NCBI GenBank assembly: GCA_964642155.1
Contig: CAZXNT010000002.1
Coordinates: 1,801-65,800 of the forward strand
DNA length: 64,000 bases
DNA from: an uncultured Candidatus Saccharibacteria bacterium
GTDB taxonomy: Bacteria; Patescibacteriota; Minisyncoccia; UBA6257; UBA9933
Direction of reading: 5' to 3'
Part shown: positions 1 to 64,000 of the stretch, one piece after another
Position numbering within the stretch: position 1 is the stretch's first letter
Layout of the letters: each line of letters starts with the position of its first letter
Notes under the pieces: model-generated
The model's database searches: none
Told to the model about the DNA's origin: nothing
The model's input: the letters and a program-made list of their open reading frames with translations, nothing else
Position numbers and translations under genes: made by a program

Positions 1-827
1 AATATGTTACTGGCGATTTTTCATTAAACGACCGTTTTTTCCATAATCTGACCAAAGAAGAGCAGGATAAAATTTTGGATTATGAATTGATGATCTATTT
101 CTGTGAAGGCACGGACAAGGAGCGACTAGATTGGTTTAGGATTATCAATATAGCAGGTGAAAAACTAACCGACCAAGAAATTCGCAACGCGGTTTATACT
201 GGCCCATGGCTTTCAGACGCAAAATTAAAATTCAGTAAATCAAATTGCGTGGCGTACTTATTGGCAAATGATGGCGGATCGCTTGTCAGTGGCTCACCAA
301 TTCGGCAAGAATATTTAGAAACCGTGCTTTCATGGATCAATGACGGCAAAATTGAAGATTATATGGCTAAGCACCAGCACGACAAAAGTGCAGACGAGCT
401 GTGGAATTATTTCCAAAATGTAGTCGCTTGGGTGCGTAAGACTTTCCCCAATTATCGAAAAGAAATGGCGAGCGTGAGTTGGGGCGAACTATACAACCAA
501 TTCAAAGACAAAAAATTTGATTCAAAGAAACTGGAAAAAGAAATAACCGAGTTAATGCAAGATGAAGATGTAACGAAAAAATCTGGTATTTATCCCTATG
601 TTCTAACGAGACAAGAAAATCACCTTTTTATCCGAATGTTTAATGACAAAATGAAGCGCGAAGCCTACGAAAGACAAAAAGGTAAATGCGTTTGGTGTAA
701 AAAAACTTTTGAATTCGAAGAAATGGAAGCCGATCATATAACCCCTTGGCATGAGGGCGGAAAAACGACTGCAATGAATTGCCAGATGTTATGCAAAGAC
801 GATAATCGAAAAAAATCTGGAAAATAA
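1..827 (+). CDS. HNH endonuclease domain protein, N-terminally truncated by the window edge; the upstream part resembles a DUF262/GmrSD-type region
   Basis: The reading frame stays open back to position 1 (..YVTGDFSLNDRFFH..). The C-terminus has a CxxC...EADHITPWHEGG...NCQMLC..DNRK HNH (beta-beta-alpha-Me, zinc-finger) motif. It is followed 3 nt later by the PHP-ATPase gene. Confidence 0.7.
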   Translation, partial: YVTGDFSLNDRFFHNLTKEEQDKILDYELMIYFCEGTDKERLDWFRIINIAGEKLTDQEIRNAVYTGPWLSDAKLKFSKSNCVAYLLANDGGSLVSGSPIRQEYLETVLSWINDGKIEDYMAKHQHDKSADELWNYFQNVVAWVRKTFPNYRKEMASVSWGELYNQFKDKKFDSKKLEKEITELMQDEDVTKKSGIYPYVLTRQENHLFIRMFNDKMKREAYERQKGKCVWCKKTFEFEEMEADHITPWHEGGKTTAMNCQMLCKDDNRKKSGK

Positions 828-830
828 AAT

Positions 831-3527
831 ATGGCTGACAAAATTACAAAACCGAATATTGGTTCTGAATGGAGGAAATGGGACTTGCATGTGCATAGTC
901 CTGCTTCTGACGGTTTTTCTGGTACTTGGGATCAGTTTGAAGCTCAATTAAAAAACGCCGGATGTGATGTTATCGGAATAAACGACTATTTTTCAGTAGC
1001 TGGTTATAAGCAAATCAAAGAAAAAATCGACAAGGGCAATTTAGATATTGGCGACAAAAAAATTCTTCCTGTTGTTGAATTTCGAATGACGGAAAGTGTG
1101 CAGAATAAAAATACTACAACAAATAGTGCGATACATTTCAACTTTCATATCATTTTTAATGATTCAATAAAAATTGCCGACATTGAAAATCTTATCAAAG
1201 GCTTAAAATGCAATGGAACAAAAATCAGTAGTGATTATGACGATAAAGCCAAACTGAAAGATAAGAAAATTTCTCTTGTTTCCTTGCTTAGTGAACTGAA
1301 TCAAGACGAAAAATTTAAGGACAAGTTTTTGCTATGGCTTCCATATGATGAATACGGTGGAATTGATGAAATTGACCCAAATTCGGATGAATGGATAAAA
1401 AGCAATTATATAAGAACTGCGGATATTTTAGGTTCTTCAAGACAAAAACAAATTGATTTTTTCCTTTGGAAATCAGATTTGAAAACGGATGGCACAGCGA
1501 AATTTACGCAAGATCAATTTCGTGGTTGGTTCTTACGAAAAAAGGCTTGTATAAAAGGGAGCGATTCCCATTCACAGGATTACCCTATTGGTAAATTAAA
1601 GGACAAAGATTCGAAACCAATTGAAAAATATTGCTGGATTAAAGCTGAACCAACATTTGAGGGATTAAAGCAAATTGTTTATGAGCCAGAAACGAGAATT
1701 TTTATCGGTGAAGAAAAACCAAAAAAGCCGATAAATACTATTGATTCAATTACTCTAAAAATTCCTGATGATGCAAAAGTTGACGAAGACAAATTTTGTT
1801 TTGCTGGAAATAACAGCACCTATAATTTAAGCCCATATTTTAATTGTTTTATTGGTGGACGAGGTTCTGGAAAAAGCACTATTTTGAATTTTTTGGGATT
1901 ACATTCGAATAATCCTGATTCGCCAAAGAAATTTTGGGATAATTTATCACCCTCTTTTGATCCAAACGAAAAAAGCAATTTTAATTTTTCTGGAACAGAA
2001 ATTTTTGAGTTTCTTGCACAAAGTGAAATAGAAACATTTGCAAGAGATAAATCAAAATTTACGCAAGCAATTTATGACAGAGCCAATTCCCACGCAGGCA
2101 ATATTTTAGAGGAATACGAGGAAGCGATTGAGTCATTGAAAGGCAAGCTCGGTCAAATTATTCAAGCTGTTTCGGATTTGAAAAATCTTGAGGATCAAAA
2201 AGTTGGAAAAGAAAAAGAAAAAAGAACGCTTGAAAGTAGCGTTAAGGTGTTATCAAGCAAAGAATATAACGAGGTTATTACTGGTATTACAAACAAGTCA
2301 AAAGAATTGCAAAAGTTAGAAGATTGGAAAGAAAATATTTCTGATCTTAAAAACTCTTTGTCTGAACTAATCCCAGAATCTGAATCGGAAGAACCAAAAG
2401 AAAAAGTTGAAAAAACTGAATACGAAAAAGCCTATGATCTTGCAATTACCAAGATCGCCGAAGCGGTTGAATTATTGAAGGAAGAAAAATTTACAGAAGA
2501 GACTAAAAAGGAATCTGAAATTAAAAAAGCTCTGGTTGATTTAGAAAATAAAGCCAAGGCTCTAATTGAGAAAGCTGGTTATACGCCAGAAAGCGTTGAG
2601 CAGATAAAGTCCGCTCCACAAAAAATAACGAACTTAGAGAGCGAAATAAAGAACTTAACGACGCAAATTGAAGCCAAAGCAAAAGTTATCGCAACACGTG
2701 AAAGTGTTGTTAATGGATTAAATACAAATAAACAAAATTACGAAACCAAAATCACTGAAATATTGAAACCTTTGCAGGATTTATTAAAGAAGCAGTTTGA
2801 AGACAATCAAGGAAAAGACATCAAGCAAATCTCTCTCGAATATTCTTTTAACGAAAAAGGTGCTTGGGTTACTTTGGCAGAGGAATTTTACAATCACTTT
2901 TTCTCAAAATACCACGATACGGAACGAGGCAAAGAAGTATGTGAATTTATAACTGGTAATGAGCAGACTTTTTCCAAAAATTCATTTGACGATGTTAGAA
3001 AAATTATTCAACAATCTCAAAAAAACGATAAAAAATACACCAAGTTTCTTGATGAGGTTTTCAAAGAAGAGAAAAATTTTCAAATCTTTCAAGCAATCAG
3101 AGGTAAACACTTATACGATGTAAAGTTAAACAAGATAATTCAAGTTAAATATGATAATCGAGATGTCGAACAAGCGTCTTTCGGACAAAGATGTACGGCG
3201 GTAGTTGTTATTTTGCTTCTGTTTGGAAATTACCCGTTAATTATTGATGAGCCAGAGGCTCATCTTGATAGCTCGTTGATTGCGAATTATCTTGTGCCTT
3301 TGTTGAAAGAGAAAAAATCAGATCGCCAAATTATTTTTGCTACGCATAACGCCAATTTTGTAATCAATGGCGATGCAGAGAAAATTTTCATTTTGAAAAA
3401 TGAATCTGGACAAACAGAAGTTATTGAAACGACAATTGAGGACACAAAAAATAGAGAAGAACTGCTGAAACTTGAAGGCGGAAAAGAGGCATTTGAAAAA
3501 AGAGGAGAAAAGCTTAATATTAAATAA
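831..3527 (+). CDS. PHP-domain phosphoesterase fused to an SMC/Rad50/RecN-like ABC ATPase with an internal coiled coil
   Basis: The N-terminus has a DLHVHSPASDG PHP motif. Walker A GGRGSGKST lies near nt 1855-1885. A KE-rich coiled coil of about 200 aa follows. After it come a divergent signature SFGQR, Walker B/D-loop LIIDEPEAHLD (nt 3235-3270) and H-loop FATHNANF. Confidence 0.7.
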   Translation: MADKITKPNIGSEWRKWDLHVHSPASDGFSGTWDQFEAQLKNAGCDVIGINDYFSVAGYKQIKEKIDKGNLDIGDKKILPVVEFRMTESVQNKNTTTNSAIHFNFHIIFNDSIKIADIENLIKGLKCNGTKISSDYDDKAKLKDKKISLVSLLSELNQDEKFKDKFLLWLPYDEYGGIDEIDPNSDEWIKSNYIRTADILGSSRQKQIDFFLWKSDLKTDGTAKFTQDQFRGWFLRKKACIKGSDSHSQDYPIGKLKDKDSKPIEKYCWIKAEPTFEGLKQIVYEPETRIFIGEEKPKKPINTIDSITLKIPDDAKVDEDKFCFAGNNSTYNLSPYFNCFIGGRGSGKSTILNFLGLHSNNPDSPKKFWDNLSPSFDPNEKSNFNFSGTEIFEFLAQSEIETFARDKSKFTQAIYDRANSHAGNILEEYEEAIESLKGKLGQIIQAVSDLKNLEDQKVGKEKEKRTLESSVKVLSSKEYNEVITGITNKSKELQKLEDWKENISDLKNSLSELIPESESEEPKEKVEKTEYEKAYDLAITKIAEAVELLKEEKFTEETKKESEIKKALVDLENKAKALIEKAGYTPESVEQIKSAPQKITNLESEIKNLTTQIEAKAKVIATRESVVNGLNTNKQNYETKITEILKPLQDLLKKQFEDNQGKDIKQISLEYSFNEKGAWVTLAEEFYNHFFSKYHDTERGKEVCEFITGNEQTFSKNSFDDVRKIIQQSQKNDKKYTKFLDEVFKEEKNFQIFQAIRGKHLYDVKLNKIIQVKYDNRDVEQASFGQRCTAVVVILLLFGNYPLIIDEPEAHLDSSLIANYLVPLLKEKKSDRQIIFATHNANFVINGDAEKIFILKNESGQTEVIETTIEDTKNREELLKLEGGKEAFEKRGEKLNIK

Positions 3528-3570
3528 TCCCGCCGTCCGTCCGCCGAAAAGTTTTGGGGGCGAAGCCCAA

Positions 3571-3693
3571 GCAGGCGGGCAAAAAGGAAGGGGGTTGGGG
3601 GGAAGGAATTTTTGCCCGCCTGCTTCCGTTCCCGTTCCGTTTGAGAAAAGGAAAAGCGGAAGGGGGGTTTGGGGGGAATTCCGCTTTTCCTTT
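3571..3693. repeat. Two adjacent perfect GC-stem hairpins with G-tract loops inside a 600-nt GC-rich non-coding block (3528-4130)
   Basis: Hairpin 1: gcaggcgggcaaaaa [ggaagggggttggggggaaggaa] tttttgcccgcctgc (3571-3623). Hairpin 2: aaaggaaaagcggaa [ggggggtttggggggaa] ttccgcttttccttt (3647-3693). The same block has further perfect inverted repeats, for example cagaaaaatactcttt / aaagagtatttttctg at about 3754-3830. Confidence 0.8.
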
Positions 3694-3893
3694 GCGAAAT
3701 CAAATTGAGGCCAGTCCCGCCACCTGCCTGAATACTTGGAAGGCAGAACACTGCAGAAAAATACTCTTTTCATTAAAAGAAGAAAAAATCGGGCGCGCGC
3801 AAAATGAAAAGAGCAAAGAGTATTTTTCTGTGGTGTGGCGAGCTTGTCGAGCAGTGGCGGGGCTGGCTTCCTTAGTGGGGGTTTTGCTCAAAG

Positions 3894-3924
3894 AAAGTTC
3901 GAACATCATTCAAAAAACACCGCC
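3894..3924. repeat. Dispersed intergenic repeat, copy a (aaagttcgaacatcattcaaaaaacaccgcc)
   Basis: Shares aaagttcgaacatcaWtcaaaaaacaccgcc with copy b. Confidence 0.7.
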
Positions 3925-4132
3925 TTCGCCCGCCATAGCGGGCTTCGGCGGACGCAGTCCGCCGGAGGAACGCGACGGCGGGAAGTGGAACGCAAATGAA
4001 AAGAAAGATAATTTTATGTATATAGTTTACATTTTGAAAATGGCGTTAATAAAAATCCGACCATTGAAACCCTGACCAAGATCGTTAAGGCGTTAGATGT
4101 TGGCGCTTATGATTTAATAAAATAATAATTTT

Positions 4133-4822
4133 ATGATACTTAAAGATAAAATAATTGTAATAACTGGAGCAAGCCAAGGATTTGGTAAGGCACTTGCTAA
4201 AGCACTTAAACAAGAAAATGCTCAAGTTGTCATTTCAAGCCACAATAAGGAAAATTTAGAAGTAACGGCAAAAGAATTATCAGTTGATTGTTTTCTTGCT
4301 GATGTAACTTCTTTTGATAACGTCAAAAAACTTGGCGAATATGTGGTTGAAAAATACGGCAAAATAGATTTTTGGATTAATAATGCTGGTATACAAATTG
4401 CGCCAAGTTTTGTTGAGGAGATTAATATAGAAAAATTGCATTCTCTTTTTGATGTGAACTTTTTCGGATATTTTTATGGTTGTCAGATTGCACTTACACA
4501 AATGAAAAAACAAAATAGTGGAGTAATTATAAATATCAACTCTACCGCTGGGCTGGATGGAAAACCTAGAATATCTGCCTATTCTTCATCAAAATTTGCA
4601 ATCAAAGGATTGACTGAGTCAATCCGCCATGAAATAAAGGATTTAAATATAAAAATGCTTGGCGTATTCCCCGGCGGAATGCAGACTGATATTTACAAAG
4701 AAAAATATCCCGATGACTTAAAAGATTATATGGAAGCTGAAACGGTTGTTGAAAAAGTAATGACCAATTTAAAATCAGAAAATCCTGAAGTTGATTTTGT
4801 AATTAAGCGACCAAGCAAGTAG
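4133..4822 (+). CDS. Short-chain dehydrogenase/reductase (SDR) family oxidoreductase
   Basis: TGASQGFG Rossmann motif, NNAG, and catalytic YSSSK (YxxxK). Confidence 0.85.
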   Translation: MILKDKIIVITGASQGFGKALAKALKQENAQVVISSHNKENLEVTAKELSVDCFLADVTSFDNVKKLGEYVVEKYGKIDFWINNAGIQIAPSFVEEINIEKLHSLFDVNFFGYFYGCQIALTQMKKQNSGVIININSTAGLDGKPRISAYSSSKFAIKGLTESIRHEIKDLNIKMLGVFPGGMQTDIYKEKYPDDLKDYMEAETVVEKVMTNLKSENPEVDFVIKRPSK

Positions 4823-4830
4823 TTAAACAC

Positions 4831-5616
4831 ATGAGCAAATTTGATTTAATTAAGAAAGAAATTGAAATTATCCAACAATTTGAAGATGTCTTTATCGAAG
4901 CTGGGAAACTAGCAGTAAAGCTGAGAAATGATGCTGTTATTGAGCAAAAATATAATTCTGGAATAAAGGACATTGATATTGTAACGAGTTCAGATTTGAC
5001 TGTTCAAGAATTTGTGTTGCAAAAATTAGCAAAGTCAGAACTAAAAAGCTGTGAAATTGTTGCAGAAGAAGATACTCCCGGTAAAAACTTGTTTGCAAAA
5101 TTCTCTGATTATGTAATTACTATTGACCCAATTGATGGTACAGCACTATACGTCAGTGGTAAAAAAATGTATTCCATAATCGTTACTGTCCATAATAAAA
5201 AAAGGCCGATTTATACTTTTTGTTATTTTCCCGAGGCTAAATGGGGAGTAAAAATTGTTGATGATCAATGTCAATTCTTTGGCAATAAGCCAAAAATAAT
5301 ACATAATACAGTTTTGCCAAAAACGATTGTTTATTCATTTTATGGTTCAAAGGGTAATCCTGCAAATTGTATTTCCGAACAGTCCGTAAGGTTATTGAAA
5401 GAGGGTTATGTTTTTCGAAATAAAAAAGAAATTACCAGTAAAGCAGGATCAACCGCTCTTTTTCTGTTGGGGATTGTTGATGGATATTTTGTAGAAGACG
5501 GATCAGCCGTTGATTGTCTCGTAGGGCTTCACTATGCGTTTGCGAAGGGTTTTGAAGTCTACCAAAACATTGATTTAACAAAAAACGGTTCCGAGTGCAC
5601 TTTCTGGCGGAAGTGA
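4831..5616 (+). CDS. Inositol monophosphatase / 3'(2'),5'-bisphosphate nucleotidase family protein
   Basis: EEDTPG and VITIDPIDGT metal-binding motifs of the IMPase/CysQ fold. Confidence 0.7.
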   Translation: MSKFDLIKKEIEIIQQFEDVFIEAGKLAVKLRNDAVIEQKYNSGIKDIDIVTSSDLTVQEFVLQKLAKSELKSCEIVAEEDTPGKNLFAKFSDYVITIDPIDGTALYVSGKKMYSIIVTVHNKKRPIYTFCYFPEAKWGVKIVDDQCQFFGNKPKIIHNTVLPKTIVYSFYGSKGNPANCISEQSVRLLKEGYVFRNKKEITSKAGSTALFLLGIVDGYFVEDGSAVDCLVGLHYAFAKGFEVYQNIDLTKNGSECTFWRK

Positions 5617-5784
5617 TGAATATAGAGGTAATTATTTGGTTATTAGAAACAAGTAAACAATTGATGGTGGAAGATTGAAAATATTAGTAGAAAAATTAAA
5701 AAAGGTCGCCAAAGAAAAACTTGAAATCGTCCTTTCCGAAAGGGTCGCTTCTCCCACTTCGCCAAGGCTACGAGGGACACGGTG

Positions 5785-5828
5785 CGGGCGGGCGGAAGGG
5801 GGTTTTTGGGGGGAATTCCGCCCGCCCG
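5785..5828. repeat. Third copy of the GC-stem / G-tract-loop hairpin
   Basis: cgggcgggcggaa [gggggtttttggggggaa] ttccgcccgcccg. It has the same architecture as 3571-3623 and 3647-3693. Confidence 0.8.
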
Positions 5829-5869
5829 AGCGGAATTTTCAAAATTCAGCGTTCGTATTTTCGTTAAAA

Positions 5870-5904
5870 AAAGTTCGAACATCAATCAAAAAACACCGCC
5901 AATT
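5870..5904. repeat. Dispersed intergenic repeat, copy b
   Basis: aaagttcgaacatcaatcaaaaaacaccgccaatt. Confidence 0.7.
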
Positions 5905-6036
5905 AGGAAATGAAGCAGTTGACATTCCAACAAAAGAATTAGTAAAATAAATGGAAGATACTAAAATCATGGGTAGTAATTTGGTCGAATTACTACAATG
6001 ATATAATGAACAGTAAATAAATTAACTAAAAACATT

Positions 6037-7116
6037 ATGAAAAAAACATTTATATCAAGTACGTTTGCATTAGTAGCTCTGTTTGCATTTGCGAGTAGTA
6101 CCGCTTTTGCGCAAAGCCCGCAAGCCGCGCTTCCTTCGGCCGGTTTAACTCCCGAAAGCCCTTTCTATTTCCTTGATCGTTTTGGCGAAGCGCTCCAGCA
6201 ATTTTTTACTTTCAATCCAGAAGGCAAAGCCCATCTTCAAATTATTTTTGCCGCGGAACGGATCGCCGAGATAAAAGTCATTTTGGAAACAAAAGGCGTA
6301 GAAGCCAGGGGTCTTGAAGTAGCGCAAAGCCGACTTCAGGCGCACCTTGCTAATGCCGCAACAATAGTTGTAGAACAAAAAGCAGAAGGCAAGGATGTGA
6401 GCCAGCTTGCAAAAGAACTGGACGACGAATTTAATACTCCGAAAACAGTCCTTGAGCAAACATTCAAAGCAGAGAAGCGCGCCCTTGAAGCTCAAGAAAA
6501 AGAATTGAAGGGCAAAATCCTTGAGGCAAGACGAACGGGCGATACCGCTCAAATTGAAAGCTTGGTTCAACAGTTGGGACAGATAAAAGCTCAAAAAGAA
6601 CTCCTTGAATTAAAAGAAGAGGAAGCGGAAGAAGCATTAGAACAAGAAGAAGAACGTATTGAAGAAGAAATGGAAGTAAAAGAAGAAGCAGAGAAAGCGA
6701 TTCGGGAAGCTGAAAAAGAGAAACAGGAAGTATTAGACGAAGCCGCCGAAAAAGATATTGCAGTGCCAGCCGAAGCATTCGGCAAATTTGACAGTCTACT
6801 TGCCCAAGCAAGGTCTGCCCTTGCCACCAGCAACTACCCAGAAGCAAAACTGTTAGCAAAACAAGCCGAGAAAAATCTCAATGCCGTAGATGACGCTATT
6901 GAAAATTTAGAAGAAGCGAAAGAGAGGACGGAGGAACTTAAGAAAGAGCAGGGAGAAAAAGAGCAAGAGGCAAAAGAGGAGCAAGGGGAAAAAGTGAAAG
7001 AAGAAGCTGAAAAAGATGCCGAGCGTTTAGAAAAAGAACGAGAAAAAGCCGAAGAGGATGCTCGTAGAGCAGAGGAACGACTGCGAGAAGCGGGCAATGA
7101 GGAAAAGAATAATTAA
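6037..7116 (+). CDS. Secreted coiled-coil protein (DUF5667-like; signal peptide plus a PESPFYFLDRFGE motif)
   Basis: N-terminal signal peptide MKKTFISSTFALVALFAFASSTAFA. A conserved FYFLDRFGE block is followed by about 250 aa of KE/EA-rich coiled coil. Confidence 0.6.
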   Translation: MKKTFISSTFALVALFAFASSTAFAQSPQAALPSAGLTPESPFYFLDRFGEALQQFFTFNPEGKAHLQIIFAAERIAEIKVILETKGVEARGLEVAQSRLQAHLANAATIVVEQKAEGKDVSQLAKELDDEFNTPKTVLEQTFKAEKRALEAQEKELKGKILEARRTGDTAQIESLVQQLGQIKAQKELLELKEEEAEEALEQEEERIEEEMEVKEEAEKAIREAEKEKQEVLDEAAEKDIAVPAEAFGKFDSLLAQARSALATSNYPEAKLLAKQAEKNLNAVDDAIENLEEAKERTEELKKEQGEKEQEAKEEQGEKVKEEAEKDAERLEKEREKAEEDARRAEERLREAGNEEKNN

Positions 7117-7224
7117 ACTTACTCTTTTTATCTAAAATAATTTGCCGCCAAAGAAAAATCAGAGCACATAAAATTTATGTGCTCGACCGAGCACTAAACT
7201 TGATTTAGTGCTCTGGCTTAAAAT

Positions 7225-7270
7225 CGTTCAATTCGACGCACACCGCCAATTTTCAGAATTCGGATTTTGG
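7225..7270. repeat. Dispersed intergenic repeat, copy c
   Basis: cgttcaattcgacgcacaccgccaattttcagaattcggattttgg. It shares caccgccaattttcagaattcNgatttt with copy d. Confidence 0.7.
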
Positions 7271-7340
7271 GCGAATGTTGCCTTGCCCCGCCTTCGGCGG
7301 GCAAGCGCAATTCTACTCTTGCGACATTTGAAATAAATTT

Positions 7341-8426
7341 ATGAATATCGAGAAAATCAAAATGAGATTGCGCGAAAAAAGTTACGATATTCAAATAGGG
7401 AGCGGCTTTTTAAAGCGCTTTGATTTTCGAAGTTTCAAAGGAAGTAAATATATAATACTCGCGGATTCTAACACTCATAAATTTTTTGGGAAGAATCTCG
7501 TCAAAAATCTCTCCAGTCAAAAATTGCCAGTTGAGTTGCTTGAAATTCCTGCCGGAGAAAGTTCAAAAAATCTAGGAGTTGTTGAAAATCTTATAAGGAA
7601 TCTCGCGAGACTAGGTGCTGATAAAAAAGCGATAATAATCGCACTGGGAGGCGGAGTGGTTGGAGATATTGCCGGATTTGTAGCATCAGTTTATGAACGA
7701 GGGATTCGTTATATTCAAATTCCTACAACACTTTTGGCGCAGGTTGATAGTAGTATTGGAGGTAAAACTGGAGTCAATATTCCAGAGGGTAAAAATTTGA
7801 TCGGCAGAATTTATCAACCGTTAGTTGTTATTGTTGATGTAGAAACTCTCGTTGATCTTCCTGATTCACAAATCAGAAATGGTCTTGCTGAAGTAATAAA
7901 ATATGCGGTAATAAACGATGAGAAGTTTTTTCGATATCTTAAAAAGCATATCCATGACAGGAGCACCAATTTTTATCTAGAGATAATTCGGAAAGCAGCG
8001 ACAATAAAAACTTTCGTTGTGGAAAAAGATGAAAATGAAGAGGAATTTAGAAAAATACTCAACTATGGACATACAATCGGACATGCAATTGAAATTTTGA
8101 GTAATCATAAAATCCCTCACGGCGAAGCAATCGCGTATGGAATGATGTATGAGGGAAGGATTGCTTGTCGGCTTGGCTTGTGGGATAAATCGGCGCTTGA
8201 ACGCCAAAACAATCTAATTAAGAAATTAGGTTTTTCCACAAAATTAAATTTCGTCACGGAAAAACTTATAGAAATAATGAGTCGCGACAAAAAATCAATT
8301 GGTGGTCGGCTTCATTTTGTTTTACCGGAGAAGATTGGTAAAATCCACAAGGAAGGAAAGAGGGTTTCGATACCAGTGGATGCTAAAATCGTATTGGATT
8401 GTTTCGCCCCGCCGGATCCGCTTTAA
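7341..8426 (+). CDS. aroB: 3-dehydroquinate synthase family protein
   Basis: GGGVVGDIAGFVA...IPTTLLAQVDSSIGGKTGVN nucleotide/metal-binding motifs typical of DHQ synthase-like enzymes. No other shikimate-pathway genes are adjacent, so the exact substrate is uncertain. Confidence 0.7.
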   Translation: MNIEKIKMRLREKSYDIQIGSGFLKRFDFRSFKGSKYIILADSNTHKFFGKNLVKNLSSQKLPVELLEIPAGESSKNLGVVENLIRNLARLGADKKAIIIALGGGVVGDIAGFVASVYERGIRYIQIPTTLLAQVDSSIGGKTGVNIPEGKNLIGRIYQPLVVIVDVETLVDLPDSQIRNGLAEVIKYAVINDEKFFRYLKKHIHDRSTNFYLEIIRKAATIKTFVVEKDENEEEFRKILNYGHTIGHAIEILSNHKIPHGEAIAYGMMYEGRIACRLGLWDKSALERQNNLIKKLGFSTKLNFVTEKLIEIMSRDKKSIGGRLHFVLPEKIGKIHKEGKRVSIPVDAKIVLDCFAPPDPL

Positions 8427-8454
8427 TCATTTGGATTTTGCTCGAAATAGTTTA

Positions 8455-8500
8455 GAACTTCGTTCAAAAAACACCGCCAATTTTCAGAATTCTGATTTTA
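8455..8500. repeat. Dispersed intergenic repeat, copy d (the most complete copy)
   Basis: gaacttcgttcaaaaaacaccgccaattttcagaattctgatttta. Confidence 0.7.
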
Positions 8501-8502
8501 AT

Positions 8503-9087
8503 ATGAGAAGTGAAAAATTTGTTAATTTTTCAATAATTGTTTTTATCGTTATAGGCATTGTTTTGTTGTTGGGTAAAGATGGTTGGTTTCCGGAATTTTA
8601 TAACCCGGTTTACATGGGAATTTTTTCTTTTATTTCGGCGTTTCTGTTATATTTTTCCAAAAAAAATTTTTATAAATTGAGCCAAGTTGATTTTGAAAAA
8701 TTGCAATTAATTGTTGTCTTTACGCTGGTTCTTAATGGTTTCGGCAGTCTTGGATTGTATAAATTATATATCGTCGGATTTGAATACGATAAATTGTTGC
8801 ATTTTATAGTTCCTCTTATTTTTACCGTGAATTTTGCCGGTATTTTCAGCAAGCAACGCGGATTGACTTTTAACAAATCTCTAATTGCGGTTTCCATCGC
8901 CATTTTTTTATTTGGTTTATTTTGGGAGATTTTTGAAATTTCATCGGATATATTATTTAGTACGGAAACATTTGGAATTTACGGCAAAGAAACGTTCAGA
9001 GACACTATTCAAGATATTTCAGCAAACGCTTTTGGGATATTCACGGGAATTTTTTATTTGAAATTTAAAAATAAAAAAGCCCGTTGA
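8503..9087 (+). CDS. Polytopic membrane protein (paralog of the 18560-19000 product)
   Basis: Several hydrophobic helices. The shared motif GLFWEIFEISSDILF is similar to GVFLEFAEFLYDIFIS in the paralog. I set the start at ATG 8503 rather than 8299, which would overlap aroB. Confidence 0.6.
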   Translation: MRSEKFVNFSIIVFIVIGIVLLLGKDGWFPEFYNPVYMGIFSFISAFLLYFSKKNFYKLSQVDFEKLQLIVVFTLVLNGFGSLGLYKLYIVGFEYDKLLHFIVPLIFTVNFAGIFSKQRGLTFNKSLIAVSIAIFLFGLFWEIFEISSDILFSTETFGIYGKETFRDTIQDISANAFGIFTGIFYLKFKNKKAR

Positions 9088-9106
9088 ACGGGCTTTCGAT
9101 TTTTTA
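9076..9106 (+). terminator. Rho-independent terminator containing the TGA stop of the upstream gene in its loop
   Basis: aaagcccgtt gaa cgggcttt, then cgattttttaaaaaa. Confidence 0.7.
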
Positions 9107-9259
9107 AAAAATATTTACGCCGTTTTTTACGGCGTTTTGCGGAGGAAAAACCTCCGCGTTCGCAGATAAGGCCTTTCTTTAACAATCGGCCTTACTATGC
9201 AGCAGTAAGAATAATTCTTGTTTATAAATAACCATCGCGGCAGGAAATCAAGCACAATC

Positions 9260-9427
9260 TCACCTCCTTAGATTTTTTATCGGCATTTGTATTATTTTGC
9301 CGATTTTTCCTTTGACTACAACGGCAGTTTTTTCAACTTTGTGAGTTAATGCTTCAACCGAAACATAGGTTATTCCTTCTCCCTCAAAATCAATCTCTAT
9401 AAAACCCTTTTTTACTTTATCATTCAC
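9260..9427 (-). CDS. Small protein, 55 aa, translationally coupled to the upstream ORF; possible toxin-antitoxin partner
   Basis: Not in the supplied ORF track (under 60 aa). A GTG start overlaps the upstream TGA, and its own AAAGGAGGT ribosome-binding site lies 8 nt upstream. The ORF runs to the TGA at 9260-9262. Confidence 0.4.
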   Translation of the reverse strand: MNDKVKKGFIEIDFEGEGITYVSVEALTHKVEKTAVVVKGKIGKIIQMPIKNLRR

Positions 9428-9615
9428 CCCATATTACCTCCTTTTGGTTTCATTTTAATTTTTTTAAATCCAAACTGTTTTTTTTCGCCAGCCAATTCAG
9501 CCGCGGCTTCTTGGCCGATAACTTCTCTCCACCCATTACTCTTATCAATTCCCTTAATATTGCTTTTGTTATTTTTCCATTCTACTACCCAGATGTCCCT
9601 TGGTTTCAAGCTCAT
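9424..9615 (-). CDS. Small protein, 63 aa; its N-terminus weakly resembles BrnT/DUF497 (W..EW..NKSNIKG)
   Basis: GGAGGA ribosome-binding site 4 nt upstream of the ATG. Its stop overlaps the next ORF's start (GTGA). Confidence 0.45.
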   Translation of the reverse strand: MSLKPRDIWVVEWKNNKSNIKGIDKSNGWREVIGQEAAAELAGEKKQFGFKKIKMKPKGGNMG

Positions 9616-9694
9616 TGATTCCTCCTTATGCGATTTTTAATATGCTACTATAATTTCTCGAAGAGAAATGATATAATTATAATAATCATAAAAT

Positions 9695-10402
9695 ATGAAT
9701 TTGTCAACAGAATATAAAAATCTTATAAATTCTTTGGTTAAAGACGGTTATTTGAAAACGCCGGAAATTATTGAAGCGTTTAAGGCGATAGATAGAAAGG
9801 ATTTTATTTCAGAAGAACAAAAAAACGAAGCGTATGTCAACGCGCCTTTGCCTATCGGTTTTGGTCAGACGATTTCTCAGCCGCTTACAGTGGCTTTTAT
9901 GTTGGAACTTTTAGAGCCGAAACAAGGAGAAAAAATTCTTGATATCGGCGCGGGCAGCGGATGGGTGTCCGCGCTTTTAGCGTACATCGTATCACGGACC
10001 AATACGGACTACACACGGACAGATACAGACAATATTCCGCGCGAGTCCGCGTTAAGTCCGTGTAAGTCAGTGTTGGTTGTTGCTATGGAGCGGATTTCAG
10101 AACTGAAAGAGATGGCGGAGAAAAATATCGCCAAATATAATTTTATAGAAAAAGGCGTTATAAGTATTATTTTGGGCGATGGCTCAAAAGGGTATAAAAA
10201 AGAGGCGCATTATGATAAAATAATAGCGGCAGCGGCGGCAAAAGGCGAATTGCCGAAAGAATGGCAAAAACAGCTGAATATCGGAGGCCGCATCGTCGCG
10301 CCACTGGGGGATAGTATTGTGGTTATTGACAAAATAGGAAAAAATAAATATAATGTCAAAGAACATTTTGGATTCAGTTTCGTGCCGTTGATAAGCAGTT
10401 AA
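9695..10402 (+). CDS. pcm: Protein-L-isoaspartate O-methyltransferase, with a roughly 20-aa GC-rich in-frame insert
   Basis: GQTISQP and LDIGAGSGW motifs. The insert SRTNTDYTRTDTDNIPRESALSPCKSV is encoded by the imperfect palindrome at about 9991-10075. Confidence 0.85.
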   Translation: MNLSTEYKNLINSLVKDGYLKTPEIIEAFKAIDRKDFISEEQKNEAYVNAPLPIGFGQTISQPLTVAFMLELLEPKQGEKILDIGAGSGWVSALLAYIVSRTNTDYTRTDTDNIPRESALSPCKSVLVVAMERISELKEMAEKNIAKYNFIEKGVISIILGDGSKGYKKEAHYDKIIAAAAAKGELPKEWQKQLNIGGRIVAPLGDSIVVIDKIGKNKYNVKEHFGFSFVPLISS

Positions 10403-10423
10403 ATAAAAATTATTATTAAAATC

Positions 10424-10729
10424 ATGATTACCAAAGAAGAATTACGACAAATTATTTTAAAAGATTTAAAAATTGATTCTTTGCCGATTGAAGTTCAGGA
10501 TAAAATTCTGGAAAAACTCGGTGGCAATATTATTAAAAGAATCACTTTAGCGGTTTTAAAAAATCTTCCGGAAGAAGCAAGGCCGGAATTTGAAAAATTA
10601 AGCGAAGCCGGAGACGAAATAAAAATGCAGGAATTTTTTAGAAACACAATTCCGAATTTTGAAGAATTAACGCAAAAAACGATAAAAGAAACAATTAACG
10701 AATATAAAGAAATAGCGGGAATTAAATAA
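10424..10729 (+). CDS. Hypothetical small protein
   Basis: ORF 4 nt upstream of the large hypothetical gene; no recognisable motif. Confidence 0.4.
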   Translation: MITKEELRQIILKDLKIDSLPIEVQDKILEKLGGNIIKRITLAVLKNLPEEARPEFEKLSEAGDEIKMQEFFRNTIPNFEELTQKTIKETINEYKEIAGIK

Positions 10730-10734
10730 ATAAA

Positions 10735-13317
10735 ATGACTAAATTTGAAATAAATCACAATATAGATGCGGAAGAAGGATTACCCGATACTGAAATGGCC
10801 CGAAAATTTCAGGAGGCGGTCAAAAAGAAAAAAGCCGAAAACAACCTAGATTATAAAGGCGATAATCCAGAAACATCAAAAGAAGTTATTCATGATTTGG
10901 GTGTTTTTGGTGTTTATGGAGAGTTGGAAGAAAAAGCGGAAGAACCAAAGTCGCAAGAGCAAATGGAAGATGATTTAATTAAAGCTGCTTTGGGCGAAAA
11001 TGTTTTTGAAAGACCTGATAAGGAATTGGAAAAATCAAAACCGCATTATAAAGATGCTTATGATGAGCAGATAGTGTCAATGACGTTAAAATTAAAAGGA
11101 TTAGAGAATCCATCAGAACTATTTAATAAAAAGGCCACTGCGGAACAAAAAGAAGAACGCCAAAAATTAATAGAAACATTAAAACACGGTATTGAAGAAG
11201 CGAAATTAAGAAAAGAGAAAATCGGTAAAAAGATTAAAGATAAAAAACCCGAAAGAACGGAAATAAAATCAAAGCAGCCGGGTAAAAAAGAAAAACATTA
11301 TATTTATAAAGAAGTAAACAGGCTTGGAGAAAATATTGGTTTGGTAAAAAAAGAGCTTAGAGAAGCAAAAACCGATGAAGAAAAGAAAATAGCTAGGGCA
11401 AAACTTGAATCTTCTATTACAGAATTTGAAAAATCCAAAGAAGCGTGGAATAGAATCAAAGATTCGTCAAAAATCAGCGGGAAAAAAGAAACAAAAATTC
11501 GTTCGCAGGTTGAAATTGACACCGCTGAAAGTCAGTTAAAGACTTATGGTAAAAAATTTTTAACGGAAGAGAGCACTCCGGAAGATTTAAAAGAATTTAT
11601 TAGTAAAGAAAAAGAAATAAAACGCGAACAAAAAACGCAAAAAGAAAATGTGTCTGATTTAACCATGTCTAAAGGCCGTCAAGAAGAAATTAATAAAGTT
11701 TGGCAGAAAGAAGTTTTAAATAATGAAAAAGAAGGAGAAAAATTTGATTTAACAACTCCCGAAGGACGTCAAAAAGAAATTGAAAGAGTTCAACAAGAAG
11801 AAGCGGAAAAACTTTTAACTGCGGCTGATAAACAAGAAGAAAAAATAGAAGAAGAAATTAAACAGGAAAAATCTTGGATTAGGGAAAAAGTTGAAAAAAC
11901 GGCGAATTGGTATAAAAAACAGCCATTATGGAAGAAAGTTTTATTTTCATTCAGTTGTATTGGTGTGGCTTCGGCGTCAGCGACGCTTGGCGGAGCGGCA
12001 GGCGCGACGATTGCGGCAGCGGCTTTTACGGGCAGTATCGGCCAAAGAGCGTTGGGAGGATTGGCAACTTTTATAACAGTTGAAGGAGTATTAAAAAAAT
12101 CCGCAGAAAAAGGCGGGAAAGAAAGAACTAAGGCGGAAGCCGCAAGGCATACAGTTGAAGCGGCTGTTCTTGGATTACTTGTTGGCAGTGGTCAATTCGC
12201 GCGAGGCGTAAAAGAGATTGCCGATGTTACGGGAGCAAGTGATTTATTAAAGAATGCTTATGAATTTTGGATTCCCAAATCGGAGATTAAAATAATGCCT
12301 TCTATTAAAATGTCCCCAGAAGAATTTCACAATCGATATCCTGGTTTAAAATATAGCACAGGGATTGAAGATGCTGATATAAAATTAAAGGCGGCAATTG
12401 GAGTAGAAGCGTCTCAACCAATAGCACCAGTCGAAGAATTAAAAGCAAATGTTTTAGAAATAGGCGACCGCGGGCCCGAAGGTGCGATTATTGATTATTT
12501 TGGAGAAAATCCGGATATTGCCGTTGAAAAATTTGGTTGTCCAAAAGAATTATACGGTCCTAATGGAGAAATTACTGATTTAGATAAATTTAACGAATGG
12601 GCGGGAATAAAAGCTCATCAATTATGGTTGGCAGACGCCAAAGAAGCATTAACAAAACCGGAAACATTGGGGAAATTAAAAGAACTTGGTTATCCGCAAG
12701 ACGCGGAGGGTTATGCCAAAATGATGCATCGTATTGGCAAAGGTTCTGTTGAACTTGATTTTAAAACCGGAAAGATTAATTTAGCGAATGATACGGAATA
12801 TTTAAAGGCGCGGATAGATGCCGGAAAAGGCGGTCAACTATTAGTGGATAAAACTCACGGTGGTGGCATAAAAGTTCCTCCGGAATATTTTGACGGAAGT
12901 AAAAAAATGCTTTACGAGGAAGATATAGATAGGTTAAATAAAAAATATTCAGGTACTATCAAAACAAGTGAAAATAGCAATGTTGGCGTTTTTGATAATG
13001 TAAAAAATTGGCTTGAAAATAAAGCTAAAATTGATGTTAAAAAATCTTCTTGGCTGACGGAAAAATTTTTGGGTAATCACAAGGTGGGCGAGATTTTAGA
13101 CCCTGGATTTGCGAAACCTCAGGGCGTTGAGGCGTATACAACTGCGGAGCCGGAATACGGAAGTCCGCAATGGTGGGAATTGAAAGAAAAATCCGGATTA
13201 CAAAATCAAATCGGAAAAATTTTAAGAAGCATGCCAATTGGAGAAAGGGCGAAGTTTCAAAATGTTTCAGTTATTAATTTCTTAAAAGAATACATTGGCG
13301 CTGGCGATAAAAAATAA
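10735..13317 (+). CDS. Large hypothetical protein: KE-rich N-terminal half, a Gly/Ala-rich hydrophobic segment, and a C-terminal globular region
   Basis: 860 aa. Central hydrophobic segment FSFSCIGVASASATLGGAAGATIAAAAFTGSIG. No recognisable catalytic motif. Confidence 0.5.
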   Translation: MTKFEINHNIDAEEGLPDTEMARKFQEAVKKKKAENNLDYKGDNPETSKEVIHDLGVFGVYGELEEKAEEPKSQEQMEDDLIKAALGENVFERPDKELEKSKPHYKDAYDEQIVSMTLKLKGLENPSELFNKKATAEQKEERQKLIETLKHGIEEAKLRKEKIGKKIKDKKPERTEIKSKQPGKKEKHYIYKEVNRLGENIGLVKKELREAKTDEEKKIARAKLESSITEFEKSKEAWNRIKDSSKISGKKETKIRSQVEIDTAESQLKTYGKKFLTEESTPEDLKEFISKEKEIKREQKTQKENVSDLTMSKGRQEEINKVWQKEVLNNEKEGEKFDLTTPEGRQKEIERVQQEEAEKLLTAADKQEEKIEEEIKQEKSWIREKVEKTANWYKKQPLWKKVLFSFSCIGVASASATLGGAAGATIAAAAFTGSIGQRALGGLATFITVEGVLKKSAEKGGKERTKAEAARHTVEAAVLGLLVGSGQFARGVKEIADVTGASDLLKNAYEFWIPKSEIKIMPSIKMSPEEFHNRYPGLKYSTGIEDADIKLKAAIGVEASQPIAPVEELKANVLEIGDRGPEGAIIDYFGENPDIAVEKFGCPKELYGPNGEITDLDKFNEWAGIKAHQLWLADAKEALTKPETLGKLKELGYPQDAEGYAKMMHRIGKGSVELDFKTGKINLANDTEYLKARIDAGKGGQLLVDKTHGGGIKVPPEYFDGSKKMLYEEDIDRLNKKYSGTIKTSENSNVGVFDNVKNWLENKAKIDVKKSSWLTEKFLGNHKVGEILDPGFAKPQGVEAYTTAEPEYGSPQWWELKEKSGLQNQIGKILRSMPIGERAKFQNVSVINFLKEYIGAGDKK

Positions 13318-13503
13318 ACTTGATTTTTTTCTTTAATTCTTTATTATTATAACGAGCCTTGGTTGTGATTCTCGGATCAAGGATTTATAAAAGGGAAGGC
13401 AACAGTATCTTGGTCTTCGGATTGAGGTTGAGCTTACCCACTTGGCTTTTGCCGAGATAATCCAACAATCGGGGCTCATTTTAGTCATTAATTATTAAAC
13501 AAT

Positions 13504-13698
13504 ATGAGACAATGTGAAATTTGTGAGAAGGGTTCTATAATTCGCGGAACGAGAAAAAAACTTCGCGGCAATTACAATCCGACTTCAAAAAAAAGAAAAT
13601 ATCCAAATCTTCAAAGCTCTCGGTCGGCGGACGGAAAGCGTATTTTAGCTTGCACGAAATGCATTAAAACTCAATCAAAGCCAAAGCGCGGGCTGTAG
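13504..13698 (+). CDS. rpmB: 50S ribosomal protein L28
   Basis: MRQCEICEKG...NYNPTSKKRKYPNLQ...CTKC matches L28 zinc-ribbon hallmarks. Its stop codon lies inside the 5' end of the downstream tRNA. Confidence 0.75.
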   Translation: MRQCEICEKGSIIRGTRKKLRGNYNPTSKKRKYPNLQSSRSADGKRILACTKCIKTQSKPKRGL

Positions 13699-13759
13699 CA
13701 TAATGGTAGTGTGCGCGCATGGGGTGCGTGTGGCCCGGGTTCGATTCCCGGCAGCCCGA
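13689..13759 (+). tRNA. tRNA, anticodon probably GGG (Pro)
   Basis: Acceptor stem cgggctg/cagcccg, canonical T-arm ccGGGTTCGATTCCcgg, anticodon stem cgcgc/gcgtg with loop atGGGgt. The D-stem needs two G-U pairs. No CCA is encoded. Confidence 0.6.
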
Positions 13760-13780
13760 AAACACAGTGAATAAAATTTA

Positions 13781-14407
13781 ATGGATAACTTTGTCGTTTT
13801 AATTTTTCAACTTGTTGCGCTTTTATTTTCCGTGATAATCCACGAAGTTTCTCACGGCATAATGGCTTATCGTTTGGGCGACCCGACCGCCAAAAATGCC
13901 GGCCGGCTCACTTTAAATCCGATAAAACATCTGGATTTTTTCGGTTCTTTTCTTTTGCCGTTTACGCTTTTTTTAATCAAAAGTCCTGTTTTATTCGGCT
14001 GGGCGAAACCTGTGCCGTTTAATCCTTTATATTTAAAAAATCCCAAAAGAGACAGCGGATTAATCGGTTTATCCGGGCCGTTAAGCAATTTTTCCATTGC
14101 GATTATTTTCAGCTTGATTTTAAAAATTTTGGCGTTTTTAGGATTTGCCTCACCAGCGTTTTTATTTTTCATAAACATTGTAATTTTAATAAACGTCGCG
14201 CTTGGAGTTTTTAATCTAGTTCCTATTCCGCCGTTGGACGGCTCAAAAGTTCTTTTCGCTTTTTTACCAAAGTCAGCGGAAAAATATATGGCGGCATTGG
14301 AACAATACGGGATGTTTATTTTATTGTTTTTTATTTTTTTCGGATTTCAATTTATAACTCCGATAATTTTTTGGCTTTACGGATTATTAGGCAGCGGAGC
14401 GCTGTAA
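13781..14407 (+). CDS. Site-2 protease (peptidase M50) family membrane metalloprotease
   Basis: HEVSHG (HExxH) in the first transmembrane region, further hydrophobic helices, and an LDGS motif. Confidence 0.8.
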   Translation: MDNFVVLIFQLVALLFSVIIHEVSHGIMAYRLGDPTAKNAGRLTLNPIKHLDFFGSFLLPFTLFLIKSPVLFGWAKPVPFNPLYLKNPKRDSGLIGLSGPLSNFSIAIIFSLILKILAFLGFASPAFLFFINIVILINVALGVFNLVPIPPLDGSKVLFAFLPKSAEKYMAALEQYGMFILLFFIFFGFQFITPIIFWLYGLLGSGAL

Positions 14408-14472
14408 TGGTTGACAATGATTGATTATTTTTGCTATTCTGTGTAATGACTTTAAAAAGTCATTTTTCATTT

Positions 14473-14886
14473 ATGCCGACAATCAGACAATTAATTAAAA
14501 AAGGAAGAAAAAGCACCAAGAAAAAATCCAAATCGCCGGCGCTGGGTTTTTATTTTAATACGATTTTAAACAAGCCGAAATTTTCCGCTTCGCCGTTCAA
14601 GCGCGGCGTATGTTTGAAAGTTTTTACAACTACCCCTAAGAAACCAAACTCGGCTTTGCGCAAGGTGGCGAGAGTGCGACTTAGTAATGGAATGGAAGTA
14701 AGCGCTTATATTCCTGGTGTTGGACATAATCTTCAAGAACATTCAGTTGTTGTGTTAAGAGGAGGAAGAGTAAAAGATTTGCCGGGAGTAAGATATCATA
14801 TAGTGAGAGGAGTTTTAGATGCCACTGGCGTTGACGGAAGAAAACAAGAAAGAAGCAAGTATGGAGTAAAGAGACCGAAGAAATAA
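14473..14886 (+). CDS. rpsL: 30S ribosomal protein S12
   Basis: [13 protein letters not shown]...[10 protein letters not shown]...VRYHIVRG. The ORF track start at 14431 is an upstream extension. Confidence 0.92.
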
Positions 14887-14906
14887 TTTTAAATTTATAC
14901 TATAAA

Positions 14907-15374
14907 ATGCGTAAAAAACGAGTTTACAAAAAAAATCATAAAGCGGACATTAAACACGGCAGTATTGCGGCCGGCCGTTTTGTCAATTATTTAATGATGG
15001 ATGGAAAAAAATCAGTTGCTGAAAAAGTTTTTTACGATTGTTTTGAAAGAATTCAAAAAGAAACAAAACAGGAGCCGTTGGCGATTTTTGACAAAGCCAT
15101 TTCAAATGTTTCGCCTCTTTTGGAAGTTATTTCAAAAAGAGTGGGAGGCGCCAATTATCAGGTGCCGCGCGAAGTGAGACCGGAAAGAAAATTTTTCTTG
15201 GCTTGCAATTGGATTATTAACGTCGCTAACGCGAAAAAAGGAAAATCAATGGCGCAAAAATTAACGGAAGAAATAATTGCCGCTTCTAAAAATGAAGGTT
15301 CGGCAATCAAAAAGAAACAAGATATGCACCGAATGGCGGAGGCGAATAGAGCCTTCGCGCACTTCGCTAGATAA
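14907..15374 (+). CDS. rpsG: 30S ribosomal protein S7
   Basis: Conserved S7 sequence; it sits directly between rpsL and fusA. Confidence 0.9.
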   Translation: MRKKRVYKKNHKADIKHGSIAAGRFVNYLMMDGKKSVAEKVFYDCFERIQKETKQEPLAIFDKAISNVSPLLEVISKRVGGANYQVPREVRPERKFFLACNWIINVANAKKGKSMAQKLTEEIIAASKNEGSAIKKKQDMHRMAEANRAFAHFAR

Positions 15375-15539
15375 AACATAATTTCTAATTTTCAATTATC
15401 AATTTCCAATAAATTTACAATGAATCAATTTACAATGTTTAAATTAAATGCTTGAAAATTGTAAAATTGTCTCCCTGCGGGAGATGTCCCGAAGGGGCAA
15501 AAATTCAATGAAAATTAAAAATTGTAAATTGAAAATTTT

Positions 15540-17681
15540 ATGAGAGCTTATCCTTTAGAAAAATATCGTAATATCGGCATTATTGCCCATATTGACGCCG
15601 GTAAAACCACCGTTTCAGAACGGGTTCTTTTTTATACCGGCATTTCTCATAAAATCGGTGAAGTTCACGAAGGCCTGGCGGTTATGGATTGGATGGAGCA
15701 GGAAAGGGAACGTGGCATTACTATTACATCGGCCGCCACCACTTGTTTTTGGACATCAACGCGGAAATTGCAGGAAATTTCTGACGAAAAAGAAAAACAA
15801 AAAATTCGCGAAACAGATGAACACCGCATAAACATCATTGATACTCCCGGGCACGTTGATTTTACGGTTGAAGTGGAGAGGTCTCTGCGCGTGCTTGACG
15901 GCGGAGTGGTTGTTTTTGACGGCGTTGCCGGCGTTGAGCCACAGTCAGAAACCGTTTGGCATCAGGCGGATAAATATAAAGTTCCGAGAATTTGTTTTAT
16001 AAACAAGTTAGACAGAATGGGCGCCAGTTTTGAACGCTCTCTAAATTCCATAAGAGAACGTTTAACGCCCGAAGCTTATCCCTTACAATTGCCGATAGGA
16101 TTGGAATCGGCTTTTGAGGGCGTGGTTGATTTAATAAAAATGAAAGCGTTTGGTTTTGAAGGAGAACACGGAGAAAAAATTATTGAAAAAGAAATTCCGG
16201 CAGATATGAAAGAAGCATCTGTAAAAGCAAGAGCCCAACTTGTGGAAAAAATCTCCGAATATGACGACGTTTTGATGGAAAAATATCTTAGCGACGGCAA
16301 TCTTTCGGAAGATGAAATTCGCGCTCTTATTAGAAGGGCGACAATCAGTAACGACTTTGTGCCGGTTCTTTGCGGTTCGGCTTTAAAAAATAAAGGAGTT
16401 CAGTTCATGCTTGACGCTGTTTTGGATTATCTGCCGTCACCCGTTGATTTGGCGGAGATTAAGCCGATTAAAGGCAGCAGTTTAAAGACCGGTGAAGAAA
16501 TTATCCGTCAGCCGGATGACAATGAACCGTTTACGGCATTGGCTTTCAAAATCGCGACCGACCCTTATGTCGGTAGTTTGACTTACTTCAGAATTTACAG
16601 CGGTGTTTTGAAAAAGGGAAGTTATGTTTTAAATTCCGTAAAAGACAATCAGGAACGTATTAGCAGAATTGTGCGGATGCACGCTAATAAGCGTGAAGAA
16701 GTTGATGAATTTTATGCCGGCGATATCGGCGCCATTGTCGGATTAAAAAATACCACTACAGGCGACACTCTTTGCGACCCGGAAAAGCCGATTATTTTGG
16801 AAAAAATAATTTTCCCGGAACCGGTTATTTCCATTAGGATTGAACCGAAAACAAAAGTGGACCAGGAAAAAATCGGCACTGCAATGCATCGGCTTGCGGA
16901 AGAAGACCCGACGTTTAAAATCAGCGGAGATTCGGAAACCGGTGAAACAATTATTTCCGGAATGGGAGAGCTTCACCTTGAAATTTTAGTTGAAAGAATG
17001 AAGCGCGAATTCGGAGTTGAAGCGAATGTCGGCCGCCCGCAAGTCGCTTATAAAGAAACCGTTAAAGGGGAATCGGAAGCGGAAGGGAAATACATCAGGC
17101 AGTCCGGCGGACGCGGACAATACGGTCACGTTAAATTAAAAGTAAAAGCGCTAGAACGCGGTAAGGGCTTTGTTTTTGTCAATGGAATCAAGGGAGGAGT
17201 TATTCCGCAGGAATATATTCCGGCGACCGAAAAAGGAGTCAAAGAATCTCTGGACAAAGGTATTTTAGCGGGTTATCCTGTCATAGACGTTGAAGTGACG
17301 TTGTATGACGGCTCTTTCCATGAAGTTGACTCTTCGGAAGCGGCGTTTAAAATTGCCGGTTCCATGGCTTTTCAGGAAGCGGCGAAAAAAGCCAAGCCCG
17401 TTATTCTTGAACCGATAATGAAAATTCAGATATTAGTGTCGCAGGATTTTCTTGGAGATGTTACGGGAGATTTACAGAGCAAGCGCGGCAGAATAGAAGC
17501 TTTAGGAGAAAGGACAAATATGAAAGTTATAGACGCGAAAGTTCCTCTTTCGGAAATGTTCGGCTATGCCACTAAATTGCGCTCAATGACACAGGGCAGG
17601 GGAAGTTTCACGATGGAATTTGACAGATATGAAGAAGTGCCAAAAAGCGTAGAAACTCAAATTATTGAAGGCAGAAAGTAG
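15540..17681 (+). CDS. fusA: Elongation factor G
   Basis: [10 protein letters not shown]1 motif, [13 protein letters not shown], and full EF-G domain order. Confidence 0.95.
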
Positions 17682-17682
17682 C

Positions 17683-18024
17683 ATGGAATACATTATTGAC
17701 GCCACAAATAAAAAATTTGGCCGACTGGCTTCTGAAGTAGCCGTTATTTTGCAAGGCAAAAAAAATCCGAAATATGAACCGCGTTTGGAAGGCGATGACA
17801 AAGTTATTGTCAAAAATATTTCTAAAGCGGAAATCAGTTCCAAAAAAACAAAACAAAGAATTTATTATCGTCACACGACTCAAATCGGCCACTTAAAAGA
17901 ACAATCATTGGGAATGTTTATAGAAAAAAAGGGTCCGGGGGCGGCGTTGCGAAAAATGGTAATGGGAATGTTGCCGAAAAACAGATTAAGGATTAAGAGA
18001 ATAAAAAAATTAACCATAGAGTAA
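17683..18024 (+). CDS. rplM: 50S ribosomal protein L13
   Basis: IIDATNKKFGRLAS...YYRHT..IGHLK...MLPKNRL. The ATG is 1 nt after the fusA TAG. Confidence 0.85.
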   Translation: MEYIIDATNKKFGRLASEVAVILQGKKNPKYEPRLEGDDKVIVKNISKAEISSKKTKQRIYYRHTTQIGHLKEQSLGMFIEKKGPGAALRKMVMGMLPKNRLRIKRIKKLTIE

Positions 18025-18519
18025 ATGGAAAAAATAATAAAACCAAAAATTAAAAAAGTTGTTAAGAAAAAAGAAGATAAAGAAGAAAAAGTCGTTAAAG
18101 TCGACGTTAAAAAAACCGCGCCCGTGAAAAAGGAGCGTTATTTTGAAGCGATTGGACGCAGGAAAACGGCTGTTGCCCGCGTGAGGCTTTATACAAAAAA
18201 ACAGGGGGTTGTCGTCAATGAAAAAAATTACGCCGATTATTTTCCGTTATTTCGCTTGCAAAAAGAAATAATGGCTCCTTTTGAAAAAATGAAAATCGGC
18301 GACAAATTGGGCGCTGTCGCTAAGGTAAAAGGCGGTGGAATTTCTTCCCAAGCCGAAGCGGTTCGCCACGGCATTTCCAGGGCTTTGGTTAAATTTAACG
18401 CCGAATTTAACAAACGTTTGCGCCGCGCCGGTTATCTTACGCGCGACCCCAGAATGGTGGAGCGCAAAAAATACGGACGCCATAAGGCGCGCCGGAGCCA
18501 TCAATGGAGAAAGAGATAA
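18025..18519 (+). CDS. rpsI: 30S ribosomal protein S9, with a Lys-rich N-terminal extension
   Basis: The C-terminus GYLTRDPRMVERKKYGRHKARRSHQWRKR is an S9 hallmark. Confidence 0.9.
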   Translation: MEKIIKPKIKKVVKKKEDKEEKVVKVDVKKTAPVKKERYFEAIGRRKTAVARVRLYTKKQGVVVNEKNYADYFPLFRLQKEIMAPFEKMKIGDKLGAVAKVKGGGISSQAEAVRHGISRALVKFNAEFNKRLRRAGYLTRDPRMVERKKYGRHKARRSHQWRKR

Positions 18520-18559
18520 ATTAGAATTATGAATTAAGAATTATGAATGAAATTTAATT

Positions 18560-19000
18560 ATGTTCTCTCTAAAATCCATTATTATTCTTTTAGTTTTTAT
18601 TATCGTAGTTCATATTCTTGCTCTTATTAATCATTGGTATTGGACTTACCAGTGGCTTGATATTCCGATGCACTTTTTGGGCGGTTTTTGGACGGCAGCA
18701 ACGCTTATAGCGCTGAATTTAAAATTAAGGATTAAGAATTTAGAATTATTTAACGCGTCCAATTATTTAATTACTGTAATAATGACTTTATCTTTTGCTG
18801 CCTTAATTGGAGTATTTTTAGAATTTGCCGAATTTCTTTATGATATTTTTATCTCTTCAAGGGGATATTTCGGTTTTTTGCAATTAGGCGCCGCGGATAC
18901 GATTGCGGATTTATTTTTTGACCTCTTAGGAGCGTTTGTTTTTATAATTATTTATAGAGTAATCGCGAATAATGTAAATTCTAAACAAATATACAAATAG
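18560..19000 (+). CDS. Polytopic membrane protein (paralog of 8503-9087)
   Basis: Four predicted transmembrane helices. It contains an in-frame heptamer-repeat tract at 18719-18757. Confidence 0.55.
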   Translation: MFSLKSIIILLVFIIVVHILALINHWYWTYQWLDIPMHFLGGFWTAATLIALNLKLRIKNLELFNASNYLITVIMTLSFAALIGVFLEFAEFLYDIFISSRGYFGFLQLGAADTIADLFFDLLGAFVFIIIYRVIANNVNSKQIYK

Positions 19001-19013
19001 CAGATTTTAATTA

Positions 19014-19041
19014 TTGACTTTTTTGGTGGAATGTGTATAAT
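19014..19041 (+). promoter_or_regulatory. Sigma70-type promoter (TTGACT, 16 nt spacer, TGnTATAAT); start of the duplicated promoter/leader cassette
   Basis: ttgact tttttggtggaatgtg tataat. The cassette 19014-19125 is about 85% identical to 25693-25805. Confidence 0.6.
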
Positions 19042-19125
19042 TGAAACAATTAACAAATTAACAAAAGTTCGTTTTTAACGGACTAGATGATAGAAAATCG
19101 GAAAAAAGAAAATTGGAGGTGGAAT

Positions 19126-19917
19126 ATGAAAAAGATAATGTTGCCGGTTGTAATATCGTACGATTCAGAGAAAGTTTATTTGCTGAATCAAAATGTGATA
19201 AAGATAACCAATGATCGCGAATTACTAAATATTCACCGCTTCAGAGAATGTATTAAAAATCAAAAGATTTTTTTAACGGATTTTGGTCATTTCAAGGTTC
19301 AAGTTCCCAATATAGAATCGTTTAGTTATCCAAAGTTGGAAATGGAATTTCTTCGCGGTTATAATTTTGAAATTCTGTTAAAAAAATCGGATAGACATAG
19401 TCGAAGTAGGTTACTTAGGATTGTTGCATCGCTTTTCGCGTGGTTTTATAACAATTTGGTGATATGGCACGATTTTGCTCCAAGGAATGTTATTATTAAT
19501 TTTGAAAAAGAAATAATAAACTTTGTTGATTTTGAAAGAGGCTTCGTAATTATGAATGGTAAAATAGAGAAGGCGGAATATTACCATTATTTAAGCAATA
19601 TAATTGCGGAAGAATGGGGTGCCTTTTTAACGATTGATGAGTTTAATTATTTATTGCCAAACTTCTGGGATGGCGTAAATGAAATCGACGACAAGCCCGA
19701 CGCCCTAACATCAAAAAGAAAATCCGCCATATTTAAAGTTTTATACCCTGGACAATCTATTACAACCAAAAAGACAGTTTTGATTTCTAGGGCTATGCAG
19801 AAAGTGGCGCAAGCTGAAAATCGCAATGGTTTTTTGAATTTTCCTTTAATTATAATTGAGCGAATGACTAAAAAATTAGGAGTTGATTGGTATGCTCAAA
19901 TTATAGTGGGGAAATAA
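19126..19917 (+). CDS. Protein-kinase-like fold protein (Kdo/WaaP- or aminoglycoside-phosphotransferase-like)
   Basis: HDFAPRNVII...VDFERG matches the catalytic-loop and DFG-like motifs of lipopolysaccharide-kinase/APH families. GGAGGTGG ribosome-binding site before ATG 19126. The in-frame ATG at 19087 is an alternative start. Confidence 0.5.
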   Translation: MKKIMLPVVISYDSEKVYLLNQNVIKITNDRELLNIHRFRECIKNQKIFLTDFGHFKVQVPNIESFSYPKLEMEFLRGYNFEILLKKSDRHSRSRLLRIVASLFAWFYNNLVIWHDFAPRNVIINFEKEIINFVDFERGFVIMNGKIEKAEYYHYLSNIIAEEWGAFLTIDEFNYLLPNFWDGVNEIDDKPDALTSKRKSAIFKVLYPGQSITTKKTVLISRAMQKVAQAENRNGFLNFPLIIIERMTKKLGVDWYAQIIVGK

Positions 19918-19920
19918 AAA

Positions 19921-19958
19921 GGCGTTGATTAAAGAAGATTTAATTAACGCCTTTTATT
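19921..19958. terminator. Bidirectional terminator hairpin between convergent genes
   Basis: ggcgttgattaaa gaag atttaattaacgcc followed by ttttatt. Confidence 0.6.
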
Positions 19959-20413
19959 ATTGATAAGGGATATTTTGGTTGAGTTAATTGAACTAAAAAA
20001 TAGTCGTCAATGATCATAGCAACGCGCTTGTCCATAATTTCACTTTCATTCAAAAGTTTAAATTCTTTATAATTAAACCATTTATATTCAATAATTTCTT
20101 CATTTTCTTCTGATGATTTTGATAAAAATGGCTCGCTATTTTCTTTTGGCTGGCAAATAAAATTTACTTGCAATAAAAAATCATCGTTTTTATTTCTTTC
20201 AAAAATACTTAAAATATTCTCAATAATAATATCTAAATTTACTTCCTCTTTTACTTCTCTTATAGCAGACGCTATTAATCCCTTATCTTTTCCCGGGTTA
20301 AATGTTCCTTTTACAACGTTCCAAAAATAGCCGTTTTTCTTCTTTGACCATTCTTTAATCAATAAAATTTTATCACCGTTTTTTATTAAGCTTGTTGTTT
20401 TGATTATTATCAT
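19940..20413 (-). CDS. NUDIX hydrolase
   Basis: Nudix box ...ASAIREVKEEVNL (REUxEExGU). Paralog of 24251-24769. Confidence 0.7.
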   Translation of the reverse strand: MIIIKTTSLIKNGDKILLIKEWSKKKNGYFWNVVKGTFNPGKDKGLIASAIREVKEEVNLDIIIENILSIFERNKNDDFLLQVNFICQPKENSEPFLSKSSEENEEIIEYKWFNYKEFKLLNESEIMDKRVAMIIDDYFLVQLTQPKYPLSIIKGVN

Positions 20414-20462
20414 ATTTTGTAACCGAAATAATTATATAAATTAATAAGTTTTTTGTCGAGTT

Positions 20463-20756
20463 TTATTTTATTTCTTCTTTCAAATCAACAAGATAGACAA
20501 AATAAACATTGTGAACCCCTTTTTCTTTTTTAATATATGCCCAGCCGTAAATAAGTTGCGGGTCGGAACCAAGCGCAAAACCGAGTTCCTCATCTAGTTC
20601 TCACTTCAAAGCCTCTAAAATTGTTTCTCCAAATTCAATATGCCCGCCAGGAATATCTCTGACTCCTTTCGCGGTTTTATAATACAAAACTTTATCACCG
20701 CAACGAAAAACGACCTTAACGCTCGGCTTGGAAATTTGTAATACTGAGTCAGACAT
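20463..20756 (-). pseudogene. NUDIX (MutT-like) hydrolase pseudogene with an in-frame TGA at the conserved Nudix-box arginine
   Basis: Minus-strand translation gives ...GGHIEFGETILEALK*ELDEELGF... The stop (plus coordinates 20601-20603) replaces the R of REUxEE, and the frame continues to a TAA at 20463-20465. Confidence 0.65.
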
Positions 20757-20778
20757 ATTTTTTATCGTAAATTAGTTT

Positions 20779-23463
20779 TTAATTTTCTAACGCCCACAAT
20801 AATATAAATTTCCCCTTATTTGCAAACACACTTCTAGCTGAAAATTTTTTTATCAAAAACTCTAAATATTCTTGATCTGAGACAATTTTTTTAATCTCAA
20901 TACCACGAAGAAACTCCTCTATTTTTCTTGATTGTTTTTTCGGCCCACTCATTAAGTTTTTTCCTTGCACAAAATAATTAAATAATATTTCTTTTATTTT
21001 TTCTTCTAAAAAAAATTCATCAATTCCGGCAACTCTATACAAATAATATTCTCGTAATAAAAAAACAAAATTGTTAATAAATTGTTTTGTAAAATCTTGC
21101 GCCGAATACTCAACGCAATTGCTGTTCTTAAAAAACTTTGTTTTTTTAATATTCACATGTTCACGGTCATTAAAAAACTGAACAAATAAATTATATTTTG
21201 AAAGTTTTTGCAAACTACGCTGATTCAATACGAGCGGCAAACGACTAATTAAGCCAAATAAGTTTATTTTTTTATCTAAGCCGTAATTACAATCACTATT
21301 TTTGGTTTTTAAAAACTCCCCTATTTCTTCTGTTTTAAAATTCCATTTTTTAAAAATTTTCTTCTTTGTTTTTAAATAATTAAATACTTCGGAAATTATC
21401 AAATAACTTTTTGATTCAAGAAAATCAATTGCTAATTCAGGAGTAAGTTTGCCGTCCCTGATTTCTTTGAGTACGCGGAATGATCCATTTTTATAAATAT
21501 CGCTCCAAAAAGCTTTGTCTGTAATTCGGCCAGCGATTTTATCATTCTCCCATACAAGGCTAATCGGTATGAACCATGCATTCTGTGGCCTTCGTATATC
21601 CCAATTAATATATAATTTATTTCCATTAACATAAACAATACCATGCTTCATTAGACCAGTAAGGATTATCTCTACTTTTTTTGAGACCTCTTTGGAAATT
21701 CTCAATACAATGGAGCCTTTTGAACCAAAACCACCAATACCTCCAAGTAAAGATTCAATTTTTCTGACAAATATTCTGTAATCATCAAATCGATGTCGGT
21801 CTTTTTTCAAATTATCAATTTCATCTAAAAACCTTTTACCAAGAATATTTGTTTTTAAAATATTATCAGTCAAAACTTTTAATTCTTCCTCATTGATTTC
21901 ATTTAAAATAATTTTTAATTTTATTCTGGACATATATTTTTCCAGATTTTCATAATCAGTTTGTGTCTTAAAACTAAATATACCTTCACCATCTTTAACA
22001 ACATAATGATACCCGACATTTATTTCTGCATTCTCTGCGATTGTTGGTATTTGGTGAGGTAAGTTTACAGAAAAGTTATTCTTTTTTAATAATTGTTTAA
22101 TTTCATACAATAAATTTGATTTCTGTTTTTGGTGTAGTGATGGTGCCCATATCATCATAAAATCAATATCCGAAACGGCTCTTTTGAGCGCTGTCCCATA
22201 AAAGAAAGAGGAATTTTTAGCAAAAATATTTATATCGTATTTCTTTTCGCTAAGGCTTTTTGAAAGAATTTTTATTAAATCTCTGGTAAAACCAAAAGAA
22301 TCCACAAAAATCTTACCCTGAGCTTTTTTAATTTTATTATAATCCACCTCCCATACATAGTCTGGTAAAAATATCCCCGAAAACATTTTTTTAACAAACG
22401 CCAATCGTTCTTGGCTATTTTTTTGATCAACGGCAAGTTTTATAGCCAATTGTTTAATTTTTTGAGAATTATCATAAACACCATTTTTTTTGTTTTGACC
22501 ATGTTGCAGAGTGTCCAAGATGGTTTTTGTGGCTATCTTATTTATTGCGGAATGACTATTAAAACTTTTTAAACACTTAATAACTTTTTTTGAAAATCTT
22601 ATATCTCCATGAAAAATAAAATGATTAGGAAATCGCGTATTAAACAATGGACAATCTCCGTGATATTTAGAATTAAACAAAGCAAAAACAATTTTCCCGG
22701 ACTGTACTGCATAGTGCGCCAATCCCGAATCGGCACCAAAATAATACGAACAATTATCGATGGCATTACATGCGTCTTTAAAAGTTAATGTTTTTGAGAT
22801 TGTTAACTTGTCTTTAAAACGTTCGATTATCTTTTCCCCTATTTCGTTTTGCTGTACGTCATCGCCGACTTGTTTAATCAAAAACAAGGAATAGCCACTT
22901 TTTTCTGCGTAAAAAAGAGTCTTTATAATTTCTTTAATATTAAAATGGAGTCTTTTTTTAAAATTTTCTCCAACATTAAAATTAATTATTATATTCTTGT
23001 TTTTAACTTCTTGGGTAGAAAATTGCCTTTTTGCAATCGGCAATTTCAAAAAACTCAACATTGTTTCAATTCTTTGCTCTTCGTGTAAACTTTCAAAAGT
23101 CTCCAAAAGATATTCTCGATGGTTTTTCCAATATTTTATAATTTCTCTCGTTCTACTAATTCTTTGTATCTCCAAAACATGTTTATGCTTATTCAAAACA
23201 TTTTCTATCGCAGTAATATTTTTAAAATCTTTGCGCGTAAATATTACAGCGAATGATTCGTGTTCGAATGTTTTATTTCTAAAATTTTTAATGATTGGGT
23301 AAAAATTATTTTTACGCCAAAAAGAAATTAAGTAACCAATTGTCATAAATGACAAAATAATTGGTTGTTTAAATAACCAATCGCCGTATTTCCCAACCAT
23401 ATCGTAAAAAATAACATTATTCCCAAACTTTTTATTCAACAAATCAATTCTTACTGGAGTCAT
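20779..23463 (-). CDS. Large multidomain protein (894 aa) with an N-terminal glycosyltransferase family 9 (heptosyltransferase-like) domain
   Basis: GADSGLAHYAVQSGKIVFALFNSK..GDCP matches the GT9 GNDSGxMHLAAA..P.V.LFG motif. A possible nucleotidyltransferase-like G..x..SDIDF lies mid-protein. No C-terminal homology recognised. Confidence 0.55.
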   Translation of the reverse strand: MTPVRIDLLNKKFGNNVIFYDMVGKYGDWLFKQPIILSFMTIGYLISFWRKNNFYPIIKNFRNKTFEHESFAVIFTRKDFKNITAIENVLNKHKHVLEIQRISRTREIIKYWKNHREYLLETFESLHEEQRIETMLSFLKLPIAKRQFSTQEVKNKNIIINFNVGENFKKRLHFNIKEIIKTLFYAEKSGYSLFLIKQVGDDVQQNEIGEKIIERFKDKLTISKTLTFKDACNAIDNCSYYFGADSGLAHYAVQSGKIVFALFNSKYHGDCPLFNTRFPNHFIFHGDIRFSKKVIKCLKSFNSHSAINKIATKTILDTLQHGQNKKNGVYDNSQKIKQLAIKLAVDQKNSQERLAFVKKMFSGIFLPDYVWEVDYNKIKKAQGKIFVDSFGFTRDLIKILSKSLSEKKYDINIFAKNSSFFYGTALKRAVSDIDFMMIWAPSLHQKQKSNLLYEIKQLLKKNNFSVNLPHQIPTIAENAEINVGYHYVVKDGEGIFSFKTQTDYENLEKYMSRIKLKIILNEINEEELKVLTDNILKTNILGKRFLDEIDNLKKDRHRFDDYRIFVRKIESLLGGIGGFGSKGSIVLRISKEVSKKVEIILTGLMKHGIVYVNGNKLYINWDIRRPQNAWFIPISLVWENDKIAGRITDKAFWSDIYKNGSFRVLKEIRDGKLTPELAIDFLESKSYLIISEVFNYLKTKKKIFKKWNFKTEEIGEFLKTKNSDCNYGLDKKINLFGLISRLPLVLNQRSLQKLSKYNLFVQFFNDREHVNIKKTKFFKNSNCVEYSAQDFTKQFINNFVFLLREYYLYRVAGIDEFFLEEKIKEILFNYFVQGKNLMSGPKKQSRKIEEFLRGIEIKKIVSDQEYLEFLIKKFSARSVFANKGKFILLWALEN

Positions 23464-24178
23464 ATGTTTGTATTACAATATAATGTTCTAAAATACGTTT
23501 ATATATTTTATTTTTTTTAGCCCCAATCACCCTTGATAATATATTTCTAGCCTCAGCAAGAGTGGAAAATTGAATTACTATTTTGCAATGTTTTATATTA
23601 AACCCATGATCTGCAAACCACTTATTATTATTTTTCATTTTTTCTACATTTAATTTTGGGAACAATGATGTTAAATTATCTTTTTTACAAGGACTCACCC
23701 TTACAATAATACCATCTTTTTTAAGAACTCTTTTAATTTCCACCAAGGAACATTGTTTGCACATCGTTACCCATGTCGCAATTATCAAATCTGCATAATT
23801 ATTTTTGCATGGAATTTTTTCACCAGAACCACGCGCATATCTAACGTTGGAAATTTTCAGTTTCTTTGTTGTTTCTCTGGCAAATTTCAATTGTTGTTCA
23901 GCGGGTTCAACACCAAGTACTTTTTTACAATATCTCGATAAAATATTTACATACTTGCCCGTACCACAACCCACATCCAACATTACTGTTTTTTGAGGAT
24001 TGCAAAGCTTTTTTAAATAATTTACAACTACATTCTTATAATCCTCCGCCTGGCAAAAATGATTGTAAAATTGAGGACTGACATTATATGATTTTACGAA
24101 TTTAGTCGTATCTCCGACACTTAATCCATGCGTGCATTCTTTTTGAAACACTGCTTTTTGTAAATTTTGTCGTTTCAT
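23444..24178 (-). CDS. Class I SAM-dependent methyltransferase
   Basis: Motif I VMLDVGCGTGKY and motif II-like LGVEPAEQ. Confidence 0.8.
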   Translation of the reverse strand: MKRQNLQKAVFQKECTHGLSVGDTTKFVKSYNVSPQFYNHFCQAEDYKNVVVNYLKKLCNPQKTVMLDVGCGTGKYVNILSRYCKKVLGVEPAEQQLKFARETTKKLKISNVRYARGSGEKIPCKNNYADLIIATWVTMCKQCSLVEIKRVLKKDGIIVRVSPCKKDNLTSLFPKLNVEKMKNNNKWFADHGFNIKHCKIVIQFSTLAEARNILSRVIGAKKNKIYKRILEHYIVIQTYDSSKN

Positions 24179-24250
24179 GGTAATATTTATAAATAAACTG
24201 AATACATAACTAATAATTTAAAGTCCTTCATCGCGACACACTTAAATAAT

Positions 24251-24769
24251 ATGACTAAAACAATTATGGATTGCAATGCTATTTTGAAAATTGGAGTTTT
24301 AATAGAAGACAAGGGAAAACTTTTACTTATCAAAGAACAGGGCTGGCAAGATGGACGGTATAAATGGAACATTATTAAGGGAACTTACGATCCATTAAAA
24401 GATGAAGATTTAACCGATACAGCAACAAGAGAATCTTTTGAAGAAGCAAAAGCAAAAATACAAATCAAATCCCTGTTAAACATCTTGTATTTAAAGAAAA
24501 ACAACCAGCCGTTTATTCAGTTTAATTTCGTCGCAAAACTTAAATCAATTAAAAAAACACAGAAAAAATCTACGGAATTACTCACCCACGATGATGGCCG
24601 CAAAGAAAACATCGTTGAGGTAAAGTTTTTCAACAAAGACGAACTAAAACAGCTTAAACTAAATGAACTTATGGGAGAAAGAACACATGTGGCTATAAAG
24701 GATTGGCTTTCCCATAAACCAACGAAACAAACAAAAACACAAATTCTTAAAATAGTTAAAAATTATTAA
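24251..24769 (+). CDS. NUDIX hydrolase
   Basis: TRESFEEAKAKI Nudix-box remnant. Clear paralogy with 19940-20413 (LLIKE...W.KW N..KGT..P.KD). Confidence 0.6.
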   Translation: MTKTIMDCNAILKIGVLIEDKGKLLLIKEQGWQDGRYKWNIIKGTYDPLKDEDLTDTATRESFEEAKAKIQIKSLLNILYLKKNNQPFIQFNFVAKLKSIKKTQKKSTELLTHDDGRKENIVEVKFFNKDELKQLKLNELMGERTHVAIKDWLSHKPTKQTKTQILKIVKNY

Positions 24770-24780
24770 AAAATAACAAA

Positions 24781-24815
24781 AAAGGAAAGCTCGAAACTAG
24801 CTTTCCTTTTTATTT
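24781..24815. terminator. Bidirectional terminator hairpin
   Basis: aaaggaaagct cgaaact agctttccttt followed by ttatttttaa. Confidence 0.65.
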
Positions 24816-25405
24816 TTAACTATATCCTCAATAATTCTGAGGATTTTGAAGCAAGTTTCATCTAGTCTGTCATTATTAGAAATAATTTTTGAGGGAATAT
24901 TTAAAACTTTTGAATACATCTCTGCTGTTTCAATTGCGCGTCTCTGTTCCTTAATCACAAAATCAATACTTGTAATATGGCGATCTCTGCGGATACGCAA
25001 ATCTAAATTTTTGCGCGCTAAAACATTCTCTGGTCTGGCAACTAGTGTTATTATTAAAACAACATGGCTGCCATCATCAGTTCTAAATGGACGAATTATC
25101 TCGCTGTCGTCGCAGTGGCTACATGAACATAAGTGAATATCATATAACCTTATTGTATTCATGTCCTCAAGGTCAGCCTGATAAATCCGCTCAGTTGTTC
25201 CCGCATGAAAAGCGCTTCTGGTTTTCTCGGGTAATAACCTGTATTCTTCCACTGTTTTAACTCCACCCAGCTCACAAAGTGTTTCTTTTACTTTAGCCTG
25301 TTCTATTTTCAAAACACTTTGGATGCTAAGTTCTCCCGTCTTTTCTATAACAGTAGACTTTCCAACACCCGAAACACCGTTTACAAACACAATCATTGCA
25401 ATCAC
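24797..25405 (-). CDS. P-loop NTPase, nucleoside/nucleotide-kinase-like (AAA_33-type)
   Basis: Walker A GVSGVGKST at the N-terminus. GAAGGAGGTG ribosome-binding site before the ATG. Confidence 0.55.
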   Translation of the reverse strand: MIAMIVFVNGVSGVGKSTVIEKTGELSIQSVLKIEQAKVKETLCELGGVKTVEEYRLLPEKTRSAFHAGTTERIYQADLEDMNTIRLYDIHLCSCSHCDDSEIIRPFRTDDGSHVVLIITLVARPENVLARKNLDLRIRRDRHITSIDFVIKEQRRAIETAEMYSKVLNIPSKIISNNDRLDETCFKILRIIEDIVKNKKES

Positions 25406-25692
25406 CTCCTTCTTTTTAAAATGTTAAAGGACTTCATCCTTTATTTCTATACTACCCATTAAATCATTAAGAAGTCAATGGCTAGTGGCAATACCACATA
25501 CACAGAAATTGAATTTTAAAGCCGAACACTTGGCGATATAAAATATCGTCATATGAAAAACAAAAAAAACCGGGAGCAATGGGCTAAATTAAATTTTGGC
25601 ACTTAATCCGCGGAATCGTTCAGCAAAAAACCATATAACGATCTTTTAAAATTGTCTGAAAAGTGCAATATGTGTGTAGATTACCTTTCGCC

Positions 25693-25720
25693 ATTGACTT
25701 TTTTAGTGAAATAGATATAA
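25693..25720 (+). promoter_or_regulatory. Sigma70-type promoter (TTGACT, 16 nt spacer, TATAAT); second copy of the promoter/leader cassette
   Basis: ttgact tttttagtgaaataga tataat. The downstream leader gaaacaattagtaaattaacaaaagttcg..cggactaaatgatagaaaatc matches the 19042-19100 leader. Confidence 0.6.
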
Positions 25721-25805
25721 TTGAAACAATTAGTAAATTAACAAAAGTTCGCCATTGGCGGACTAAATGATAGAAAATCAATTTTTTGAAAGGAGGTGAA
25801 AATCA

Positions 25806-26231
25806 ATGAGAAAGAAAATGTTGTTGCTCGGAATCTTGCTTCTGCTTTTCTCCGGTTACGGCTGTTCAGTAGTAATGGCTGTAAAACAACCGGAAGAAAA
25901 GAATCTTGATGTTCTCTCAGTGGGGAATCATCAGGATGTTGTTAGGGCCGAACTTGGCGCTCCCACATCAACAGGATTGATGGGAATTAACGGAGAGAAA
26001 TTCGAATACGACGTATTCGGATTCTCGGAAGGCAATTCCAGAGGGTGGGGAGTCGGCAGGGCGTTGCTATATGGAGTCCTAGATGTTTTTACTTTTGGAC
26101 TCTGGGAAATAGTAGGCACCCCCATAGAAGGGGGTATATCTGGCGGAGAAAAAAGAAATATTAGAGTTGTCTACTCTAAAGAAAAAACAGTTATGAGAGT
26201 AGACGACTTAAGGCCGCCGTTAAGGCAGTAA
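25806..26231 (+). CDS. Putative lipoprotein (signal peptide plus Cys); compositionally GC-rich relative to its surroundings
   Basis: MRKKMLLLGILLLLFSGYGC signal/lipobox-like. AGGAGGTG ribosome-binding site. Noticeably higher GC than neighbouring genes. Confidence 0.55.
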   Translation: MRKKMLLLGILLLLFSGYGCSVVMAVKQPEEKNLDVLSVGNHQDVVRAELGAPTSTGLMGINGEKFEYDVFGFSEGNSRGWGVGRALLYGVLDVFTFGLWEIVGTPIEGGISGGEKRNIRVVYSKEKTVMRVDDLRPPLRQ

Positions 26232-26245
26232 GCGCGGAGTGTTAC

Positions 26246-26279
26246 GGCAGGGTTTCAATTTCAACCCTGCCTTTTTTAT
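26246..26279 (+). terminator. Rho-independent terminator
   Basis: ggcagggtt tcaatttc aaccctgcc followed by ttttttatt. Confidence 0.8.
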
Positions 26280-26344
26280 TATTCAAAAAAGTTATCCACA
26301 TATCAACTCTTGCGTTTATTTTTTGATTTGTTAAAATTTGAAAT

Positions 26345-28171
<1,827 letters not shown>

Positions 28172-28175
28172 AAAT

Positions 28176-28211
28176 ATTACATTTCAACTGCTATCGCAGT
28201 TGAAATGTAAT
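28176..28211. repeat. 36-nt perfect palindrome (attacatttcaactgc tatc gcagttgaaatgtaat), copy A, 5 nt after the stop of the phase-variable gene
   Basis: A 16-bp perfect stem. The identical 35-nt sequence recurs inside fpg at 40270-40304. Confidence 0.9.
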
Positions 28212-28372
28212 AGTAAATTATCCCCTCCAAACTATCCCAAACGATACGGGGCTTTTTATTTTTTTAAAAATGGATTAAGATAAAGGAATTGGTATAAATT
28301 TTGGAGCCATAGGCGAACAAAATTTATTTACCAAACCTTTACCCTGTTAAATAATTTTAAATTTTCTATAAT

Positions 28373-28642
28373 ATGTTTTATTATGTATATGTTTTAAAAT
28401 CATTGAAAGATAATAAATTTTATACGGGTTATACGGAAAATTTAAAATTAAGATTTGAGGAACATCAAAAAGGATATGTATTATCAACAAAAGATAGAAG
28501 ACCGTTTAAATTGGTTTATTATGAATCTTGTTTAGATAAGAAAGATGCTATACACAGAGAGAAATATTTAAAAACATATTTAGGTAAAATGTTTATTAAA
28601 AATCGCCTCAAATCTTATTTAACAGGGTGCTCAATGTTGTAG
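28373..28642 (+). CDS. GIY-YIG nuclease family protein (small, UvrC-N-terminal-like)
   Basis: YVYVLKS...FYTGYTENLKLRFEEH (GIY...YIG...R..H/E). Confidence 0.75.
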   Translation: MFYYVYVLKSLKDNKFYTGYTENLKLRFEEHQKGYVLSTKDRRPFKLVYYESCLDKKDAIHREKYLKTYLGKMFIKNRLKSYLTGCSML

Positions 28643-28700
28643 ATAAATTTATTTCGCTCAACATTGGGTTTCGCTTATAAATTTATACAACATTGGCATG
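28626..28700 (+). repeat. 75-nt duplicated leader element, copy 1 (it includes the last codons of the GIY-YIG gene and the ATG of the PfkB gene)
   Basis: ggtgctcaatgttgtagNNaaatttatttcgctcNNcattgNgtNtNgctNataaatttNaNaacaacattggcATG; about 85% identical to 39894-39968. Confidence 0.85.
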
Positions 28701-29768
28701 TACGATATCATCACAATCGGTACGGCGACGCGGGATGTTTTTTTAACCAGCCCGCTTTTTAAAGTTTTACGCGATAAAAGCCATTTGAAAAAAATCGGGT
28801 TTGCCACCGGTGAAGCGCAATGTTTCGCTTTGGGCGGGAAAATAGAAATCGGCGAGCCGGTGCTTGCCACGGGCGGTGGTGCCACCAATTCCGCGGTAAC
28901 ATTCAGCCGCCAGGGATTAAAAACCGCAACATTGATAAAAATCGGCGAAGACCAGGTCGGCAAGGATATTTTAGAAGAATTAAAAAAAGAGAAAATAGAT
29001 GTTTTAAAACTACAAAATACAAACTATAAACTACAAACTAATAACGGCACTGCTTATTCAACTATTCTTTTGGCGCCCGGCGGCGAAAGAACAATTTTGG
29101 TTTATCGCGGCGCTTCGGAAGATTTAACTTTTAAAGAAATTCCTCTTAGTGAATTAAAATCCAAATGGGTTTATGTTTCGCCGGGCAAAATGCCGCTTGA
29201 AACAATCAATAAAATTTTCAATCATTTCTATAAAAACAAAACTTTTATCGCTTTTAATCCCTCAAAGTATTTTATTGAGATGGGATTAAAAAAATTAAAA
29301 CCGCTCTTAAAAAAAACTAAAGTGTTTATTCTTAATCGCGAGGAAGCGTCTTATTTGACGGGAGTTGATTATCATAAAGAAAAAGAAATTTTCAAAAAAC
29401 TTGATGAGGTGGTTGACGGCATTGCCGTGATGACCGACGGGCCGAATGGCATTTTGGTCTCAGATTGCTGCAATATTTATAAAGCTGGAATTTTTTCCGC
29501 CAGAGGCAGGGGAAAAAAAGCGATTGATCGCACCGGCGCCGGCGACGCTTTTGGCAGCGGATTCGTGGCGGGCTTGATTCAGACGCGGGAAAAATGCAAA
29601 AAAGGATTATGCGGAATTGACAATGTTGAATACGCCATTCGTTTGGGTTCAGCCAACGCCACTTCGGTAATTGAAAAAATCGGCGCGAAAAAAGGAATTA
29701 TTACTAAATTAGAATTTCAGAAGTCAAAACGATGGAAAAATCTGTTAATAAATATTATAAAAACATAA
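28698..29768 (+). CDS. PfkB-family carbohydrate/ribokinase-like kinase
   Basis: Second PfkB signature DRTGAGDAFGSGFVAG. The N-terminal GG motif is ALGGKIEIGEPVLATGGGATN. Confidence 0.8.
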   Translation: MYDIITIGTATRDVFLTSPLFKVLRDKSHLKKIGFATGEAQCFALGGKIEIGEPVLATGGGATNSAVTFSRQGLKTATLIKIGEDQVGKDILEELKKEKIDVLKLQNTNYKLQTNNGTAYSTILLAPGGERTILVYRGASEDLTFKEIPLSELKSKWVYVSPGKMPLETINKIFNHFYKNKTFIAFNPSKYFIEMGLKKLKPLLKKTKVFILNREEASYLTGVDYHKEKEIFKKLDEVVDGIAVMTDGPNGILVSDCCNIYKAGIFSARGRGKKAIDRTGAGDAFGSGFVAGLIQTREKCKKGLCGIDNVEYAIRLGSANATSVIEKIGAKKGIITKLEFQKSKRWKNLLINIIKT

Positions 29769-29775
29769 ATTATTT

Positions 29776-31050
29776 ATGAAATCTTTTGAAAAAATCGCTC
29801 AAATATTGCGTACCGACAAAGATAATATCCGCTTTATAGAAGAGCGGTTTTCGGCCATAACCGGCAAAAAAAATATAATTGACAAAATTGTTGAAGAAAA
29901 CGAAGCGATGATGAAGAGTCGGCTTGATGTTCTTGGCTTAAAAGAAAGCGCGACTGCCAAAGAAATTTATAACGCTTTAATTAGTAAAATTGAAGCGGAT
30001 GATGTTCAATTATTTAAAGTTTTGGGTTCGCCGTTAGTAACAATTTCAAGCGATTGGCAACGGGTTTTGGAAACGGCTCAATCAATAGCCAATAAGCCGA
30101 AAGGTTTTTTTCTTAAAAAAGAAAAAGCAATTGAATTTTTAAAAAATCAGCCGCCGCTGAAAATTCTTAAAACGCTTGGATATAAAGATGTTGGCGCAAT
30201 GGTTCAAAAAGAAAATATTTTTGAAATTTTTAGCGCCTTAAGATTTGTTGAAGGAAGCGATTGGCTCAATAAAGTTTTTTTCAAACAATATGAAAATCTT
30301 AAACCAAGCGATTTTGAAGAAAGAGAAATTGAAGTTTTGGCTTTACCGGAAAGATGGGCGAAAATCGCTCAAGAATTTATCGGGCACAAGCGTCATAATA
30401 TCAGCCATCTAAAAGAGTTGGGATTGATTTATGTTATTCCTTTGTCTTTGGAAATTTCAGGAGAAACTTTAAGAAATTTCGGTTTGATTCTCCATTATTT
30501 TAATGAAGTTCCTTTTTATTCCGACCTTGTTAAAAATTTTAGCGTTGCTGAAAAATCATTCGCAAATAATTTAATATCTTTATTACGCGGCGATGTTCTT
30601 GATGAAAGATTATTGAAATTAGACCCGCCTGCCGGCAAGGCAAATAAATCGCAGTGGCTTATTATCCAAAGATATTTGGCGAAAGATGATGAAAATGATT
30701 GGCGGTTATTTGAGCCGCATTTGAATCCAGAAGCGCTTCACTGGGAAAAAGCCGAGAAAATGTTGGTGAAAGCCGGTGAATCCCTTAATCATTTTTCCAG
30801 CGATATGTCTTTTTGGCAGAATTTGAATTGGGTGGGAGATTATTTCAAAAGCGACACAGGTATTGAAGTTTTGGTAAGTTTTAATTTAATTGATACCACA
30901 ATGTCTTTGGTAAAAGAAAAAGATATGATAAAATATCTGTATCATCACCAGGAAGCGCTTTGGAATAAAATTTTTTCAGAGTATTTTAGCGAAATAGAAA
31001 TGGAAGAAAAAATGAAAGAGAATATAATTAAGGGGTGGTTTCAAATATGA
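29776..31050 (+). CDS. Hypothetical protein
   Basis: 424-aa ORF with a 4-nt ATGA overlap with fba; no recognisable motif. Confidence 0.5.
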   Translation: MKSFEKIAQILRTDKDNIRFIEERFSAITGKKNIIDKIVEENEAMMKSRLDVLGLKESATAKEIYNALISKIEADDVQLFKVLGSPLVTISSDWQRVLETAQSIANKPKGFFLKKEKAIEFLKNQPPLKILKTLGYKDVGAMVQKENIFEIFSALRFVEGSDWLNKVFFKQYENLKPSDFEEREIEVLALPERWAKIAQEFIGHKRHNISHLKELGLIYVIPLSLEISGETLRNFGLILHYFNEVPFYSDLVKNFSVAEKSFANNLISLLRGDVLDERLLKLDPPAGKANKSQWLIIQRYLAKDDENDWRLFEPHLNPEALHWEKAEKMLVKAGESLNHFSSDMSFWQNLNWVGDYFKSDTGIEVLVSFNLIDTTMSLVKEKDMIKYLYHHQEALWNKIFSEYFSEIEMEEKMKENIIKGWFQI

Positions 31051-31922
31051 AAACTTTATATCAAATAATACAAGAAGCGGAACAATCGCGAATCGCTATC
31101 GGGCATTTTAATATTTCAGAATGCGTTGCATTGAAGGGAATTTTTAAAGCGGCTCAGGAATTGAATTTGCCGGTAATTATCGGTCTTTCCGAGGGCGAGC
31201 AAAATTTTATGGGGACAAAACGCGCGGCGTTAATGGTAAAAAGTTTGCGCGAGGAATTTAATTGGCCGATTTTTATCAATTCTGACCATACGAAATCATT
31301 AGAGAAAATAAAAGAAGCGGTTGAAGCCGGATTTGATTCGGTTCATTTTGACGGCGGTAAATTATCTTTTGAAGAAAACATTAAAAAAACAAAAGAAGTA
31401 GTTGAATATGTAAAAAGTGTCAATCCGGATATTTTAGTGGAAGCGGAACTCGGGTATCTGGGCGCCAGTTCAACGATTTTAAAGGAAATTCCCAAAGACG
31501 TCGCGATTAAAGAAGAAGATTTAACAAAGCCGGAACAAGCCGCTCAATTTGTAAAAGAAACAGGCATTGATTTATTGGCGCCGGCAGTCGGCAATATTCA
31601 CGGAATGTTTAAAAACGCGCCTAATCCCCACATTGATTCAGCGAGAATCGGGAAAATAAGAGAATTAGCCGGAGTGCCATTGGTTCTTCATGGCGGTTCG
31701 GGAATTCGCGACGAGGAATTTTTAAAAGCCATTGATGCCGGAATATCAATTATTCATATTAATACGGAAATAAGATTGGCCTGGCGACAGGGGATGGAAA
31801 AAGCGTTGGCGGAAAATCTTGAAGAAATTACGCCTTACAAAATTTTGCCGATAACAATTGAAGAAATTAAAAAAATGATTGAGAAAAGAATGAAATTATT
31901 CAGTAAACTGGACAAACAATAA
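31047..31922 (+). CDS. fba: Class II fructose/tagatose-bisphosphate aldolase
   Basis: IGHFNISE, NSDHTKS, VHFDGG, LVLHGGSG zinc-aldolase motifs. The start overlaps the upstream stop (ATGA). Confidence 0.85.
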   Translation: MKTLYQIIQEAEQSRIAIGHFNISECVALKGIFKAAQELNLPVIIGLSEGEQNFMGTKRAALMVKSLREEFNWPIFINSDHTKSLEKIKEAVEAGFDSVHFDGGKLSFEENIKKTKEVVEYVKSVNPDILVEAELGYLGASSTILKEIPKDVAIKEEDLTKPEQAAQFVKETGIDLLAPAVGNIHGMFKNAPNPHIDSARIGKIRELAGVPLVLHGGSGIRDEEFLKAIDAGISIIHINTEIRLAWRQGMEKALAENLEEITPYKILPITIEEIKKMIEKRMKLFSKLDKQ

Positions 31923-31942
31923 TAAATTAATATAATAAACTT

Positions 31943-32146
31943 ATGATTGAATTAAAACGAAGACAAGGAGAATCAATAAGTGTTTTTTTACACCGTTTTT
32001 CAACTAAAATGAAACAAAGCGGAATTTTGATGGAATCTAAAAGGCGTCGTTATAAAGACCGTCCGGTGAGCAAGGCCAAAATAAAACGTTCAGCAATCCA
32101 TCGGGCGGTAAAACAGAAGGAATTTGAAGCGGCAAAGAAAAGCTGA
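31943..32146 (+). CDS. rpsU: 30S ribosomal protein S21
   Basis: 67 aa, basic, with an LHRFSTKMKQSGIL...KAKIKRSA S21 pattern. Confidence 0.75.
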   Translation: MIELKRRQGESISVFLHRFSTKMKQSGILMESKRRRYKDRPVSKAKIKRSAIHRAVKQKEFEAAKKS

Positions 32147-32160
32147 TAAATTGGAAAGGA

Positions 32161-32625
32161 ATGATTCAACAAAAGATAAAAGAAGATTTAAATATTTTTT
32201 TGAAAGCCGGCAAAAGTTTTGAAGCCGGCGTTTTGCGTTTAATGTTCTCAGTTTTCAAGAATAAAGAAATTGAAAAGCGGGGGAAGGGACAGGAAACAGA
32301 ACTTACAGACGAAGAAATTGTTGACCTCTTAATGAAAGAAGTAAAAAAAAGAAAAGAAGCGGCGGATGTTTATAAGAAGGGTAATAGAGAAGATTTAGCC
32401 GAAAAAGAAATGAAAGAATTGGAAGTTATTAAGAAATATTTACCTAAGGAATTAAGCGCGGAAGAAATTGAAAAAATCGTTGATAAGGCGATTGCGGCAA
32501 CGAGCGCGACAAATATGAAAGATATCGGCAAAGTTATGGCAGAAGCGATGAAAGAGTTGAAAGGCCGAGCCGATGCGTCGGCAGTCGGCGCGATGATTAA
32601 GAAAAAATTAGAGAATGGCAAATAA
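32161..32625 (+). CDS. GatB/YqeY domain protein
   Basis: Size and helical KE-rich sequence pattern with the conserved ..DIGKVM..A... block. Confidence 0.65.
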   Translation: MIQQKIKEDLNIFLKAGKSFEAGVLRLMFSVFKNKEIEKRGKGQETELTDEEIVDLLMKEVKKRKEAADVYKKGNREDLAEKEMKELEVIKKYLPKELSAEEIEKIVDKAIAATSATNMKDIGKVMAEAMKELKGRADASAVGAMIKKKLENGK

Positions 32626-33040
32626 AATTACGGTTGTTAGTTTGGAAAAGCAATTTAAGAAGTTTGAAAAAGATATCAAAAAGGTTGCGTCGGCGATTTT
32701 TAAAATTTTAAACAAGGATAACGTCGCGGTTGATATTTATTTGACAGGCAACGCGCTGATGCGGCGGTTAAATAAAAAATATCGCGGCAAAGACAAAGCC
32801 GCAAATGTTTTAAGTTTTGTGGAGCCGACAAATTTTCCTCATCCGGAAACAAAGGCGCGTTTTTTAGGCGAAATATATCTCAATTTCCAATTTTCTAATT
32901 TCCTAATTTCTCAATTATTAATTCACGCCATTCTTCATTTACTTGGCTATACTCATAAGGGAAAAAGTGATAGAATGAAAATGGAAAAAAAAGAAAACCA
33001 TGTACATCACCTCTTTAGACATAGGAACTTCGCAAATTAA
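32615..33040 (+). CDS. ybeY: rRNA maturation endoribonuclease YbeY
   Basis: HAILHLLGYTH zinc-binding H..LHLLGY(D/T)H motif. Upstream N..Y.G.D..TNVLSF block. Confidence 0.8.
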   Translation: MANKITVVSLEKQFKKFEKDIKKVASAIFKILNKDNVAVDIYLTGNALMRRLNKKYRGKDKAANVLSFVEPTNFPHPETKARFLGEIYLNFQFSNFLISQLLIHAILHLLGYTHKGKSDRMKMEKKENHVHHLFRHRNFAN

Positions 33041-34265
33041 AGCTTTGGTTGCCGAAGCGGGAAAAGGCGGCAAATTATCTTTGATTGCCGCTTTTAAATG
33101 TCCGTCAAGCGGTATTCGCAAAGGGGAAGTAAGCGATATTAACGAATCATCTTTCTCTTTAAAAAGCATTTTTGAAAATTTATTTTCACTTAATAAATCG
33201 GCGTTAAAAAATATTTTTGTGAATATTGGCGGCGCGAACGTTAAATCCCATAATTCAAAAGGGATAGTGGCGGTTTCGCGCGCTGATAATGAAATTTCTC
33301 AAGACGACATTGATAGGGTGATTAAGGCGTCTCAAGCCGTTAAACTATCGCCGAACAGAATGATTATTCATACCGTTACCAGGGAATTTATTATTGATGG
33401 CGTCGGCGACGCGCGGGAGCCGTTGGGAATGTTCGGCGCGCGGTTGGAAGTCAACAGCGCGGTCATAGACGCTCCTTCGCAGAATTATAAAAATATCTCC
33501 AGACTGATTGAAACACTTGGCGGCAAAATAAGCGGATTGATTTACGGGCCTCTGGCGGCTTCCCGTTCAACTCTCGCGAAAATTAAAAAAGATTTAGGCG
33601 CGGTTTTGATTGATATTGGCGGCGGTTCCACCACGATGAGCGTTTATGAAGAGGGAAAACTTTTACATACGGCCGGTTTTCCAATCGGCTCCGGTCATAT
33701 CACCAATGATTTAGCGATAGGCCTTAAATGTTCGGTTAAATTAGCGGAAGTATTTAAAATTTTTTTCGGAAATGCTTTAGCCAAAGAAATTTCCAGCAAA
33801 GAAAAAATATCGCCCAATGACATTGAGGGAAAAATAGGTATGGAAATTTCCGAACTTGACAAAAATTTTAAATCCGTTGTTTCTCGCCGGGAAGTCGCGG
33901 AAATTATAGAAAGCCGGTTGACGGAAATTTTTGAATTTGTTAATAATGAGTTAAAATTAATCGGTAAGAACGGCCGGTTGCCGGCAGGGGTAATACTTTG
34001 CGGTGGCGGAGCAAAAATGTCGTCAATCGTTGATCTTGTCAAAGAAGAATTAAAACTTCCAGCTGAGATCGGATTTCCCGATACCGGTGAAATAGAAATT
34101 ATTGACCAAAATGTCAGCAATGAAATTAATGACCCGGAATTCGCCGTTTCTTTGGGACTGCTTTTACTGGCGAAAGACCAATGGATGAGGAATAACGAGT
34201 GGCCGATTTCCGGCAAGTTTTCTTTTATAAATTTAAAAAAGATTTTTAAATATTTTACGCCTTAA
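33000..34265 (+). CDS. ftsA: Cell division protein FtsA
   Basis: Actin-like ATPase motifs LDIGTSQIKALV, IDIGGGSTT, and a C-terminal amphipathic tail. Confidence 0.9.
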   Translation: MYITSLDIGTSQIKALVAEAGKGGKLSLIAAFKCPSSGIRKGEVSDINESSFSLKSIFENLFSLNKSALKNIFVNIGGANVKSHNSKGIVAVSRADNEISQDDIDRVIKASQAVKLSPNRMIIHTVTREFIIDGVGDAREPLGMFGARLEVNSAVIDAPSQNYKNISRLIETLGGKISGLIYGPLAASRSTLAKIKKDLGAVLIDIGGGSTTMSVYEEGKLLHTAGFPIGSGHITNDLAIGLKCSVKLAEVFKIFFGNALAKEISSKEKISPNDIEGKIGMEISELDKNFKSVVSRREVAEIIESRLTEIFEFVNNELKLIGKNGRLPAGVILCGGGAKMSSIVDLVKEELKLPAEIGFPDTGEIEIIDQNVSNEINDPEFAVSLGLLLLAKDQWMRNNEWPISGKFSFINLKKIFKYFTP

Positions 34266-34277
34266 ATTCCAAAAATA

Positions 34278-35441
34278 ATGGCAAAAAGATCTAAAAAACC
34301 AAAAAATATCAATCTGGCGAAAATAAGAATCGTCGGCGTCGGGGGAGCCGGCGGTAATGCCGTGACAAGAATGAGCGATGAATTTCCCCGTGGCACGGAT
34401 TCAGTTGTTATCAATACTGATGCTCAGGATTTGAATTATTGTATTTCCAGAAAGAAAATTTGTATTGGAAAAAATCTTACTAAGGGTTTGGGAACCGGAA
34501 TGAACCCGGATTTAGGCCGCCAAGCAGCCGAAGAAAACCAAGCGGAAATTGCCGAAGCGCTAAGCGGAGCGGATATGGTTTTTTTAACAGCCGGATTCGG
34601 CGGCGGAACCGGAACCGGCGCTTTACCGGTGGTCGCGGAAATCGCCAAAGATTTGGGAATTTTAACCGTTGCCATAGTCACCAAACCGTTTGTTTTTGAA
34701 GGATTTGAACGTCGAAGAATAGCTGAAGAAGGAATAGCGAGAATAAAAGATAAGGTTGACACTTTAATCACCATTCCCAATGACCGGATATTTTCGGTAA
34801 TCAATCAAAATACTCCTTTAATAAAAGCTTTTGAAGCGGTTGATGAGATTCTTAAAAATTCCGTTATTGGGGTTGCTGATTTAATTGCCACTGCCGGGAT
34901 TATCAACGTTGATTTTGCCGATGTAAAAGCCATAATTCAAAACGCCGGTTCGGCGATTATCGGCATCGGCTATTCCAGTGGAGCCGAACGCGCCACAACA
35001 GCCGCTCATTTGGCGATTAATTCTCCTCTGTTGGAAATTTCCATTGACGGAGCGAAAAGAATTTTATTCAGCGTTTCCGGTCATCGCGATTTAAAGATGA
35101 GTGAGATAAACGATGTGGCGAGAATGATTGCCGAACACGCCAATCCTTCGGCAAAAATAATTTTCGGCGCCCATCATGACCGCAAACTTAAAAAGGGGCA
35201 ATTGAAAGTGACCTTAATAGCTGCGGATTTTAACGGAGATGTGGTAAAATCTTCAAACAATGGAATTTTACCAAATCTTTTTATTTCAGAAGAAATTGTT
35301 CCGAAGATTGAAACGCCAATGATAAGCAGTGCCAAAGACGTAAAAAAAAAAGAAAAAGAAGAAATGATAAACGAAGAAAAAAACGGAAATTGGGACGACG
35401 TGTATGATATTCCGGCATTTTTAAGGAAGAAAAAGAAATAA
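34278..35441 (+). CDS. ftsZ: Cell division GTPase FtsZ
   Basis: GVGGAGGNAV and tubulin signature GGGTGTGA. Confidence 0.95.
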   Translation: MAKRSKKPKNINLAKIRIVGVGGAGGNAVTRMSDEFPRGTDSVVINTDAQDLNYCISRKKICIGKNLTKGLGTGMNPDLGRQAAEENQAEIAEALSGADMVFLTAGFGGGTGTGALPVVAEIAKDLGILTVAIVTKPFVFEGFERRRIAEEGIARIKDKVDTLITIPNDRIFSVINQNTPLIKAFEAVDEILKNSVIGVADLIATAGIINVDFADVKAIIQNAGSAIIGIGYSSGAERATTAAHLAINSPLLEISIDGAKRILFSVSGHRDLKMSEINDVARMIAEHANPSAKIIFGAHHDRKLKKGQLKVTLIAADFNGDVVKSSNNGILPNLFISEEIVPKIETPMISSAKDVKKKEKEEMINEEKNGNWDDVYDIPAFLRKKKK

Positions 35442-35442
35442 T

Positions 35443-38043
35443 ATGTTTAAATTAATCCGCAAACGTAACGGTCAAACAGCGCCGTTTAAAATTGAAAAAA
35501 TAATCAATGCCGTTTACAGGGCTTCTGTTGCGGTTGGAGAGCCGAATTGGCAATTGGCGACGGAATTCTCAAAGGAAGTGTTTCGTCGGTTGCAGAAAAA
35601 AATAAAAAAAGGCGCGATTCCCGCAGTTGAAGAAGTTCAAGATGTTGTGGAACAAGTTTTGATTGAAAAAGTCCATCCTCGTATTGCCAAGGCTTATATT
35701 TTATACCGCCAGCATCGTGCGGAAATAAGAAAAGAAAAAGAACAAGTTTTGAATAAGGAGGAGGTAGATGAAGTTGATAAAAAATTTGACATTAACGCCT
35801 TGAGAGTTTTGGCGTCGCGTTATTTGAGAAAAAGCGATGATGGAAAAATAATTGAATCGCCCAAACAGCTTTTTGAAAGAGTGGCGACGCACACGGCGAT
35901 TTCTTCTCTTTTTTACGATTCCAAGATTTACAAAAAAGCGGGCGGAAATCCGGAACGCCGTTTTGAAGAATTTGAACCGATAAAATTCGCCGGCAAATTT
36001 TCAATAGGTAAATACAAACTTAACCAATTTCATTTGGAAGGAATGAAAAGGATGTATGACCGATTGGCAAAAGAGAAAAAAATAAAAATTTCTTGGCAGG
36101 GTTTTTTAGAGCTTTTTAAAAAAGGATATTTTAACAAGTATGAATCTGAAATTGACGCTTATTATAATTTAATGGTAGAGCGCCGTTTTATGCCCAACAC
36201 TCCGGCTTTGGCGAATTTTGGCAATTATTTCGGAATGGGTTCGGCTTGTTTCGTTCTCGGCATAGAAGATTCCATAGAATCAATAATGGATTCTTTGAAA
36301 GCCGCGGCGATTATTTTCAAGTCTGGCGGCGGAGTGGGATATAATTTTTCTCATTTGAGACCTGAAAATGATTTTATTAAAACCACTGGCGGCGCGTCTT
36401 CTGGTCCAATCAGTTTTATGTCTATGTATGACAATATGACGGATGTGATTAAGCAAGGCGGAATCAGGCGAGGCGCCAATATGGGAATTTTAAACAGCGA
36501 CCATCCGGATATTGATAAATTCATTAAAGCTAAAGAAGGGAATAAAGCTTTGCGGAATTTTAACATTTCAATAATGGTTAAGCCGGAATTCTGGCAATGT
36601 TTAAAAGAAGGCAAAATGTATCCTTTAATAAATCCGAGAAACGGAAAAGTTGTTAAAGAAATAGACCCGAAACAGCTTTTTGATATGATTACTTACCAAG
36701 TTTGGGAATCGGCTGAACCGGGAATTTTGTTTTATGACCGAATCAATGAATACAATCCTTTTGCGAAATCATTGGGGCCGATTGAATGTACTAATCCTTG
36801 CGGTGAAGTTTTACTTTATCCGTTTGAATCCTGTAATCTCGGCTCAATAAATATTTGGGAATATTTAAAGAAAAATGGCGGCAAAAAACCGCATTTTGAC
36901 TGGCAGGCGCTTGAACGCGACGTTAAAATCGCCACAAGATTTTTGGATAATGTGGTGGATATTAATAAATATCCTTCGCCGGAAATTGAAGAAATGAGTT
37001 TAAACACGCGCAAACTTGGGTTGGGCGTAATGGGCGTTGCCGATTTGTTTTTTGAACTTGAAATTCCTTACGCCTCCAAACAGTGTCTAGAATTTATGGA
37101 ACGTTTAATGGAATTCATCAATTATCACGCTAAGCTTGCTTCAGTTGAACTTTCGAAAGCGCGCGGTCGAATGCCATATTTTGATAAGTCATTTTATAAA
37201 GAAGGGAAATTGCCGTTTGCCGGATTTAAAGACAAAAAATCTTGGCATCTTGATTGGAATGGAATCGTGAAAAAAATAAAAAAATACGGCATCAGAAACG
37301 GATTTAACACCGTTATCGCGCCGACCGGTTCAATCTCAATGATTGCCGGAACTTCCAGCGGCATTGAACCGATATTCAGTTTGGTTTTTGAAAAAAGCGT
37401 GGCAATCGGAAATTTTTATTATGTTGACCCGGTGTTTGAAGAAAGAATGAGAAAAGAAGGATTAATGGATGAAGACTTAATAAAAGATGCCTCGGCGTTG
37501 AACGGTAGCATTAAAAACATCACTTATATTCCGGCGAACATTAAAAAGATTTTTTTAACTGCCATGGATATTTCTCCAGTTGACCACATTAAAGTTTTGG
37601 CGGCATTTCAAAAATGGACTGATTCGTCAATTTCAAAAACGAATAATTTTCCGTCGGACGCCTCGGTTGATGATATTAAAAAAGCTTATTTATTGGCTTA
37701 TGAATTGGGGTGCAAGGGCGTAACTGTTTACCGCGATAAATCTTTGAAAAATCAGGTTTTAATCGGCGGGAGCATCAAAAAGAAATTAAAAGAAAAAGAT
37801 TCTTCACAGCATTTAACACTTGTTAAAAAAGATGAAAAAACAAAGGGGATGGCTGTTTATGCCGAAGCTGGAGCTAATATTTCTTTGACTCCGTCCAGTA
37901 GCTTGGGATTGTCGCCGGCTGATAACGGCGATGAGCCGCAAGGAAAAAATTCTTTGAAAATGTGCCCTTCTTGCAATGTCGCGCTCGCGAAGCAGGAAGG
38001 ATGCATCAAGTGCCCGAGTTGCGGTTGGGGACTATGCGGTTAA
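35443..38043 (+). CDS. nrdJ: Class II (adenosylcobalamin-dependent) ribonucleotide reductase with an N-terminal ATP-cone and a C-terminal zinc ribbon
   Basis: ATP-cone LIRKRNGQTAPFKIEKI. Active-site TNPCGE...ESCNLGSIN. C-terminal CPSC...CIKCPSCG. Confidence 0.85.
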   Translation: MFKLIRKRNGQTAPFKIEKIINAVYRASVAVGEPNWQLATEFSKEVFRRLQKKIKKGAIPAVEEVQDVVEQVLIEKVHPRIAKAYILYRQHRAEIRKEKEQVLNKEEVDEVDKKFDINALRVLASRYLRKSDDGKIIESPKQLFERVATHTAISSLFYDSKIYKKAGGNPERRFEEFEPIKFAGKFSIGKYKLNQFHLEGMKRMYDRLAKEKKIKISWQGFLELFKKGYFNKYESEIDAYYNLMVERRFMPNTPALANFGNYFGMGSACFVLGIEDSIESIMDSLKAAAIIFKSGGGVGYNFSHLRPENDFIKTTGGASSGPISFMSMYDNMTDVIKQGGIRRGANMGILNSDHPDIDKFIKAKEGNKALRNFNISIMVKPEFWQCLKEGKMYPLINPRNGKVVKEIDPKQLFDMITYQVWESAEPGILFYDRINEYNPFAKSLGPIECTNPCGEVLLYPFESCNLGSINIWEYLKKNGGKKPHFDWQALERDVKIATRFLDNVVDINKYPSPEIEEMSLNTRKLGLGVMGVADLFFELEIPYASKQCLEFMERLMEFINYHAKLASVELSKARGRMPYFDKSFYKEGKLPFAGFKDKKSWHLDWNGIVKKIKKYGIRNGFNTVIAPTGSISMIAGTSSGIEPIFSLVFEKSVAIGNFYYVDPVFEERMRKEGLMDEDLIKDASALNGSIKNITYIPANIKKIFLTAMDISPVDHIKVLAAFQKWTDSSISKTNNFPSDASVDDIKKAYLLAYELGCKGVTVYRDKSLKNQVLIGGSIKKKLKEKDSSQHLTLVKKDEKTKGMAVYAEAGANISLTPSSSLGLSPADNGDEPQGKNSLKMCPSCNVALAKQEGCIKCPSCGWGLCG

Positions 38044-38048
38044 TCTTT

Positions 38049-39752
38049 ATGCATCTTTTACAAGAAGACATCAAAAAAATAGTGGAATCTACGGGGTTGG
38101 TGAATGAGCATGATTATCAGGTAGCTGAAGAAGAAGCGGTTCGCAGTAACCGTTTGGTTTTGGATATTCTTATCGGTAAGGGATTTATTGATGAAAAATA
38201 TCTCGCCGGAAGCATCGCTAAATTTTTTAATGTTCCGCAAATTAATCTTTCCACAGTTGATTTTTCTCAAGACGTTTTAAAATTAATTCCCGAAGCTTTT
38301 GCTAAAAGCCGCGGCGTGATTCTTTTTGAATTTAATCCGGAAGGAAAACGGGGGAAATTGGCGATGCTTGACCCGGAAGATTTTTATACCATTAATTATC
38401 TTCGGACATTGCTTAACGCCTGGTTGGATATTTATTTAATGTCGCAATCCGATTTAAAATTCGGCCTTAGACAGTATAAAAAGAAAATAAACGAGGAATT
38501 TGGAAAAGTCATTGAAGAAAATCTTAAAGAATCCATAGGGATTGCCGGAGCGCTGGATATGTCCAAAATGATTGAAGCGGTGCCGATAGTCAATATCGTC
38601 AATACGATTATTGAACACGCCGCCACTTTGGGGGCGTCAGACATTCATTTTGAACCCTTTGAAAAAAAATTAACGGTGCGTTATCGCATAGACGGGATTT
38701 TGCAGGAAATTTTAAATTTGCCGCCGGTGATAGCGCCGATTTTAGTGGCGAGGATAAAAGTTATGGCGAATTTGCAGATAGACATTCATAACGCGCCGCA
38801 AGACGGTCGTTTCAGATTTCCCATAGAAGACCAATTTGTTGACGTTCGCGTTTCCGTAATTCCGACTTTTCACGGAGAAAAAGGCGAAATGCGCTTATTA
38901 AAAGGTTCTTTACGGCCTTTGACACTTTATGAATTGGGATTTTCCCAAAATGATTTGCCGAGAATAGAAATAGCGATTAAAAAACCACGCGGAATGATTT
39001 TAGTGACCGGTCCGACGGGGCATGGGAAAACAACGACACTTTATGCCATTTTGGGTATTCTGAATACGCCGAAAGTGAATATTACTTCGGTTGAAGACCC
39101 GATTGAATATGACATCCCGGGCGTTAATCAGACGCAGGTTAATGTCAAAGCCGGTCTCACGTTTGCTTCAGGATTGCGTTCTTTGGTGAGACAAAATCCG
39201 GACATTATTATGGTTGGTGAAATTCGCGATTCGGAAACCGCGGATATCGCTATAAACGCCGCTTTAACCGGCCATCGTTTGCTTTCAACGCTTCATACCA
39301 ATGACGCTCCGACCGCCGTCCCTCGGTTGATTGATTTGGGCGTGCCGCCATTTTTGATTTCTTCAACGCTTAACGTGGTGATTGCCCAGCGCTTGGTGCG
39401 CAGAATTTGCAACGCTTGCGTTCGGTCAATAAAACCAAGCAAAGAATTATTAAACGTGTTACAAAGCCATTTAAAAAGCATGGGCGTAAAAGCGAAAATG
39501 CCGGAAACGATTTATCAGGGTGAGGGATGCGGTATCTGCGGTTTTTCCGGCTATCGCGGACAAATAGGGCTTTTTGAAATTATTTATGTTTCGGATGCTA
39601 TCCGCGAATTGGTTATTGCCAAAGCGTCAACCAATATTATTAAAGACAAAGCGCGCGCCGAAGGAATGAAACTTATGTTTGAAGACGGGCTATCAAAAAT
39701 CGAATCCGGCCAAACTACTTTGGAGGAAGTGTTGAGAGTGGCGGTGGAGTAA
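38049..39752 (+). CDS. pilB: Type II secretion / type IV pilus assembly ATPase (GspE/PilB family)
   Basis: Walker A GPTGHGKTTT, Asp-box, Walker B, and a tetracysteine CNACV...CGICG. I chose the ATG at 38049, just after the nrdJ stop, over the 37962 extension. Confidence 0.85.
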   Translation: MHLLQEDIKKIVESTGLVNEHDYQVAEEEAVRSNRLVLDILIGKGFIDEKYLAGSIAKFFNVPQINLSTVDFSQDVLKLIPEAFAKSRGVILFEFNPEGKRGKLAMLDPEDFYTINYLRTLLNAWLDIYLMSQSDLKFGLRQYKKKINEEFGKVIEENLKESIGIAGALDMSKMIEAVPIVNIVNTIIEHAATLGASDIHFEPFEKKLTVRYRIDGILQEILNLPPVIAPILVARIKVMANLQIDIHNAPQDGRFRFPIEDQFVDVRVSVIPTFHGEKGEMRLLKGSLRPLTLYELGFSQNDLPRIEIAIKKPRGMILVTGPTGHGKTTTLYAILGILNTPKVNITSVEDPIEYDIPGVNQTQVNVKAGLTFASGLRSLVRQNPDIIMVGEIRDSETADIAINAALTGHRLLSTLHTNDAPTAVPRLIDLGVPPFLISSTLNVVIAQRLVRRICNACVRSIKPSKELLNVLQSHLKSMGVKAKMPETIYQGEGCGICGFSGYRGQIGLFEIIYVSDAIRELVIAKASTNIIKDKARAEGMKLMFEDGLSKIESGQTTLEEVLRVAVE

Positions 39753-39893
39753 AGGGCTTTGTTCCCCCGCGTTGGCGGGGGATTACAAAACCTTTACCCC
39801 GCCCTCTAAGCATATGGAATTAAAACAAGATAATTTATTAAGATTAAATTATGATTTCTGAATTAGTCTTTGTTTAACAGGCATAGAGGGCGG

Positions 39894-39968
39894 GGTGCTC
39901 AATGTTGTAGTGAAATTTATTTCGCTCGGCATTGAGTCTTGCTCATAAATTTCAACAACATTGGCATG
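39894..39968 (+). repeat. 75-nt duplicated leader element, copy 2 (it includes the fpg ATG)
   Basis: See copy 1 (28626-28700). It is preceded by a long-range inverted repeat ccccgccctctaagc / gcatagagggcgggg. Confidence 0.85.
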
Positions 39969-40913
39969 CCGGAGCTTCCAGAAGTAGAAACAATCGTCAA
40001 TGACTTGAGAAAAAAAATCGTCGATAGAAAAATTACGGGCGTTTGGTTTGACGCGCCAAAACTTATTAAAAAACCGAAACCGAAAGAATTAGAAAAGCAA
40101 ATAAAAGGATTGAAAATTATTGACATCAAACGTCGCGGGAAAAACATCCTTATTTATTTAACTACAAACTATAAATTACGAACTACAAACTATTTATTAC
40201 TGATTCATCAAAAGATGACGGGGCATCTTTTGTACGGGAAATGGCGAGTAAAATGTGATAATTCCAAAGTTACATTTCAACTGCTATCGCAGTTGAAATG
40301 TAATAAAAAACGAAAAGTTGAAAGTTTAATCAAGGGCGTTTTGGAAGAAAAAGTTAATAATTACATTCATTTTATTCTTTATCTTGATAACGGTTGGCAA
40401 GTCGGGCTTTCGGATTTGAGAAAATTCGCCAAAATTTTATTCGGCAAGAAAGAAGAAATTGAAAATTTGGCGGAATTAAAAAATTTGGGACCGGAGCCGT
40501 TAGACAAAAGTTTCAAGTTTATAAAGTTTGTAAAGTTAATAAAGTTTCAAAAGCGCAAAATCAAACAAGTTTTGATGGACCAAAATGTTATTGCCGGCAT
40601 TGGCAATATTTATTCCGATGAGATTTTATGGCAGGCGAAGATACATCCGTTCAAGCTGGCGGATGAATTAACAAATACTGAATTAGAAAAAATTTATTCA
40701 GCCACAAAAGAAATTTTAAAAAAAGCCGTAAAATTGCGCGGAACTTCAATCAGCGATTTTCGCGACGCTTTTGGCAAAAGCGGAGGGTATGTTAAAATAT
40801 TAAAAATTTACCGGCGCGAAGGCGAACTTTGTCAACGTTGCGGAACAATTATAAAAAGAGTTAAGATGGGAGGAAGAAGCGCTCATTATTGTCCCAAATG
40901 CCAAAAGATATAA
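39966..40913 (+). CDS. fpg: Formamidopyrimidine-DNA glycosylase (Fpg/MutM) carrying two in-frame repeat-derived insertions
   Basis: MPELPEVE catalytic N-terminus, H2TH, AGIGNIY, and the zinc finger CQRCG...CPKCQ. Inserts at 40161-40192 (TTNYKLRTTNY) and about 40240-40330. Confidence 0.9.
   Translation: MPELPEVETIVNDLRKKIVDRKITGVWFDAPKLIKKPKPKELEKQIKGLKIIDIKRRGKNILIYLTTNYKLRTTNYLLLIHQKMTGHLLYGKWRVKCDNSKVTFQLLSQLKCNKKRKVESLIKGVLEEKVNNYIHFILYLDNGWQVGLSDLRKFAKILFGKKEEIENLAELKNLGPEPLDKSFKFIKFVKLIKFQKRKIKQVLMDQNVIAGIGNIYSDEILWQAKIHPFKLADELTNTELEKIYSATKEILKKAVKLRGTSISDFRDAFGKSGGYVKILKIYRREGELCQRCGTIIKRVKMGGRSAHYCPKCQKI
40270..40304. repeat. 35-nt perfect palindrome, copy B, inside the fpg coding sequence (encodes VTFQLLSQLKCN)
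   Basis: ttacatttcaactgctatcgcagttgaaatgtaat is identical to 28177-28211. It lies within a roughly 30-aa insertion relative to other Fpg proteins. Confidence 0.9.
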
Positions 40914-42583
40914 AAAAATACATTTTTATTGTCGGCGGCGTGATGTCCGGAGTCGGCAAGGGCGTGGCAACGGCTTCAATTGGCCGCATTTTGCAATCCC
41001 GTGGTTTTGAAGCGACGGCTTTAAAAATAGACCCTTACGTCAATGTTGACGCCGGCACTATGAACCCGACTGAGCACGGCGAAGTTTTTGTTTTGAATGA
41101 CGGCACGGAATGTGACCAAGATATGGGGAATTACGAAAGGTTCTTAGACCGTGATTTAACCGGTGAAAATTATATGACCACTGGCAGTATTTATTTGTCA
41201 GTAATCAATAAAGAACGCAATCTTGAATATGGAGGGAAATGTGTTGAGGTTGTGCCGCATATTCCGCTTGAAGTTATAAGTAGAATTGATAAGGCGCTTG
41301 TGAAAAACAAAGCGGAAATTGCTATTATGGAAATCGGCGGCACGGTCGGCGAATATCAAAATATTTTATTTTTAGAAGCGATTAGAATGTTGAAATTAAA
41401 AAAACCTGGCGACGTTCTTTTGGTTTTAGTGAGTCATCTACCGTCTTTAAGTGATGGCGGTGAATTAAAAACTAAGCCCACACAATATGCAGTAAGAACT
41501 TTGAATTCTACGGGTCTTCAACCGGATATAGTTATTGCTCGGGCGGCCGTGCCTTTGGATAAAAAAAGAAAAAACAAAATCGCTTTTAACTGCGATATTC
41601 GCGAACAGGATGTTATTTCTGCTCCGGATGTCAATAATATTTACGAAGTGCCGGTGAATTTTGAAAAAGATAATTTAAGCCAGAATATTTTGGAAAAATT
41701 AAATTTAAAACCGAGAACCAGCGATTTAAAAAAATGGAAACAGCTTGCCAATTTAGTGAATACAGCGAAGAAAAAAGTAAAAATCGGCATTGTTGGAAAA
41801 TATTTCGGCACCGGCAATTTTATTTTAACGGACTCTTATATTTCCGTCATTGAAGCGATAAAACACGCCGCTTATTTTTTAAAAGCAAAACCGGAAATTT
41901 CGTGGATTGATGCCGAAGAATTTGAAAAAAATCCGCCTTTGGCAGGACGAAGCCTGTCTTCGGCGAGGCGAAGTCCGCGCAAGCTCAAGGAATTGTCAAA
42001 ATATCAAGGAGTTGTTATTCCGGGCGGATTTGGCAGTCGCGGAGCGGAAGGAAAAATCGCCACCATTAAATATTGCCGAGAAAATAAAATTCCGTTTTTA
42101 GGGCTTTGTTACGGAATGCAATTATCGGTTATAGAATACAGCCGTTCGGTTGCCGGATTAAGGAATGCCAATACAACTGAGGTCAATTCCGATACCCCGC
42201 ATCCGGTTATAGACATTTTACCGGAACAGAAAAAGCATTTGGCGGATAAAAATTACGGCGCCACAATGCGGCTCGGCGCGTATCCAGCGGCGATTAAAAA
42301 AGGAACAATTGTTTATAACGCTTATAAAGAACATCTTATCTCCGAGCGCCATCGCCATCGTTATGAAGTTAATCCCGAATACATTGAAAAACTTGAAAAG
42401 AAAGGATTGGTTTTTTCGGGATTTTCTCCAAATCGCAAGTTGATGGAAATTATTGAATTGCCAAAAGAAAAACATCCGTTTTTTGTCGCCACTCAATTCC
42501 ATCCGGAATTAAAATCGCGGCCATTTAAACCACATCCGTTATTTAGGGAATTTGTAAAAACGGCGATTAATAGAAAGCCATGA
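40889..42583 (+). CDS. pyrG: CTP synthase, with a GC-rich in-frame insert in the glutamine amidotransferase domain
   Basis: YIFIVGGVMSGVGKG, GGFGSRGAEGKI, LGLCYGMQ. Insert AGRSLSSARRSPRKLKELS at about 41931-41990. The ATG at 40898 is an alternative start. Confidence 0.9.
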   Translation: MSQMPKDIKKYIFIVGGVMSGVGKGVATASIGRILQSRGFEATALKIDPYVNVDAGTMNPTEHGEVFVLNDGTECDQDMGNYERFLDRDLTGENYMTTGSIYLSVINKERNLEYGGKCVEVVPHIPLEVISRIDKALVKNKAEIAIMEIGGTVGEYQNILFLEAIRMLKLKKPGDVLLVLVSHLPSLSDGGELKTKPTQYAVRTLNSTGLQPDIVIARAAVPLDKKRKNKIAFNCDIREQDVISAPDVNNIYEVPVNFEKDNLSQNILEKLNLKPRTSDLKKWKQLANLVNTAKKKVKIGIVGKYFGTGNFILTDSYISVIEAIKHAAYFLKAKPEISWIDAEEFEKNPPLAGRSLSSARRSPRKLKELSKYQGVVIPGGFGSRGAEGKIATIKYCRENKIPFLGLCYGMQLSVIEYSRSVAGLRNANTTEVNSDTPHPVIDILPEQKKHLADKNYGATMRLGAYPAAIKKGTIVYNAYKEHLISERHRHRYEVNPEYIEKLEKKGLVFSGFSPNRKLMEIIELPKEKHPFFVATQFHPELKSRPFKPHPLFREFVKTAINRKP

Positions 42584-43398
42584 TTCTATTTCTATACGGC
42601 CCCGATTCTTTTCGCAAGCGGGAAAAAATCAAAGAAATTATTACCAAGTACGAAAAAAACCATCAATCAGTCGGATTTTTTGATTTCAAAATTAAAAATA
42701 TTGACGAAGAATTCAATCGGCTGTTTGAATTTTCGGCGAGCCATTCGCTTTTTGAGAACGTTAAATTAGCCGTGGCGGAAGACATAATTGAAAATTTCGG
42801 CAAAGAGAACCAAAAGCCCTTTATTAATTTTTTAAAAGCCAATCTTGAAAATCAAGAGCTGACAATTTTAATTTCCGAAAACAAGGCGCCGCTTAAAGCT
42901 TTTGATTTTTTGCTTAAAAAACCGGTTTTATTCCAGGAATTCAAAAATCTTAGCGCGAATCAGCTGGAATTTTTCATTAAAAAAGAAGCGGAGAAAAGGG
43001 GATTGAAATTAACCGCTGACGCAATCGCATTTTTGGCTGATAATTTCAATGAAGACGCATGGGGATTAATCAATGAAATTGAAAAATTATCGCTGTTTAA
43101 TGATAAAAATTTTAACGGTAGCCGGCTAAAAGAGATTATTGATTATAACAAACCGACAAGTTCAAATGATTTTTTTAAAAAAATAAACGCCTTGTTGTTC
43201 AGCCGTTCTTTTGAAGAAAAATTGGTTAATTTGGAAATTTTGCTTGGCCGTGATGAGCCGGCTAAAATCTTCAATTTCTTGGCAAGCTTTTCTTCTAACC
43301 CGCCCGATTTAATTAAAAAATTCGCCGATTATGATATTGCCGTAAAATCCGGTAAAATGGATTACGAAGAAGTTTTACTTGATATAGTTTTGACTTAG
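42580..43398 (+). CDS. holA: DNA polymerase III delta subunit-like protein
   Basis: N-terminal LFLYGPDSF (clamp-loader delta pattern) and size. ATGA overlap with pyrG. Confidence 0.55.
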   Translation: MILFLYGPDSFRKREKIKEIITKYEKNHQSVGFFDFKIKNIDEEFNRLFEFSASHSLFENVKLAVAEDIIENFGKENQKPFINFLKANLENQELTILISENKAPLKAFDFLLKKPVLFQEFKNLSANQLEFFIKKEAEKRGLKLTADAIAFLADNFNEDAWGLINEIEKLSLFNDKNFNGSRLKEIIDYNKPTSSNDFFKKINALLFSRSFEEKLVNLEILLGRDEPAKIFNFLASFSSNPPDLIKKFADYDIAVKSGKMDYEEVLLDIVLT

Positions 43399-43414
43399 AC
43401 GGGGTTGGGGAGTG

Positions 43415-43443
43415 TTGACATTCATCAAGCCATAACTTATTAT
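43415..43443 (+). promoter_or_regulatory. Sigma70-type promoter upstream of infA (TTGACA, 17 nt spacer, TATTAT)
   Basis: ttgaca ttcatcaagccataact tattat. Confidence 0.6.
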
Positions 43444-43454
43444 TTCTTTTTATA

Positions 43455-43670
43455 ATGCGAGACATAAAAAAAGAAAAACCGATTGAAGGGATTGTTATGG
43501 AAGCGTTGCCGTCTTTGACGTTTAAAGTAAGGATTGGCAATGAAGATGAAATTTTGGCTTATCTTGCCGGAAAAATGAGATTGCATTATATTAAAGTTTT
43601 GCCCGGGGACAGAGTTCTTTTGGAATTAAGCCCGGACGGCAGAAGGGGAAGGATAATCAGAAGACTCTGA
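43455..43670 (+). CDS. infA: Translation initiation factor IF-1
   Basis: S1-like [31 protein letters not shown]. Confidence 0.9.
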
Positions 43671-43764
43671 TAATTAAGAATTCAGAATTCAGAGTTAAGA
43701 ATTATCGGAATATAAAATTCTAAATTCTTACTTCTAAATTCTAAATTAGCGAGTGAAACGAGCT

Positions 43765-43881
43765 ATGAAGGTTCAATCATCAGTTAAAAAAATTTGTAAA
43801 GATTGCAAAACTGTCCGGCGTCAAGGCCGGATTTATGTGATTTGCAAAAAAAATCCAAAACATAAACAAAGACAAGGATAG
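43765..43881 (+). CDS. rpmJ: 50S ribosomal protein L36
   Basis: 38 aa [38 protein letters not shown]. Not in the ORF track (under 60 aa). Confidence 0.9.
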
Positions 43882-43905
43882 AAATAAAATAAATTAGCAA
43901 AGCTT

Positions 43906-44289
43906 ATGCGTTTACTTGGTATCAACATCCCGGACAATAAAAAAATTAAAATAGCCTTAACCCATGTTTACGGTATAGGCCGCTTTTCGGCTATTAATAT
44001 TTTAACGTTAGCCGGAGTTGATCCGGAAAAAAAGACGAAAGATTTAACCTCTGAAGAAACGAATAAAATCAAACAATTGATTGAAAAAAATCATAAGATA
44101 GAAGGCGAATTGCGCCAAGTTATCAAGGGTAATATTGTGAGGCTTAAAGAAATAAAATGCTACAGAGGCTCAAGACATGAAAGAAAATTGCCAGTTAGAG
44201 GGCAAAGAACAAAAACAAATTCTCGGACAGTCCGCGGTAATGTTAGAAAAACAGTCGGCAGTGGAAAAAGAAAAGTTGATTTGAAATAA
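43906..44289 (+). CDS. rpsM: 30S ribosomal protein S13
   Basis: MRLLGINIPDNKKIKIALTHVYGIGR... Confidence 0.92.
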   Translation: MRLLGINIPDNKKIKIALTHVYGIGRFSAINILTLAGVDPEKKTKDLTSEETNKIKQLIEKNHKIEGELRQVIKGNIVRLKEIKCYRGSRHERKLPVRGQRTKTNSRTVRGNVRKTVGSGKRKVDLK

Positions 44290-44429
44290 TCCCTCACCCT
44301 TCAAAGATTAAATATTATTAAACTTTGATAATGAGGGAATAAATTAAATTTTGTTAAAATAAATATAATTCAAAGAATCAATATTTTTCATTTTTTTAAA
44401 TGAAAAATAAAATCTTTGAAGGGTGAGGG
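44290..44429. repeat. TIR-flanked intergenic element, copy 1 (between rpsM and rpsK)
   Basis: Begins tccctcacccttcaaagat immediately after TAA, and ends atctttgaagggtgaggg immediately before ATG. Confidence 0.9.
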
Positions 44430-44894
44430 ATGGGACAAAAAAAAGTTATAGAAAAAACTGAAAAAGATATTTTAGAAGAAGGCAAGAAATTGGAAGAAAC
44501 GATGGCAAAAAAATCTTCCGTTAAAAAAAGCGGACAAGTGGTTGGGAAAATAGGCGTTGGCGTGATTTACGTAAATTTCAGCTATAATAATACCATGCTT
44601 ACGGCAACCGATAAAAAAGGCAATGTGGTTGCGTGGATTTCCGCCGGCTCTTTGGGTTTTTCGGGGCCTAAAAAAGCCACGCCATTCGCGGCTTCAAAAA
44701 TGGTGGCAGCTGTGTCCGAAAAATTAAAAAAAATCGGTTTTTCCGAAATTGAAGTGGTGATGAAAGGAGTTGGTAGTGCTAGAGATTCCGCCCTGAAATC
44801 TTTAGCAGGTCAAGGATTTAGTATTTTATCAATAAAAGACGTGACGCCAATTCCGCATAATGGTCCGCGTCCGCCGAAAAAAAGAAGAGTATAA
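44430..44894 (+). CDS. rpsK: 30S ribosomal protein S11, with an N-terminal KE-rich extension
   Basis: NNTMLTATDKKGNVVAWISAGSLGF... Confidence 0.9.
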   Translation: MGQKKVIEKTEKDILEEGKKLEETMAKKSSVKKSGQVVGKIGVGVIYVNFSYNNTMLTATDKKGNVVAWISAGSLGFSGPKKATPFAASKMVAAVSEKLKKIGFSEIEVVMKGVGSARDSALKSLAGQGFSILSIKDVTPIPHNGPRPPKKRRV

Positions 44895-44901
44895 TTTTAT
44901 A

Positions 44902-45522
44902 ATGTTAAGAGCCAAAGAAAAAAAAGAACGCGCATTGGGAGTTAAGCTTGGTTTAAAAGCCGAGCGTTGTGATTCGCCGAAATGCGCGATGATAAGACGC
45001 CCTTATAAGCCGGGCGTACACGGTAAGAGCCGTCGTCGCAAATCTGCCTCGGAATACAGCCAACAGCTTCTTGAAAAGCAGAAAATGAAGATAATCTACG
45101 GTTTGAAAGAATCACAATTGAAAAAAATCGTGAAAGAAATAATGAAAAAGGGATTACCGAGTCAGAGAATAATTGTTCTTTTGGAACGCCGTCTTGATAA
45201 TGTAACTTTTAGGACTAGATTGGCGGCATCAAGAATAATTGCCAGACAATTGGTAAGCCACGGTCATATTTTTGTCAATAATAAAAAAGTAACCATTCCT
45301 TCATATTTGGTGAAAGCGGGCGATGTTGTATCAATAAATCCATTGTCCAAGAATCTATTGATTTTTAAAGATTTACAGAATATCATTAAAAAACATGACG
45401 CGCCGGAATGGTTTCAAGTTGACGGCGATAAAGTGGAAGCGAAAATAAAATCATTGCCAGCAAGAATTTCAGAAGAATTATTATTTGATCTAAACTTGGT
45501 CGTGGATTATTACAGCAGATAA
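44902..45522 (+). CDS. rpsD: 30S ribosomal protein S4
   Basis: CDSPKCAMIRRPYKPGVHG zinc-finger-like N-terminus and an S4 domain. ATG at 44902, after the rpsK stop. Confidence 0.9.
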   Translation: MLRAKEKKERALGVKLGLKAERCDSPKCAMIRRPYKPGVHGKSRRRKSASEYSQQLLEKQKMKIIYGLKESQLKKIVKEIMKKGLPSQRIIVLLERRLDNVTFRTRLAASRIIARQLVSHGHIFVNNKKVTIPSYLVKAGDVVSINPLSKNLLIFKDLQNIIKKHDAPEWFQVDGDKVEAKIKSLPARISEELLFDLNLVVDYYSR

Positions 45523-45526
45523 AAAT

Positions 45527-46312
45527 ATGCAATATCAATACCTTAGTGAAACAGTAAAAATTAAAAAAGTTTCGGAAACCGACATTGAGGGGGTTTTTGA
45601 AGTTGAAGGGCTTTATGCCGGTTATGGCCTTACTTTGGGCAATGCCTTGCGAAGAGCGCTTTTGTCTTCTTTACCCGGCGCCGCCATTACCCAGATAAAA
45701 ATTAAAGGCGTAAAACATGAATTTTCAACCATAGCGGGCGTAAAAGAGGATATTGTGGAAATTATTTTAAATCTTAAAAAAATTCGCTTTAAGCTTTATT
45801 CCGATGAACCGCAGGTTCTTTCTTTAAAAGCGAAAGGAGAGAAAAAAATTTTAGCCAAAGATATTGAAGTCAATTCTGAAATTGAAATCGTTAATCTTTC
45901 CGCTCATATTCTTTCATTAACCGGAAAAAATGCCGAAATTGAAATGGAATTAACCGTTGAAAAAGGATTGGGATATATGGCGGCAGAGAATAGAAAAGCC
46001 GATAAATTGCCAGTGGGCGTGATTGCCATTGATTCATTTTTCAGTCCGGTTATTGGCGTGAATTTTGTTGTTGAAAACATGCGCGTTGGAGAAAGAACGG
46101 ATTATAACAGATTAAGGATTTTTATTAAGACGGACGGAAGCATAACGCCGTCAAAAGCGCTTCATAAATCCGCGAATATTTTGAAAGACCATATTGAAAA
46201 AGTGGCGTTGATTGAAGTGAAAGAGATTGAACTAGAGAAAACTTCATCTGCCGGGAAAAAAGGGAAAAAAGCGGTTAAGGAAAAAGAAGAAAAAAAGAAA
46301 AAAAAGAAATAA
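45527..46312 (+). CDS. rpoA: DNA-directed RNA polymerase alpha subunit: N-terminal domain only, no alpha-CTD
   Basis: The alpha-NTD is conserved (..GYGLTLGNALRRALLSS..). The protein ends after a Lys-rich tail at 261 aa, and rplQ starts 1 nt later, so no CTD is encoded here. Confidence 0.85.
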   Translation: MQYQYLSETVKIKKVSETDIEGVFEVEGLYAGYGLTLGNALRRALLSSLPGAAITQIKIKGVKHEFSTIAGVKEDIVEIILNLKKIRFKLYSDEPQVLSLKAKGEKKILAKDIEVNSEIEIVNLSAHILSLTGKNAEIEMELTVEKGLGYMAAENRKADKLPVGVIAIDSFFSPVIGVNFVVENMRVGERTDYNRLRIFIKTDGSITPSKALHKSANILKDHIEKVALIEVKEIELEKTSSAGKKGKKAVKEKEEKKKKKK

Positions 46313-46662
46313 TGAAGCATCTTAAAAAAGGAAGAAAATTTCATAGAGCAAAGGGCCAGCGCCGGGCTCTTTTAAAAAGTTTAATCGCTAATTTAATCAT
46401 TAAAGAAAAAATTGAAACCACGGAAGCGAAAGCCAAAGAGATTAAATCGGCAACGGAAAAATTAGTCACGCTTGCTAAAAAACAAAACGTGGCATCTTTA
46501 AGGATTATTTTATCAAGATTAACCAATAAAGCGGGGCAAAAATTATATTATCAAATTGCGCCGCGATATATTGAAAGAAAGGGGGGATATTTGAGAATAA
46601 TTAAATTGGCGAAAGTCAGGAAGAATGACGCCGCCAAGATGGCGATAATTGAGTTTGTATAA
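46312..46662 (+). CDS. rplQ: 50S ribosomal protein L17
   Basis: MKHLKKGRKFHRAKGQRRALLKSL... Confidence 0.9.
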   Translation: MKHLKKGRKFHRAKGQRRALLKSLIANLIIKEKIETTEAKAKEIKSATEKLVTLAKKQNVASLRIILSRLTNKAGQKLYYQIAPRYIERKGGYLRIIKLAKVRKNDAAKMAIIEFV

Positions 46663-46669
46663 ATGGGGA

Positions 46670-46698
46670 TTGACACGAAGCAGTTGATTGGCTATCAT
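46670..46698 (+). promoter_or_regulatory. Sigma70-type promoter for tuf (TTGACA, 17 nt spacer, TATCAT), followed by a roughly 120-nt leader made of heptamer repeats
   Basis: ttgaca cgaagcagttgattggc tatcat. The leader contains (GAATTAT)n and its inverse (ATAATTC)n. Confidence 0.6.
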
Positions 46699-46817
46699 AT
46701 TAATTGTCGTTAAAATAAAAAAGTCGTAAATAAATTGAATAAAGAATTAAGAATTATGAATTATGAATGGCAAAAATCAATAATTCATTATTCATTATTC
46801 GTAATTCATTAAAAACA

Positions 46818-48017
46818 ATGGCTGAAAAAGCAAAATTTGAAAGAAATAAGCCGCATTTAAATGTCGGCACGATTGGACACGTTGACCACGGCAAAACTAC
46901 TTTGACTGCCGCGATGACGCATGTCCTTAAATTAAAAGGTCTTATTGATAAAGAGGAGAGGGTTGATGAGATAGATAATGCTCCGGAAGAAAAAGCTCGC
47001 GGTATTACTATTGCCATTCATCATTCCGAATACCAATCCGAAAAACGGCATTACGCACATGTTGATTGTCCGGGACACGCGGATTATATCAAAAACATGA
47101 TTACGGGAGCCGCTCAAATGGACGGCGCGATTTTAGTTGTTTCCGCGGCTGATGGCCCGATGCCTCAGACTCGTGAACACATCTTGTTAGCGCGCCAAGT
47201 TGGCGTTCCGTCGGTAGTTGTTTTCTTAAATAAAGTTGATATGGTTGATGACCCGGAACTTATTGATTTAGTTGAAGCCGAAGTAAGGGAGCTTTTAAAA
47301 AAATATCAATTCCCTGGCGATACAACACCGATTATTCGCGGTTCGGCCGTGAAAGCTTTAGTTGCGGCCTCAGCAGACGATGAAGCGGCTAAGCCGATAT
47401 TGGATTTGCTTAAAGCTCTTGATGATTTTATTCCAGAACCGGTTCGTGAAACCGATAAGCCGTTTTTGATGCCCGTTGAAGACGTATTTTCAATTGAAGG
47501 CCGTGGCACGGTTGTTACCGGAAGAATTGAAAGGGGAATCGTTAAAGTCAACGATGAAATTGAAATTATTGGAATAAAACCAACTGCAAAAACCGTAGTC
47601 ACCGGTATTGAAATGTTTAAAAAACTTCTTGATGAAGGACGAGCCGGAGACAATGTCGGCGTTTTACTCCGCGGACTTAAAAAAGAAGACGTGGAGCGCG
47701 GACAAGTTTTGGCAAAAACCGGAAGTGTTACTCCGCATACTGAATTTGAAGCCGAAGTTTATATTTTGAGCAAGGAAGAAGGTGGACGCCACACCCCTTT
47801 CTTTAAAGGATATAAACCGCAATTTTATATCAGAACGACCGATGTCACCGGAGAAGCATTTTTGCCGGAAGGAATGGAAATGGTTATGCCCGGCGACACA
47901 GTAAAACTTAATGTCAAATTGATTGCGCCGGTGGCTCTTGAAGAAAAACAGAGGTTTGCCATCCGTGAAGGAGGAAAAACTGTGGGAGCGGGAGCGGTAA
48001 CTAAAATAATTAAATAG
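46818..48017 (+). CDS. tuf: Elongation factor Tu
   Basis: [25 protein letters not shown]. The ORF track start at 46767 is an upstream extension. Confidence 0.95.
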
Positions 48018-48051
48018 CAGGCACGAAGTAGTAAGTAGAAAGTTTTTTACA

Positions 48052-48381
48052 ATGGCTAAAAAAGAAGAAGATTTACAATCAAAAATCAGATTAAGGATAA
48101 GGTCTTACGACCATCGGTTGATTGACAATTCCGTCAAGCAGATTATTGAGACGGCTTTGCGCAACGGCGCCGAAGTTATTGGACCGATTCCTTTACCAAC
48201 GGAAATAAAGCGTTACACCGTTAACCGTTCAACTTTTGTTCACAAAACGAGCCGTGAACAATTTGAACTTCGCGTTCATAAGCGGCTGGTGGATATTCTT
48301 AATCCTAACCAAAAAATCATTGAATCTCTCGGCGGTCTAAATCTTCCCGCGGGAGTGGACATAGAAATCAAGATGAAGTAA
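48052..48381 (+). CDS. rpsJ: 30S ribosomal protein S10
   Basis: [23 protein letters not shown]... Confidence 0.92.
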
Positions 48382-48393
48382 AGATGAAATAAT

Positions 48394-48424
48394 AAAAAAC
48401 CCCCCGCAAAGCGGGGGGTTTTTG
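48394..48424 (+). terminator. Strong rho-independent terminator after rpsJ
   Basis: aaaaaaccccccgc aaa gcggggggttttt. Confidence 0.85.
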
Positions 48425-48467
48425 GTTATAAGCGGATTTTTGATAAGCAATATGGTAAAATAAACTT

Positions 48468-51311
48468 ATGACCAAACAAGAAGGACAGCAGCAAATAACG
48501 AGGTTAATTGAGAAATACGAAAAAGCCAGCCAGGCTGGTAAAATAAAAAATTATACAGAAGAAGACACTAAAAAAGATTTTATTCTACCGCTTTTTCATT
48601 TATTGGGTTGGGATGTTCATAATAGAAATGAAGTTACTTCTGAAGAAAATATTTCCGGTAAACGGGTTGATTATGGTTTTTATTTGAATGGTCGGCCGAG
48701 ATTTTATCTTGAGGCGAAAAAATTCTCTGTCGATATAAATAATCCTGATTCCGCCAATCAAGCGGTAAGTTATTCGTGGAATAAGGGTATTACCTGGGCG
48801 GTATTAACTAATTTTGAGGATTTAAAAATTTTTAATGCGGAAAATATTAAAAGTTCTCTTGCGGATAAGCGGTTTAAAACATTCCATTATACCGAATATA
48901 TCGCACGCTTTGACGAGCTTATCTTACTTTCTAAATCCGCTTTCGAAGGGGATTTATTGAATAAAGAGGCCGCGAAATCAGGCAAAATTTTTGAGCGCAT
49001 TCCGGTAAGCGACACACTTTATAAAGATTTGGATGAATGCCGTGATATACTTACAAAATCTTTAATCCAGTGTAATCCGCAACTTAAAAAAGACCCCGAT
49101 CTTTTAGATGAAGGCGTGCAAAAACTTCTTGATAGGTTAATTTTTATGAGGGTTGCGGAAGATAGGGGTGTGGAGCCGAATATTTTAAAAGTCATTGTAC
49201 GGGAGGCAAGCGTAAATCGTAAAGGCCATATGTCGCTTTATCAAGCGATGGCACAAAAATTTCGAGAGCTTGATAATATCTATAATTCAAATTTATTTTC
49301 CAAACATCCATTTGAAGAATGGGATGAATATGGCGGAGCTACAGAAAAAATTATTGAAAAACTTTACGGCAAGAAGGGATATTATGAATATGATTTTAAA
49401 ATAATGCCTGCGGATGTTTTGGGTACGGTATATGAACATTATCTCGCTCATCGGCTTTCAAAATCTAGAAAGGGAATAACAATTGATAAAGATGCCGGCA
49501 AAAGAAAAGAACAGGGAATTTATTATACTCCTTCATTTATAGTTGATTATATTGTTCGCCACGCGCTCCAACCAGTTTTAGATAAATGTAAGACAATTGA
49601 TCAATTATTAAAAATAAAAGTTTTAGATCCTGCTTGTGGCTCAGGGTCATTTCTTATCAAAGCGCTTGATGTATTTACGGAAAAATACAAAGAACTTGGC
49701 TATAAAGGCGATGAAATCACTAAATTTATAATTCTCGCCCAAAATCTTTATGGCGTTGATTTTGACAAAAAAGCCGTTGAGATTGCGCGTCTTAATCTTT
49801 GTATTAATTCTCTTGATCGTAAAACAAAACTGCCATATCTTACGGATCATATCAAATGTGGCAATTCTTTAATTTCAGGAACCGACGAAGAACTTAAAAA
49901 AGCATTTGGAAAAGATTATCGCGATAAAAAGCCGTTTAATTGGCAAGAAGAATTTTCAGATGTTTTCAAACAGGGCGGTTTTGATGTGATTATCGGCAAT
50001 CCGCCATATCTTAAAGAGCTTGATAATAAAGAATTGTTTCAAGAAATTAGGAAAAGTGATTTCGGTAAATATTATCAAGGGAAAATGGATTTTTGGTATT
50101 TTTTTCTACACAGATCAATCGAAATTTTAAAAGACGGCGGAATAATGGCTTTTATTACAAACAGTTATTTTTTGAAAAGCGCCGGCGCGACAAAATTAAT
50201 AGATCGCCTACAAAATGAAATGGTTTTATTAAGAGCCGTTGATTTTCAAGATATTAGTGTTTTTGAAGATGTTAGCGGAAGACATCTGATACATATTTGG
50301 GAAAAAATAAAAGATAAAAATAACACGATTACAACATATATTAAGATAGATAAGAATTCGTTCAATGGGACTATTGATGACACCAAATACATAGAATTGC
50401 CATATTCGGAAGTTATAAAAAATTCGTCAATTAATTTTGAAACAAATATTCAGACAAGCAATGAAAATAGTTTATTATTAGGGAATTTATATGATGTTTC
50501 GCAGGGTGTAGTTGAGGCAACAGATAAAATAAGTAAAAAAATGTCGTTGAACATAAAGGATAAAGAACTAAAATCTGGCGATGGTGTTTTTGTATTATCA
50601 GGGGCAGAATTAAAAGAATTAAATTTAAATGAAAAAGAAAAATCAGTGATCAAAAAATATCTCAATACAAATGATATTAAAAAATATCGTATTAATTTTA
50701 ATAATGAATATCTTATTTATTCTGATAAAGAAACAAAAAGCAAAATTGCTGATGAGGGATACCCACACATTAAATCCCATTTGGATAAAATGGGGCAGTT
50801 TATAACGTCGTCAAATGCGCCATATGGTTTGCATCGTCCACGAGATAATAAATATTTTAAAGAACCAAAACTTATTTGTAAGGGTATGTTTTTATCTCCG
50901 GAATTCTGTTTTGACGATGAAAAATATTATGTTGGGTTTTCATTTTCAGTGATTATTCAAAAAAATAAAGATTATGATTTGAAATATTTATTGGGATTAC
51001 TTAATTCCAGTTTTGGGAGAAATTGGTTTAATATTAATGGCAAAAAAAGAGGTGTTGGTGTAGATATTGGGGTTGCAGTGTTTAGAAATTTTCCGGTGTA
51101 TAAAGCGAACAAAGAGCAACAAAATCAGTTAATTAATTTGGTAAATAATATACTTTCTCTTAATAAAGAAATTCATAAATTAGCTGAAAATTCTAACAAA
51201 TATAATTCTATAAAATCCGAAATAGATAAAACCGACAAAGAAATAGACGAAAAAGTTTATAAATTATACGGTTTGACGGGGGAGGAGATTAAAATTGTTG
51301 AAAGTTTATGA
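48468..51311 (+). CDS. Type IIG restriction-modification enzyme (N-terminal PD-(D/E)xK nuclease plus gamma-class N6-adenine methyltransferase plus a target-recognition region; Eco57I/MmeI-like)
   Basis: N-terminal ..EEDTKKDFILPLFHLLGW..GKRVDY..YLEAKK (D...EAK nuclease). Methyltransferase motif X TPSFIVDYIV, motif I LDPACGSGSFL, motif IV GNPPY. About 350 aa of C-terminal recognition region. Confidence 0.8.
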   Translation: MTKQEGQQQITRLIEKYEKASQAGKIKNYTEEDTKKDFILPLFHLLGWDVHNRNEVTSEENISGKRVDYGFYLNGRPRFYLEAKKFSVDINNPDSANQAVSYSWNKGITWAVLTNFEDLKIFNAENIKSSLADKRFKTFHYTEYIARFDELILLSKSAFEGDLLNKEAAKSGKIFERIPVSDTLYKDLDECRDILTKSLIQCNPQLKKDPDLLDEGVQKLLDRLIFMRVAEDRGVEPNILKVIVREASVNRKGHMSLYQAMAQKFRELDNIYNSNLFSKHPFEEWDEYGGATEKIIEKLYGKKGYYEYDFKIMPADVLGTVYEHYLAHRLSKSRKGITIDKDAGKRKEQGIYYTPSFIVDYIVRHALQPVLDKCKTIDQLLKIKVLDPACGSGSFLIKALDVFTEKYKELGYKGDEITKFIILAQNLYGVDFDKKAVEIARLNLCINSLDRKTKLPYLTDHIKCGNSLISGTDEELKKAFGKDYRDKKPFNWQEEFSDVFKQGGFDVIIGNPPYLKELDNKELFQEIRKSDFGKYYQGKMDFWYFFLHRSIEILKDGGIMAFITNSYFLKSAGATKLIDRLQNEMVLLRAVDFQDISVFEDVSGRHLIHIWEKIKDKNNTITTYIKIDKNSFNGTIDDTKYIELPYSEVIKNSSINFETNIQTSNENSLLLGNLYDVSQGVVEATDKISKKMSLNIKDKELKSGDGVFVLSGAELKELNLNEKEKSVIKKYLNTNDIKKYRINFNNEYLIYSDKETKSKIADEGYPHIKSHLDKMGQFITSSNAPYGLHRPRDNKYFKEPKLICKGMFLSPEFCFDDEKYYVGFSFSVIIQKNKDYDLKYLLGLLNSSFGRNWFNINGKKRGVGVDIGVAVFRNFPVYKANKEQQNQLINLVNNILSLNKEIHKLAENSNKYNSIKSEIDKTDKEIDEKVYKLYGLTGEEIKIVESL

Positions 51312-52294
51312 AATTAAATAAAATTATCAATCTCAAAAATTGGCATCAGCGGAATATAGATAATGTTGGTTTTGGTACTCGCGATAAAATTGTTCTCAAA
51401 CAAAGCAAAAAAGGGAGGGTTTATTTTCTTGCCAAGACATATGACAAAGATATCGGAGAGTTGAGGTCAGAAGTTTGTGCGTCAAATATAGGCAGACTTT
51501 TTGGTTTTCCCGTGCAAAAGACATGGCTTTGTAATATTCCACAATACAAATCATTGGAATTTAAACATTCAGTCGGTGTTCTTATCCAATTAGATGTTCG
51601 GAGACAGAGAGAAACACGCCGAGGTCGATTTAGCGAGGACTTATTACACGGCGCAGACATTATATCTATAATTGATAAGAAGTTTGCCAGTTTAAAGAAT
51701 TTAAAAGAAAAGAGAAGAGTATATACTCTTAAAGTAGTTGTAGATAGTATTAGAAATTATGTTAATAATCATCAAAATTCCAATAAATTTTGGGATCAAT
51801 TTTTTGAATTACTGGTTTTCGATGCTTTGATTGGTGGCACTGATAGACATTATTATAATTGGGGCGTGCTTGAAAAAGCAGATACGGGCGAATTTATTCG
51901 TCTTGCGCCGGCATTTGATAACGGAATCAGTTTAATGTGGAAAATGGAAGAATATAGACCGCAGTTTATGAGAGATTTATTCACAAGAGATTTTCCACGA
52001 AAAGCAGAGTCAATGTTTAAAAAAGTCGGTGGAGGTAAATATTCTTTATTTGAGGTATTAAATGAACTATATAAAATTGGTGATTATAAAAAATCAAATA
52101 TAGTTCAAAAAGTTTTAGATCAAATTGGGAAAATAAAAGAATCAAGAATTAGATCGGTTATTTTAAATAATGTGCCAAAAAGAGCTCAGTTTAAAACAAA
52201 AAATGATGAGTTGGATTTAATTTGTGAGTATGTTAAAATAAGATTAAATTTATTAAAGCAAACTTTGAATGAATTAAATAGGGTAAATATATGA
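51308..52294 (+). CDS. HipA-family Ser/Thr kinase core (HipT-like; lacks the HipA N-subdomain)
   Basis: LVFDALIGGTDRHYYNWGVL (catalytic GTD.H..N) and LAPAFDNGISL (Mg-binding D) match HipA_C. ATGA overlap with the restriction-modification gene. Confidence 0.7.
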   Translation: MKLNKIINLKNWHQRNIDNVGFGTRDKIVLKQSKKGRVYFLAKTYDKDIGELRSEVCASNIGRLFGFPVQKTWLCNIPQYKSLEFKHSVGVLIQLDVRRQRETRRGRFSEDLLHGADIISIIDKKFASLKNLKEKRRVYTLKVVVDSIRNYVNNHQNSNKFWDQFFELLVFDALIGGTDRHYYNWGVLEKADTGEFIRLAPAFDNGISLMWKMEEYRPQFMRDLFTRDFPRKAESMFKKVGGGKYSLFEVLNELYKIGDYKKSNIVQKVLDQIGKIKESRIRSVILNNVPKRAQFKTKNDELDLICEYVKIRLNLLKQTLNELNRVNI

Positions 52295-52602
52295 ACATAC
52301 TACATTACAAGGTTATTTATAGGAACGGAAATAAAATCCCCGTGGAAATTGCAGACTTCTATCGTAAAAACGATGGTAATTTTTTGTTTCAATATAAAGA
52401 TCAACCAGATTATGAATTCCCAGGATTTGATAAATTAGAAAAAAAGTATGAAAGTGATCATTTATGGGAACAGATTTCTTTTCGAGTATCAAATAATATA
52501 CGGAATCAGTTTCCAAATATTCCGCCGGAAGAGTTATTAAAAGAAACGGGGGGGAAATTAGTAACTGATCATTTTGAATTTCAGTTTATAGAGAACATTT
52601 AG
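52291..52602 (+). CDS. Small protein resembling the HipA N-terminal subdomain (HipS-like)
   Basis: 103 aa; an L.V..NG..V.E......F.Y pattern like the HipA N-subdomain. ATGA overlap with the kinase gene. Confidence 0.45.
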   Translation: MNILHYKVIYRNGNKIPVEIADFYRKNDGNFLFQYKDQPDYEFPGFDKLEKKYESDHLWEQISFRVSNNIRNQFPNIPPEELLKETGGKLVTDHFEFQFIENI

Positions 52603-52898
52603 AGCGTTTTAAGAATTTTTATAAAATAAAAATAATTAAACTATTGATTTTTACATTTTTATTTGTTATAATTATTAAAAATAAAATAGGTTTATTATCG
52701 GGGATTACATCAAACGTAATTTTTTACACGATTTAATCTCATTATCTCCGATTACATTATTGATAAAATTCAATAGATAGAATCAATAAAAAAGGTCGGA
52801 AGAGGCCTTTTTTATTTTTTTTATAGTCGCGTATCGCGCCAACGGCAATTCGAAAATATTAATAAAACGGTTGGTAAATATAATAAAAAATTATTAAT

Positions 52899-53249
52899 AT
52901 GAACTTAAATTGGATAAAATGTGAAAATGATCAATGGTGTAATTTTCTTTTCCTTGATTTAGACCATTTTCATTTTGATGATTTGGAGGGTGTATATATG
53001 ATTTGGCATGCCGGAGTTAATCCATGGGTTGTACGAGTTGGACAAGGGAACATCCGTGATCGTTTAAAAGCTCACAGGCAAGATGCAAAAATTCTTAAAT
53101 ACAAAGATTTAGAATTATATGCAATTTGGGCAGAAGTCAATAATATATATCGAGATGGGGTTGAAGTATATCTTGGAGAAAAATGGACACCAAAAGTTGG
53201 TGAAAAATTTCCAGATACTACTCCAATTATGGTAAATTCACCATGGTAA
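52899..53249 (+). CDS. Small GIY-YIG-like protein
   Basis: GVYMIWH...VVRVGQGNIRDRLKAHRQ resembles GIY...YIG...R...H. Confidence 0.45.
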   Translation: MNLNWIKCENDQWCNFLFLDLDHFHFDDLEGVYMIWHAGVNPWVVRVGQGNIRDRLKAHRQDAKILKYKDLELYAIWAEVNNIYRDGVEVYLGEKWTPKVGEKFPDTTPIMVNSPW

Positions 53250-53364
53250 TAAGCTTAAAAATCCTAAAAACCACTTGAGCCTTAGTTATTTAGCATATGA
53301 TCGTTATGAATGAAATTTCAGTTTGATAATAACAAAAGAGCGGCGCTAATTTGGGGGCTTATGC

Positions 53365-53393
53365 AAAAATCCGCTTTTGGCGGATTTTTGTTT
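53365..53393 (+). terminator. Rho-independent terminator closing the inserted island
   Basis: aaaaatccgc tttt ggcggattttt gtttg. Confidence 0.75.
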
Positions 53394-53555
53394 GTATATT
53401 TTATCGTGTTGACATTTATTTTCCTATTTGCTATCTTTATTACAATGTTAAATTTTTATTTAACATAAAATAATACTTACAGATTTAGCCACCTTGCGTT
53501 TATTTCGCGGGGAATTGCGAAAAAGCAGCCGGCTAATCTGGCTGTTTTTATTGTT

Positions 53556-54161
53556 ATGGCATTTATATTGGGTAAAAAATTAAAAATGTCCCAGATTTGG
53601 AAAGATGATAAAATTGTTCCGGTAACGCTTATTCAAGCGGGTCCGATAACGATAACGCAAATAAAGACAAAAGAAAAAGACGGCTATGAAGCGATTCAGG
53701 CCGGATTTGACGCGACAAAGAAAAAAATAAACAAACCGGAAAAGGGCCACTTAAAAGATTTGGGTAATTTTAGGCATCTCAAAGAGTTTAAAGTTTTAGA
53801 ACTGGAAAGCTTAAAAGTTGGAGATGTTTTGACAGTTGAACAATTCAGCGAGGGCGATAAAGTGAAGGTGAGCGGCTTAAACAAGGGCCGCGGATTTCAG
53901 GGAGGGGTAAAGCGGCATGGATTTGCCGGTGGTCCGAAAACTCACGGCCAAAAGAATCGTCATAGGGCTCCGGGTTCAATCGGCGCCACGGCCCCGCAAA
54001 GAGTTGTGCCGGGATTGAGAATGGCCGGCCATATGGGAACCGAAAGAGTGACAGTCAAAAATTTAAAGGTTGTTTTAATTGATAAGGAAAATAATATTTT
54101 AGCGCTAAAAGGCGCGGTCCCGGGAATGAAAGGAATATTGTTGGAAGTTGTAAAGTTATAA
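53556..54161 (+). CDS. rplC: 50S ribosomal protein L3
   Basis: ILGKKLKMSQIW...KGRGFQGGVKRHGF. Confidence 0.92.
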   Translation: MAFILGKKLKMSQIWKDDKIVPVTLIQAGPITITQIKTKEKDGYEAIQAGFDATKKKINKPEKGHLKDLGNFRHLKEFKVLELESLKVGDVLTVEQFSEGDKVKVSGLNKGRGFQGGVKRHGFAGGPKTHGQKNRHRAPGSIGATAPQRVVPGLRMAGHMGTERVTVKNLKVVLIDKENNILALKGAVPGMKGILLEVVKL

Positions 54162-54173
54162 AGTTTATAAAGT

Positions 54174-54803
54174 ATGAAAGTTGATATTTATAATCAAAAA
54201 AATGAAAAAAGTGGAACGATAGATTTGGCGGAAAGGATTTTTAAGGTTAAATTCAATCCTACTTTGATACATCAGGCGCTTTTGGCGCAGATTGCTAATC
54301 AGCGTTCGCCATTGGCGCACACCAAGGGGAGAGGAGAAGTTTCCGGCGGCGGCAAGAAACCGTGGAAACAAAAAGGAACCGGCCGGGCAAGGCACGGGTC
54401 AAGCCGTTCACCTATCTGGAAAGGCGGCGGCGTTACTTTTGGTCCGTCAAAAGAAAGGGTGTTTGCGAAAAAAATAAACAAGAAAATGAACCGATCGGCC
54501 ATTTTCAGCGTTTTATCAAAGAAAACGGAAGACGGCGATTTGAAAATTTTTGAAAAATTTGAATTTGACGTTAAAAAATCCAAGACAGCCACGATGGCGA
54601 AGTTTTTAAATAATTTGTTCGGCAATAAAAAAAGCGTTCTTTTGGTTTCGTCTTTAAAAAACAATATAAATAAAGCCGTTTCCAATATAAAAAATATTGA
54701 TGCCATTAGCTCGCAATCACTAAATGTTCATGATTTACTTAAATATAAAAATATTATTTTTGAAAAAGAGGCGATAAGTGAAATAGAAAAACACTATAAA
54801 TAA
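54174..54803 (+). CDS. rplD: 50S ribosomal protein L4
   Basis: Position in the operon and a conserved GGGKKPWKQKGTGRAR block. Confidence 0.9.
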   Translation: MKVDIYNQKNEKSGTIDLAERIFKVKFNPTLIHQALLAQIANQRSPLAHTKGRGEVSGGGKKPWKQKGTGRARHGSSRSPIWKGGGVTFGPSKERVFAKKINKKMNRSAIFSVLSKKTEDGDLKIFEKFEFDVKKSKTATMAKFLNNLFGNKKSVLLVSSLKNNINKAVSNIKNIDAISSQSLNVHDLLKYKNIIFEKEAISEIEKHYK

Positions 54804-55202
54804 ATGGGTATTTTAAAAAAAACACAATCAAAAAAAGACTTGTCCGTGAATTCGGGAGAAAAAAAATCAGAATCAATAAAAAATCAAATTACGGCGCAAG
54901 TTGAGAAAGTGATTATTAATCCGCAGGAGACGATGAAAATAAAACATCCGTGGATAACCGAAAAAGTCGGCCATTTAATTGATTTAAGAAAATACGCTTT
55001 TTTGGTTGATAAAAAAATCAATAAGCCGCAGGTGGTAAAAGCGATAGAATCAATTTATGGAGTGAAAGTTTTATCGGTGAATATAATTAATAAAAAAGGG
55101 AAAATTAAATCACTGGGGCGCAGTAAAGGGAAAGTTCCGGGACATAAAAAAGCGATAGTGACGTTAAAAGAGGGTCATAAAATTGACGTAATGCCGACAT
55201 AA
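54804..55202 (+). CDS. rplW: 50S ribosomal protein L23
   Basis: KHPWITEK...YAFLVDKKINKPQVVKAIE. Confidence 0.88.
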   Translation: MGILKKTQSKKDLSVNSGEKKSESIKNQITAQVEKVIINPQETMKIKHPWITEKVGHLIDLRKYAFLVDKKINKPQVVKAIESIYGVKVLSVNIINKKGKIKSLGRSKGKVPGHKKAIVTLKEGHKIDVMPT

Positions 55203-55344
55203 TCCCTCACCCTTCAAAGATAATGAAGAGTTTGGGAAATAAAATATTTTTATGTTATATATAAAATAAATTAAAATTTAATCTTCACAAGATTTATCTT
55301 GTAAATTTTTATAAAATTTACAAGCAATCTTTGAAGGGTGAGGG
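55203..55344. repeat. TIR-flanked intergenic element, copy 2 (between rplW and rplB)
   Basis: Same 19/18-nt arms. The interior is about 97% identical to copy 4. Confidence 0.9.
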
Positions 55345-56169
55345 ATGAAGAAATATAAACCAACAACTCCATCAAGGCGAAATATGACAGTTCCGACATA
55401 TCGGGGAGTTTTAAGTATGGTTGAACCGTTTAAGGCGCTTGTAAAAAGATTGCCGAATTGTTCCGGCAGAAACAATCAGGGGAGAATTACGGTTCGCCAC
55501 CAGGGTGGAGGCAATAAAAAACTTTACAGAATGATAGATTTCAAGCAAAATAAACTGAACGTTCCGGCCAAAATTGAAACGATAGAATATGACCCGTACA
55601 GGACGGCTTTTATCGCTTTAATTGTTTATCGCGACGGAGAGCGTTCTTATATTTTAGCTAATAAAAATATGAAAGTCGGAGATGAGATTTTAGTTTCGGA
55701 AGCAGCTGAACTTAAAGATGGAAACCGTTTATTATTAAAAAATATTCCGGTCGGATATTCAGTTTATAACATTGAATTGAATAAAGGCGCGGGCGGAGTG
55801 TTGGCAAGGTCAGCCGGATCTTACGCGCAAGTTTTAGCCCAAGAAAACGGTTGGACGAATTTAAAGCTTTCCTCGGGAGAAGTGAGAAAGATAAAATGGG
55901 ATAATTTTGCTTCTCTGGGACAAGTTTCCAATTCTGAATGGAGTTTAACGAATATCGGTAAAGCCGGTCGTTCACGAGGAATGGGCATTAGGCCGACAGT
56001 CAGAGGAACCGCGATGAATCCTTGTGACCATCCTTACGGCGGAGGCGAAGGCAGACAGCCGCGCGGAACAAGAAAACCGAAAACGGCGTGGGGCAAGATC
56101 ACCGGCGGAAGAAAAACAAGAAATAAAAAGAAGTGGAGCAATAAGCATATTATAAAAAGACGAAAATAA
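55345..56169 (+). CDS. rplB: 50S ribosomal protein L2
   Basis: GGGNKKLYR, GRNNQGRITVRHQGGG, and a C-terminal GGGEG. Confidence 0.95.
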   Translation: MKKYKPTTPSRRNMTVPTYRGVLSMVEPFKALVKRLPNCSGRNNQGRITVRHQGGGNKKLYRMIDFKQNKLNVPAKIETIEYDPYRTAFIALIVYRDGERSYILANKNMKVGDEILVSEAAELKDGNRLLLKNIPVGYSVYNIELNKGAGGVLARSAGSYAQVLAQENGWTNLKLSSGEVRKIKWDNFASLGQVSNSEWSLTNIGKAGRSRGMGIRPTVRGTAMNPCDHPYGGGEGRQPRGTRKPKTAWGKITGGRKTRNKKKWSNKHIIKRRK

Positions 56170-56335
56170 TCCCTCACCCTTCAAAGATATTTTAAAAAAA
56201 TAACCCCTCACCCTTTAAAATTAAAGGGTGAGGGGTTGAAGAGTAAGTGGATAAAAATTCAAATAAAAATAAAAATTCAAAGAATCAATATTTTTCATTT
56301 TTTAAATGAAAATTAAAATCTTTGAAGGGTGAGGG
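56170..56335. repeat. TIR-flanked intergenic element, copy 3 (between rplB and rpsS), with a nested 34-nt solo palindrome at 56203-56236
   Basis: Same arms. The nested acccctcaccctttaa aa ttaaagggtgaggggt is a collapsed arm pair. Confidence 0.9.
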
Positions 56336-56635
56336 ATGAGTAGAAGTTCAAAAAAAGGTCCTTATGTTGACCAAAAATTATTAAAAAAGATGTCAAAATT
56401 GAAATCGGGCGACCCGACGATTATTAAGACTTGGTCGCGCGATTCGGAAATTTCTCCGGAAATGGTTGGTTTTACGTTTGGCGTCCATAACGGCAAGAAT
56501 TTTATCAGCGTAAGGGTGACCGAAGAAATGATTGGCCACCGGTTGGGAGAATTTTCTTTAACGAGAAAATTCATCAGGCATGGAGGAAAAATGCAAAAGG
56601 AATTGGAAAAGAAGACGGAGGAAAAGAAAGTTTAA
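56336..56635 (+). CDS. rpsS: 30S ribosomal protein S19
   Basis: [14 protein letters not shown]... Confidence 0.92.
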
Positions 56636-56657
56636 AAGTTTTAAAGTTAAAAAATAT

Positions 56658-57176
56658 ATGAATACAGCAATAGCAAAACTTAATTATTTGAGAATGGCGC
56701 CGCGTAAAACGCGATTGGTTGCCAATATGATTAAGGGATTGTCGGCGAATGAAGCCGAAGCCCAGCTTTTGCTGAATTCCAAAAAAGCGGGCGAACCGAT
56801 TTTGAAACTTTTGCGTTCGGCAATCGCCAATGCCAAGCAAAAAAATATTCAATTGGAAAATTTATTTGTTAAAGAAATAAGAGTTGACCAGGGGCCAATG
56901 CTGAAAAGATTTATGCCCAGAGCGCAGGGAAGAGCCACGCCGATTCAAAAAAAAACAAGCCACATTACTTTAATTTTGGGCGAATCAGAAAAAGCGAAAA
57001 AGCCGAGATTTAAAATAGTTAAACAGGAAAGAATTAAAAAAAGCGTAGCGGAAAAAATCAAAAAAGAAAAATTTGAAGCAAAAGAAAAATCAAAAGAAGA
57101 AGAAATAATAAAGGAAGTGAAACCGGTTGAAAAATTAGGTTTTACAAAAAGGATGTTTAGAAGGAAATCAATATAA
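56658..57176 (+). CDS. rplV: 50S ribosomal protein L22, with a C-terminal KE-rich extension
   Basis: AKLNYLRMAPRKTRLVANMIKGL.. Start at ATG 56658; the ORF track extension from 56580 overlaps rpsS. Confidence 0.88.
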   Translation: MNTAIAKLNYLRMAPRKTRLVANMIKGLSANEAEAQLLLNSKKAGEPILKLLRSAIANAKQKNIQLENLFVKEIRVDQGPMLKRFMPRAQGRATPIQKKTSHITLILGESEKAKKPRFKIVKQERIKKSVAEKIKKEKFEAKEKSKEEEIIKEVKPVEKLGFTKRMFRRKSI

Positions 57177-57178
57177 AT

Positions 57179-57853
57179 ATGGCTCAAAAAATTAACCCAA
57201 TATCATTTAGAATAGGGATAACAAAGGATTGGAAATCTCGATGGTTTCCGAAGAAATTTGATTTCGCAAAATTATTAGAAGAAGACGTTTTAATCAGAAA
57301 AATTATTGATAAAAGAATTAAGAATGCCGGCATTGACAGCGTTGAGATAGAAAGAATGGGGGATAAATGTAAAATTGTGGTTAAAGCGGCAAGACCCGGT
57401 TTAATTATTGGCAGAGGAGGGAAAGGGGTAGAAGAATTGACAAAGGCTCTGGAAGCGTCTTTGAAAAAAATGAGAGAAATAAAAGACGCCAAGAATAAAA
57501 TTTTTTTAAGTTTAAATATTGAAGAATTGAAGAGATCAGATATTTCGGCCAATATTGTCGCTCAAAATATCGCTTGGGATATGGAGAAAAGAATGCCTTT
57601 TAGAAGAACAATCAAAAAATATCTTGAACAGGTAATACAAAACAGGGAAGTTAAGGGAGCGAAAATTAAAGTTTCCGGAAGATTGGACGGAGCGGAAATC
57701 GCCAGAACGGAACAATTGGCAAAAGGCAGATTGCCGCTTCAAACATTGAGAGCTGATATTAATTACGGCGAAGCCACGGCTTTTACCACTTTTGGCACAG
57801 TGGGAGTAAAAGTATGGATTTATAAAGGAGAGATATTTAATAAGAAAGTTTAA
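57179..57853 (+). CDS. rpsC: 30S ribosomal protein S3
   Basis: [22 protein letters not shown] domain. Confidence 0.92.
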
Positions 57854-57873
57854 AAGTTTCAAAGTATAAAAGT

Positions 57874-58284
57874 ATGTTAATACCGAAAAAAGTAAAACAT
57901 AGAAAATGGCATAAGGGCAGATCGCGAAAGCGCCAAACGGAAACAAGAGGAACACATTTAAGTTTTGGCAGTTTTGGCATTCAATCCTTGGAAAGCGCAT
58001 GGGTTAATTCAAGGCAGATAGAAGCCGCGAGAAAGGCGATTACTCATTTTACAAAAAGAGGGGGGAATATTTGGATAAGAATTTTTCCCGACAAGCCGGT
58101 TACAAAAAGGCCTCCGGAAGTGACAATGGGAGGCGGCAAAGGGGCGGTTGACCATTATGTTTTTCCGGTAAGGCCCGGCAGGATTTTATTTGAAATGGAC
58201 GGAGTGTCTAGGGAAGTAGCGAGGGAAGCTTTCAGAAGAGCCGGCCATAAATTGCCGGTTAAAACAAAAATAGTGGAAAAATAA
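57874..58284 (+). CDS. rplP: 50S ribosomal protein L16
   Basis: [18 protein letters not shown]... Confidence 0.92.
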
Positions 58285-58290
58285 TTTTTT

Positions 58291-64000: not shown

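Follow-up and report, generated by a model that had tools for sequence, protein, structure and literature searches.

At the start of the window, i.e. the whole stretch of 64,000 nucleotides that has been analysed, two co-oriented genes are located 3 nt apart (open reading frames 3-827 and 831-3527), as an earlier note on this DNA had reported: frame 3 has no stop codon between base 3 and the TAA at 825-827, which is followed by AAT and then by the ATG at 831, while the second frame, in the same orientation, encodes a PHP-ATPase of 898 aa. The features of this region are the following:

1..827, forward strand: restriction endonuclease gene, 3' part (274 of 363 codons, frame from base 3)
831..3527, forward strand: trlF-like gene, PHP phosphoesterase/nuclease fused to an SMC/Rad50-like ABC ATPase (898 aa)
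861..1730, forward strand: PHP domain, residues ~11-300 (putative metal ligands H20, H22, D52, E83, H106, D245, H247)
1731..2048, forward strand: beta-rich linker and N-terminal half of the ATPase head (AlphaFold2 secondary structure; motifs invariant in 78 homologues)
2049..2804, forward strand: antiparallel coiled-coil insertion, residues 407-658 (AlphaFold2 helices 407-512 and 530-658)
2805..3524, forward strand: C-terminal half of the ATPase head (Pfam AAA_21 5.7e-13; invariant motifs)
3528..3924, no strand: right arm of a 397-bp inverted repeat (alignment to the arms of relatives and to contig L001)

The upstream sequence that the earlier note had called for in order to complete the first gene has been obtained from contig L001, which is 100% identical to window positions 1-900 (900 nt) and extends them upstream. 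The order of genes on L001 is an HTH controller (C), an EcoRI-like adenine methylase (EcoRI_methylase), the DUF262-HNH protein (GmrSD_N and HNH) and an identical 898-aa PHP-ATPase; the four genes are tightly packed in one direction, with intergenic gaps of 4, 1 and 3 nt, and a promoter-like TTGACT-17-TATACT is located ~60 nt upstream of the C gene. Window positions 1-3527 are the last two genes of this four-gene C / methylase / restriction endonuclease / TrlF operon; the controller and the methylase are read on L001, an identical contig from a different assembly, from which the window's own upstream sequence is inferred.

The gene fragment in the window matches Pfam HNH (6.2e-12, residues 229-272) and, weakly, the end of GmrSD_N/DUF262. 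The full-length gene (L001 1511-2602) encodes 363 aa, with an N-terminal DUF262/GmrSD_N (ParB-like) domain (Pfam GmrSD_N 5.6e-17) and a C-terminal HNH nuclease (9.2e-12), which bears out the proposal that a DUF262-like N-terminal part had been cut by the window; the DGQQR motif of the enzyme is encoded just upstream of the window start. The enzyme matches the REBASE-derived type II model REase_II of PADLOC (PDLC03418) end to end (2.9e-132). The L001 controller is of the XRE/HTH type (PADLOC Control_protein 7.4e-12), and the methylase is an EcoRI-family N6-adenine DNA methyltransferase (PADLOC MTase_II 5.8e-119; Pfam EcoRI_methylase 3.2e-132), so that L001 has the adjacent methylase and restriction genes, with the optional controller, of a type II restriction-modification (R-M) system. 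Judging from these profile matches, the C-M-R genes are an ordinary type II R-M system, and the HNH protein is its predicted restriction enzyme. GAATTC occurs 23 times in the window against 31 expected and is not avoided.

The methylase is also located directly upstream of the restriction gene in loci L100-L117, where TrlF is usually absent downstream; most loci with this restriction enzyme family (L102-L119) have no PHP-ATPase downstream, and in L100 and L101 the same C-M-R arrangement is followed by an OLD/GajA-like ATPase in the place of TrlF. Because the methylase is the constant neighbour and the PHP-ATPase is usually missing, we regard the HNH protein as the restriction enzyme of the R-M system and not as a partner of the ATPase; the two-gene HNH-ATPase module of the earlier note has to be given up in favour of a C-M-R system in which the HNH enzyme is paired with an EcoRI-like methylase.

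The second protein had been read correctly as a fusion of a PHP domain with an SMC/Rad50-like ABC ATPase: its motifs, its metal ligands and its AlphaFold2 fold (pLDDT 86.9, pTM 0.72) agree. The PHP motif WDLHVHSPASDG is located at residues 17-28, and the protein carries all seven PHP metal ligands (HxH ... D ... E ... H ... DxH), conserved among 78 homologues as follows: H20 in 70, H22 in 72, D52 in 64, E83 in 75, H106 in 70, D245 in all 78 and H247 in 72. The domain has the PHP barrel fold and resembles, in structure, the DNA endonuclease EndoQ and the proofreading PHP domains of polymerases. Pfam gives no PHP match (PF02811) for the window protein at E <= 0.1, and of its homologues only the divergent P0094 and P0118 have precomputed PF02811 matches; the PHP assignment rests on the fold, the conserved metal ligands and the matches of these two homologues.

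The ATPase carries Walker A (GGRGSGKST, residues 342-350, nt 1854-1880), the Q-loop (Q397), the signature (SFGQR, residues 783-787, nt 3177-3191), Walker B with the D-loop (LIIDEPEAHLD, residues 803-813, nt 3237-3269) and the H-loop (H839), all invariant in the 78 homologues; these are all six head motifs of an SMC/Rad50-like ABC ATPase, with a coiled coil between the two halves of the head, and the head is structurally similar to those of Rad50, SbcC, RecN and Smc. The coiled coil does separate Walker A from Walker B and the signature, as proposed, but the estimate of roughly 200 aa was slightly short: in the AlphaFold2 model, long helices (407-658) with a disordered apex (513-529) form a coiled coil of ~250 aa. 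The apex is acidic, reads SELIPESESEEPKEKVE and contains no cysteine between residues 513 and 529; the CxxC zinc hook by which Rad50, SbcC and RloC are recognised is thus absent, and there is no SMC hinge. The C-terminal half of the head is the best-conserved segment of the protein (97-98% identical in L003, L007 and L088) and the coiled coil the least conserved. The domains of the PHP-ATPase evolve in a mosaic fashion.

The architecture is not an undescribed one and belongs to a named family: residues 11-895 match positions 2-943 (of 944) of the NCBIfam model NF045780, "TrlF family AAA-like ATPase", with 461.3 bits, the curated equivalog cutoff being 350 bits, and ten homologues from close and distant clades score 443-510 bits against the same model. 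Members of the family share the length and the order of PHP domain, Walker A, coiled coil and signature/Walker B, and the TrlF name is given by PGAP to homologues on plasmids of Burkholderia, Rhizobium and Companilactobacillus. Our literature search for TrlF returned no experimental paper on the family; in the papers that matched, the name denotes an unrelated gene of tropolone biosynthesis or is an acronym from spectroscopy. The similarity to Ppl is more distant: PADLOC PDLC02208 matches with 1.5e-35 (120.6 bits), its best stretch covering residues 777-894 only, and NCBIfam NF042955 with 2.4e-42 (144.9 bits, in three stretches) against an equivalog cutoff of 1000. By these profile scores, the window protein is placed in TrlF, a sister family to Ppl, and is a distant homologue of Ppl, not Ppl itself. 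The protein is neither an ordinary RecN/RecF nor a histidinol phosphatase, and it does not show core-genome conservation, any of which the earlier note would have counted against its reading.

The mechanism of Ppl was published by Xu et al. (Mol Cell 2026; citation in PMC13434339, summary in PMC12904381): Ppl is reported to be a single-stranded DNA 3'-5' exonuclease that is inhibited by NTPs and becomes active upon NTP depletion and in the presence of 3'-OH DNA ends. An exonuclease activity of TrlF, and its 3'-5' polarity, would be extrapolations from this distant homologue.

The non-coding block downstream, which had been described as repeat-laden, is real, and corresponds to the right arm of an inverted repeat of 397 bp by which the whole C-RM-TrlF island is enclosed; this arm follows the stop codon of trlF without any intervening base. 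The arms of this repeat are 99.2% identical in L003 (2850-3246 vs 10697-11093) and 100% identical in L088 (1761-2157 vs 9697-10093), the window arm (3528-3924) is 94-95% identical to the left arms of relatives, and nucleotides 1-30 of L001 are the exact reverse complement of window positions 3528-3557. The nearest relatives have a C protein that is 97-99% identical and a TrlF that is ~93% identical, but a different R-M core: DNA homology with L003, L088 and L089 covers the C gene, ends 6 nt into the methylase gene and restarts 2 nt upstream of the ATG of trlF. What is conserved is a chassis of the C gene, trlF and the inverted repeat, within which the R-M core has been exchanged. In these relatives the island adjoins a large serine recombinase and a tRNA gene; because the inverted repeat brackets the island beside them, the four-gene locus is a mobile defence island. 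The earlier view of a defence setting holds in this respect, and the setting is mobile, with serine recombinases next to tRNA genes flanking the island in relatives and TrlF occurring, patchily, across many phyla. Only one relative has been found in 2.9 million viral contigs, which we take as a mark of host-side defence.

The linkage between TrlF and R-M genes has been surveyed in 23 informative loci with a TrlF at least 40% identical: an R-M gene is located immediately upstream, on the same strand, in 18 of them, many of which are closely related metagenomic variants and hence not independent observations, and the gap to trlF is between -26 and +12 nt in 17 of these 18. The linked R-M systems represent at least seven architectures, with trlF at the 3' end of the operon or inside it:

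C-M-R(HNH) type II followed by TrlF: L001, L017
C-HsdR-M::S fusion followed by TrlF: L003, L010, L086-L089, L091, L098
HsdR-M-S followed by TrlF: L005, L006
hsdM-trlF-hsdS-hsdR, trlF being embedded in a type I locus: L090
type IIG Eco57I/MmeI-like enzyme followed by TrlF: L007
TaqI_C-bearing enzyme followed by TrlF: L009
type III mod-trlF-...-res, trlF being located between mod and res: L015

In the wider family (30-35% identity; Bacteroidota, Campylobacterota, Bacillus, Burkholderia plasmids), trlF is usually a stand-alone gene, with R-M genes among the upstream neighbours in 3 of 31 cases.

We consider it somewhat probable that, in this operon of an R-M system and a Ppl-like effector on a mobile island, TrlF degrades invader DNA from the ends made by restriction. 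The methylase would mark the host DNA and the HNH enzyme would cut unmethylated invader DNA; TrlF, co-expressed with the R-M genes from one C-controlled promoter, would use its SMC-like head and coiled coil to load on the cut ends, and its PHP site would degrade the DNA exonucleolytically, in the 3'-5' direction by analogy with Ppl. Such end degradation would make restriction irreversible and prevent repair of the cut phage genome, a role that RecBCD plays after restriction in E. coli (reviewed in PMC12707154). The coupling would occur via the DNA substrate and not by a specific protein-protein contact: a dedicated interface between TrlF and the R-M proteins is unlikely, and a DNA-end substrate likelier, because a ~93% identical TrlF adjoins wholly different R-M enzymes.

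The alternative that deserves most attention, possible although we would not expect it, is that TrlF is merely a neighbour, i.e. a complete single-gene defence like Ppl, with its own trigger and no cooperation with the restriction enzyme, its adjacency to R-M genes arising only from the joint travel of defence genes and a common C-controlled promoter. Ppl does work as a single gene (PMC11482910, PMC12904381), most of the distant TrlF homologues stand alone in varied contexts, and the same C-M-R system can carry an OLD/GajA-like ATPase as its fourth gene (L100), or none; the stand-alone genes of the wider family imply that an R-M system is not required, and that co-transfer and co-regulation alone could account for the linkage. 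Clustering in islands, however, does not predict that 17 loci with at least seven unrelated R-M architectures have trlF on the same strand at a gap of between -26 and +12 nt, nor that trlF separates hsdM from hsdS (L090) and mod from res (L015).

It is improbable that the R-M enzyme instead silences TrlF, so that phage anti-restriction would free a toxic nuclease and cause abortive infection, as described for PrrC and RloC (PMC2610378, PMC3458546, PMC12707154). TrlF is, like PrrC, an R-M-linked gene for an ABC ATPase with a nuclease, embedded in a type I locus in L090, but silencing of the PrrC type requires a specific R-M contact, whereas ~93% identical TrlF proteins adjoin unrelated type II HNH, type I-like, IIG and III enzymes; the domain order and the nuclease type are also unlike those of PrrC/RloC, with no anticodon-nuclease domain.

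We give very little credence to an obligate two-gene system of the HNH protein and the PHP-ATPase, whether Septu-like or analogous to a single-chain SbcCD that has an accessory nuclease. The 3-nt gap, a member of the restriction-enzyme family that precedes TrlF in a second, divergent locus (L017) and weak PtuB and PtuA matches would suit it, but the constant neighbour of the HNH gene is the methylase, not TrlF, the nearest relatives of TrlF (L003, L088) are without any HNH gene, and the PtuB match (6.5e-5) spans just 36 residues around the HNH motif, that of PtuA being 0.011. Equally implausible is a housekeeping repair enzyme of the SbcCD/RecN type, adjacent to R-M genes by chance: the similarity of its head to Rad50, SbcC, RecN and Smc would fit, but not the patchy cross-phylum distribution with mosaic domain evolution, the position on an inverted-repeat-bracketed island beside serine recombinases and tRNA genes, the lack of synteny between close relatives (window vs L003) or the NCBIfam SMC score of 15 bits against a cutoff of 567.

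Neither gene is a discovery in itself, since known families account for both proteins; what may be novel is the R-M operon context of TrlF, where a Ppl-like exonuclease-ATPase, hitherto known as a defence of one gene, comes last in restriction operons of types I, II, IIG and III. If restriction and TrlF are functionally coupled, two defence layers would cooperate via a DNA intermediate, with restriction making the ends and TrlF consuming them, which would suggest the trigger of the TrlF family. More tentatively, TrlF proteins might be dedicated end-loading "restriction finishers" for any R-M type, carried on a recombinase-associated chassis that swaps R-M cores by recombination at gene boundaries; this would amount to a modular platform for altering restriction specificity, with regulation and the downstream effector left unchanged, and would exemplify cassette exchange in the defence islands of small-genome (Patescibacteria-like) bacteria.

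Among known systems, GmrSD/BrxU-type DUF262 nucleases share with the restriction enzyme an N-terminal DUF262/ParB-like domain, the DGQQR motif and a fused His-Me finger nuclease. The C-terminal domain of the window enzyme, however, is a classical HNH (PF01844), not DUF1524, for which Pfam gives no match in the full-length enzyme as it would in a GmrSD type IV protein, and its gene always has an adenine methylase gene as its partner; because of this pairing and the end-to-end match to a type II enzyme, it is predicted to be a methylation-protected R-M nuclease and not a modification-dependent one. Septu, whose logic the earlier note had invoked, has been considered and rejected, since the PtuA/PtuB matches are marginal and involve generic motifs only, and the gene order is reversed.

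PrrC and RloC also combine an ABC ATPase with a nuclease, linked to or inside R-M loci, and RloC has a Rad50-like coiled coil as well (PMC2610378, PMC3458546); but their nuclease is a C-terminal anticodon nuclease that cuts tRNA, for which the Pfam, PADLOC and NCBIfam profiles give no match in the window protein, whose nuclease is an N-terminal PHP domain. Furthermore, RloC has a zinc hook that the window protein lacks, and PrrC/RloC are tied to type I loci or one cognate enzyme, whereas the window TrlF clade is linked to many R-M types. In SbcCD/Mre11-Rad50, the nuclease is Mre11, of calcineurin-like fold; no such phosphoesterase occurs in the PHP-ATPase or its operon, the PHP domain being fused in one chain instead, the coiled coil is short (~125 residues per arm) and without a zinc hook, and the gene is mobile, not core. 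OLD, Gabija GajA and PARIS AriA are likewise defence effectors with an ABC ATPase and a nuclease, but theirs is a C-terminal TOPRIM nuclease with no long coiled coil, and the window protein matches their models only through generic AAA_21 motifs. The E. coli anti-phage protein Ppl also has a PHP domain and an ATPase on one polypeptide; Ppl is described as a single-gene system, whereas the window trlF stands last in an R-M operon, and it is this tight R-M operon linkage that marks the window subclade within the TrlF family at large.

The two genes at the left end of the window are closely spaced, with the second beginning three bases (AAT) after the stop codon of the first:

3 to 827, + strand: gene 1 fragment, read in frame 3 from base 3 to the TAA at 825-827, encoding the C-terminal 274 residues
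831 to 3527, + strand: TrlF-like gene, an ORF of 898 codons starting with ATG

In the gene 1 fragment, an HNH motif is clear (Pfam HNH, 6.2e-12) and the end of a GmrSD_N/DUF262 domain is present. The upstream sequence that the earlier note had wanted, in order to complete this gene, is provided by a 5.3-kb contig of a public run (L001), which encodes exactly the same 898-aa protein, is 100% identical to positions 1-900 of the window and adds 1775 bases leftward. The operon that had been proposed from the 3-nt spacing is thereby extended to four co-directional genes, separated by gaps of 4, 1 and 3 nt, with a sigma-70-like site located ~60 nt upstream of the controller gene:

gene a: 69-aa HTH_3 protein (PADLOC Control_protein, 7.4e-12)
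gene b: 362-aa EcoRI-family adenine methylase (Pfam, 3.2e-132; PADLOC MTase_II, 5.8e-119)
gene c: complete 363-aa DUF262+HNH protein (PADLOC REase_II, 2.9e-132, matched end to end)
gene d: TrlF-like gene, the last of the four

Since L001 combines a controller, a methylase and a full-length REase_II match, the HNH gene is the restriction endonuclease of a type II system of controller, methylase and restriction enzyme (C-M-R). An identity with GmrSD has been rejected on profile scores or for want of a defining domain: the DUF262 domain is alike, but gene 1 differs in its classical HNH domain and its cognate methylase.

The sole Pfam match of the 898-aa protein is AAA_21, while the NCBIfam family 'TrlF family AAA-like ATPase' is matched end to end with 461 bits (curated cutoff 350); scores for the sister families stay well under threshold (Ppl, 145 bits against a cutoff of 1000; Spaf_1101, 122 bits against 475), and the PADLOC Ppl profile is matched at 1.5e-35. 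Judged by these profiles, the protein belongs to the curated TrlF family and is a homologue of Ppl, the characterised anti-phage protein of E. coli, located outside the Ppl family proper. Readings as RecN/RecF, as a histidinol-phosphatase, as Septu or as SbcCD itself have been dropped on profile scores or for want of the defining domains. A literature search on 'TrlF' has returned only a tropolone gene, which is unrelated, and an acronym from spectroscopy.

The AlphaFold2 model of the protein, built from 78 homologues, is confident (pLDDT 86.9, pTM 0.72) and contains the following elements:

residues 1-300: alpha/beta domain
beta-rich linker, followed by Walker A at 342-350
407-512 and 530-658: two long helical arms, joined by a disordered acidic apex
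C-terminal head half: signature SFGQR at 783-787, Walker B/D-loop LIIDEPEAHLD at 803-813, and H839

The PHP site is intact and most closely resembles those of PHP enzymes acting on DNA, and the ATPase is similar to the heads with which Rad50, SbcC and Smc clamp ends and DNA. When PDB sequences were searched, both with the protein itself and with the 78-sequence profile, only marginal, generic ABC/coiled-coil matches and no Ppl or TrlF structure were obtained; fold searches were needed. In the alignment of the 78 homologues (A3; columns H20, H22, H106 and H247), QxQ replaces HxH and R replaces H247 in 6-8 sequences, which appear to form a subclade with a dead PHP site and all ATPase motifs kept.

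The genomic context of TrlF has been compared in 80 loci from genomes and 14 from metagenomes, together with look-ups of individual homologues; ORFs were called in each locus and the neighbours classed by seed searches, Pfam and PADLOC. Where TrlF shares 40% identity or more with the window protein, an R-M gene is located immediately 5' of it, on the same strand, in 18 of the 23 informative loci; many of these 18 are closely related, so that the independent events number fewer than 18. The gap between the R-M gene and trlF is between -26 and +12 nt in 17 of these 18 loci. The R-M partners are of at least seven architectures, which show that TrlF and R-M systems have been paired repeatedly and independently:

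R-M architectures associated with trlF
C-M-R(HNH) type II followed by trlF: L001; L017 (Acetivibrio MAG)
controller, HsdR-like gene and N6_Mtase::Methylase_S fusion: L003, L010, L086-L089, L091, L098
classical HsdR-HsdM-HsdS: L005, L006
trlF sited between hsdM and hsdS-hsdR: L090
type IIG Eco57I/MmeI-like enzyme: L007 (343-nt gap)
TaqI_C-bearing enzyme: L009
type III mod gene, with res two genes downstream: L015

Among the exceptions, the neighbours are uninformative in L004, L012, L013 and L097, and a defence-like pair of PLD and SNF2 genes is located beside trlF in L014. Distant members of the family (30-35% identity), all of which still score above the TrlF cutoff where tested, have 31 upstream neighbours, of which only 3 are R-M genes, and the homologues on plasmids, which are also distant, mostly stand alone; therefore, tight linkage to R-M genes characterises the TrlF subclade of the window and not the entire family. 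A scan of viral contigs has found essentially no phage-borne TrlF. Elsewhere in the family, six Helicobacter pylori loci (L030, L052, L054, L058, L065, L084) share a conserved four-gene set, composed of a ~430-aa ORF, TrlF, a ~305-320-aa ORF and a ~212-216-aa ORF; a PADLOC scan of the ~430-aa and ~305-aa flanking ORFs of L052 has given no match. In L093 (~665-1885), a 95% identical trlF copy is split by ~1.2 kb of inserted DNA, in which a 290-aa ORF is read from the opposite strand.

The L001-window composite has been compared at the DNA level with its nearest relatives, L003 (genome CP064996.1, 943 kb) and two metagenomic contigs, L088 and L089. A stretch of 91-94% identity begins 5' of the controller gene and stops shortly beyond it, 6 nt inside the methylase gene; no similarity is shared across the R-M core, and identity restarts at 88-89%, 2 nt ahead of the trlF ATG, and continues to window position 3924. 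Despite controller proteins that are 97-99% identical and TrlF proteins that are ~93% identical between the window and its nearest relatives, the core consists of M+R(HNH) in one case and of HsdR+M::S in the other. The controller, TrlF and an inverted repeat constitute a conserved chassis, within which the R-M core is exchangeable. TrlF itself varies by domain: compared with the window protein, the PHP domain of the L007 TrlF has 36% identity and the remainder 84-97% (97% in the C-terminal ATPase), and in the L005 TrlF the identity is 81% for the PHP domain, 38% for the coiled coil and 83% for the C-terminal ATPase. Because identity differs by domain, intragenic recombination between diverged copies is suggested, and such mosaicism is expected for a gene under phage-driven selection. 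The identity of the L010 TrlF is likewise uneven.

The loci of the restriction enzyme have been compared in the same manner. The family is very abundant and strongly conserved, with at least 8000 candidates, all scored members of which passed E <= 1e-10; the best 120 clusters listed are 83-100% identical and belong to Patescibacteria, Margulisiibacteriota, Chloroflexota and Zixibacteria. At every locus with upstream sequence (L100-L117), an EcoRI-like methylase is located directly 5' of the restriction gene, or with one small ORF between them; TrlF is usually absent downstream, and in L100 (2480-4303) and L101 (2320-2886) a 607-aa OLD/GajA/AriA-like ABC-TOPRIM ATPase follows the same C-M-R genes in its place. 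It is therefore the methylase and the restriction enzyme that form the obligate pair, to which the fourth gene is joined as an exchangeable extra, in a position that takes different ABC-ATPase nucleases. This contradicts the two-gene module of HNH nuclease and ATPase that the earlier note had proposed.

The repeat-laden, non-coding block that had been noticed beyond the TrlF-like gene contains one arm of the inverted repeat, and the relatives supply both arms, together with recombinase genes directly outside the R-M-TrlF island:

window 3528-3924: right arm of a 397-bp inverted repeat, starting at the base after the trlF stop codon
L003 2850-3246 and 10697-11093: repeat arms, 99.2% identical
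L088 1761-2157 and 9697-10093: repeat arms, 100% identical
L003 995-2608: large serine recombinase, beside tRNA-Ser (1022-1111)
L088 2-1519 and 10077-11729: large serine recombinases, flanking the island on both sides
L005 10748-12100: large serine recombinase, beside tRNA-Glu (12277-12349)

In L003 and L088, the arms enclose exactly the island from controller to TrlF. The first 30 bases of L001 are the exact reverse complement of window 3528-3557, the short-read assembly having broken inside the left arm; since L001 starts with 30 nt of that arm, the window's genome is very probably bracketed by the same repeat. The island is mobile: a recombinase beside a tRNA gene is typical of integrative islands, and the recombinase genes of L003 and L088 are each located inside their own ~133-bp inverted repeats; a tblastn search for a serine recombinase in the window has found none. 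The repeat may serve inversion, may be a substrate for mobilisation, or may be a mere dispersed intergenic repeat; Rfam searches of the whole window and of the non-coding block have yielded no family for it, and a scan of 3400-4200 has found no terminator-like site.

A ~45-nt motif of the outer arm end (...GTTCGAACATCATTCAAAAAACACCGCC; 3882-3924) recurs in intergenic DNA at 5858-5900 and 8433-8486, and a G-rich piece (GGGGGGAATTCCGC) occurs at 3662-3684 and 5799-5821; together they have the look of an intergenic repeat family that is dispersed. At 4030-4125, an XRE/HTH_3 gene is reduced to its last ~28 codons (ENGVNKNPTIETLTKIVKALDVGAYDLIK, then stop), with stop codons ahead of them; the fragment is similar to the C-terminal end of the controller protein of the island and may be what is left, at the right border, of an older operon led by a controller.

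Palindromes have been counted across the window (1-64000) as a clue to the R-M site. GATC (59 observed, 176 expected), GGCC (96, 210) and TCGA (60, 145) are strongly depleted, which is not assignable to the window's own R-M system and suggests long-term exposure to R-M systems of those specificities; GAATTC, CAATTG and AATT are not avoided in the window.

What the four genes are, how their operon is laid out, that the island is mobile and that R-M linkage recurs is shown by these data, and the mechanism is inferred. We favour coupling through the restriction product: the restriction enzyme would cut unmethylated invader DNA, and TrlF would load on the newly made ends and then degrade the DNA. 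A specific contact between TrlF and the restriction enzyme is unlikely, because a nearly unchanged TrlF is located beside unrelated restriction enzymes. Many HNH-type type II enzymes (KpnI, SphI, NlaIII, PacI, Hpy99I) leave 3' overhangs. Such overhangs would suit a Ppl-type trigger, which we take as a lead only. Ppl is inhibited by NTPs bound to its PHP and NTPase domains and is triggered by 3'-OH DNA ends (review PMC12904381), the primary paper being Xu et al. (Mol Cell 2026, as cited in PMC13434339), and in E. coli the comparable part, once restriction has cut, is played by RecBCD (PMC12707154). The main rival to coupling through the product is that TrlF is an independent defence gene, which shares the operon for co-transfer and C-protein control; it is supported by the habitually stand-alone state of the wider family. 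A PrrC-like guardian role for TrlF is less likely, because its R-M partners are so diverse.

The genes described here represent neither a new fold nor a new family. In the literature searched, we have found no account of R-M operons of several types in which a Ppl-like PHP-SMC nuclease is standard as the final cistron, or of a controller/TrlF/inverted-repeat chassis with an exchangeable R-M core. The likeness to SbcCD that the earlier note had drawn, as a single-chain analogue, stands with respect to the logic, which is the same, with PHP instead of Mre11 and both parts fused in one chain; it does not extend to the zinc hook, which TrlF lacks, nor to the standing of the gene, which is mobile and not core.

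Follow-up and report, generated by a model that had tools for sequence, protein, structure and literature searches.

The two identical 35-mers found in the window, the whole 64-kb stretch of DNA analyzed here, are probably copies of a very short, nonautonomous palindromic mobile repeat that is restricted to one Wolfebacteria-like clade of Patescibacteria. The original prediction of a frame-preserving palindrome similar to the Rickettsia palindromic elements (RPEs) is supported: the repeat was found in at least eight contexts and in frame in three unrelated genes, close orthologues of which were empty, and the insert in the window falls in a low-confidence loop. Palindromic mobile repeats that are tolerated in frame are a known class, to which it adds a new and very small member. 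The two copies and the features around them are as follows.

75-827: freestanding HNH nuclease gene
26345-28171, plus strand: ORF of 608 aa with no Pfam domain, TAA stop at 28169-28171
28176-28211, plus strand: intergenic copy, ATTACATTTCAACTGC-TATC-GCAGTTGAAATGTAAT, 36/36 against the family consensus
28373-28642: freestanding GIY-YIG nuclease gene
28625-28700 and 39893-39968: two-copy repeat D14, 100 to 450 nt from the respective copies of the 36-mer
39966-40913, plus strand: fpg/mutM, 315 aa, with Pfam domains Fapy_DNA_glyco, H2TH, and zf-FPG and PDB sequence matches
40269-40304, plus strand: in-frame fpg copy, GTTACATTTC...GTAAT, 35/36 against the consensus, Fpg residues 102-113

The 35-mer TTACATTTCAACTGCTATCGCAGTTGAAATGTAAT was present at 28177-28211 and 40270-40304, exactly as predicted. 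The mean number of matches in 100 dinucleotide-preserving shuffles was 0.00, and the identity is therefore not due to chance. The conserved unit is 36 nt long, (A/G)TTACATTTCAACTGC-TATC-GCAGTTGAAATGTAAT, and spans 28176-28211 and 40269-40304; its finer layout is (A/G)TTA-CATTTCAACTGC-TATC-GCAGTTGAAATG-TAAT. The first base is A at the intergenic site (28176) and G in the fpg copy (40269), and the termini are (A/G)TTA and TAAT in all copies. The earlier description as a perfect palindrome had to be corrected, because the reverse strand matches the 35-mer with 2 to 3 mismatches and the arms (16 bp at the intergenic site, 15 bp in fpg) enclose an asymmetric, nonpalindromic 4-nt loop, TATC. The whole element consists of this loop and two perfectly complementary inverted arms, so that terminal inverted repeats are present. 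It is an imperfect palindrome in the 20- to 40-nt range with a stem-loop, and the predicted RNA hairpin has a free energy of about -22 kcal/mol (z = -6.7). At the intergenic copy, the arms at 28175-28191 and 28196-28212 are 100% complementary and reach 17 bp with one extra flanking pair. The predicted minimum free energy structure of the surrounding 111 nt, hairpin included, is -29.4 kcal/mol (z = -6.7).

The intergenic copy begins 4 nt past the TAA of the ORF at 26345-28171, in its 3' untranslated region. This ORF holds an approximately (GA)20 tract (20 to 20.5 units, 26375-26415), which fits the earlier placement of the copy just behind the stop of a phase-variable gene. A terminator role was rejected: the consensus scan flagged this hairpin on the minus strand only, where no gene ends, and its plus-strand tail is not T-rich. 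In Rfam, the lone match at the gathering threshold was a tRNA, and nothing credible was found up to an E value of 5 around either copy. A mismatch-tolerant scan of the window found no degenerate copies of the 36-mer beyond the two. No transposase, Y1_Tnp/RAYT, or IS with matching termini was detected in the window, whose ORFs were searched with Pfam down to 90 aa, or in the fetched loci. Isolated arms with up to 2 to 3 mismatches were likewise absent from the window and from the fetched loci (183 kb in total), and a parent IS was not found. An association with the GIY-YIG gene or with the D14 leader was discarded, as neither lies near the element at any other locus.

The second copy lies in frame inside fpg, as had been proposed; the Pfam domains confirm the gene, and the copy reads VTFQLLSQLKCN, with a hairpin share of about -22 kcal/mol. 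The gene looks intact, with the N-terminal PELPEV, the H2TH domain, the four zinc-finger cysteines, and the invariant columns of the homologue alignment. An AlphaFold2 model of Fpg (pLDDT 80) was matched by Foldseek to MutM/Fpg structures with TM scores of 0.80 to 0.87, which confirmed the fold. In this model, residues 98-115 form a coil with strands 93-97 and 116-120 on either side, and the pLDDT of residues 101-111 is below 50. The suggested surface-loop location of the insert agrees with this low-confidence coil between two strands. The loop is 26 aa long in the two carriers versus 8, 13, or 14 aa in most other delimitable homologues. The stretch after H-x-x-M-x-G comprises 39 aa (KW...EEKV) versus 12 aa in Lactococcus lactis Fpg, as read by eye from sequences that HMMER left unaligned here. 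However, the excess is composite: part of it belongs to a beta-hairpin loop of variable length that all listed homologues from the Candidate Phyla Radiation (CPR) possess, and the element gives only 10 to 12 aa. Of the segment of about 30 aa that was said to be absent from other Fpg proteins, the extra length was thus confirmed, with only part of it due to the element. Among the 120 best homologues, the segment was found just in P0004, a protein of the same clade (72% identical) and not of an unrelated lineage, where the same palindrome has visibly decayed (33/36). A heptanucleotide array, and not the hairpin, is the source of a separate 11-aa insert in the window Fpg, TTNYKLRTTNY (40160-40200). 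Short in-frame inserts of several different kinds occur in the Fpg, PfkB, and KsgA proteins of these genomes.

In public sequences, the 36-mer (33 to 36 of 36 bases) was detected in Wolfebacteria-like Patescibacteria from several metagenomes and MAGs, in at least eight distinct genomic contexts. The Fpg and MurE homologues that are named belong to Wolfebacteria, Paceibacterota, or Patescibacteria. The contexts comprise five short intergenic spacers and three housekeeping genes (fpg, murE, and ksgA), and their sequences share nothing beyond an ATTAAT-like site. In these compact genomes, the spacer copies lie 1 to 29 nt from a stop codon and 10 to 15 nt from a start codon, some running with transcription and others against it. 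When relics are included, identity ranges from 24/36 to 36/36. A scan of one genome per GTDB species (185,579-species collection) gave a single further exact-core locus, inside murE, and the MAG holding L001 thus has one exact-core copy. In JGI metagenomes, 13 loci matched. L011, L015, L017, and L018 were removed as unrelated, three of them (L011, L017, and L018) being coding-sequence coincidences and L015 a different hairpin beside a tRNA-like 3' end (flank read by eye). The remaining loci represent murE in two lineages, fpg with its decayed copy, and intergenic sites at three new places. A mismatch-tolerant rescan of all fetched DNA added L008 2192-2227 and L016 1284-1319 (each 33/36) and a 24/36 relic at L008 3607-3642. 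Local copy numbers were 2 in the 64-kb window, 3 in L008 (5.4 kb), and 2 in L016 (13.5 kb). Viral contigs gave no match to the element. A phmmer search with the 30-aa segment around the insert gave 0 hits in a 1.84-billion-protein library of representatives clustered at 50%, which rarely carry the element. The mobile-type insertion in the original prediction stands; the label "selfish", in the sense of proliferating, is not supported, as copy number is low and neither a mobilizing enzyme nor a clear target duplication was found. The low copy number, with one exact-core match among 185,579 species and two copies in 64 kb, counts against the selfish-repeat view. In L008, a 205-aa PaaX_M/Cas2-like and wHTH ORF is bracketed by two same-orientation copies; the helicase-ksgA spacer of L016, which is syntenic with L008, lacks both the ORF and its two flanking copies. 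This PaaX/Cas2-like gene was the sole gene found between two copies, and it is not a RAYT.

Carriers of the genic copies are listed below.

fpg: the window; P0004/L002
murE: L001, L009, and L019; P0138 (decayed)
ksgA: L016 (VTSQLLSRLKCN); L008 (LTLLVRSSIQCN)

All genic copies have one orientation and one frame, giving the peptide (I/V)TFQLLSQLKCN, in which the element adds TFQLLSQLKC between I/V and N. The frame is shared because only one of the six reading frames is free of stop codons; the other five hit TGA, TAA, or TAG inside the element. Close orthologues without the segment indicate a clean insertion, which lengthens MurE by 10 aa and Fpg by about 12 aa. The element is missing from 37 of the 41 best MurE homologues, most of which read ...EFEI-NN-ENFEMP... 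with constant spacing, and the carriers read ...EFEI-TFQLLSQLKC-NNIKIEMP. The insert sits at the turn of a beta-hairpin in Fpg and MurE and, in KsgA, in a structurally unmapped stretch right behind the conserved KVDSAIIKL motif. At the DNA level, the empty murE sites are GAA ATA AAT (L020) and GAA ATC AAT (L022), and the filled site is GAA ATT (30 nt) AAT. The net gain appears to be 30 nt in murE; in fpg, the loop lengths favor 36 nt as the most parsimonious value. The empty and filled murE sites fit a TA duplication within ATTAAT and, equally, 3-nt microhomologies; no unambiguous target-site duplication was found, and the flanks share no other direct repeat.

The 36-nt unit has landed in many unrelated AT-rich places, either tiny intergenic spacers or coding sequence, with insertion presumably catalyzed in trans by some enzyme. 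In murE, a 28-nt core may have entered an ATTAAT-like target at its central TA and duplicated this TA, as in IS630/Tc1-type MITEs, or the 36-nt unit may have been joined via the 3-nt microhomologies; both routes fit equally well. The added 30 to 36 nt would be a multiple of three, which would keep the reading frame. Genic insertions in other frames or orientations would have been lost because the protein would be truncated. The element would be transcribed within the host mRNA, would form a stable hairpin, and in genes would be translated straight through. Older copies collect ordinary, noncompensating substitutions. In the L002 fpg copy (33/36), C>A and T>A break two arm pairs and A>G leaves a G-U wobble; copy 2 of L008 and the ksgA relic have decayed likewise, with no compensating changes.

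The murE copies are 36/36 identical, loop included, in genes that differ by 21 to 24% in nucleotides (76 to 79% identical). At the gene-wide rate, the chance of an intact murE copy is about 5e-5 to 2e-4 per pair. In addition, the same site is occupied in orthologues that are 52 to 78% identical, across three genes (murE, 36/36 in three lineages; fpg, 35/36 and 33/36; ksgA, 33/36 and 24/36), and in equally close orthologues of the carriers the site is empty. In its simple form, "insert once, then drift" predicts neither the same-site occupancy nor the 36/36 murE copies. A single-gain phylogeny for the murE carriers was set aside, as the neighbor-joining (NJ) tree was unresolved and did not unite them in a supported clade (support of 12%).

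Spread mainly between orthologous sites, by homologous recombination or transformation among co-occurring Wolfebacteria or by a homing-like trans-acting nuclease, is quite improbable, although transfer of this kind would explain why identical copies sit at identical sites in diverged orthologues when equally close ones are empty. The L009 MurE is closer to that of the empty L022 (82% aa identity) than to the carriers L001 (78%) and L019 (76%), and the 51 nt flanking the element match at 49/51 between L001 and L009 versus 45/51 between L001 and L022 (hand count), both of which favor such transfer, as do the freestanding GIY-YIG and HNH nuclease genes of the window. However, the eight contexts have just the ATTAAT-like site in common, sequences on either side of the L019 copy and of both fpg copies have diverged as much as the rest of the gene, no GIY-YIG gene lies near the element at any other locus, and the unresolved NJ tree leaves room for a single old insertion followed by losses. 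It is also unlikely that the 36-mer is the substrate of a sequence-specific maintenance or homing system in CPR, in which a trans-acting protein reinstalls the hairpin at the same ATTAAT-like sites. Such a system would account for the 36/36 murE identity despite 21 to 24% divergence and for the recurrent sites in three genes, and its partner may be the PaaX/Cas2-like winged-helix protein of L008 or a freestanding nuclease. If true, no prokaryotic mobile unit smaller than this one (28-nt core) would be known, and its protein partner would be of a new kind.

We also consider it unlikely that the 36-mer is a functional cis-acting site kept by selection, either a palindromic operator or an RNA hairpin for a specific protein, for which the PaaX-like winged-helix/Cas2-like protein of L008 would be one candidate binder. 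The invariance of the full sequence and loop across lineages whose host genes are 21 to 24% diverged, the low copy number, the position of intergenic copies next to gene starts and stops, and the joint absence of the L008 ORF and its two copies from the syntenic L016 spacer would fit this explanation. However, it gives no reason for a discrete 30- to 36-nt insertion into surface loops of three housekeeping enzymes that have nothing to do with each other. Decay without compensation is seen in several copies, the intergenic copies lie in both orientations relative to transcription, and no PaaX-like gene was found in the window. A one-off intragenomic event that joined only the two loci of the window, by ectopic gene conversion or by duplication, perhaps tied to the D14/GIY-YIG cassette and involving no mobile family, is very improbable. 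Both copies do lie 100 to 450 nt from D14 copies, a co-location with a chance of roughly 5e-4 per repeat family by a rough estimate, but at the two loci hairpin and D14 come in a different order and at a different distance, and the 36-mer occurs in six further contexts of other genomes with D14 and GIY-YIG absent nearby. That a short, palindromic, exactly repeated sequence might be an assembly or library artifact (adapter or chimeric junction) is hardly credible here, since assemblies of different samples in NCBI, JGI, and ENA show it embedded in flanks that have diverged, since it also occurs in decayed form, and since reading frames stay intact.

As a mobile repeat, the 36-mer appears to resemble RPEs, reportedly described by Ogata et al. 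in 2000, in behavior, yet it is much smaller and rarer. In both cases, a palindrome that does not encode its own mobility occurs intergenically and, in frame, in unrelated housekeeping ORFs, where it adds a short extra peptide at a tolerant surface position. RPEs are about 150 bp long and form ten families, with 44 copies in Rickettsia conorii, nearly half of them within ORFs (PMC10969869). In contrast, the 36-mer, set against RPEs by description alone, is a single family of 36 nt (30 to 36 added) in another phylum, with 2 copies in 64 kb and a peptide of 10 to 12 aa versus roughly 100 to 150 bp and tens of residues. Among the results listed by full-text literature searches, no paper dealt with palindromic repeats or MITEs in CPR bacteria. 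The element would extend the RPE phenomenon, that is, mobile palindromes as extra surface loops in essential genes, to the CPR. The several inserts in Fpg, PfkB, and KsgA suggest that the variable loop lengths of CPR proteins are due in part to colonization by short repeats. Its tiny size and strict conservation make the 36-mer a tractable handle on DNA mobilization without recognizable transposases near the repeat. In practice, it can serve as a lineage marker and calls for caution in annotating and aligning CPR proteins.

Similarities to other short repeats are partial. REPs are usually G+C-rich. Like REPs/BIMEs, the 36-mer is a 20- to 40-nt imperfect palindrome with a stem-loop, presumably co-transcribed with its neighbors and often located right after stop codons. 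REPs are high-copy and extragenic, and in most of them one end carries a GTAG or CGTC tag (PMC3733652). The 36-mer, in contrast, is AT-rich, ends in ATTA/TAAT without such a tag, is low-copy and also intragenic, and no Y1/RAYT gene was seen in the 64-kb window. Known MITEs of the IS630/Tc1 type, such as the Neisseria Correia elements, typically measure 50 to 500 bp and have terminal inverted repeats around an internal region. Overviews of MITEs, including Correia elements, are available (PMC10969869 and PMC2229807). The 36-mer shares with them the AT-rich targets, presumed co-transcription, hairpins, and terminal inverted repeats as its only components, and its murE sites are compatible with TA insertion and duplication. 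However, two 12- to 16-nt arms and a 4-nt loop make up the entire element, its TA duplication is putative, and a parent IS was not found in the window or fetched loci. Mitochondrial double-hairpin and GC-cluster elements are short palindromic mobile sequences in organelle genomes. PARCELs are coding repeats of about 100 nt that build repeat proteins (PMC2996958). The likeness to these organelle elements and PARCELs lies in short palindromic mobile sequences that persist in genes by an open frame, whereas their hosts and sizes differ, there is no sequence relationship, and PARCELs are not single loop insertions.

An identical 35-mer, TTACATTTCAACTGCTATCGCAGTTGAAATGTAAT, was present at positions 28177-28211 and 40270-40304 of the window, between genes in the first case and in frame within fpg in the second, as originally predicted. 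No match to it was obtained in dinucleotide-preserving shuffles, even with 3 mismatches tolerated. The same prediction had called the sequence a perfect palindrome, which was not borne out, since the 35-mer matched its own reverse strand only with 2-3 mismatches. The element, a repeat unit of 36 nt, is an inverted repeat (TACATTTCAACTGC ... GCAGTTGAAATGTA) with arms of 16 bp at the intergenic site and 15 bp at the fpg site and an asymmetric 4-nt loop, TATC. As RNA, the fpg segment carrying it folded into a stable hairpin (-22.6 kcal/mol, z = -6.7). No Rfam family matched the element. The G+C content of the window was 29-40% (4-kb bins).

Host gene and neighbor of the two copies in the window
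26345-28171, ORF of 608 aa without a Pfam domain, with a (GA)20.5 tract at 26375-26415 close to its 5' end
39966-40913, fpg, holding the second copy and encoding the Pfam domains Fapy_DNA_glyco, H2TH, and zf-FPG

The intergenic copy begins 4 nt past the TAA stop of the 608-aa ORF, whose GA tract could allow phase variation by strand slippage, as had been assumed. In fpg, the copy is translated as VTFQLLSQLKCN. From its alignment the gene looks functional, because all catalytic and zinc-finger residues are kept. The named homologues of this Fpg were from Patescibacteria, Paceibacterota, or Wolfebacteria.

For detection of further copies, a collection with a single genome for each GTDB species was searched for 12-nt arms with a free loop. 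Only one additional locus (L001) was found, in which the identical 36-mer lay within the gene of a 473-aa MurE ligase, in the same orientation and frame as in fpg (ITFQLLSQLKCN). As for Fpg, the homologues of this MurE were Wolfebacteria-like. The contig, CAYOSD010000036.1, is labeled "uncultured Candidatus Saccharibacteria"; this label is probably generic or wrong, since the named close homologues of its MurE are mostly Wolfebacteria or Patescibacteria-group. A looser pattern applied to metagenomes gave 13 loci, of which four were unrelated and were dropped. The rest included a second murE lineage (L009), the fpg of the Fpg homologue P0004 (L002/L012/L013), and three new intergenic positions (L008/L010, L014, and L016). 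A third murE lineage (L019) was found via protein homology. When all fetched DNA was rescanned with mismatches tolerated, diverged copies missed by the exact pattern were recovered. Viral contigs were also scanned, with no match.

New intergenic positions and diverged copies in the fetched loci
L008/L010, 10 nt 5' of the ksgA start, intergenic
L014, 2 nt past the stop of a DUF5671 ORF, intergenic
L016, in the spacer that follows the rpe stop and precedes the transketolase start, in the opposite orientation
L008, 2192-2227, intergenic, 33/36
L016, 1284-1319, in frame within ksgA as VTSQLLSRLKCN, 33/36
L008, at the same ksgA position as in L016, relic, 24/36, LTLLVRSSIQCN

Thus, the copies occupied at least eight independent contexts, five intergenic and three genic (fpg, murE, and ksgA), and ranged from 36/36 to 24/36 in identity to the consensus. 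These intergenic and in-frame copies support the proposed likeness to Rickettsia palindromic elements (RPEs).

Comparison with orthologues lacking the element showed where it had entered. In MurE, the segment was absent from 37 of the 41 best homologues, among which the empty proteins mostly read ...(T)EFEI-NN-E(N/K)FEMP-LIGEFNVYN with constant spacing, and carriers read ...EFEI-TFQLLSQLKC-NNIKIEMP.... The DNA read GAA ATA AAT AAT (L020) or GAA ATC AAT GAT (L022) in empty genes and GAA ATT [ACA...TGT] AAT AAT in filled ones, so that the latter have 30 nt more between the native Ile and Asn codons. This would fit a 28-nt core (CATTTC...GAAATG) that entered an ATTAAT-like target at its central TA and duplicated that TA, and would fit a 36-nt unit joined via 3-nt microhomologies equally well. 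In Fpg, the element lay in a beta-hairpin loop specific to the clade. This loop could be delimited in 92 of 120 homologues and mostly spanned 8, 13, or 14 aa; the two carriers had 26 aa, for which a gain of 12 aa would be most parsimonious. With 30 nt gained in murE and 12 aa in Fpg, the boundaries of the element are therefore known to about 3 nt per side. Apart from the ATTAAT-like site, no flanking direct repeat was common to the contexts compared.

The window Fpg as modeled by AlphaFold2 (mean pLDDT, 80; TM score of 0.80-0.87 to MutM/Fpg crystal structures) agreed with the surface-loop location that had been anticipated. The insert was modeled in low-confidence coil (residues 98-115, with pLDDT <50 at 101-111) between strands 93-97 and 116-120. 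The extra Fpg segment in which the palindrome had been noted does hold the element, inserted in a loop, but it is composite and does not derive entirely from the element.

When the element was read in six frames, TGA, TAA, or TAG occurred in five of them, and the sole open frame was ATT ACA TTT CAA CTG CTA TCG CAG TTG AAA TGT AAT. Genic copies can therefore persist only in one orientation and frame. Survivorship predicts the frame common to the copies in fpg, murE, and ksgA, and a special insertion mechanism is not needed.

Some copies have decayed. The L002 fpg copy carried three changes (C>A, T>A, and A>G), by which two arm pairs were lost and one became a G-U wobble; its peptide change was conservative (L>M twice). 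Further instances of decay were the L008 copies and the MurE homologue P0138 (VTLHLLSQMQCN). The changes lack compensation, and the hairpins of the decayed copies are not maintained. Conservation of other copies was striking. In the three murE lineages, the element was 36/36 in each, though nucleotide identity was 76-79%, and the frequency of identical codons where the amino acid was equal was 0.63-0.71. At the gene-wide rate, such identity has a P of ~5e-5 to 2e-4 per pair. The two fpg copies were identical at 32/36 positions, versus 74% gene-wide (P ~0.02). The L009 MurE was closer to that of the empty L022 (82% aa identity) than to those of carriers (76-78%), and a neighbor-joining tree of murE gave carriers no supported clade, with its topology unresolved. 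As judged from these comparisons, one old insertion with subsequent drift does not account for the filling of the same sites in diverged orthologues of three genes, in which the element looks younger than its flanks. Conservation and recurrence may instead reflect constraint on the element sequence, lateral spread through recombination, or a preferred site hit by insertion again and again, each of which is possible.

A mobilizing agent was sought in the window and the fetched loci. Neither the window nor the 183 kb of fetched loci contained a solitary arm, as an IS terminus would leave, or a parent IS, and no window ORF of ≥90 aa had a transposase or RAYT domain. A GIY-YIG gene lies 160 nt 3' of the intergenic copy, and a separate two-copy repeat, D14, lies near both window copies. 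The gene and the D14 leader were absent from all other element-bearing loci, and their closeness here is probably coincidental. In L008 (2192-2921), a 205-aa ORF with PaaX_M/Cas2-like and winged-helix domains (2239-2856) is bracketed by two same-orientation 36-mers (33/36 and 36/36). The syntenic helicase-ksgA spacer of L016 (1877-1906) is without this ORF and its two flanking copies. The arrangement could represent a composite unit or a protein partner of the element.

As reported previously, RPEs are ~150 bp long and make up ten families; R. conorii has 44 insertions, almost half of them in ORFs (PMC10969869). In behavior the element resembles them: it is a palindromic repeat that occurs between genes and also inside unrelated housekeeping genes, where it keeps the frame and extends a tolerant loop by a peptide. 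However, it is 36 nt, low-copy, and from a different phylum, and is not a member of the RPE family proper. REPs mostly carry a GTAG/CGTC tag, are high in copy number, and are restricted to extragenic positions (PMC3733652). The element has the size and hairpin of a REP but lacks the tag, is not high-copy, and is not confined to extragenic DNA. Like IS630/Tc1-type MITEs, it is made up wholly of inverted repeat and may duplicate a TA, although it is far smaller. To our knowledge, no MITE is as small. Among the results listed by full-text literature searches, no paper described CPR bacteria as carrying palindromic repeats or MITEs. The element is best classed with the palindromic non-autonomous mobile repeats tolerated in frame, as a new member of unusually small size and low copy number. 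Such repeats are known in principle; the occurrence of this one in CPR bacteria, its minimal size, and its unexplained invariance and same-site recurrence merit genome-wide follow-up.

Several other repeats were observed. D14 (28329-28700 and 39784-39968) has a conserved block, AAACCTTTACCC, followed by a stem in two fully compensatory versions (CCCTGTTAAATA/TATTTAACAGGG and CCCCGCCCTCTA/TAGAGGGCGGGG). Inside the stem lies a GIY-YIG nuclease ORF (28373-28642) near the intergenic copy, and an AT-rich 76-nt hairpin near fpg. On its 3' side, a structured leader (GGGTGCTCAATGTTGTAG...CAACATTGGC, 87% identical) terminates exactly at the ATG of pfkB (28698) and fpg (39966). D14, which had no Rfam match, looks like an autonomous/non-autonomous pair of a nuclease-carrying cassette supplying a 5' leader. 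Arrays of the heptanucleotide CTAYAAA stand in frame in two unrelated genes, pfkB (29007-29040) and fpg (40160-40200), and encode LQNTNYKLQTNN and TTNYKLRTTNY; Fpg homologues have related inserts where the latter stands (SKILN, RLTTN, KLKAKS ...), and the L001 MurE has KSKILNPKSK from a GGATTTA array. Further 7-nt arrays are intergenic (15380, 15509, 18519, 18715, 43672, 43715, 46737, and 46783). An element of ~150 nt occurs in four spacers of the ribosomal-protein operon.

Copies of the ~150-nt element
44280-44432, S13/S11 spacer
55193-55347, L23/L2 spacer
56160-56338, L2/S19 spacer
61086-61238, L6/L18 spacer

It has CCCTCACCCTTCAAAGAT at one end and the complement, ATCTTTGAAGGGTGAGGG, at the other, with ATG directly after, and its 5' arm is able to pair with the 3' arm. 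Within the 3' arm, we read a purine-rich tract that abuts the start codon as Shine-Dalgarno-like. More in-frame inserts recur in CPR proteins (the Fpg homologue alignment A1; L008 ksgA, 2932-3855), namely, ITLR(L/M)(A/P)QG(D/Y)GE(R/P)SRT, SFGKAQDKQKVIV, KVYPHTKR...GVG, and ...TSSL(R/W)GRQ..., the last common to the Fpg homologue P0100 and the L008 KsgA. This recurrence suggests that several more repeat families colonize CPR protein loops. The window also holds defense/toxin genes, encoding an HNH endonuclease (75-827), an AAA_21/AbiEii-like ATPase (831-3527), a 947-aa Eco57I/MmeI-like fused restriction-modification enzyme (48468-51311), and a HipA-like kinase (51308-52294).

Follow-up and report, generated by a model that had tools for sequence, protein, structure and literature searches.

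The window (the whole 64-kb stretch of DNA analysed here) holds two unrelated genes, encoding a PfkB kinase and Fpg, that are preceded by the same 75-nt repeat, their start codons included. What kind of sequence is this, and how does it bear on the genes behind it? A first-pass annotation had proposed a 75-nt element acting as a shared riboregulatory switch or terminator/antiterminator-like leader. We consider it probable that Patescibacteria harbour a composite, palindromic intergenic element that is mobile, and that the repeat is its hairpin nearest the start codon; how this element moves and how it affects translation we infer from the patterns described below.

Layout of the two window copies

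The two copies (28626-28700 and 39894-39968) lie where they had been placed, are 87% identical over 76 nt (28625-28700 and 39893-39968), and both terminate in a true ATG, at 28698 for PfkB and at 39966 for Fpg. The latter start is supported by the N-terminus of the Fpg product, MPELPEVE, which is canonical for this protein. The window contains exactly two occurrences of the 17-mer GGTGCTCAATGTTGTAG (chance expectation 0.08), and no further copy of the 75-nt repeat was found within the 64 kb. The repeat is thus real, but it is not self-contained as first described: it forms the 3′ domain (D3), about one third, of a larger three-hairpin element, D1-S-D3, of ~220 nt, which reaches from the stop codon of the preceding gene to the start codon of the following one (28281-28700 and 39750-39968). 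D1 is a hairpin at whose foot the TAA of the upstream gene is paired; next comes a long-range stem, S, with arms of variable sequence and a loop that is either short or contains a nuclease gene; the last hairpin, D3, pairs the A of the downstream ATG at its foot. The sequence of D1 is similar to D3 read as its reverse complement, the likeness consisting of weak opposite-strand matches, so that the whole element is a nested palindrome. The features are as follows.

28281..28700, + strand: composite element copy 1 (ORF-bearing), with D1, S 5′ arm, GIY-YIG ORF, S 3′ arm and D3; PfkB ATG at its end
28281..28341, + strand: D1 hairpin of copy 1, TAAAGG...CCTTTA
28342..28354, + strand: S 5′ arm of copy 1, CCCTGTTAAATAA, the left inverted repeat of the GIY-YIG cassette
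28373..28642, + strand: 89-aa stand-alone GIY-YIG ORF within the S loop; its last four codons and TAG stop lie in the D3 5′ arm
28615..28627, + strand: S 3′ arm of copy 1, TTATTTAACAGGG, the right inverted repeat, which also codes for YLTG
28626..28700, + strand: D3 of copy 1, 103.1 bits
28629-28639, 28659-28669 and 28687-28700, + strand: segments A, B and C of D3 copy 1; C includes the PfkB ATG (28698-28700)
39750..39968, + strand: composite element copy 2 (without ORF), which takes up the entire pilB-fpg spacer together with the pilB TAA and the fpg ATG
39750..39796, + strand: short-form D1 hairpin of copy 2, which opens with the pilB stop codon
39797..39811, + strand: S 5′ arm of copy 2, CCCCGCCCTCTAAGC, stem partner of 39881..39895
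39881..39895, + strand: S 3′ arm of copy 2, GCATAGAGGGCGGGG, stem partner of 39797..39811
39894..39968, + strand: D3 of copy 2, 101 bits
39897-39907, 39927-39937 and 39955-39968, + strand: segments A, B and C of D3 copy 2; C includes the fpg ATG (39966-39968)

For copy 2 as a whole, the predicted fold consists of three hairpins set end to end (−91.4 kcal/mol, z = −8.7). The window has other palindrome families that likewise stretch from a stop codon to a start codon.

Copies in other genomes and the nuclease cassette

The first-pass annotation had called for a search for more copies and a list of the genes behind them. We found 84 D3 copies across ~50 Patescibacteria MAGs, all sequences compared being from MAGs or metagenomes, and a genome scan yielded 54 Patescibacteria loci; the copies found are restricted to this group. 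An ATG opening an ORF follows within ≤ 4 nt of the element in 53/56 copies. The genes concerned are unrelated housekeeping genes, namely those for PfkB, Fpg, L36, S19, S8, S3, L11, EF-G, GyrB, NusA, ParA and PilT, of which the last ten begin at position 1-3 of their Pfam profiles; such a list does not agree with a leader common to a functional regulon. Elements sit within operons, e.g. ribosomal-protein operons, in an orientation to transcription that is essentially invariant, and the flanking genes are co-directional. Where the next gene is convergent, the D3 terminus reads ...GGCAAA instead of ATG, which argues that the ATG is not intrinsic to the element; the exact stop/start junction may be a mere result of selection. 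ORF-less elements measure 154-290 nt, and as many as five copies occur within 6.6 kb at one locus (L024). Orthologous genes within the window (RNR, yqeY-like and pilB) are without the element.

Two comparisons speak to mobility. Window copy 1 is homologous to loci L060 and L062 from D1 exactly to ...TTGGCATG and divergent thereafter, the gene behind this boundary being PfkB in the window and an amidohydrolase in L060/L062. At the orthologous pilB|fpg junction, the window holds 213 nt of element (the ORF-less copy) as against only 18 nt in L142. The empty orthologous site, together with the same element before different genes, indicates that the element is mobile. Nested insertions occur as well, with palindromes inside palindromes. 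No direct repeat that could represent a target-site duplication flanks either window copy or the aligned copies, and no recognised transposase was found. The extreme termini, TAAAGG... and ...TTGGCATG (...GGCATG), are neither complementary nor inverted repeats; the S arms are perfect inverted repeats internal to the element. A phage origin was discarded after a viral contig scan with 0 hits.

The 89-aa ORF of copy 1 matches the Pfam GIY-YIG family PF01541 with 56.5 bits (cutoff 22.6). Its best matches among solved structures are stand-alone UPF0213 proteins (PDB 1zg2, E 1.4e-6), and its NCBIfam grpIintron_endo score of 22.4 bits stays under the cutoff of 56. The protein has > 465 GIY-YIG relatives, and in all 46 inspected, drawn from the closest 80, the S arms flank the gene as inverted repeats. 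GIY-YIG ORFs occupy the S loops in three S subfamilies. Only ~12-16 of the closest 80 relatives carry D1/D3, and the nuclease is therefore not obligatorily tied to D3. That copy 1 contains the last GIY-YIG codons (TGC TCA ATG TTG TAG) had been noticed before and holds true; the idea that the repeat had been copied from this gene is half right: the element encloses the nuclease ORF, whose reading frame continues into D3. Where a cassette has no D3, this ORF is four codons shorter and terminates at YLTG*. The in-frame stop in D3 was considered as a sign of descent from ORF-bearing copies and is uninformative, because the sequence is common to most copies. With respect to the definition of a MITE, the ORF-less form is small, non-coding and present in several copies per genome; as to an autonomous partner, ORF-bearing versions with the same arms (window copy 1, L034, L009 and L060-L072) encode the GIY-YIG nuclease, which belongs to no known transposase family. 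ORF-less palindromic versions far outnumber the nuclease-bearing ones.

Covarying stems and an alternative fold at the start codon

Covariation analysis across these copies, which had been suggested as a check, revealed heavy compensatory change in the D1, S and D3 stems. In the D3 hairpin formed by A and C, 94-95% of alignment cells are paired (slid controls ≤ 45%), and both sides have changed in 16/28 and then in 22/28 pairs, a result reached by 0/500 shuffles. Covariation extends to the pair formed by the last base ahead of the ATG (G11-C83, replaced by A-U or U-A). The D1 consensus comprises 24 pairs, 16 with compensatory changes, including UAA/UUA to UGA/UCA, and the S arms have wholly different sequences between subfamilies yet are complementary in 47/56 copies. 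Conserved across lineages in D3 are a UUCGCU/UUCGCU internal loop and an AUUGR loop. The main stems are ~97% Watson-Crick, and G·U is not in excess of A·C (12 versus 30 in D3, 8 versus 8 in D1). An excess of G·U in the main stems as proof of RNA-level function was thus negative; such almost pure Watson-Crick pairing points to a palindrome maintained at the DNA level.

The claim that segment A has two alternative partners proved correct: in both window copies it can pair with either B or C, and both helices are conserved in the main subfamily. The 18 pairs of the A:B helix are formed in 82.8-90.8% of cells (slid controls ≤ 46.7%), three-way covariation is seen at columns 24-40-57 and 25-39-72, and the helix is rich in G·U (90, versus 31 A·C). 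Its variable positions face G or U of the 5′ arm, and those facing A or C are nearly invariant, a pattern specific to the sense RNA strand. Covariation of A:B with changes of the 5′ arm is weak (a copy's own arm outscored the canonical arm 10 times, equalled it 7 times and fell below it 6 times), and the helix is absent from the divergent subfamilies L018, L063, L071 and L084. For the nascent transcript, the predicted minimum-free-energy structure is the A:B fold until the AUG has been made, with predicted energies of −15.0 and then −23.6 kcal/mol for copy 1, and of −24.5 and then −27.5 kcal/mol for copy 2; the predicted thermodynamic ground state is the closed A:C hairpin. In the main subfamily, A:B is thus predicted to form first during transcription and to leave the AUG free. 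Of the proposed riboregulatory switch, the two mutually exclusive conserved folds stand, at least in the main subfamily, and the regulon leader falls, since the downstream genes are neither related nor orthologous, as those behind a riboswitch would be.

Neither ATG is preceded by a Shine-Dalgarno (SD) sequence, as had been stated, yet this is the norm in this genome, where only 7/56 genes have an SD-like motif. Leaderless or short-leadered mRNAs are accordingly not indicated: SD absence is genome-wide, and copy 2 contains no promoter-like site on the + strand. Nor does the terminator/antiterminator proposal fit, as there is neither a U-tract nor a terminator call; no terminator-like site was predicted on either strand in 39650-40050, where D3 is followed by coding sequence. 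A mini-ORF, ATG-TTG-TAG, at the 5′ end of D3 was considered, as a translated leader or for a ribosome hop or shunt, and was rejected, because P1 variants such as CATAATTATA and CAATTTTG are without the ATG; a hop through a matching take-off and landing frame would, moreover, not give Fpg its required N-terminal Pro. Only tRNA-Pro passes the Rfam gathering threshold in the whole window, and an Rfam E-value search of 39700-40050 returned only sub-threshold matches to miRNA- or snoRNA-like hairpins. With no tRNA at the site, a tRNA-like element was dismissed; hammerhead, twister and HDV cores were not seen by eye.

In the scheme that we propose, the element would spread as DNA, in hairpin or palindrome form, probably aided by a GIY-YIG nuclease acting on the palindromic S site, and would survive only where it exactly replaces a stop-to-start spacer. 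In operon transcripts, a fully formed D3 hairpin would sequester the AUG of an SD-less gene. In the main subfamily, to which both window copies belong, the 5′ arm may first pair with an apical look-alike of the 3′ arm (A:B), so that the nascent mRNA would expose the AUG; the closed A:C form would arise later, or on mRNA that is not under translation. In copy 1, the nuclease ORF stops within the D3 5′ arm, and its translation would open the hairpin and thereby couple PfkB translation to its own.

Competing explanations and related systems

The element could also be a purely selfish DNA palindrome that has undergone no adaptation at the RNA level. Its hairpins would then be a nested inverted repeat for DNA transactions, its stop/start borders and fixed orientation the residue of purifying selection in a gene-dense genome, and its A:B complementarity an incidental consequence of the 3′ arm having been duplicated internally. 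The purity of the main stems without G·U excess, the opposite-strand likeness of D1 and D3, the nesting of palindromes, the subfamilies without A:B and the other stop-to-start families of the window are all in keeping with this. We nevertheless hold it to be rather unlikely, because the A:B helix has three times as many G·U as A·C and follows the sense RNA strand, orientation to transcription hardly varies, and essential, highly expressed SD-less genes immediately follow a hairpin with an energy of −24 to −27 kcal/mol, for which some relief mechanism seems needed. Alternatively, the element may serve intercistronic processing and stability. The three ~22-24-bp hairpins would then be substrates of the double-strand-specific RNase III, and cutting D3 would remove the 5′ arm, free the AUG and separate the cistrons, all of which is compatible with mobility. 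The duplexes of D1, S and D3 each extend over at least two helical turns and are almost perfect apart from small conserved bulges, the elements reside inside operons such as those for ribosomal proteins, and the R sites of phage T7 early mRNA and the Correia elements of Neisseria may be parallels; however, the cleavage is putative and would render the conserved A:B fold superfluous, and this explanation too strikes us as doubtful.

A host riboregulator, in which a conserved protein, small RNA or ligand binds the D3 internal loop and AUUGR loop in trans and turns the translation of dozens of housekeeping genes on or off together, would account for the loop and internal-loop sequences conserved across lineages, the predicted bistable fold and the enrichment of the translation apparatus among the downstream genes. 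It is improbable, given that occupancy of orthologous junctions varies between related genomes, presence of the element before a given gene is largely not conserved within lineages, some copies carry a selfish nuclease gene, the conserved 'loop' residues are paired in one fold or the other and no Rfam family matches. A split ribosome-binding site was also considered, in which the G-rich foot GGGGUG would be an SD sequence that the hairpin brings beside the AUG; phage T4 genes 25 and 38 provide a precedent. A G-rich run does lie directly 5′ of D3 in all copies, and cassettes without D3 have the same AGGG 3-10 nt ahead of the next ATG; but in a genome that hardly uses SD, with this run paired as the 3′ arm of stem S, and with GUGC paired to GCAU so that both partners are sequestered, we give the idea very little credence. 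Least credible of all is a portable promoter/operator in D3 giving short-leadered mRNAs. By eye, copy 1 shows TTCGCT and TATAAA spaced by 17 nt, and promoter-like matches occur near its end; the presumed −10 box shows the covariation of a stem (CGAAAA, CTAAAA, TGAAAT and others), which is incompatible with a conserved −10, and copy 2 lacks a corresponding + strand site.

The genomes of Patescibacteria are tiny and densely packed with genes, and the usual description is that they contain little mobile DNA and few regulators. Of interest in this setting is a structured ~220-nt module that fills entire intergenic spacers, those of ribosomal-protein operons included, and has a link to a small 'hypothetical' nuclease gene that is among the most abundant of its kind in these bacteria. 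It is conceivable, though we put this forward only tentatively, that D1-S-D3 and the 'naked' S cassettes constitute an unrecognised class of prokaryotic mobile element, widespread across Patescibacteria, in which a minimal, ~90-aa GIY-YIG nuclease recognises and cuts its own palindromic arms or hairpins, the element propagates into the stop/start junctions of operons, and a built-in bistable A:B/A:C device keeps the SD-less host gene translatable; it would amount to a nuclease-driven parasite of operon spacers that brings its own switch for translation rescue. If mobilised by the nuclease, the element would represent a new enzymatic basis for palindrome transposition or homing; if the bistable D3 works as predicted, a selfish sequence could insert on the start codon of an essential SD-less gene without silencing it, and D3 would be a portable, testable device for translation control. 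With covariance models of D1 and D3, gene starts in CPR MAGs would be called and repeats annotated more accurately, and probable points of assembly breakage would be flagged.

Searches of the literature on CPR together with MITE, GIY-YIG or hairpin repeats returned nothing relevant, and the closest counterparts come from other systems. Correia/NEMIS elements of Neisseria and ERIC/IRU elements of enterobacteria are co-transcribed, MITE-like palindromes. D1-S-D3 resembles them as a small (100-250 nt), multi-copy intergenic palindrome that is presumably co-transcribed with its flanking genes, is variably present at orthologous sites and is predicted to form long RNA hairpins that, by analogy, may affect mRNA processing and translation. 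In contrast to them, it shows no sequence similarity and no TA target duplication, consists of three hairpins with differentiated ends bearing a stop and a start codon, goes together with a GIY-YIG nuclease cassette instead of a DDE transposase, and occurs only in Patescibacteria. REP/BIME sequences are likewise short, abundant extragenic palindromes that form module mosaics in transcribed intergenic regions; REP units, however, are of 20-40 nt, usually follow genes and depend on a Y1 (HUH) RAYT transposase, whereas the units here are 47-76-nt hairpins in the order D1-S-D3. Integron attC sites were rejected, as inspection of the alignment revealed no R″/R′ cores (RYYYAAC ... GTTRRRY) at the ends GGTGCTCAATG and CATTGGCATG.

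Free-standing GIY-YIG homing endonuclease genes are known from the Seg proteins of phage T4 and the I-TevI family. As in these, a selfish GIY-YIG gene lies between conserved genes, packed against the next start, and occupied as well as empty sites exist, the pilB|fpg comparison concerning an ORF-less copy. The present protein differs in that its 89 aa amount to the catalytic domain alone (UPF0213/YhbQ-like) without the C-terminal DNA-binding domain that gives homing enzymes of ~200-250 aa their long-site specificity, and in that 13-17-bp inverted repeats and extra hairpin modules surround the gene. Kinetically controlled translation starts have been described for the phage MS2 maturation gene and hok mRNA, where only nascent mRNA, or mRNA already being translated, serves as template. 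The predicted behaviour of D3 would be similar, with a start that is buried at equilibrium and open in a transient co-transcriptional fold; unlike those single-copy, gene-specific leaders, D3 is a portable repeat before unrelated genes, and its switching is predicted only. Finally, Rickettsia palindromic elements (RPE) are also palindromic repeats tolerated at constrained positions in reduced genomes. D1-S-D3 differs from RPE in being intergenic, stop/start-bounded and, but for the final four nuclease codons, untranslated. A separate hairpin (hairpin A), located in frame inside fpg, is itself RPE-like.

Structure and distribution of the start-proximal hairpin

The 75-nt repeat that the first-pass annotation had reported upstream of two unrelated genes was confirmed: 28625-28700 and 39893-39968 (76 nt) are 87% identical, and a 17-mer at the repeat 5′ end occurs twice in the window, versus 0.08 times by chance. 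As described there, both repeats close with an ATG, which starts a PfkB-family kinase at 28698 and Fpg at 39966. The latter is the true fpg start, because the resulting N-terminus (MPELPEVE) places Pro, the catalytic nucleophile of Fpg, directly after the initiator Met. Copy 1, before PfkB, also holds the final codons and TAG stop of an 89-aa GIY-YIG ORF (28373-28642), again as annotated. Folded singly, copy 1 and copy 2 (before fpg) each form one long hairpin, of −23.6 and −27.5 kcal/mol respectively (z = −5.4 and −5.8), and the inner stem shows two compensatory changes between the window copies themselves.

A search for further copies of this repeat (here D3), suggested in the first-pass annotation, yielded 84 overall. 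A species-representative genome collection was scanned once with a pattern of both D3 hairpin arms, resulting in 59 loci: 54 from Patescibacteria/CPR MAGs (labelled Portnoy-, Jorgensen-, Azam-, Brenner- and Sungii-bacteria, Paceibacterota, 'Saccharibacteria' or plain 'bacterium') and five chance matches in unrelated phyla with unrelated interiors. Several genomes carried more than one copy; at one locus, L024, five lie in a 6.6-kb stretch of a ribosomal-protein operon. A covariance model derived from the scan copies added ∼30 copies with divergent stems at the same loci, and on the window returned nothing beyond the two known copies. No Rfam family matched the element, and a viral contig collection contained 0 copies. 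The model missed other D3-type hairpin families (GGGTGCTGATTTTTT...AAAAAAATCGCATG, GGTGTAAGAA...TTCTAACATG) at L064/L066, L068, L073, L079 and L104, which lie downstream of GIY-YIG genes and likewise run from the GGGTG foot to the following ATG.

The D3 structure was drawn by hand, and its pairs were counted on a 55-sequence alignment.

Parts of the D3 hairpin
P0: GUGC/GCAU, taking in the A of AUG
P1: 9-10 bp
Bulge between P1 and P2: (A)G
P2: 10 bp
Internal loop: pyrimidine-rich, containing a 2-bp GC/GC helix
P3: 3 bp
Terminal loop: AUUGR

In these 55 sequences 94% of cells pair and both sides have changed in 16/28 pairs; 0/500 shuffles reach these values, and slid controls remain ≤ 42% paired. 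The covariation proposed as a check of the repeat was strong for the long hairpin across all 84 copies, with 95.3% of cells paired and both sides changed in 22 of the 28 pairs. With this larger set, covariation appears in P1 (CAATTTTG/CAAAATTG, CAATGTGA/TCACATTG, CATAATTATA/TATAATTATG). The pair of the base immediately 5′ of the ATG also covaries, from G-C to A-U or U-A.

An ORF-opening ATG lies ≤ 4 nt 3′ of D3 in 53 of 56 copies, and the junction reads ...TTGGC-ATG in 47 of 56. The genes behind D3 are mutually unrelated and mostly essential (Pfam: L36, S19, S8, S3, L11, EF-G, GyrB, NusA, ParA, PilT). All Pfam-confirmed products align from profile position 1-3, so the adjoining ATGs are real starts. 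Before a convergent next gene D3 ends ...TTGGCAAA, and in some P1 variants the start codon falls inside the D3 3′ arm; because these ends differ, the ATG junction appears to result from selection and not to be an intrinsic terminus.

A composite stop-to-start element and its GIY-YIG cassette

D3 makes up one third of a larger element. Within the 150 nt 5′ of each D3 copy the architecture is constant: a hairpin (D1), then the 5′ arm, loop and 3′ arm of a long-range stem (S).

Element parts in the window
28281-28700: composite element, copy 1
28281-28341: D1, copy 1
28342-28354 and 28615-28627: S arms, copy 1
28626-28700: D3, copy 1
39750-39968: composite element, copy 2
39750-39796: D1, copy 2
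39797-39811 and 39881-39895: S arms, copy 2
39894-39968: D3, copy 2

D1 is a ∼47-63-nt hairpin (TAAAGGGCTTTGT ... ACAAAACCTTTA) of 24 pairs, 16 of them with compensatory changes, and is directly followed by the S 5′ arm. It begins with TAA, which terminates a long upstream ORF in frame in 21/38 checkable loci; one copy has TGA...TCA instead of TAA...TTA, so the upstream stop codon belongs to the D1 stem. Since the D3 model gives weak opposite-strand matches at D1 positions, D1 resembles the reverse complement of D3, which makes the element as a whole a nested palindrome. The S loop varies from 4 to 275 nt, and the S 3′ arm continues straight into D3. Between subfamilies the S arms are wholly different, yet still complementary (CCCCGCCCTCTAAGC / GCATAGAGGGCGGGG, CCGAGCACATA / TATGTGCTCGG, CCCAGCACCTTTT / AAAAGGTGCTGGG, CCCCTCCCCAGTTTT / AAAACTGGGGAGGG and CCCTGTTAAATA / TATTTAACAGGG); a partner arm with ≤ 2 mismatches is present for 47 of 56 copies, the remainder lying mostly at contig ends. 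Copy 2 occupies the entire pilB-fpg spacer and is predicted to fold into three abutting hairpins without linkers (−91.4 kcal/mol, z = −8.7).

The GIY-YIG ORF of copy 1 occupies the S loop. Its product consists of a catalytic domain alone (Pfam, 56.5 bits), with UPF0213 proteins as closest solved structures. A metagenome scan with this protein gave > 465 relatives. All 46 inspected relatives, from the 80 closest, share with copy 1 the flanking inverted repeats (TTY)ACCCTGTTAAATAA ... TTATTTAACAGGG(TRA); the S stem of copy 1 is hence formed by the two inverted repeats of the cassette itself. Only ∼12-16 of the 80 closest relatives carry D1 and a D3-type hairpin as well, the two modules occurring together. 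In 'naked' cassettes the ORF terminates in YLTG*, and the following gene starts directly at the right repeat (GGGTAAATG, GGGTGAATATG and similar); where D3 is present, the ORF is four codons longer (CSML*) and extends into D3. GIY-YIG ORFs also occupy S loops of two further S subfamilies (L034, L009). The S loop of copy 2 (39813-39880) lacks the ORF; its 3′ end, AGTCTTTGTTTAACAGG, is similar to the cassette 3′ end, AATCTTATTTAACAGGG, and may be left over from a lost nuclease gene that was nested within a different S-arm pair.

Mobility and signals at the DNA and RNA levels

The element to which D3 contributes the start-proximal module is a composite, multi-copy intergenic palindrome of fixed orientation, running from stop to start codon. 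Its presence at orthologous sites varies, and it is widespread across Patescibacteria and physically nested with GIY-YIG cassettes. Between copy 1 and L060/L062 (nucleases 94-97% identical) the alignment extends from D1 and stops exactly at ...TTGGCATG; the genes 3′ of this point differ (PfkB in the window, an amidohydrolase in L060/L062). At the orthologous pilB|fpg junction, where the flanking codons are conserved to the base (...GTGGCGGTGGAGTAA | ATGCCGGAGCTTCC...), the spacer is 18 nt long in L142; L140 has another palindromic filler, of 157 nt, and the window has the element, at 213 nt. RNR, a yqeY-like gene and pilB bear the element in other genomes and are element-free in the window. 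Insertions are also nested: L061 has an S-type hairpin within D3 P1, and L046 and L008 have inserts of ∼60 nt in P2. In the L061 D3 copy (1747-1892) this hairpin, of the TATCTAACGGGG family, stands in place of the apical part; in the D3 copies of L046 (1841-1975) and L008 (110-244) the inserts are additional hairpins. All three are palindromes within palindromes. The empty L142 spacer (2483-2500, GAGTTCGCCAATTGAGTT) is similar to the D3 apical motif (TTCGC...CATTGAGTT), which could be chance or the scar of a lost element.

The main stems are nearly pure Watson-Crick. With the fixed G9·U85 set aside, D3 has 2048 Watson-Crick, 12 G·U and 30 A·C cells; D1 has 802, 8 and 8 respectively. In functional RNAs A·C is normally much less tolerated than G·U, and the counts fit upkeep of the palindrome at the DNA level, through hairpin or cruciform substrates or templated repair. 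The alternative pairing noted in the first-pass annotation behaves differently. This helix, between the 5′ arm GCUCAAUGUUG plus AGNNAAA and the apical UUUCGCU plus CRRCAUUGRGY, is paired in 82.8% of cells over 18 pairs, versus ≤ 46.7% in slid controls, and its 11-pair core in 90.8%. Unlike the main stems it has 90 G·U against 31 A·C cells; its variable positions face G or U, and those facing A or C are nearly invariant. Three-way covariation at columns 24-40-57 and 25-39-72 satisfies both folds. The alternative pairing exceeds shuffled controls in 58/84 copies, but divergent subfamilies are without it. When transcription is simulated, the alternative hairpin has the lowest energy of the folds until the final ∼4 nt, AUG included, have been added (−15.0 then −23.6 kcal/mol for copy 1, −24.5 then −27.5 for copy 2).

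SD-like motifs precede only 7/56 confidently sized window genes and most gene starts follow A/T-rich sequence, which makes initiation here largely independent of SD sequences; the scarcity of SD-like motifs implies that it should depend on an unstructured start region. On this model, a closed D3 would be strongly inhibitory to translation initiation. We propose that in the main subfamily the co-transcriptional A:B fold (the alternative helix) keeps the AUG accessible, with the A:C long hairpin as the closed state, reminiscent of the MS2 maturation gene and hok, whose translation starts are kinetically controlled. In copy 1 the nuclease stop codon (28640-28642) falls between P1 and P2, and translation of this ORF would also unwind the D3 5′ arm, coupling PfkB translation to that of the nuclease. 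An equally plausible RNA-level consequence is putative RNase III cleavage of the ∼22-24-bp stems.

As DNA, the element would spread plausibly via the small nuclease acting on its own palindromic arms, and would persist solely where it exactly replaces a spacer. It can be likened to Correia/NEMIS and ERIC, which are co-transcribed MITE-type palindromes. Several defining MITE features are lacking or ambiguous in it: no target-site duplication was found at the element, its extreme ends are not inverted repeats, and no known transposase was found with it. The DNA-binding domain that characterises classical GIY-YIG homing enzymes is missing from its nuclease. Full-text literature searches brought up no such element described for CPR bacteria, and there is a non-negligible chance that the GIY-YIG-driven palindrome system represents a class of mobile element that is new.

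Other repeats in the window

A second palindrome family, 'hairpin A' (TTACATTTCAACTGCTATCGCAGTTGAAATGTAA, 17-bp stem), has two copies:
28175-28212: intergenic, just 3′ of ORF 26345-28171
40270-40305: in frame inside fpg

The fpg copy encodes ∼VTFQLLSQLKCN inside an insertion missing from the closest Fpg homologues, resembling Rickettsia palindromic elements. ORF 26345-28171 (608 aa) has no Pfam match; its N-terminal (ER)n repeat precedes a hydrophobic segment, and the product is probably a secreted or surface protein.

A further stop-to-start palindrome, TAATCCCTCACCCTTCAAAGAT ... ATCTTTGAAGGGTGAGGGATG, has four copies:
44287-44432
55200-55347
56167-56338
61093-61238

All four begin on the upstream gene's TAA and end on the next gene's ATG, lie in a ribosomal-protein region (e.g. 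before MSRSSKK, S19), and are without D1 or D3. With flanks reading TA[AT...AT]G, they would be consistent with insertion where stop and start codons overlap as TAATG. At 56202-56237 the same arm forms a mini-palindrome. An 87-nt repeat (19013-19099 and 25693-25779, 85% identical) precedes two different genes and comprises a near-consensus promoter (TTGACT, 17 nt, TATAAT), then a leader with a small GC hairpin. Finally, a 60-nt repeat with 72-73% identity and a common AAAGTTCGAACATCAATCAAAAAACACCGCC occurs three times (3869-3928, 5845-5904 and 8423-8482).

Follow-up and report, generated by a model that had tools for sequence, protein, structure and literature searches.

Why are a restriction enzyme, a kinase and two small proteins encoded between the ribosomal protein genes rpsJ and rplC, and do they act as one system? 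The question is raised by the window analysed here (a stretch of DNA 64,000 nucleotides in length), which comes from a Patescibacteria (CPR) bacterium. On the + strand of the rpsJ–rplC interval are genes for a restriction-modification enzyme (947 aa), a kinase (328 aa), a HipS-like protein (103 aa) and a GIY-YIG protein (116 aa). The original prediction placed these open reading frames and their ATGA overlaps in an island bounded by terminators, and all of its coordinates are confirmed. The features of the region are as follows.

48052–48381, + strand: rpsJ, ribosomal protein S10, left flank (Pfam Ribosomal_S10, 2.6e-33)
48395–48423, no strand assigned: terminator-like hairpin, left boundary (13 pairs, 8 of them G-C; G+C-rich, with T runs on both strands)
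48451–48464, + strand: weak candidate for an extended -10 element (TGgTAAAAT), shortly 5′ of the enzyme ATG
48468–51311, + strand: Type IIG restriction-modification enzyme, 947 aa (PADLOC PDLC03604, 1.1e-110)
51308–52294, + strand: HipA-superfamily core kinase, 328 aa, putative toxin (HipA_C, 1.4e-11; PDC-M03A, 2.1e-35)
52291–52602, + strand: HipS-like protein, 103 aa, putative antitoxin (fold of HipA N-subdomain 1 on a chain of its own, without HIRAN)
52785–52816, + strand: terminator-like hairpin, end of the three-gene operon (13 pairs, then a T run)
52899–53249, + strand: GIY-YIG-fold protein, 116 aa, passenger in a variable slot
53363–53391, + strand: terminator-like hairpin 3′ of the GIY-YIG gene (83% identity to positions 1997–2152 of locus L027)
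53409–53437, + strand: promoter-like site, TTGACA and TATCTT separated by 17 nt, with TG (10 of 12 matches)
53521–53549, + strand: hairpin and T run, right boundary (12 pairs), directly 5′ of the rplC start codon
53556–54161, + strand: rplC, ribosomal protein L3, right flank (Pfam Ribosomal_L3, 1.4e-14)

The four hairpins listed agree with the description of the insert as terminator-bounded, and 14 terminator-like sites occur in the region versus 3.3 ± 2.0 in shuffled sequences. The hairpin that follows the GIY-YIG gene is also kept in L027, a related locus from another lineage. Genes of the island have a G+C content of 0.31–0.34 (falling to 0.28 where the enzyme's recognition part is encoded), below the 0.41–0.43 of tuf, rpsJ and rplC. 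The extended -10 motif shows no significant enrichment in the window; a near-identical copy of TGgTAAAAT was found before another gene in L027. The promoter-like site upstream of rplC ranks among the best matches of the region and, to judge from its sequence, could restart transcription into rplC. No flanking direct repeats were found around the island in the window. The same cassette occupies other genomic sites elsewhere, which agrees with the earlier reading of the island as accessory.

The longest gene had been predicted to encode a single-chain Type IIG enzyme, and profile searches substantiate this. The protein matches PADLOC REase_MTase_IIG across residues 3–943, together with Pfam Eco57I (3.3e-36), N6_Mtase (2.1e-20), TaqI_C (1.2e-13, residues 730–853) and HSDR_N (3.1e-10). 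Its N-terminal nuclease, which HSDR_N and HSDR_N_2 (1.2e-5) place at residues 31–126, carries the PD-(D/E)xK residues D68...E82-x-K84. A gamma-class N6-adenine methyltransferase follows, with the AdoMet motif DPACGSG at 387 and NPPY at 511, so that both motifs quoted in the original prediction are present, and then a recognition domain of TaqI_C type and a C-terminal tail that is conserved (...LYGLTGEEIKIVESL). A single polypeptide that combines nuclease and methyltransferase, with target recognition at the C terminus, is the defining arrangement of Type IIG. The methyltransferase-recognition part is similar to CamA (7.5e-25). From these domains, the enzyme is expected to methylate its recognition site in host DNA and to cleave incoming unmethylated DNA.

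The 328-aa protein likewise falls inside the HipA family, as predicted: it lacks the N-subdomain and matches HipA_C with 44.9 bits, against a Pfam cut-off of 30.5. All four core motifs of the HipA superfamily are found, namely the Gly-rich loop at residues 21–27 (VGFGTRDK, with G21, G23, T24 and R25), the activation region, the catalytic D-x-H-x-x-N and the Mg-binding D-x-G; K43 and GELRSE also occur. The predicted GTDRHxxN and APAFD motifs read GGTDRHYYNWG at 176 and APAFDNG at about residues 200–206, the latter containing FDNG. Among 34 homologues, which are 34–100% identical to the window kinase, G23, R25, K43, E55, R180, H181, N184, D204, N205 and G206 are invariant, and the catalytic D179 is nearly so, with Glu in its place in the remotest members. 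A search of all PDB sequences with the family profile retrieves CtkA (3akj, 2.7e-12) and, just marginally, HipA (0.026), but none of the HipT chains up to E = 1. The PADLOC profile PDC-M03A (PDLC04340) is matched at positions 2–276 of 280 by residues 5–320. These matches point to a HipJ/HipI-like, CtkA-like core kinase as the putative toxin.

The small protein had been likened to the missing N-subdomain of HipA. Its fold, that of HipA N-subdomain 1 as a separate chain, upholds this resemblance, as does a family profile that retrieves HipS-HIRAN (HipN) proteins through homology to their N-terminal HipS-like domain; sequence-only searches with the 103-aa protein failed to show the relationship. 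Its match to PDC-M03B (2.5e-7) is confined to positions 26–121 of a profile of about 232–250 positions, and the C-terminal half is absent from the protein. In the related long proteins this missing half is HIRAN, which was found in all 10 of the long matches tested, one of them also matching Couple_hipA at 2e-7. Since HIRAN is absent, whatever role in DNA sensing has been suggested for HipN cannot extend to this protein. W59 is invariant across 41 homologues of the small protein. HipS neutralises HipT, binding near the Gly-rich loop (PMC10627512), and HipS of E. coli inserts the bulky Trp65, of which W59 is a candidate counterpart, next to that loop.

We considered HipT and HipS of hipBST as the identity of the pair and rejected it, because the kinase precedes the HipS-like gene and matches CtkA and not HipT. 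The hipBST order is hipB-hipS-hipT, with the HTH protein HipB and HipS upstream, whereas no HTH open reading frame is present in the island. Of the predicted HipT/HipS-type pair, the split kinase and HipS-like partner stand, but the assignment to hipBST does not. Gene order and the homology to HipS-HIRAN proteins together indicate the hipJS/hipIN type, for which the absence of HipB is expected; the missing HipB was correctly noted but is the norm and no peculiarity. Specifically, the pair is organised like the hipJS modules described by Gerdes et al. 2021, the sister type of hipIN that lacks HIRAN: the kinase is short, its Gly-rich loop lies near the N-terminus, and a HipS-like protein of about 100 aa is encoded downstream. 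The kinase is slightly longer than the 279–321 aa of the short clade-XI families HipG, HipI, HipJ and HipM (PMC8262856). Both hipJS and hipIN have already been described bioinformatically, with their antitoxins called putative (PMC8262856), and hipIN is PADLOC PDC-M03, which has the status of a candidate only.

The 116-aa protein has the alpha/beta fold of GIY-YIG proteins. Compared with their catalytic set, namely the Tyr of GIY, the Tyr of YIG, Arg, His/Tyr, Glu and Asn, it has invariant G31-V32-Y33, R55, H59 and E89 and a nearly invariant N113; the second Tyr position reads R46-V47-G48, and Pfam GIY-YIG gives no match at E up to 1. The gene predicted to close the island is GIY-YIG-like in fold but is not part of the cassette; it is an independent passenger.

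Does the kinase pair depend on the restriction enzyme, as had been proposed? Its distribution contradicts this claim. The kinase family comprises at least 117 clusters at 90% identity, and the pair was found in at least 41 lineages, for which CPR-type metagenomes are the sole source, and in at least 15 different contexts; species-representative genomes yielded only 9 loci among 185,579. The HipS-like gene follows the kinase in every lineage with at least 330 nt of downstream sequence (32 of 32), with gene-call spacings of -23 to +5 nt in sampled loci. The pairing is invariant. Among about 32 lineages whose upstream sequence could be read, only 4 have an intact Type IIG enzyme there, and one shows a deletion of the enzyme with the pair kept. 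Elsewhere the upstream neighbour is LepA, PfkB, a ComM-like ATPase, DnaX, DUF1361 or none. Most lineages carry the pair without the enzyme amid housekeeping genes, many copies having no other defence genes nearby, and such surroundings would suit a simple addiction element, or indeed a kinase with a regulatory role in the cell. A defence context is seen in L011, which has a convergent Type III system.

Where the enzyme is present, its junction with the kinase is exact. The 4-nt overlap at 51308–51311 in the window (kinase and HipS-like gene overlap likewise at 52291–52294) also ends intact Type IIG genes in L027, the L005 group and L034, and three different Type IIG enzymes share it within a subclade of kinases at least 79% identical to that of the window. 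The coupled enzymes are either 54% identical with unrelated recognition domains, as in the first 626 residues and the recognition region of the window and L005 enzymes, or only about 25% identical (another PADLOC family, PDLC03596). Nearly all kinases of the family start with ATGA because the protein begins Met-Lys (ATG AAA), and the overlap therefore means coupling only where the upstream open reading frame stops in that frame. L034 likewise offers a defence context, its order being HKD/SNF2 helicase, Type IIG enzyme, pair.

Traces of loss are also seen in other members of this subclade. The deletion in L036 left a 40-codon in-frame fusion of enzyme N-terminus and tail upstream of the intact pair, and a 17-codon enzyme tail stub precedes the kinase in L003. 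In L005 the enzyme 3′ tail is duplicated on either side of the pair (64 nt, 92% identity), unlike in the window, where no enzyme-tail repeat flanks the pair; this single locus carries the model of recombination at the tail. Coupling of enzyme and pair is recurrent, not obligate, and these sequences suggest that it probably arose by recombination. The architecture had been proposed as new. The kinase/HipS-like pair is of a known type, but for its coupling to a Type IIG enzyme a limited literature search found no earlier description.

We favour, with somewhat better than even confidence, the explanation that the island is an accessory cassette inserted in the S10 ribosomal-protein operon, joining defence and addiction through the Type IIG enzyme and a hipJS-type module, with an unrelated GIY-YIG gene beside them. 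Enzyme and pair would be read from the same transcript, and the small protein, by analogy with HipS in HipBST, would dock on the kinase and keep it inactive. Loss or outnumbering of the small protein, whether triggered by phage shut-off of host expression or by loss of the cassette, would free the kinase, which may then arrest growth by phosphorylating something essential, most likely a part of the translation apparatus. Abortive infection, post-segregational killing or both could follow, and the neighbouring restriction gene would thereby be stabilised. Most likely, the kinase ATG came to lie over the enzyme stop codon through recombination at the tail that is conserved at the 3′ end of Type IIG genes.

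A bolder proposal, which we regard as unlikely, is that the mobile pair recombines specifically into the conserved Type IIG 3′ tail (…LYGLT-EEI-IVE…), where it gains translational coupling to any enzyme that happens to precede it, and that the coupled operon is a two-layer CPR defence, restriction being followed by kinase-driven arrest when expression of the operon is disturbed. Tighter integration, in which the pair senses or controls the enzyme or the kinase phosphorylates it, appears distinctly doubtful. For example, a phage anti-restriction protein that inhibits the enzyme might release the kinase in the manner of PrrC, which sits in the EcoprrI locus and is held latent by EcoprrI. The identical junction with three different enzymes argues for such a system, as do the helicase that joins the operon in L034 and the lack of a terminator between the genes, which makes co-transcription likely. 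However, the pair is complete and conserved without the enzyme in most lineages and survived its deletion at least once, and no extra domain distinguishes the kinase or small protein of coupled copies from uncoupled ones. Furthermore, nearly identical kinases adjoin enzymes that share only about 25% identity, which makes a specific protein–protein interface unlikely.

If the pair were instead a purely selfish toxin-antitoxin cassette that homes to Type IIG 3′ tails, a hitch-hiker with no defence role, its co-location with the enzyme would be functionally uninformative. The tail duplication flanking the pair in L005, the stub travelling with it in L003, the dispersal of insertion sites among core genes and the low G+C content are consistent with this; yet no integrase, transposase or terminal repeat was found with the pair at any examined locus, only a single lineage showed the flanking repeat, defence by a related HipA-family pair has been validated and PADLOC lists the sister family as a defence candidate, and we find such pure selfishness similarly doubtful. 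Least probable, and in our judgement very improbable, is a non-toxic signalling kinase with its regulatory subunit that serves CPR housekeeping and adjoins a restriction gene by accident. Many copies do lie between same-strand housekeeping genes, and the nearest solved relative is CtkA, which to our knowledge is not a toxin-antitoxin toxin. Against this stand the patchy, site-variable spread over 41 lineages and at least 15 contexts, the mere 9 loci in species-representative genomes and the finding that split HipA is a toxin-antitoxin pair wherever tested (PMC10627512, PMC8262856).

Under the favoured explanation, even the operon that is most conserved in a minimal genome tolerates defence cargo, which here brings its own terminators and a promoter-like site that could restore expression of rplC. 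The hipJS/hipIN modules are split-HipA systems predicted to serve as toxin-antitoxin or defence elements, and the large, compact family (328 and 103 aa) from genome-reduced CPR bacteria would suit structural and toxicity studies. Junction-exact coupling, deletion remnants and one tail repeat provide a testable case of how toxin-antitoxin and restriction genes form operons. Should the two-layer proposal be true, both the composite defence system and its targeting mechanism would be undescribed; the finding would be nothing out of the ordinary if the pair proved to be a simple addiction module.

We know of no HipS-like partner of CtkA. This protein (JHP0940 of Helicobacter pylori), the nearest solved kinase by sequence, is similar in length (325 aa), also lacks the N-subdomain and aligns over the catalytic and Mg-binding region, but no more than roughly half of the protein is aligned. 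HipAD (DS-6), a pair whose anti-phage activity has been validated, likewise joins a HipA-family kinase, whose catalytic residue is required for defence, to a partner other than HipB; that partner is a DUF3037/DUF1829 protein, not HipS-like, and there is no link to a restriction enzyme (PMC13092281). HipBST of E. coli O127 and Legionella pneumophila, in which HipT targets TrpS (PMC10627512, PMC9325769), differs in its reversed gene order and in having HipB, which the window locus lacks; similarity to HipT is not detectable by sequence, and identity to HipS is 12–16%. As in PrrC/EcoprrI and the modules of ‘guilt-by-embedding’ (bioRxiv 10.1101/2024.01.29.577857), a module that is either selfish or a second line shares its location and expression with a restriction-modification system; in the window that system is a single-chain Type IIG enzyme, the HipA-type pair follows it and is not nested, and there is no sign of an enzyme holding the kinase latent. 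With hipIN (the candidate PDC-M03) the window shares a full-length match of the kinase to PDC-M03A and, in its small protein, the N-terminal HipS-like half of PDC-M03B, without the HIRAN DNA-end-binding domain. The closest counterpart is hipJS (PMC8262856, Hip Tree clade XI), which has the same short core kinase without N-subdomain 1 and the same downstream putative antitoxin, lacking both HIRAN and HipB. Gerdes, Baerentsen and Brodersen (2021, mBio) reported only 2 hipJS modules, and their main text names no CPR taxon, whereas the pairs described here span at least 41 lineages drawn entirely from CPR-type metagenomes; the coupled neighbour is a Type IIG enzyme in some cases and an Xre-type HTH gene in others.

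The island lies on the + strand between rpsJ and rplC and is laid out as follows.

Genes and signals of the island and its flanks
48052-48381, + strand: rpsJ (S10 by Pfam)
48395-48423: terminator-like hairpin after rpsJ
48468-51311, + strand: 947-aa ORF, Type IIG enzyme
51308-52294, + strand: 328-aa ORF, HipA-family kinase
52291-52602, + strand: 103-aa ORF, HipS-like
52785-52816: terminator-like hairpin after the 103-aa gene
52899-53249, + strand: 116-aa ORF, GIY-YIG fold
53363-53391: terminator-like hairpin after the 116-aa gene
53409-53437: promoter-like site upstream of rplC (TTGACA, 17 nt spacer, TATCTT)
53521-53549: hairpin just before rplC (12 pairs and a T run, ending 6 nt short of the start codon of rplC)
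53556-54161, + strand: rplC (L3 by Pfam)

All six ORFs are exactly where the original prediction had placed them, and the two 4-nt ATGA overlaps (enzyme/kinase and kinase/103-aa ORF) are real. The description of the insert as terminator-bounded fits the terminator-like hairpins after rpsJ and after the 103-aa and 116-aa genes, and the further hairpin before rplC. The G+C content of the island genes is 0.31-0.34 versus 0.41-0.43 for tuf, rpsJ and rplC, and the homologues of every island protein derive from metagenomes of Patescibacteria/CPR. We looked for target-site duplications and for att-like or flanking repeats around the island and found none, nor was an integrase found for the island as a whole. 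Genes for S10 or L3 are present in none of the collected kinase loci besides the window's own contig.

The promoter-like site and hairpin within 53409-53555 could serve the ribosomal genes that follow, which are now separated from rpsJ, as a leader or attenuator; this segment has no Rfam match. The only Rfam leader and sRNA matches were sub-threshold, all centred on the rpsJ terminator hairpin, and were rejected. An extended -10-like motif ahead of the enzyme ATG weakly suggests a promoter element, the motif showing no enrichment in the window (8 matches versus 3.6 +/- 2.1 expected). Shine-Dalgarno-like sequences are absent before all six genes inspected, rpsJ and rplC among them. The order of translation genes is itself unusual (44430-48381 and 14431-17681), with rpoA and rplQ directly upstream of tuf and rpsJ, and with fusA (15540-17681) about 30 kb from tuf. 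A second defence locus occupies the start of the window (75-3527). There, ORF 75-827 corresponds to the C-terminal two thirds of a PADLOC model for Type II restriction enzymes (1e-92), although translation may really begin upstream of the listed TTG or past the window edge. The neighbouring ORF 831-3527 encodes an 898-aa protein with matches to Ppl (1.5e-35) and to AAA_21/AbiEii-type ATPases.

As originally predicted, the 947-aa protein is classed as a single-chain Type IIG enzyme. It matches the PADLOC Type IIG model from end to end (1.1e-110), carries an HSDR_N-type PD-(D/E)xK nuclease, an Eco57I/N6_Mtase methyltransferase and a TaqI_C recognition domain by Pfam, and has the motifs D68...E82-x-K84, DPACGSG and NPPY. 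Among solved structures, CamA and BseCI resemble its methyltransferase-recognition part.

The 328-aa protein had been taken for a HipA-family kinase that lacks the N-subdomain, and a Pfam HipA_C score of 44.9 bits (threshold 30.5) bears this out. The PADLOC candidate PDC-M03A is another full-length match (2.1e-35). Across 34 aligned homologues that share 34-100% identity with the window kinase, the core motifs VGYGTRDK (Gly-rich loop), K43, E55, GGTDRHxxNWG and FDNG are invariant or nearly so. When all PDB sequences were searched with the kinase-family profile, Helicobacter pylori CtkA was matched at 2.7e-12 and Escherichia coli HipA marginally at 0.026; HipT was not matched. Because of these matches and motifs, the protein is classified as a HipA-superfamily core kinase without N-subdomain 1 and outside the HipT lineage. 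The proposed HipT/HipS (hipBST) identity of the kinase and its small partner is rejected because of the gene order and the missing HipT match.

The identity of the 103-aa protein could be resolved only by its predicted fold and an exhaustive profile search. Searches with Pfam and NCBIfam, and of PDB sequences with phmmer and hmmsearch, were uninformative, and matches to light-harvesting proteins were rejected as a short FPGFD-type motif only. The predicted fold and the profile search uphold its proposed resemblance to a HipA N-subdomain. A search of 1.84 billion representative proteins with the 103-aa family profile recovered more proteins of approximately 100 aa, as well as 216-256-aa proteins matched at their N-termini. 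A C-terminal HIRAN domain was present in all 10 longer matches scanned (nine of 224-256 aa and one of 425 aa), one of which reached Pfam Couple_hipA. The 425-aa protein (P0257) joins a HipS-like N-terminus and HIRAN to an HD phosphohydrolase domain. Another match, the 2026-aa protein P0235, has eight separate stretches that match the first ~35 residues of the profile, and therefore contains a repeated β-hairpin-like unit.

A HipS-like N-terminus followed by a C-terminal HIRAN domain is what defines HipN in Gerdes et al. (2021; PMC8262856), who distinguish hipIN (kinase and HipS-HIRAN) from hipJS (kinase and a HipS of about 100 aa), both with a putative antitoxin downstream and no HipB. The window pair is hipJS-like, and PADLOC PDC-M03 corresponds to hipIN: the 103-aa protein covers only the N-terminal half of the PDC-M03 B profile (232-250 positions). 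A PADLOC-predicted defence role for HipA and HIRAN pairs has been noted (PMC11706625). That the 103-aa and 116-aa ORFs are the pieces of a broken 250-aa PDC-M03B was rejected, because the 116-aa protein shows a GIY-YIG fold and a length of 103 aa is conserved in 90 clusters.

The 59 kinase loci that we collected represent 41 lineages at 97% kinase identity. A HipS-like gene directly follows the kinase in 32 of the 32 lineages with at least 330 nt of downstream sequence. The upstream neighbour varies: it may encode LepA, PfkB, a ComM-like ATPase, DnaX or DUF1361, an unknown protein of 260-724 aa, an Xre-type HTH protein or a Type IIG enzyme, or there may be no same-strand gene. Since the HipS-like gene is constant and the upstream neighbour is not, the conserved mobile unit is the two-gene pair, which is able to exist alone. 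Xre-type HTH ORFs lie directly upstream of the kinase in L018 (177-386) and L031 (288-500), with gaps of 3 nt and 121 nt, and the gene call for the protein P0110 includes an HTH in the kinase frame; some family members may thus have three parts, with HTH first, then kinase, then HipS. In a Peregrinibacteria contig (L011, 8284-12437), a Type III-like restriction-modification pair (840-aa ResIII helicase and 528-aa N6_N4_Mtase) lies in convergent orientation to the kinase pair.

In four lineages an intact Type IIG gene overlaps the start of the kinase gene by 4 nt: the window, L027 (91% kinase identity; the contig includes just the enzyme tail), the L005 group (Parcubacteria GW2011_GWA2_42_14; 879-aa enzyme after recJ) and L034 (1079-aa enzyme, 867-kb CPR contig). 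The ATGA overlap alone is no evidence of translational coupling and was rejected as a general argument for it, because it results from the kinase beginning Met-Lys and is found at nearly every kinase start. All kinase-coupled enzymes share a C-terminal tail, ...LYGLT-EEI-IVE. Between the enzymes of the window and L005, identity is 54% for residues 1-626 and 64% for the final 66 residues, and the recognition domains that separate these conserved ends are unrelated; the L034 enzyme falls into another Type IIG family of PADLOC, with about 25% identity. In L034 the pair ends a same-strand cluster (1381-9292) of an HKD/PLD and SNF2 helicase (1125 aa; PADLOC 'HKD+Snf2', DrmD-like), Type IIG, kinase and HipS-like genes, flanked by an NYN-domain gene upstream and a Cas4-like PD-(D/E)xK gene downstream.

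Traces of lost enzymes are also found elsewhere in the subclade whose kinases are at least 79% identical to the window kinase. In L036, a 40-codon ORF (1451-1573) that overlaps the kinase start joins a Type IIG N-terminus (MDKSEKLKRIWDLVEKYKSALNNGQIKKYTEE) in frame to the C-terminal tail (EEIKIVESL), the footprint of an internal enzyme deletion. L003 retains, behind a stop codon, a tail stub of 17 codons, and L031 and L035 carry shorter, less certain stubs. Also in L003 (6485-7940), a MazG-like gene and a gene for a 368-aa protein without significant similarity to any family (weak PDDEXK_9, E 0.022) come before the pair. No enzyme traces occur upstream of kinases at most 74% identical to that of the window. 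We read the enzyme-coupled operon as an ancestral or recurrent state within this subclade of at least 79% kinase identity, in which the enzyme has been exchanged and lost while the pair persists.

The tail offers a plausible site at which recombination recreates the junction. In L005, a second tail copy (64 nt, 92% identical) is located 125 nt past the HipS-like gene, such that direct repeats (7904-7967 and 9390-9453) flank the pair; the downstream copy is split by an insert of 45 nt that contains an inverted repeat and is hairpin-like. This arrangement suggests that recombination at the tail led to an insertion or exchange. In the window, no second copy of the tail was found downstream of the HipS-like gene.

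The slot that the 116-aa gene occupies takes variable small genes. Although the 116-aa protein has no profile match, its model (pLDDT 94.9) resembles the GIY-YIG nucleases Eco29kI (8.7), UvrC N-domain (8.3), EndoII (7.8) and I-TevI (7.2), and its family has invariant Y33, R55, H59 and E89, a nearly invariant N113, and Arg at the second Tyr position. In L027, the closest relative, the non-coding flanks of the slot are conserved on both sides and a DUF2188 gene (1754-1993; Pfam 1.9e-22, PADLOC candidate PDC-S16 1.4e-23) is in place. Because of this replacement, and because homologues of the 116-aa gene are single genes in unrelated contexts, with none alongside the kinase in the other collected loci, this gene is an independent passenger. 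The GIY-YIG assignment of the original prediction stands on fold, and the gene lies outside the cassette.

The best-supported reading, which we consider fairly probable, is a Type IIG gene co-transcribed with a hipJS-type toxin-antitoxin pair in which the small protein inhibits the kinase. In HipBST, HipS blocks HipT beside the Gly-rich loop (PMC10627512). By analogy, the small protein would hold the kinase inactive, and its loss would free the kinase and arrest growth, as abortive infection, as addiction that also stabilizes the restriction gene, or as both. Kinase toxicity, its neutralisation, the target and a defence role are what we infer here. An integrated system of three parts, with the kinase under the control of the enzyme, is improbable, given the low identity among the coupled enzymes, the standalone copies of the pair and the enzyme-deleted derivative; the last two also contradict the proposal that the pair depends on the enzyme. 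It is similarly doubtful that the pair is a purely selfish cassette homing to the tail, and a non-toxic cellular kinase is less likely still.

Compared with known systems, the parts of the island are of known kinds. The claim of an undescribed architecture survives for the junction-exact coupling of the pair to several Type IIG enzymes, which was not found in the literature searched, but not for the pair, whose organisation has been described as hipJS (PMC8262856). A HipA-like gene and a Type IIG gene have been reported in different islands (PMC2853133), and HipAD, a different HipA-family pair, is a validated anti-phage system (PMC13092281). The pair represents a large CPR expansion of the putative hipJS organisation, described from two examples. 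PrrC of EcoprrI exemplifies a second-line gene that sits with a restriction system. The location of second-line or selfish genes with restriction systems is an established theme (bioRxiv 10.1101/2024.01.29.577857).
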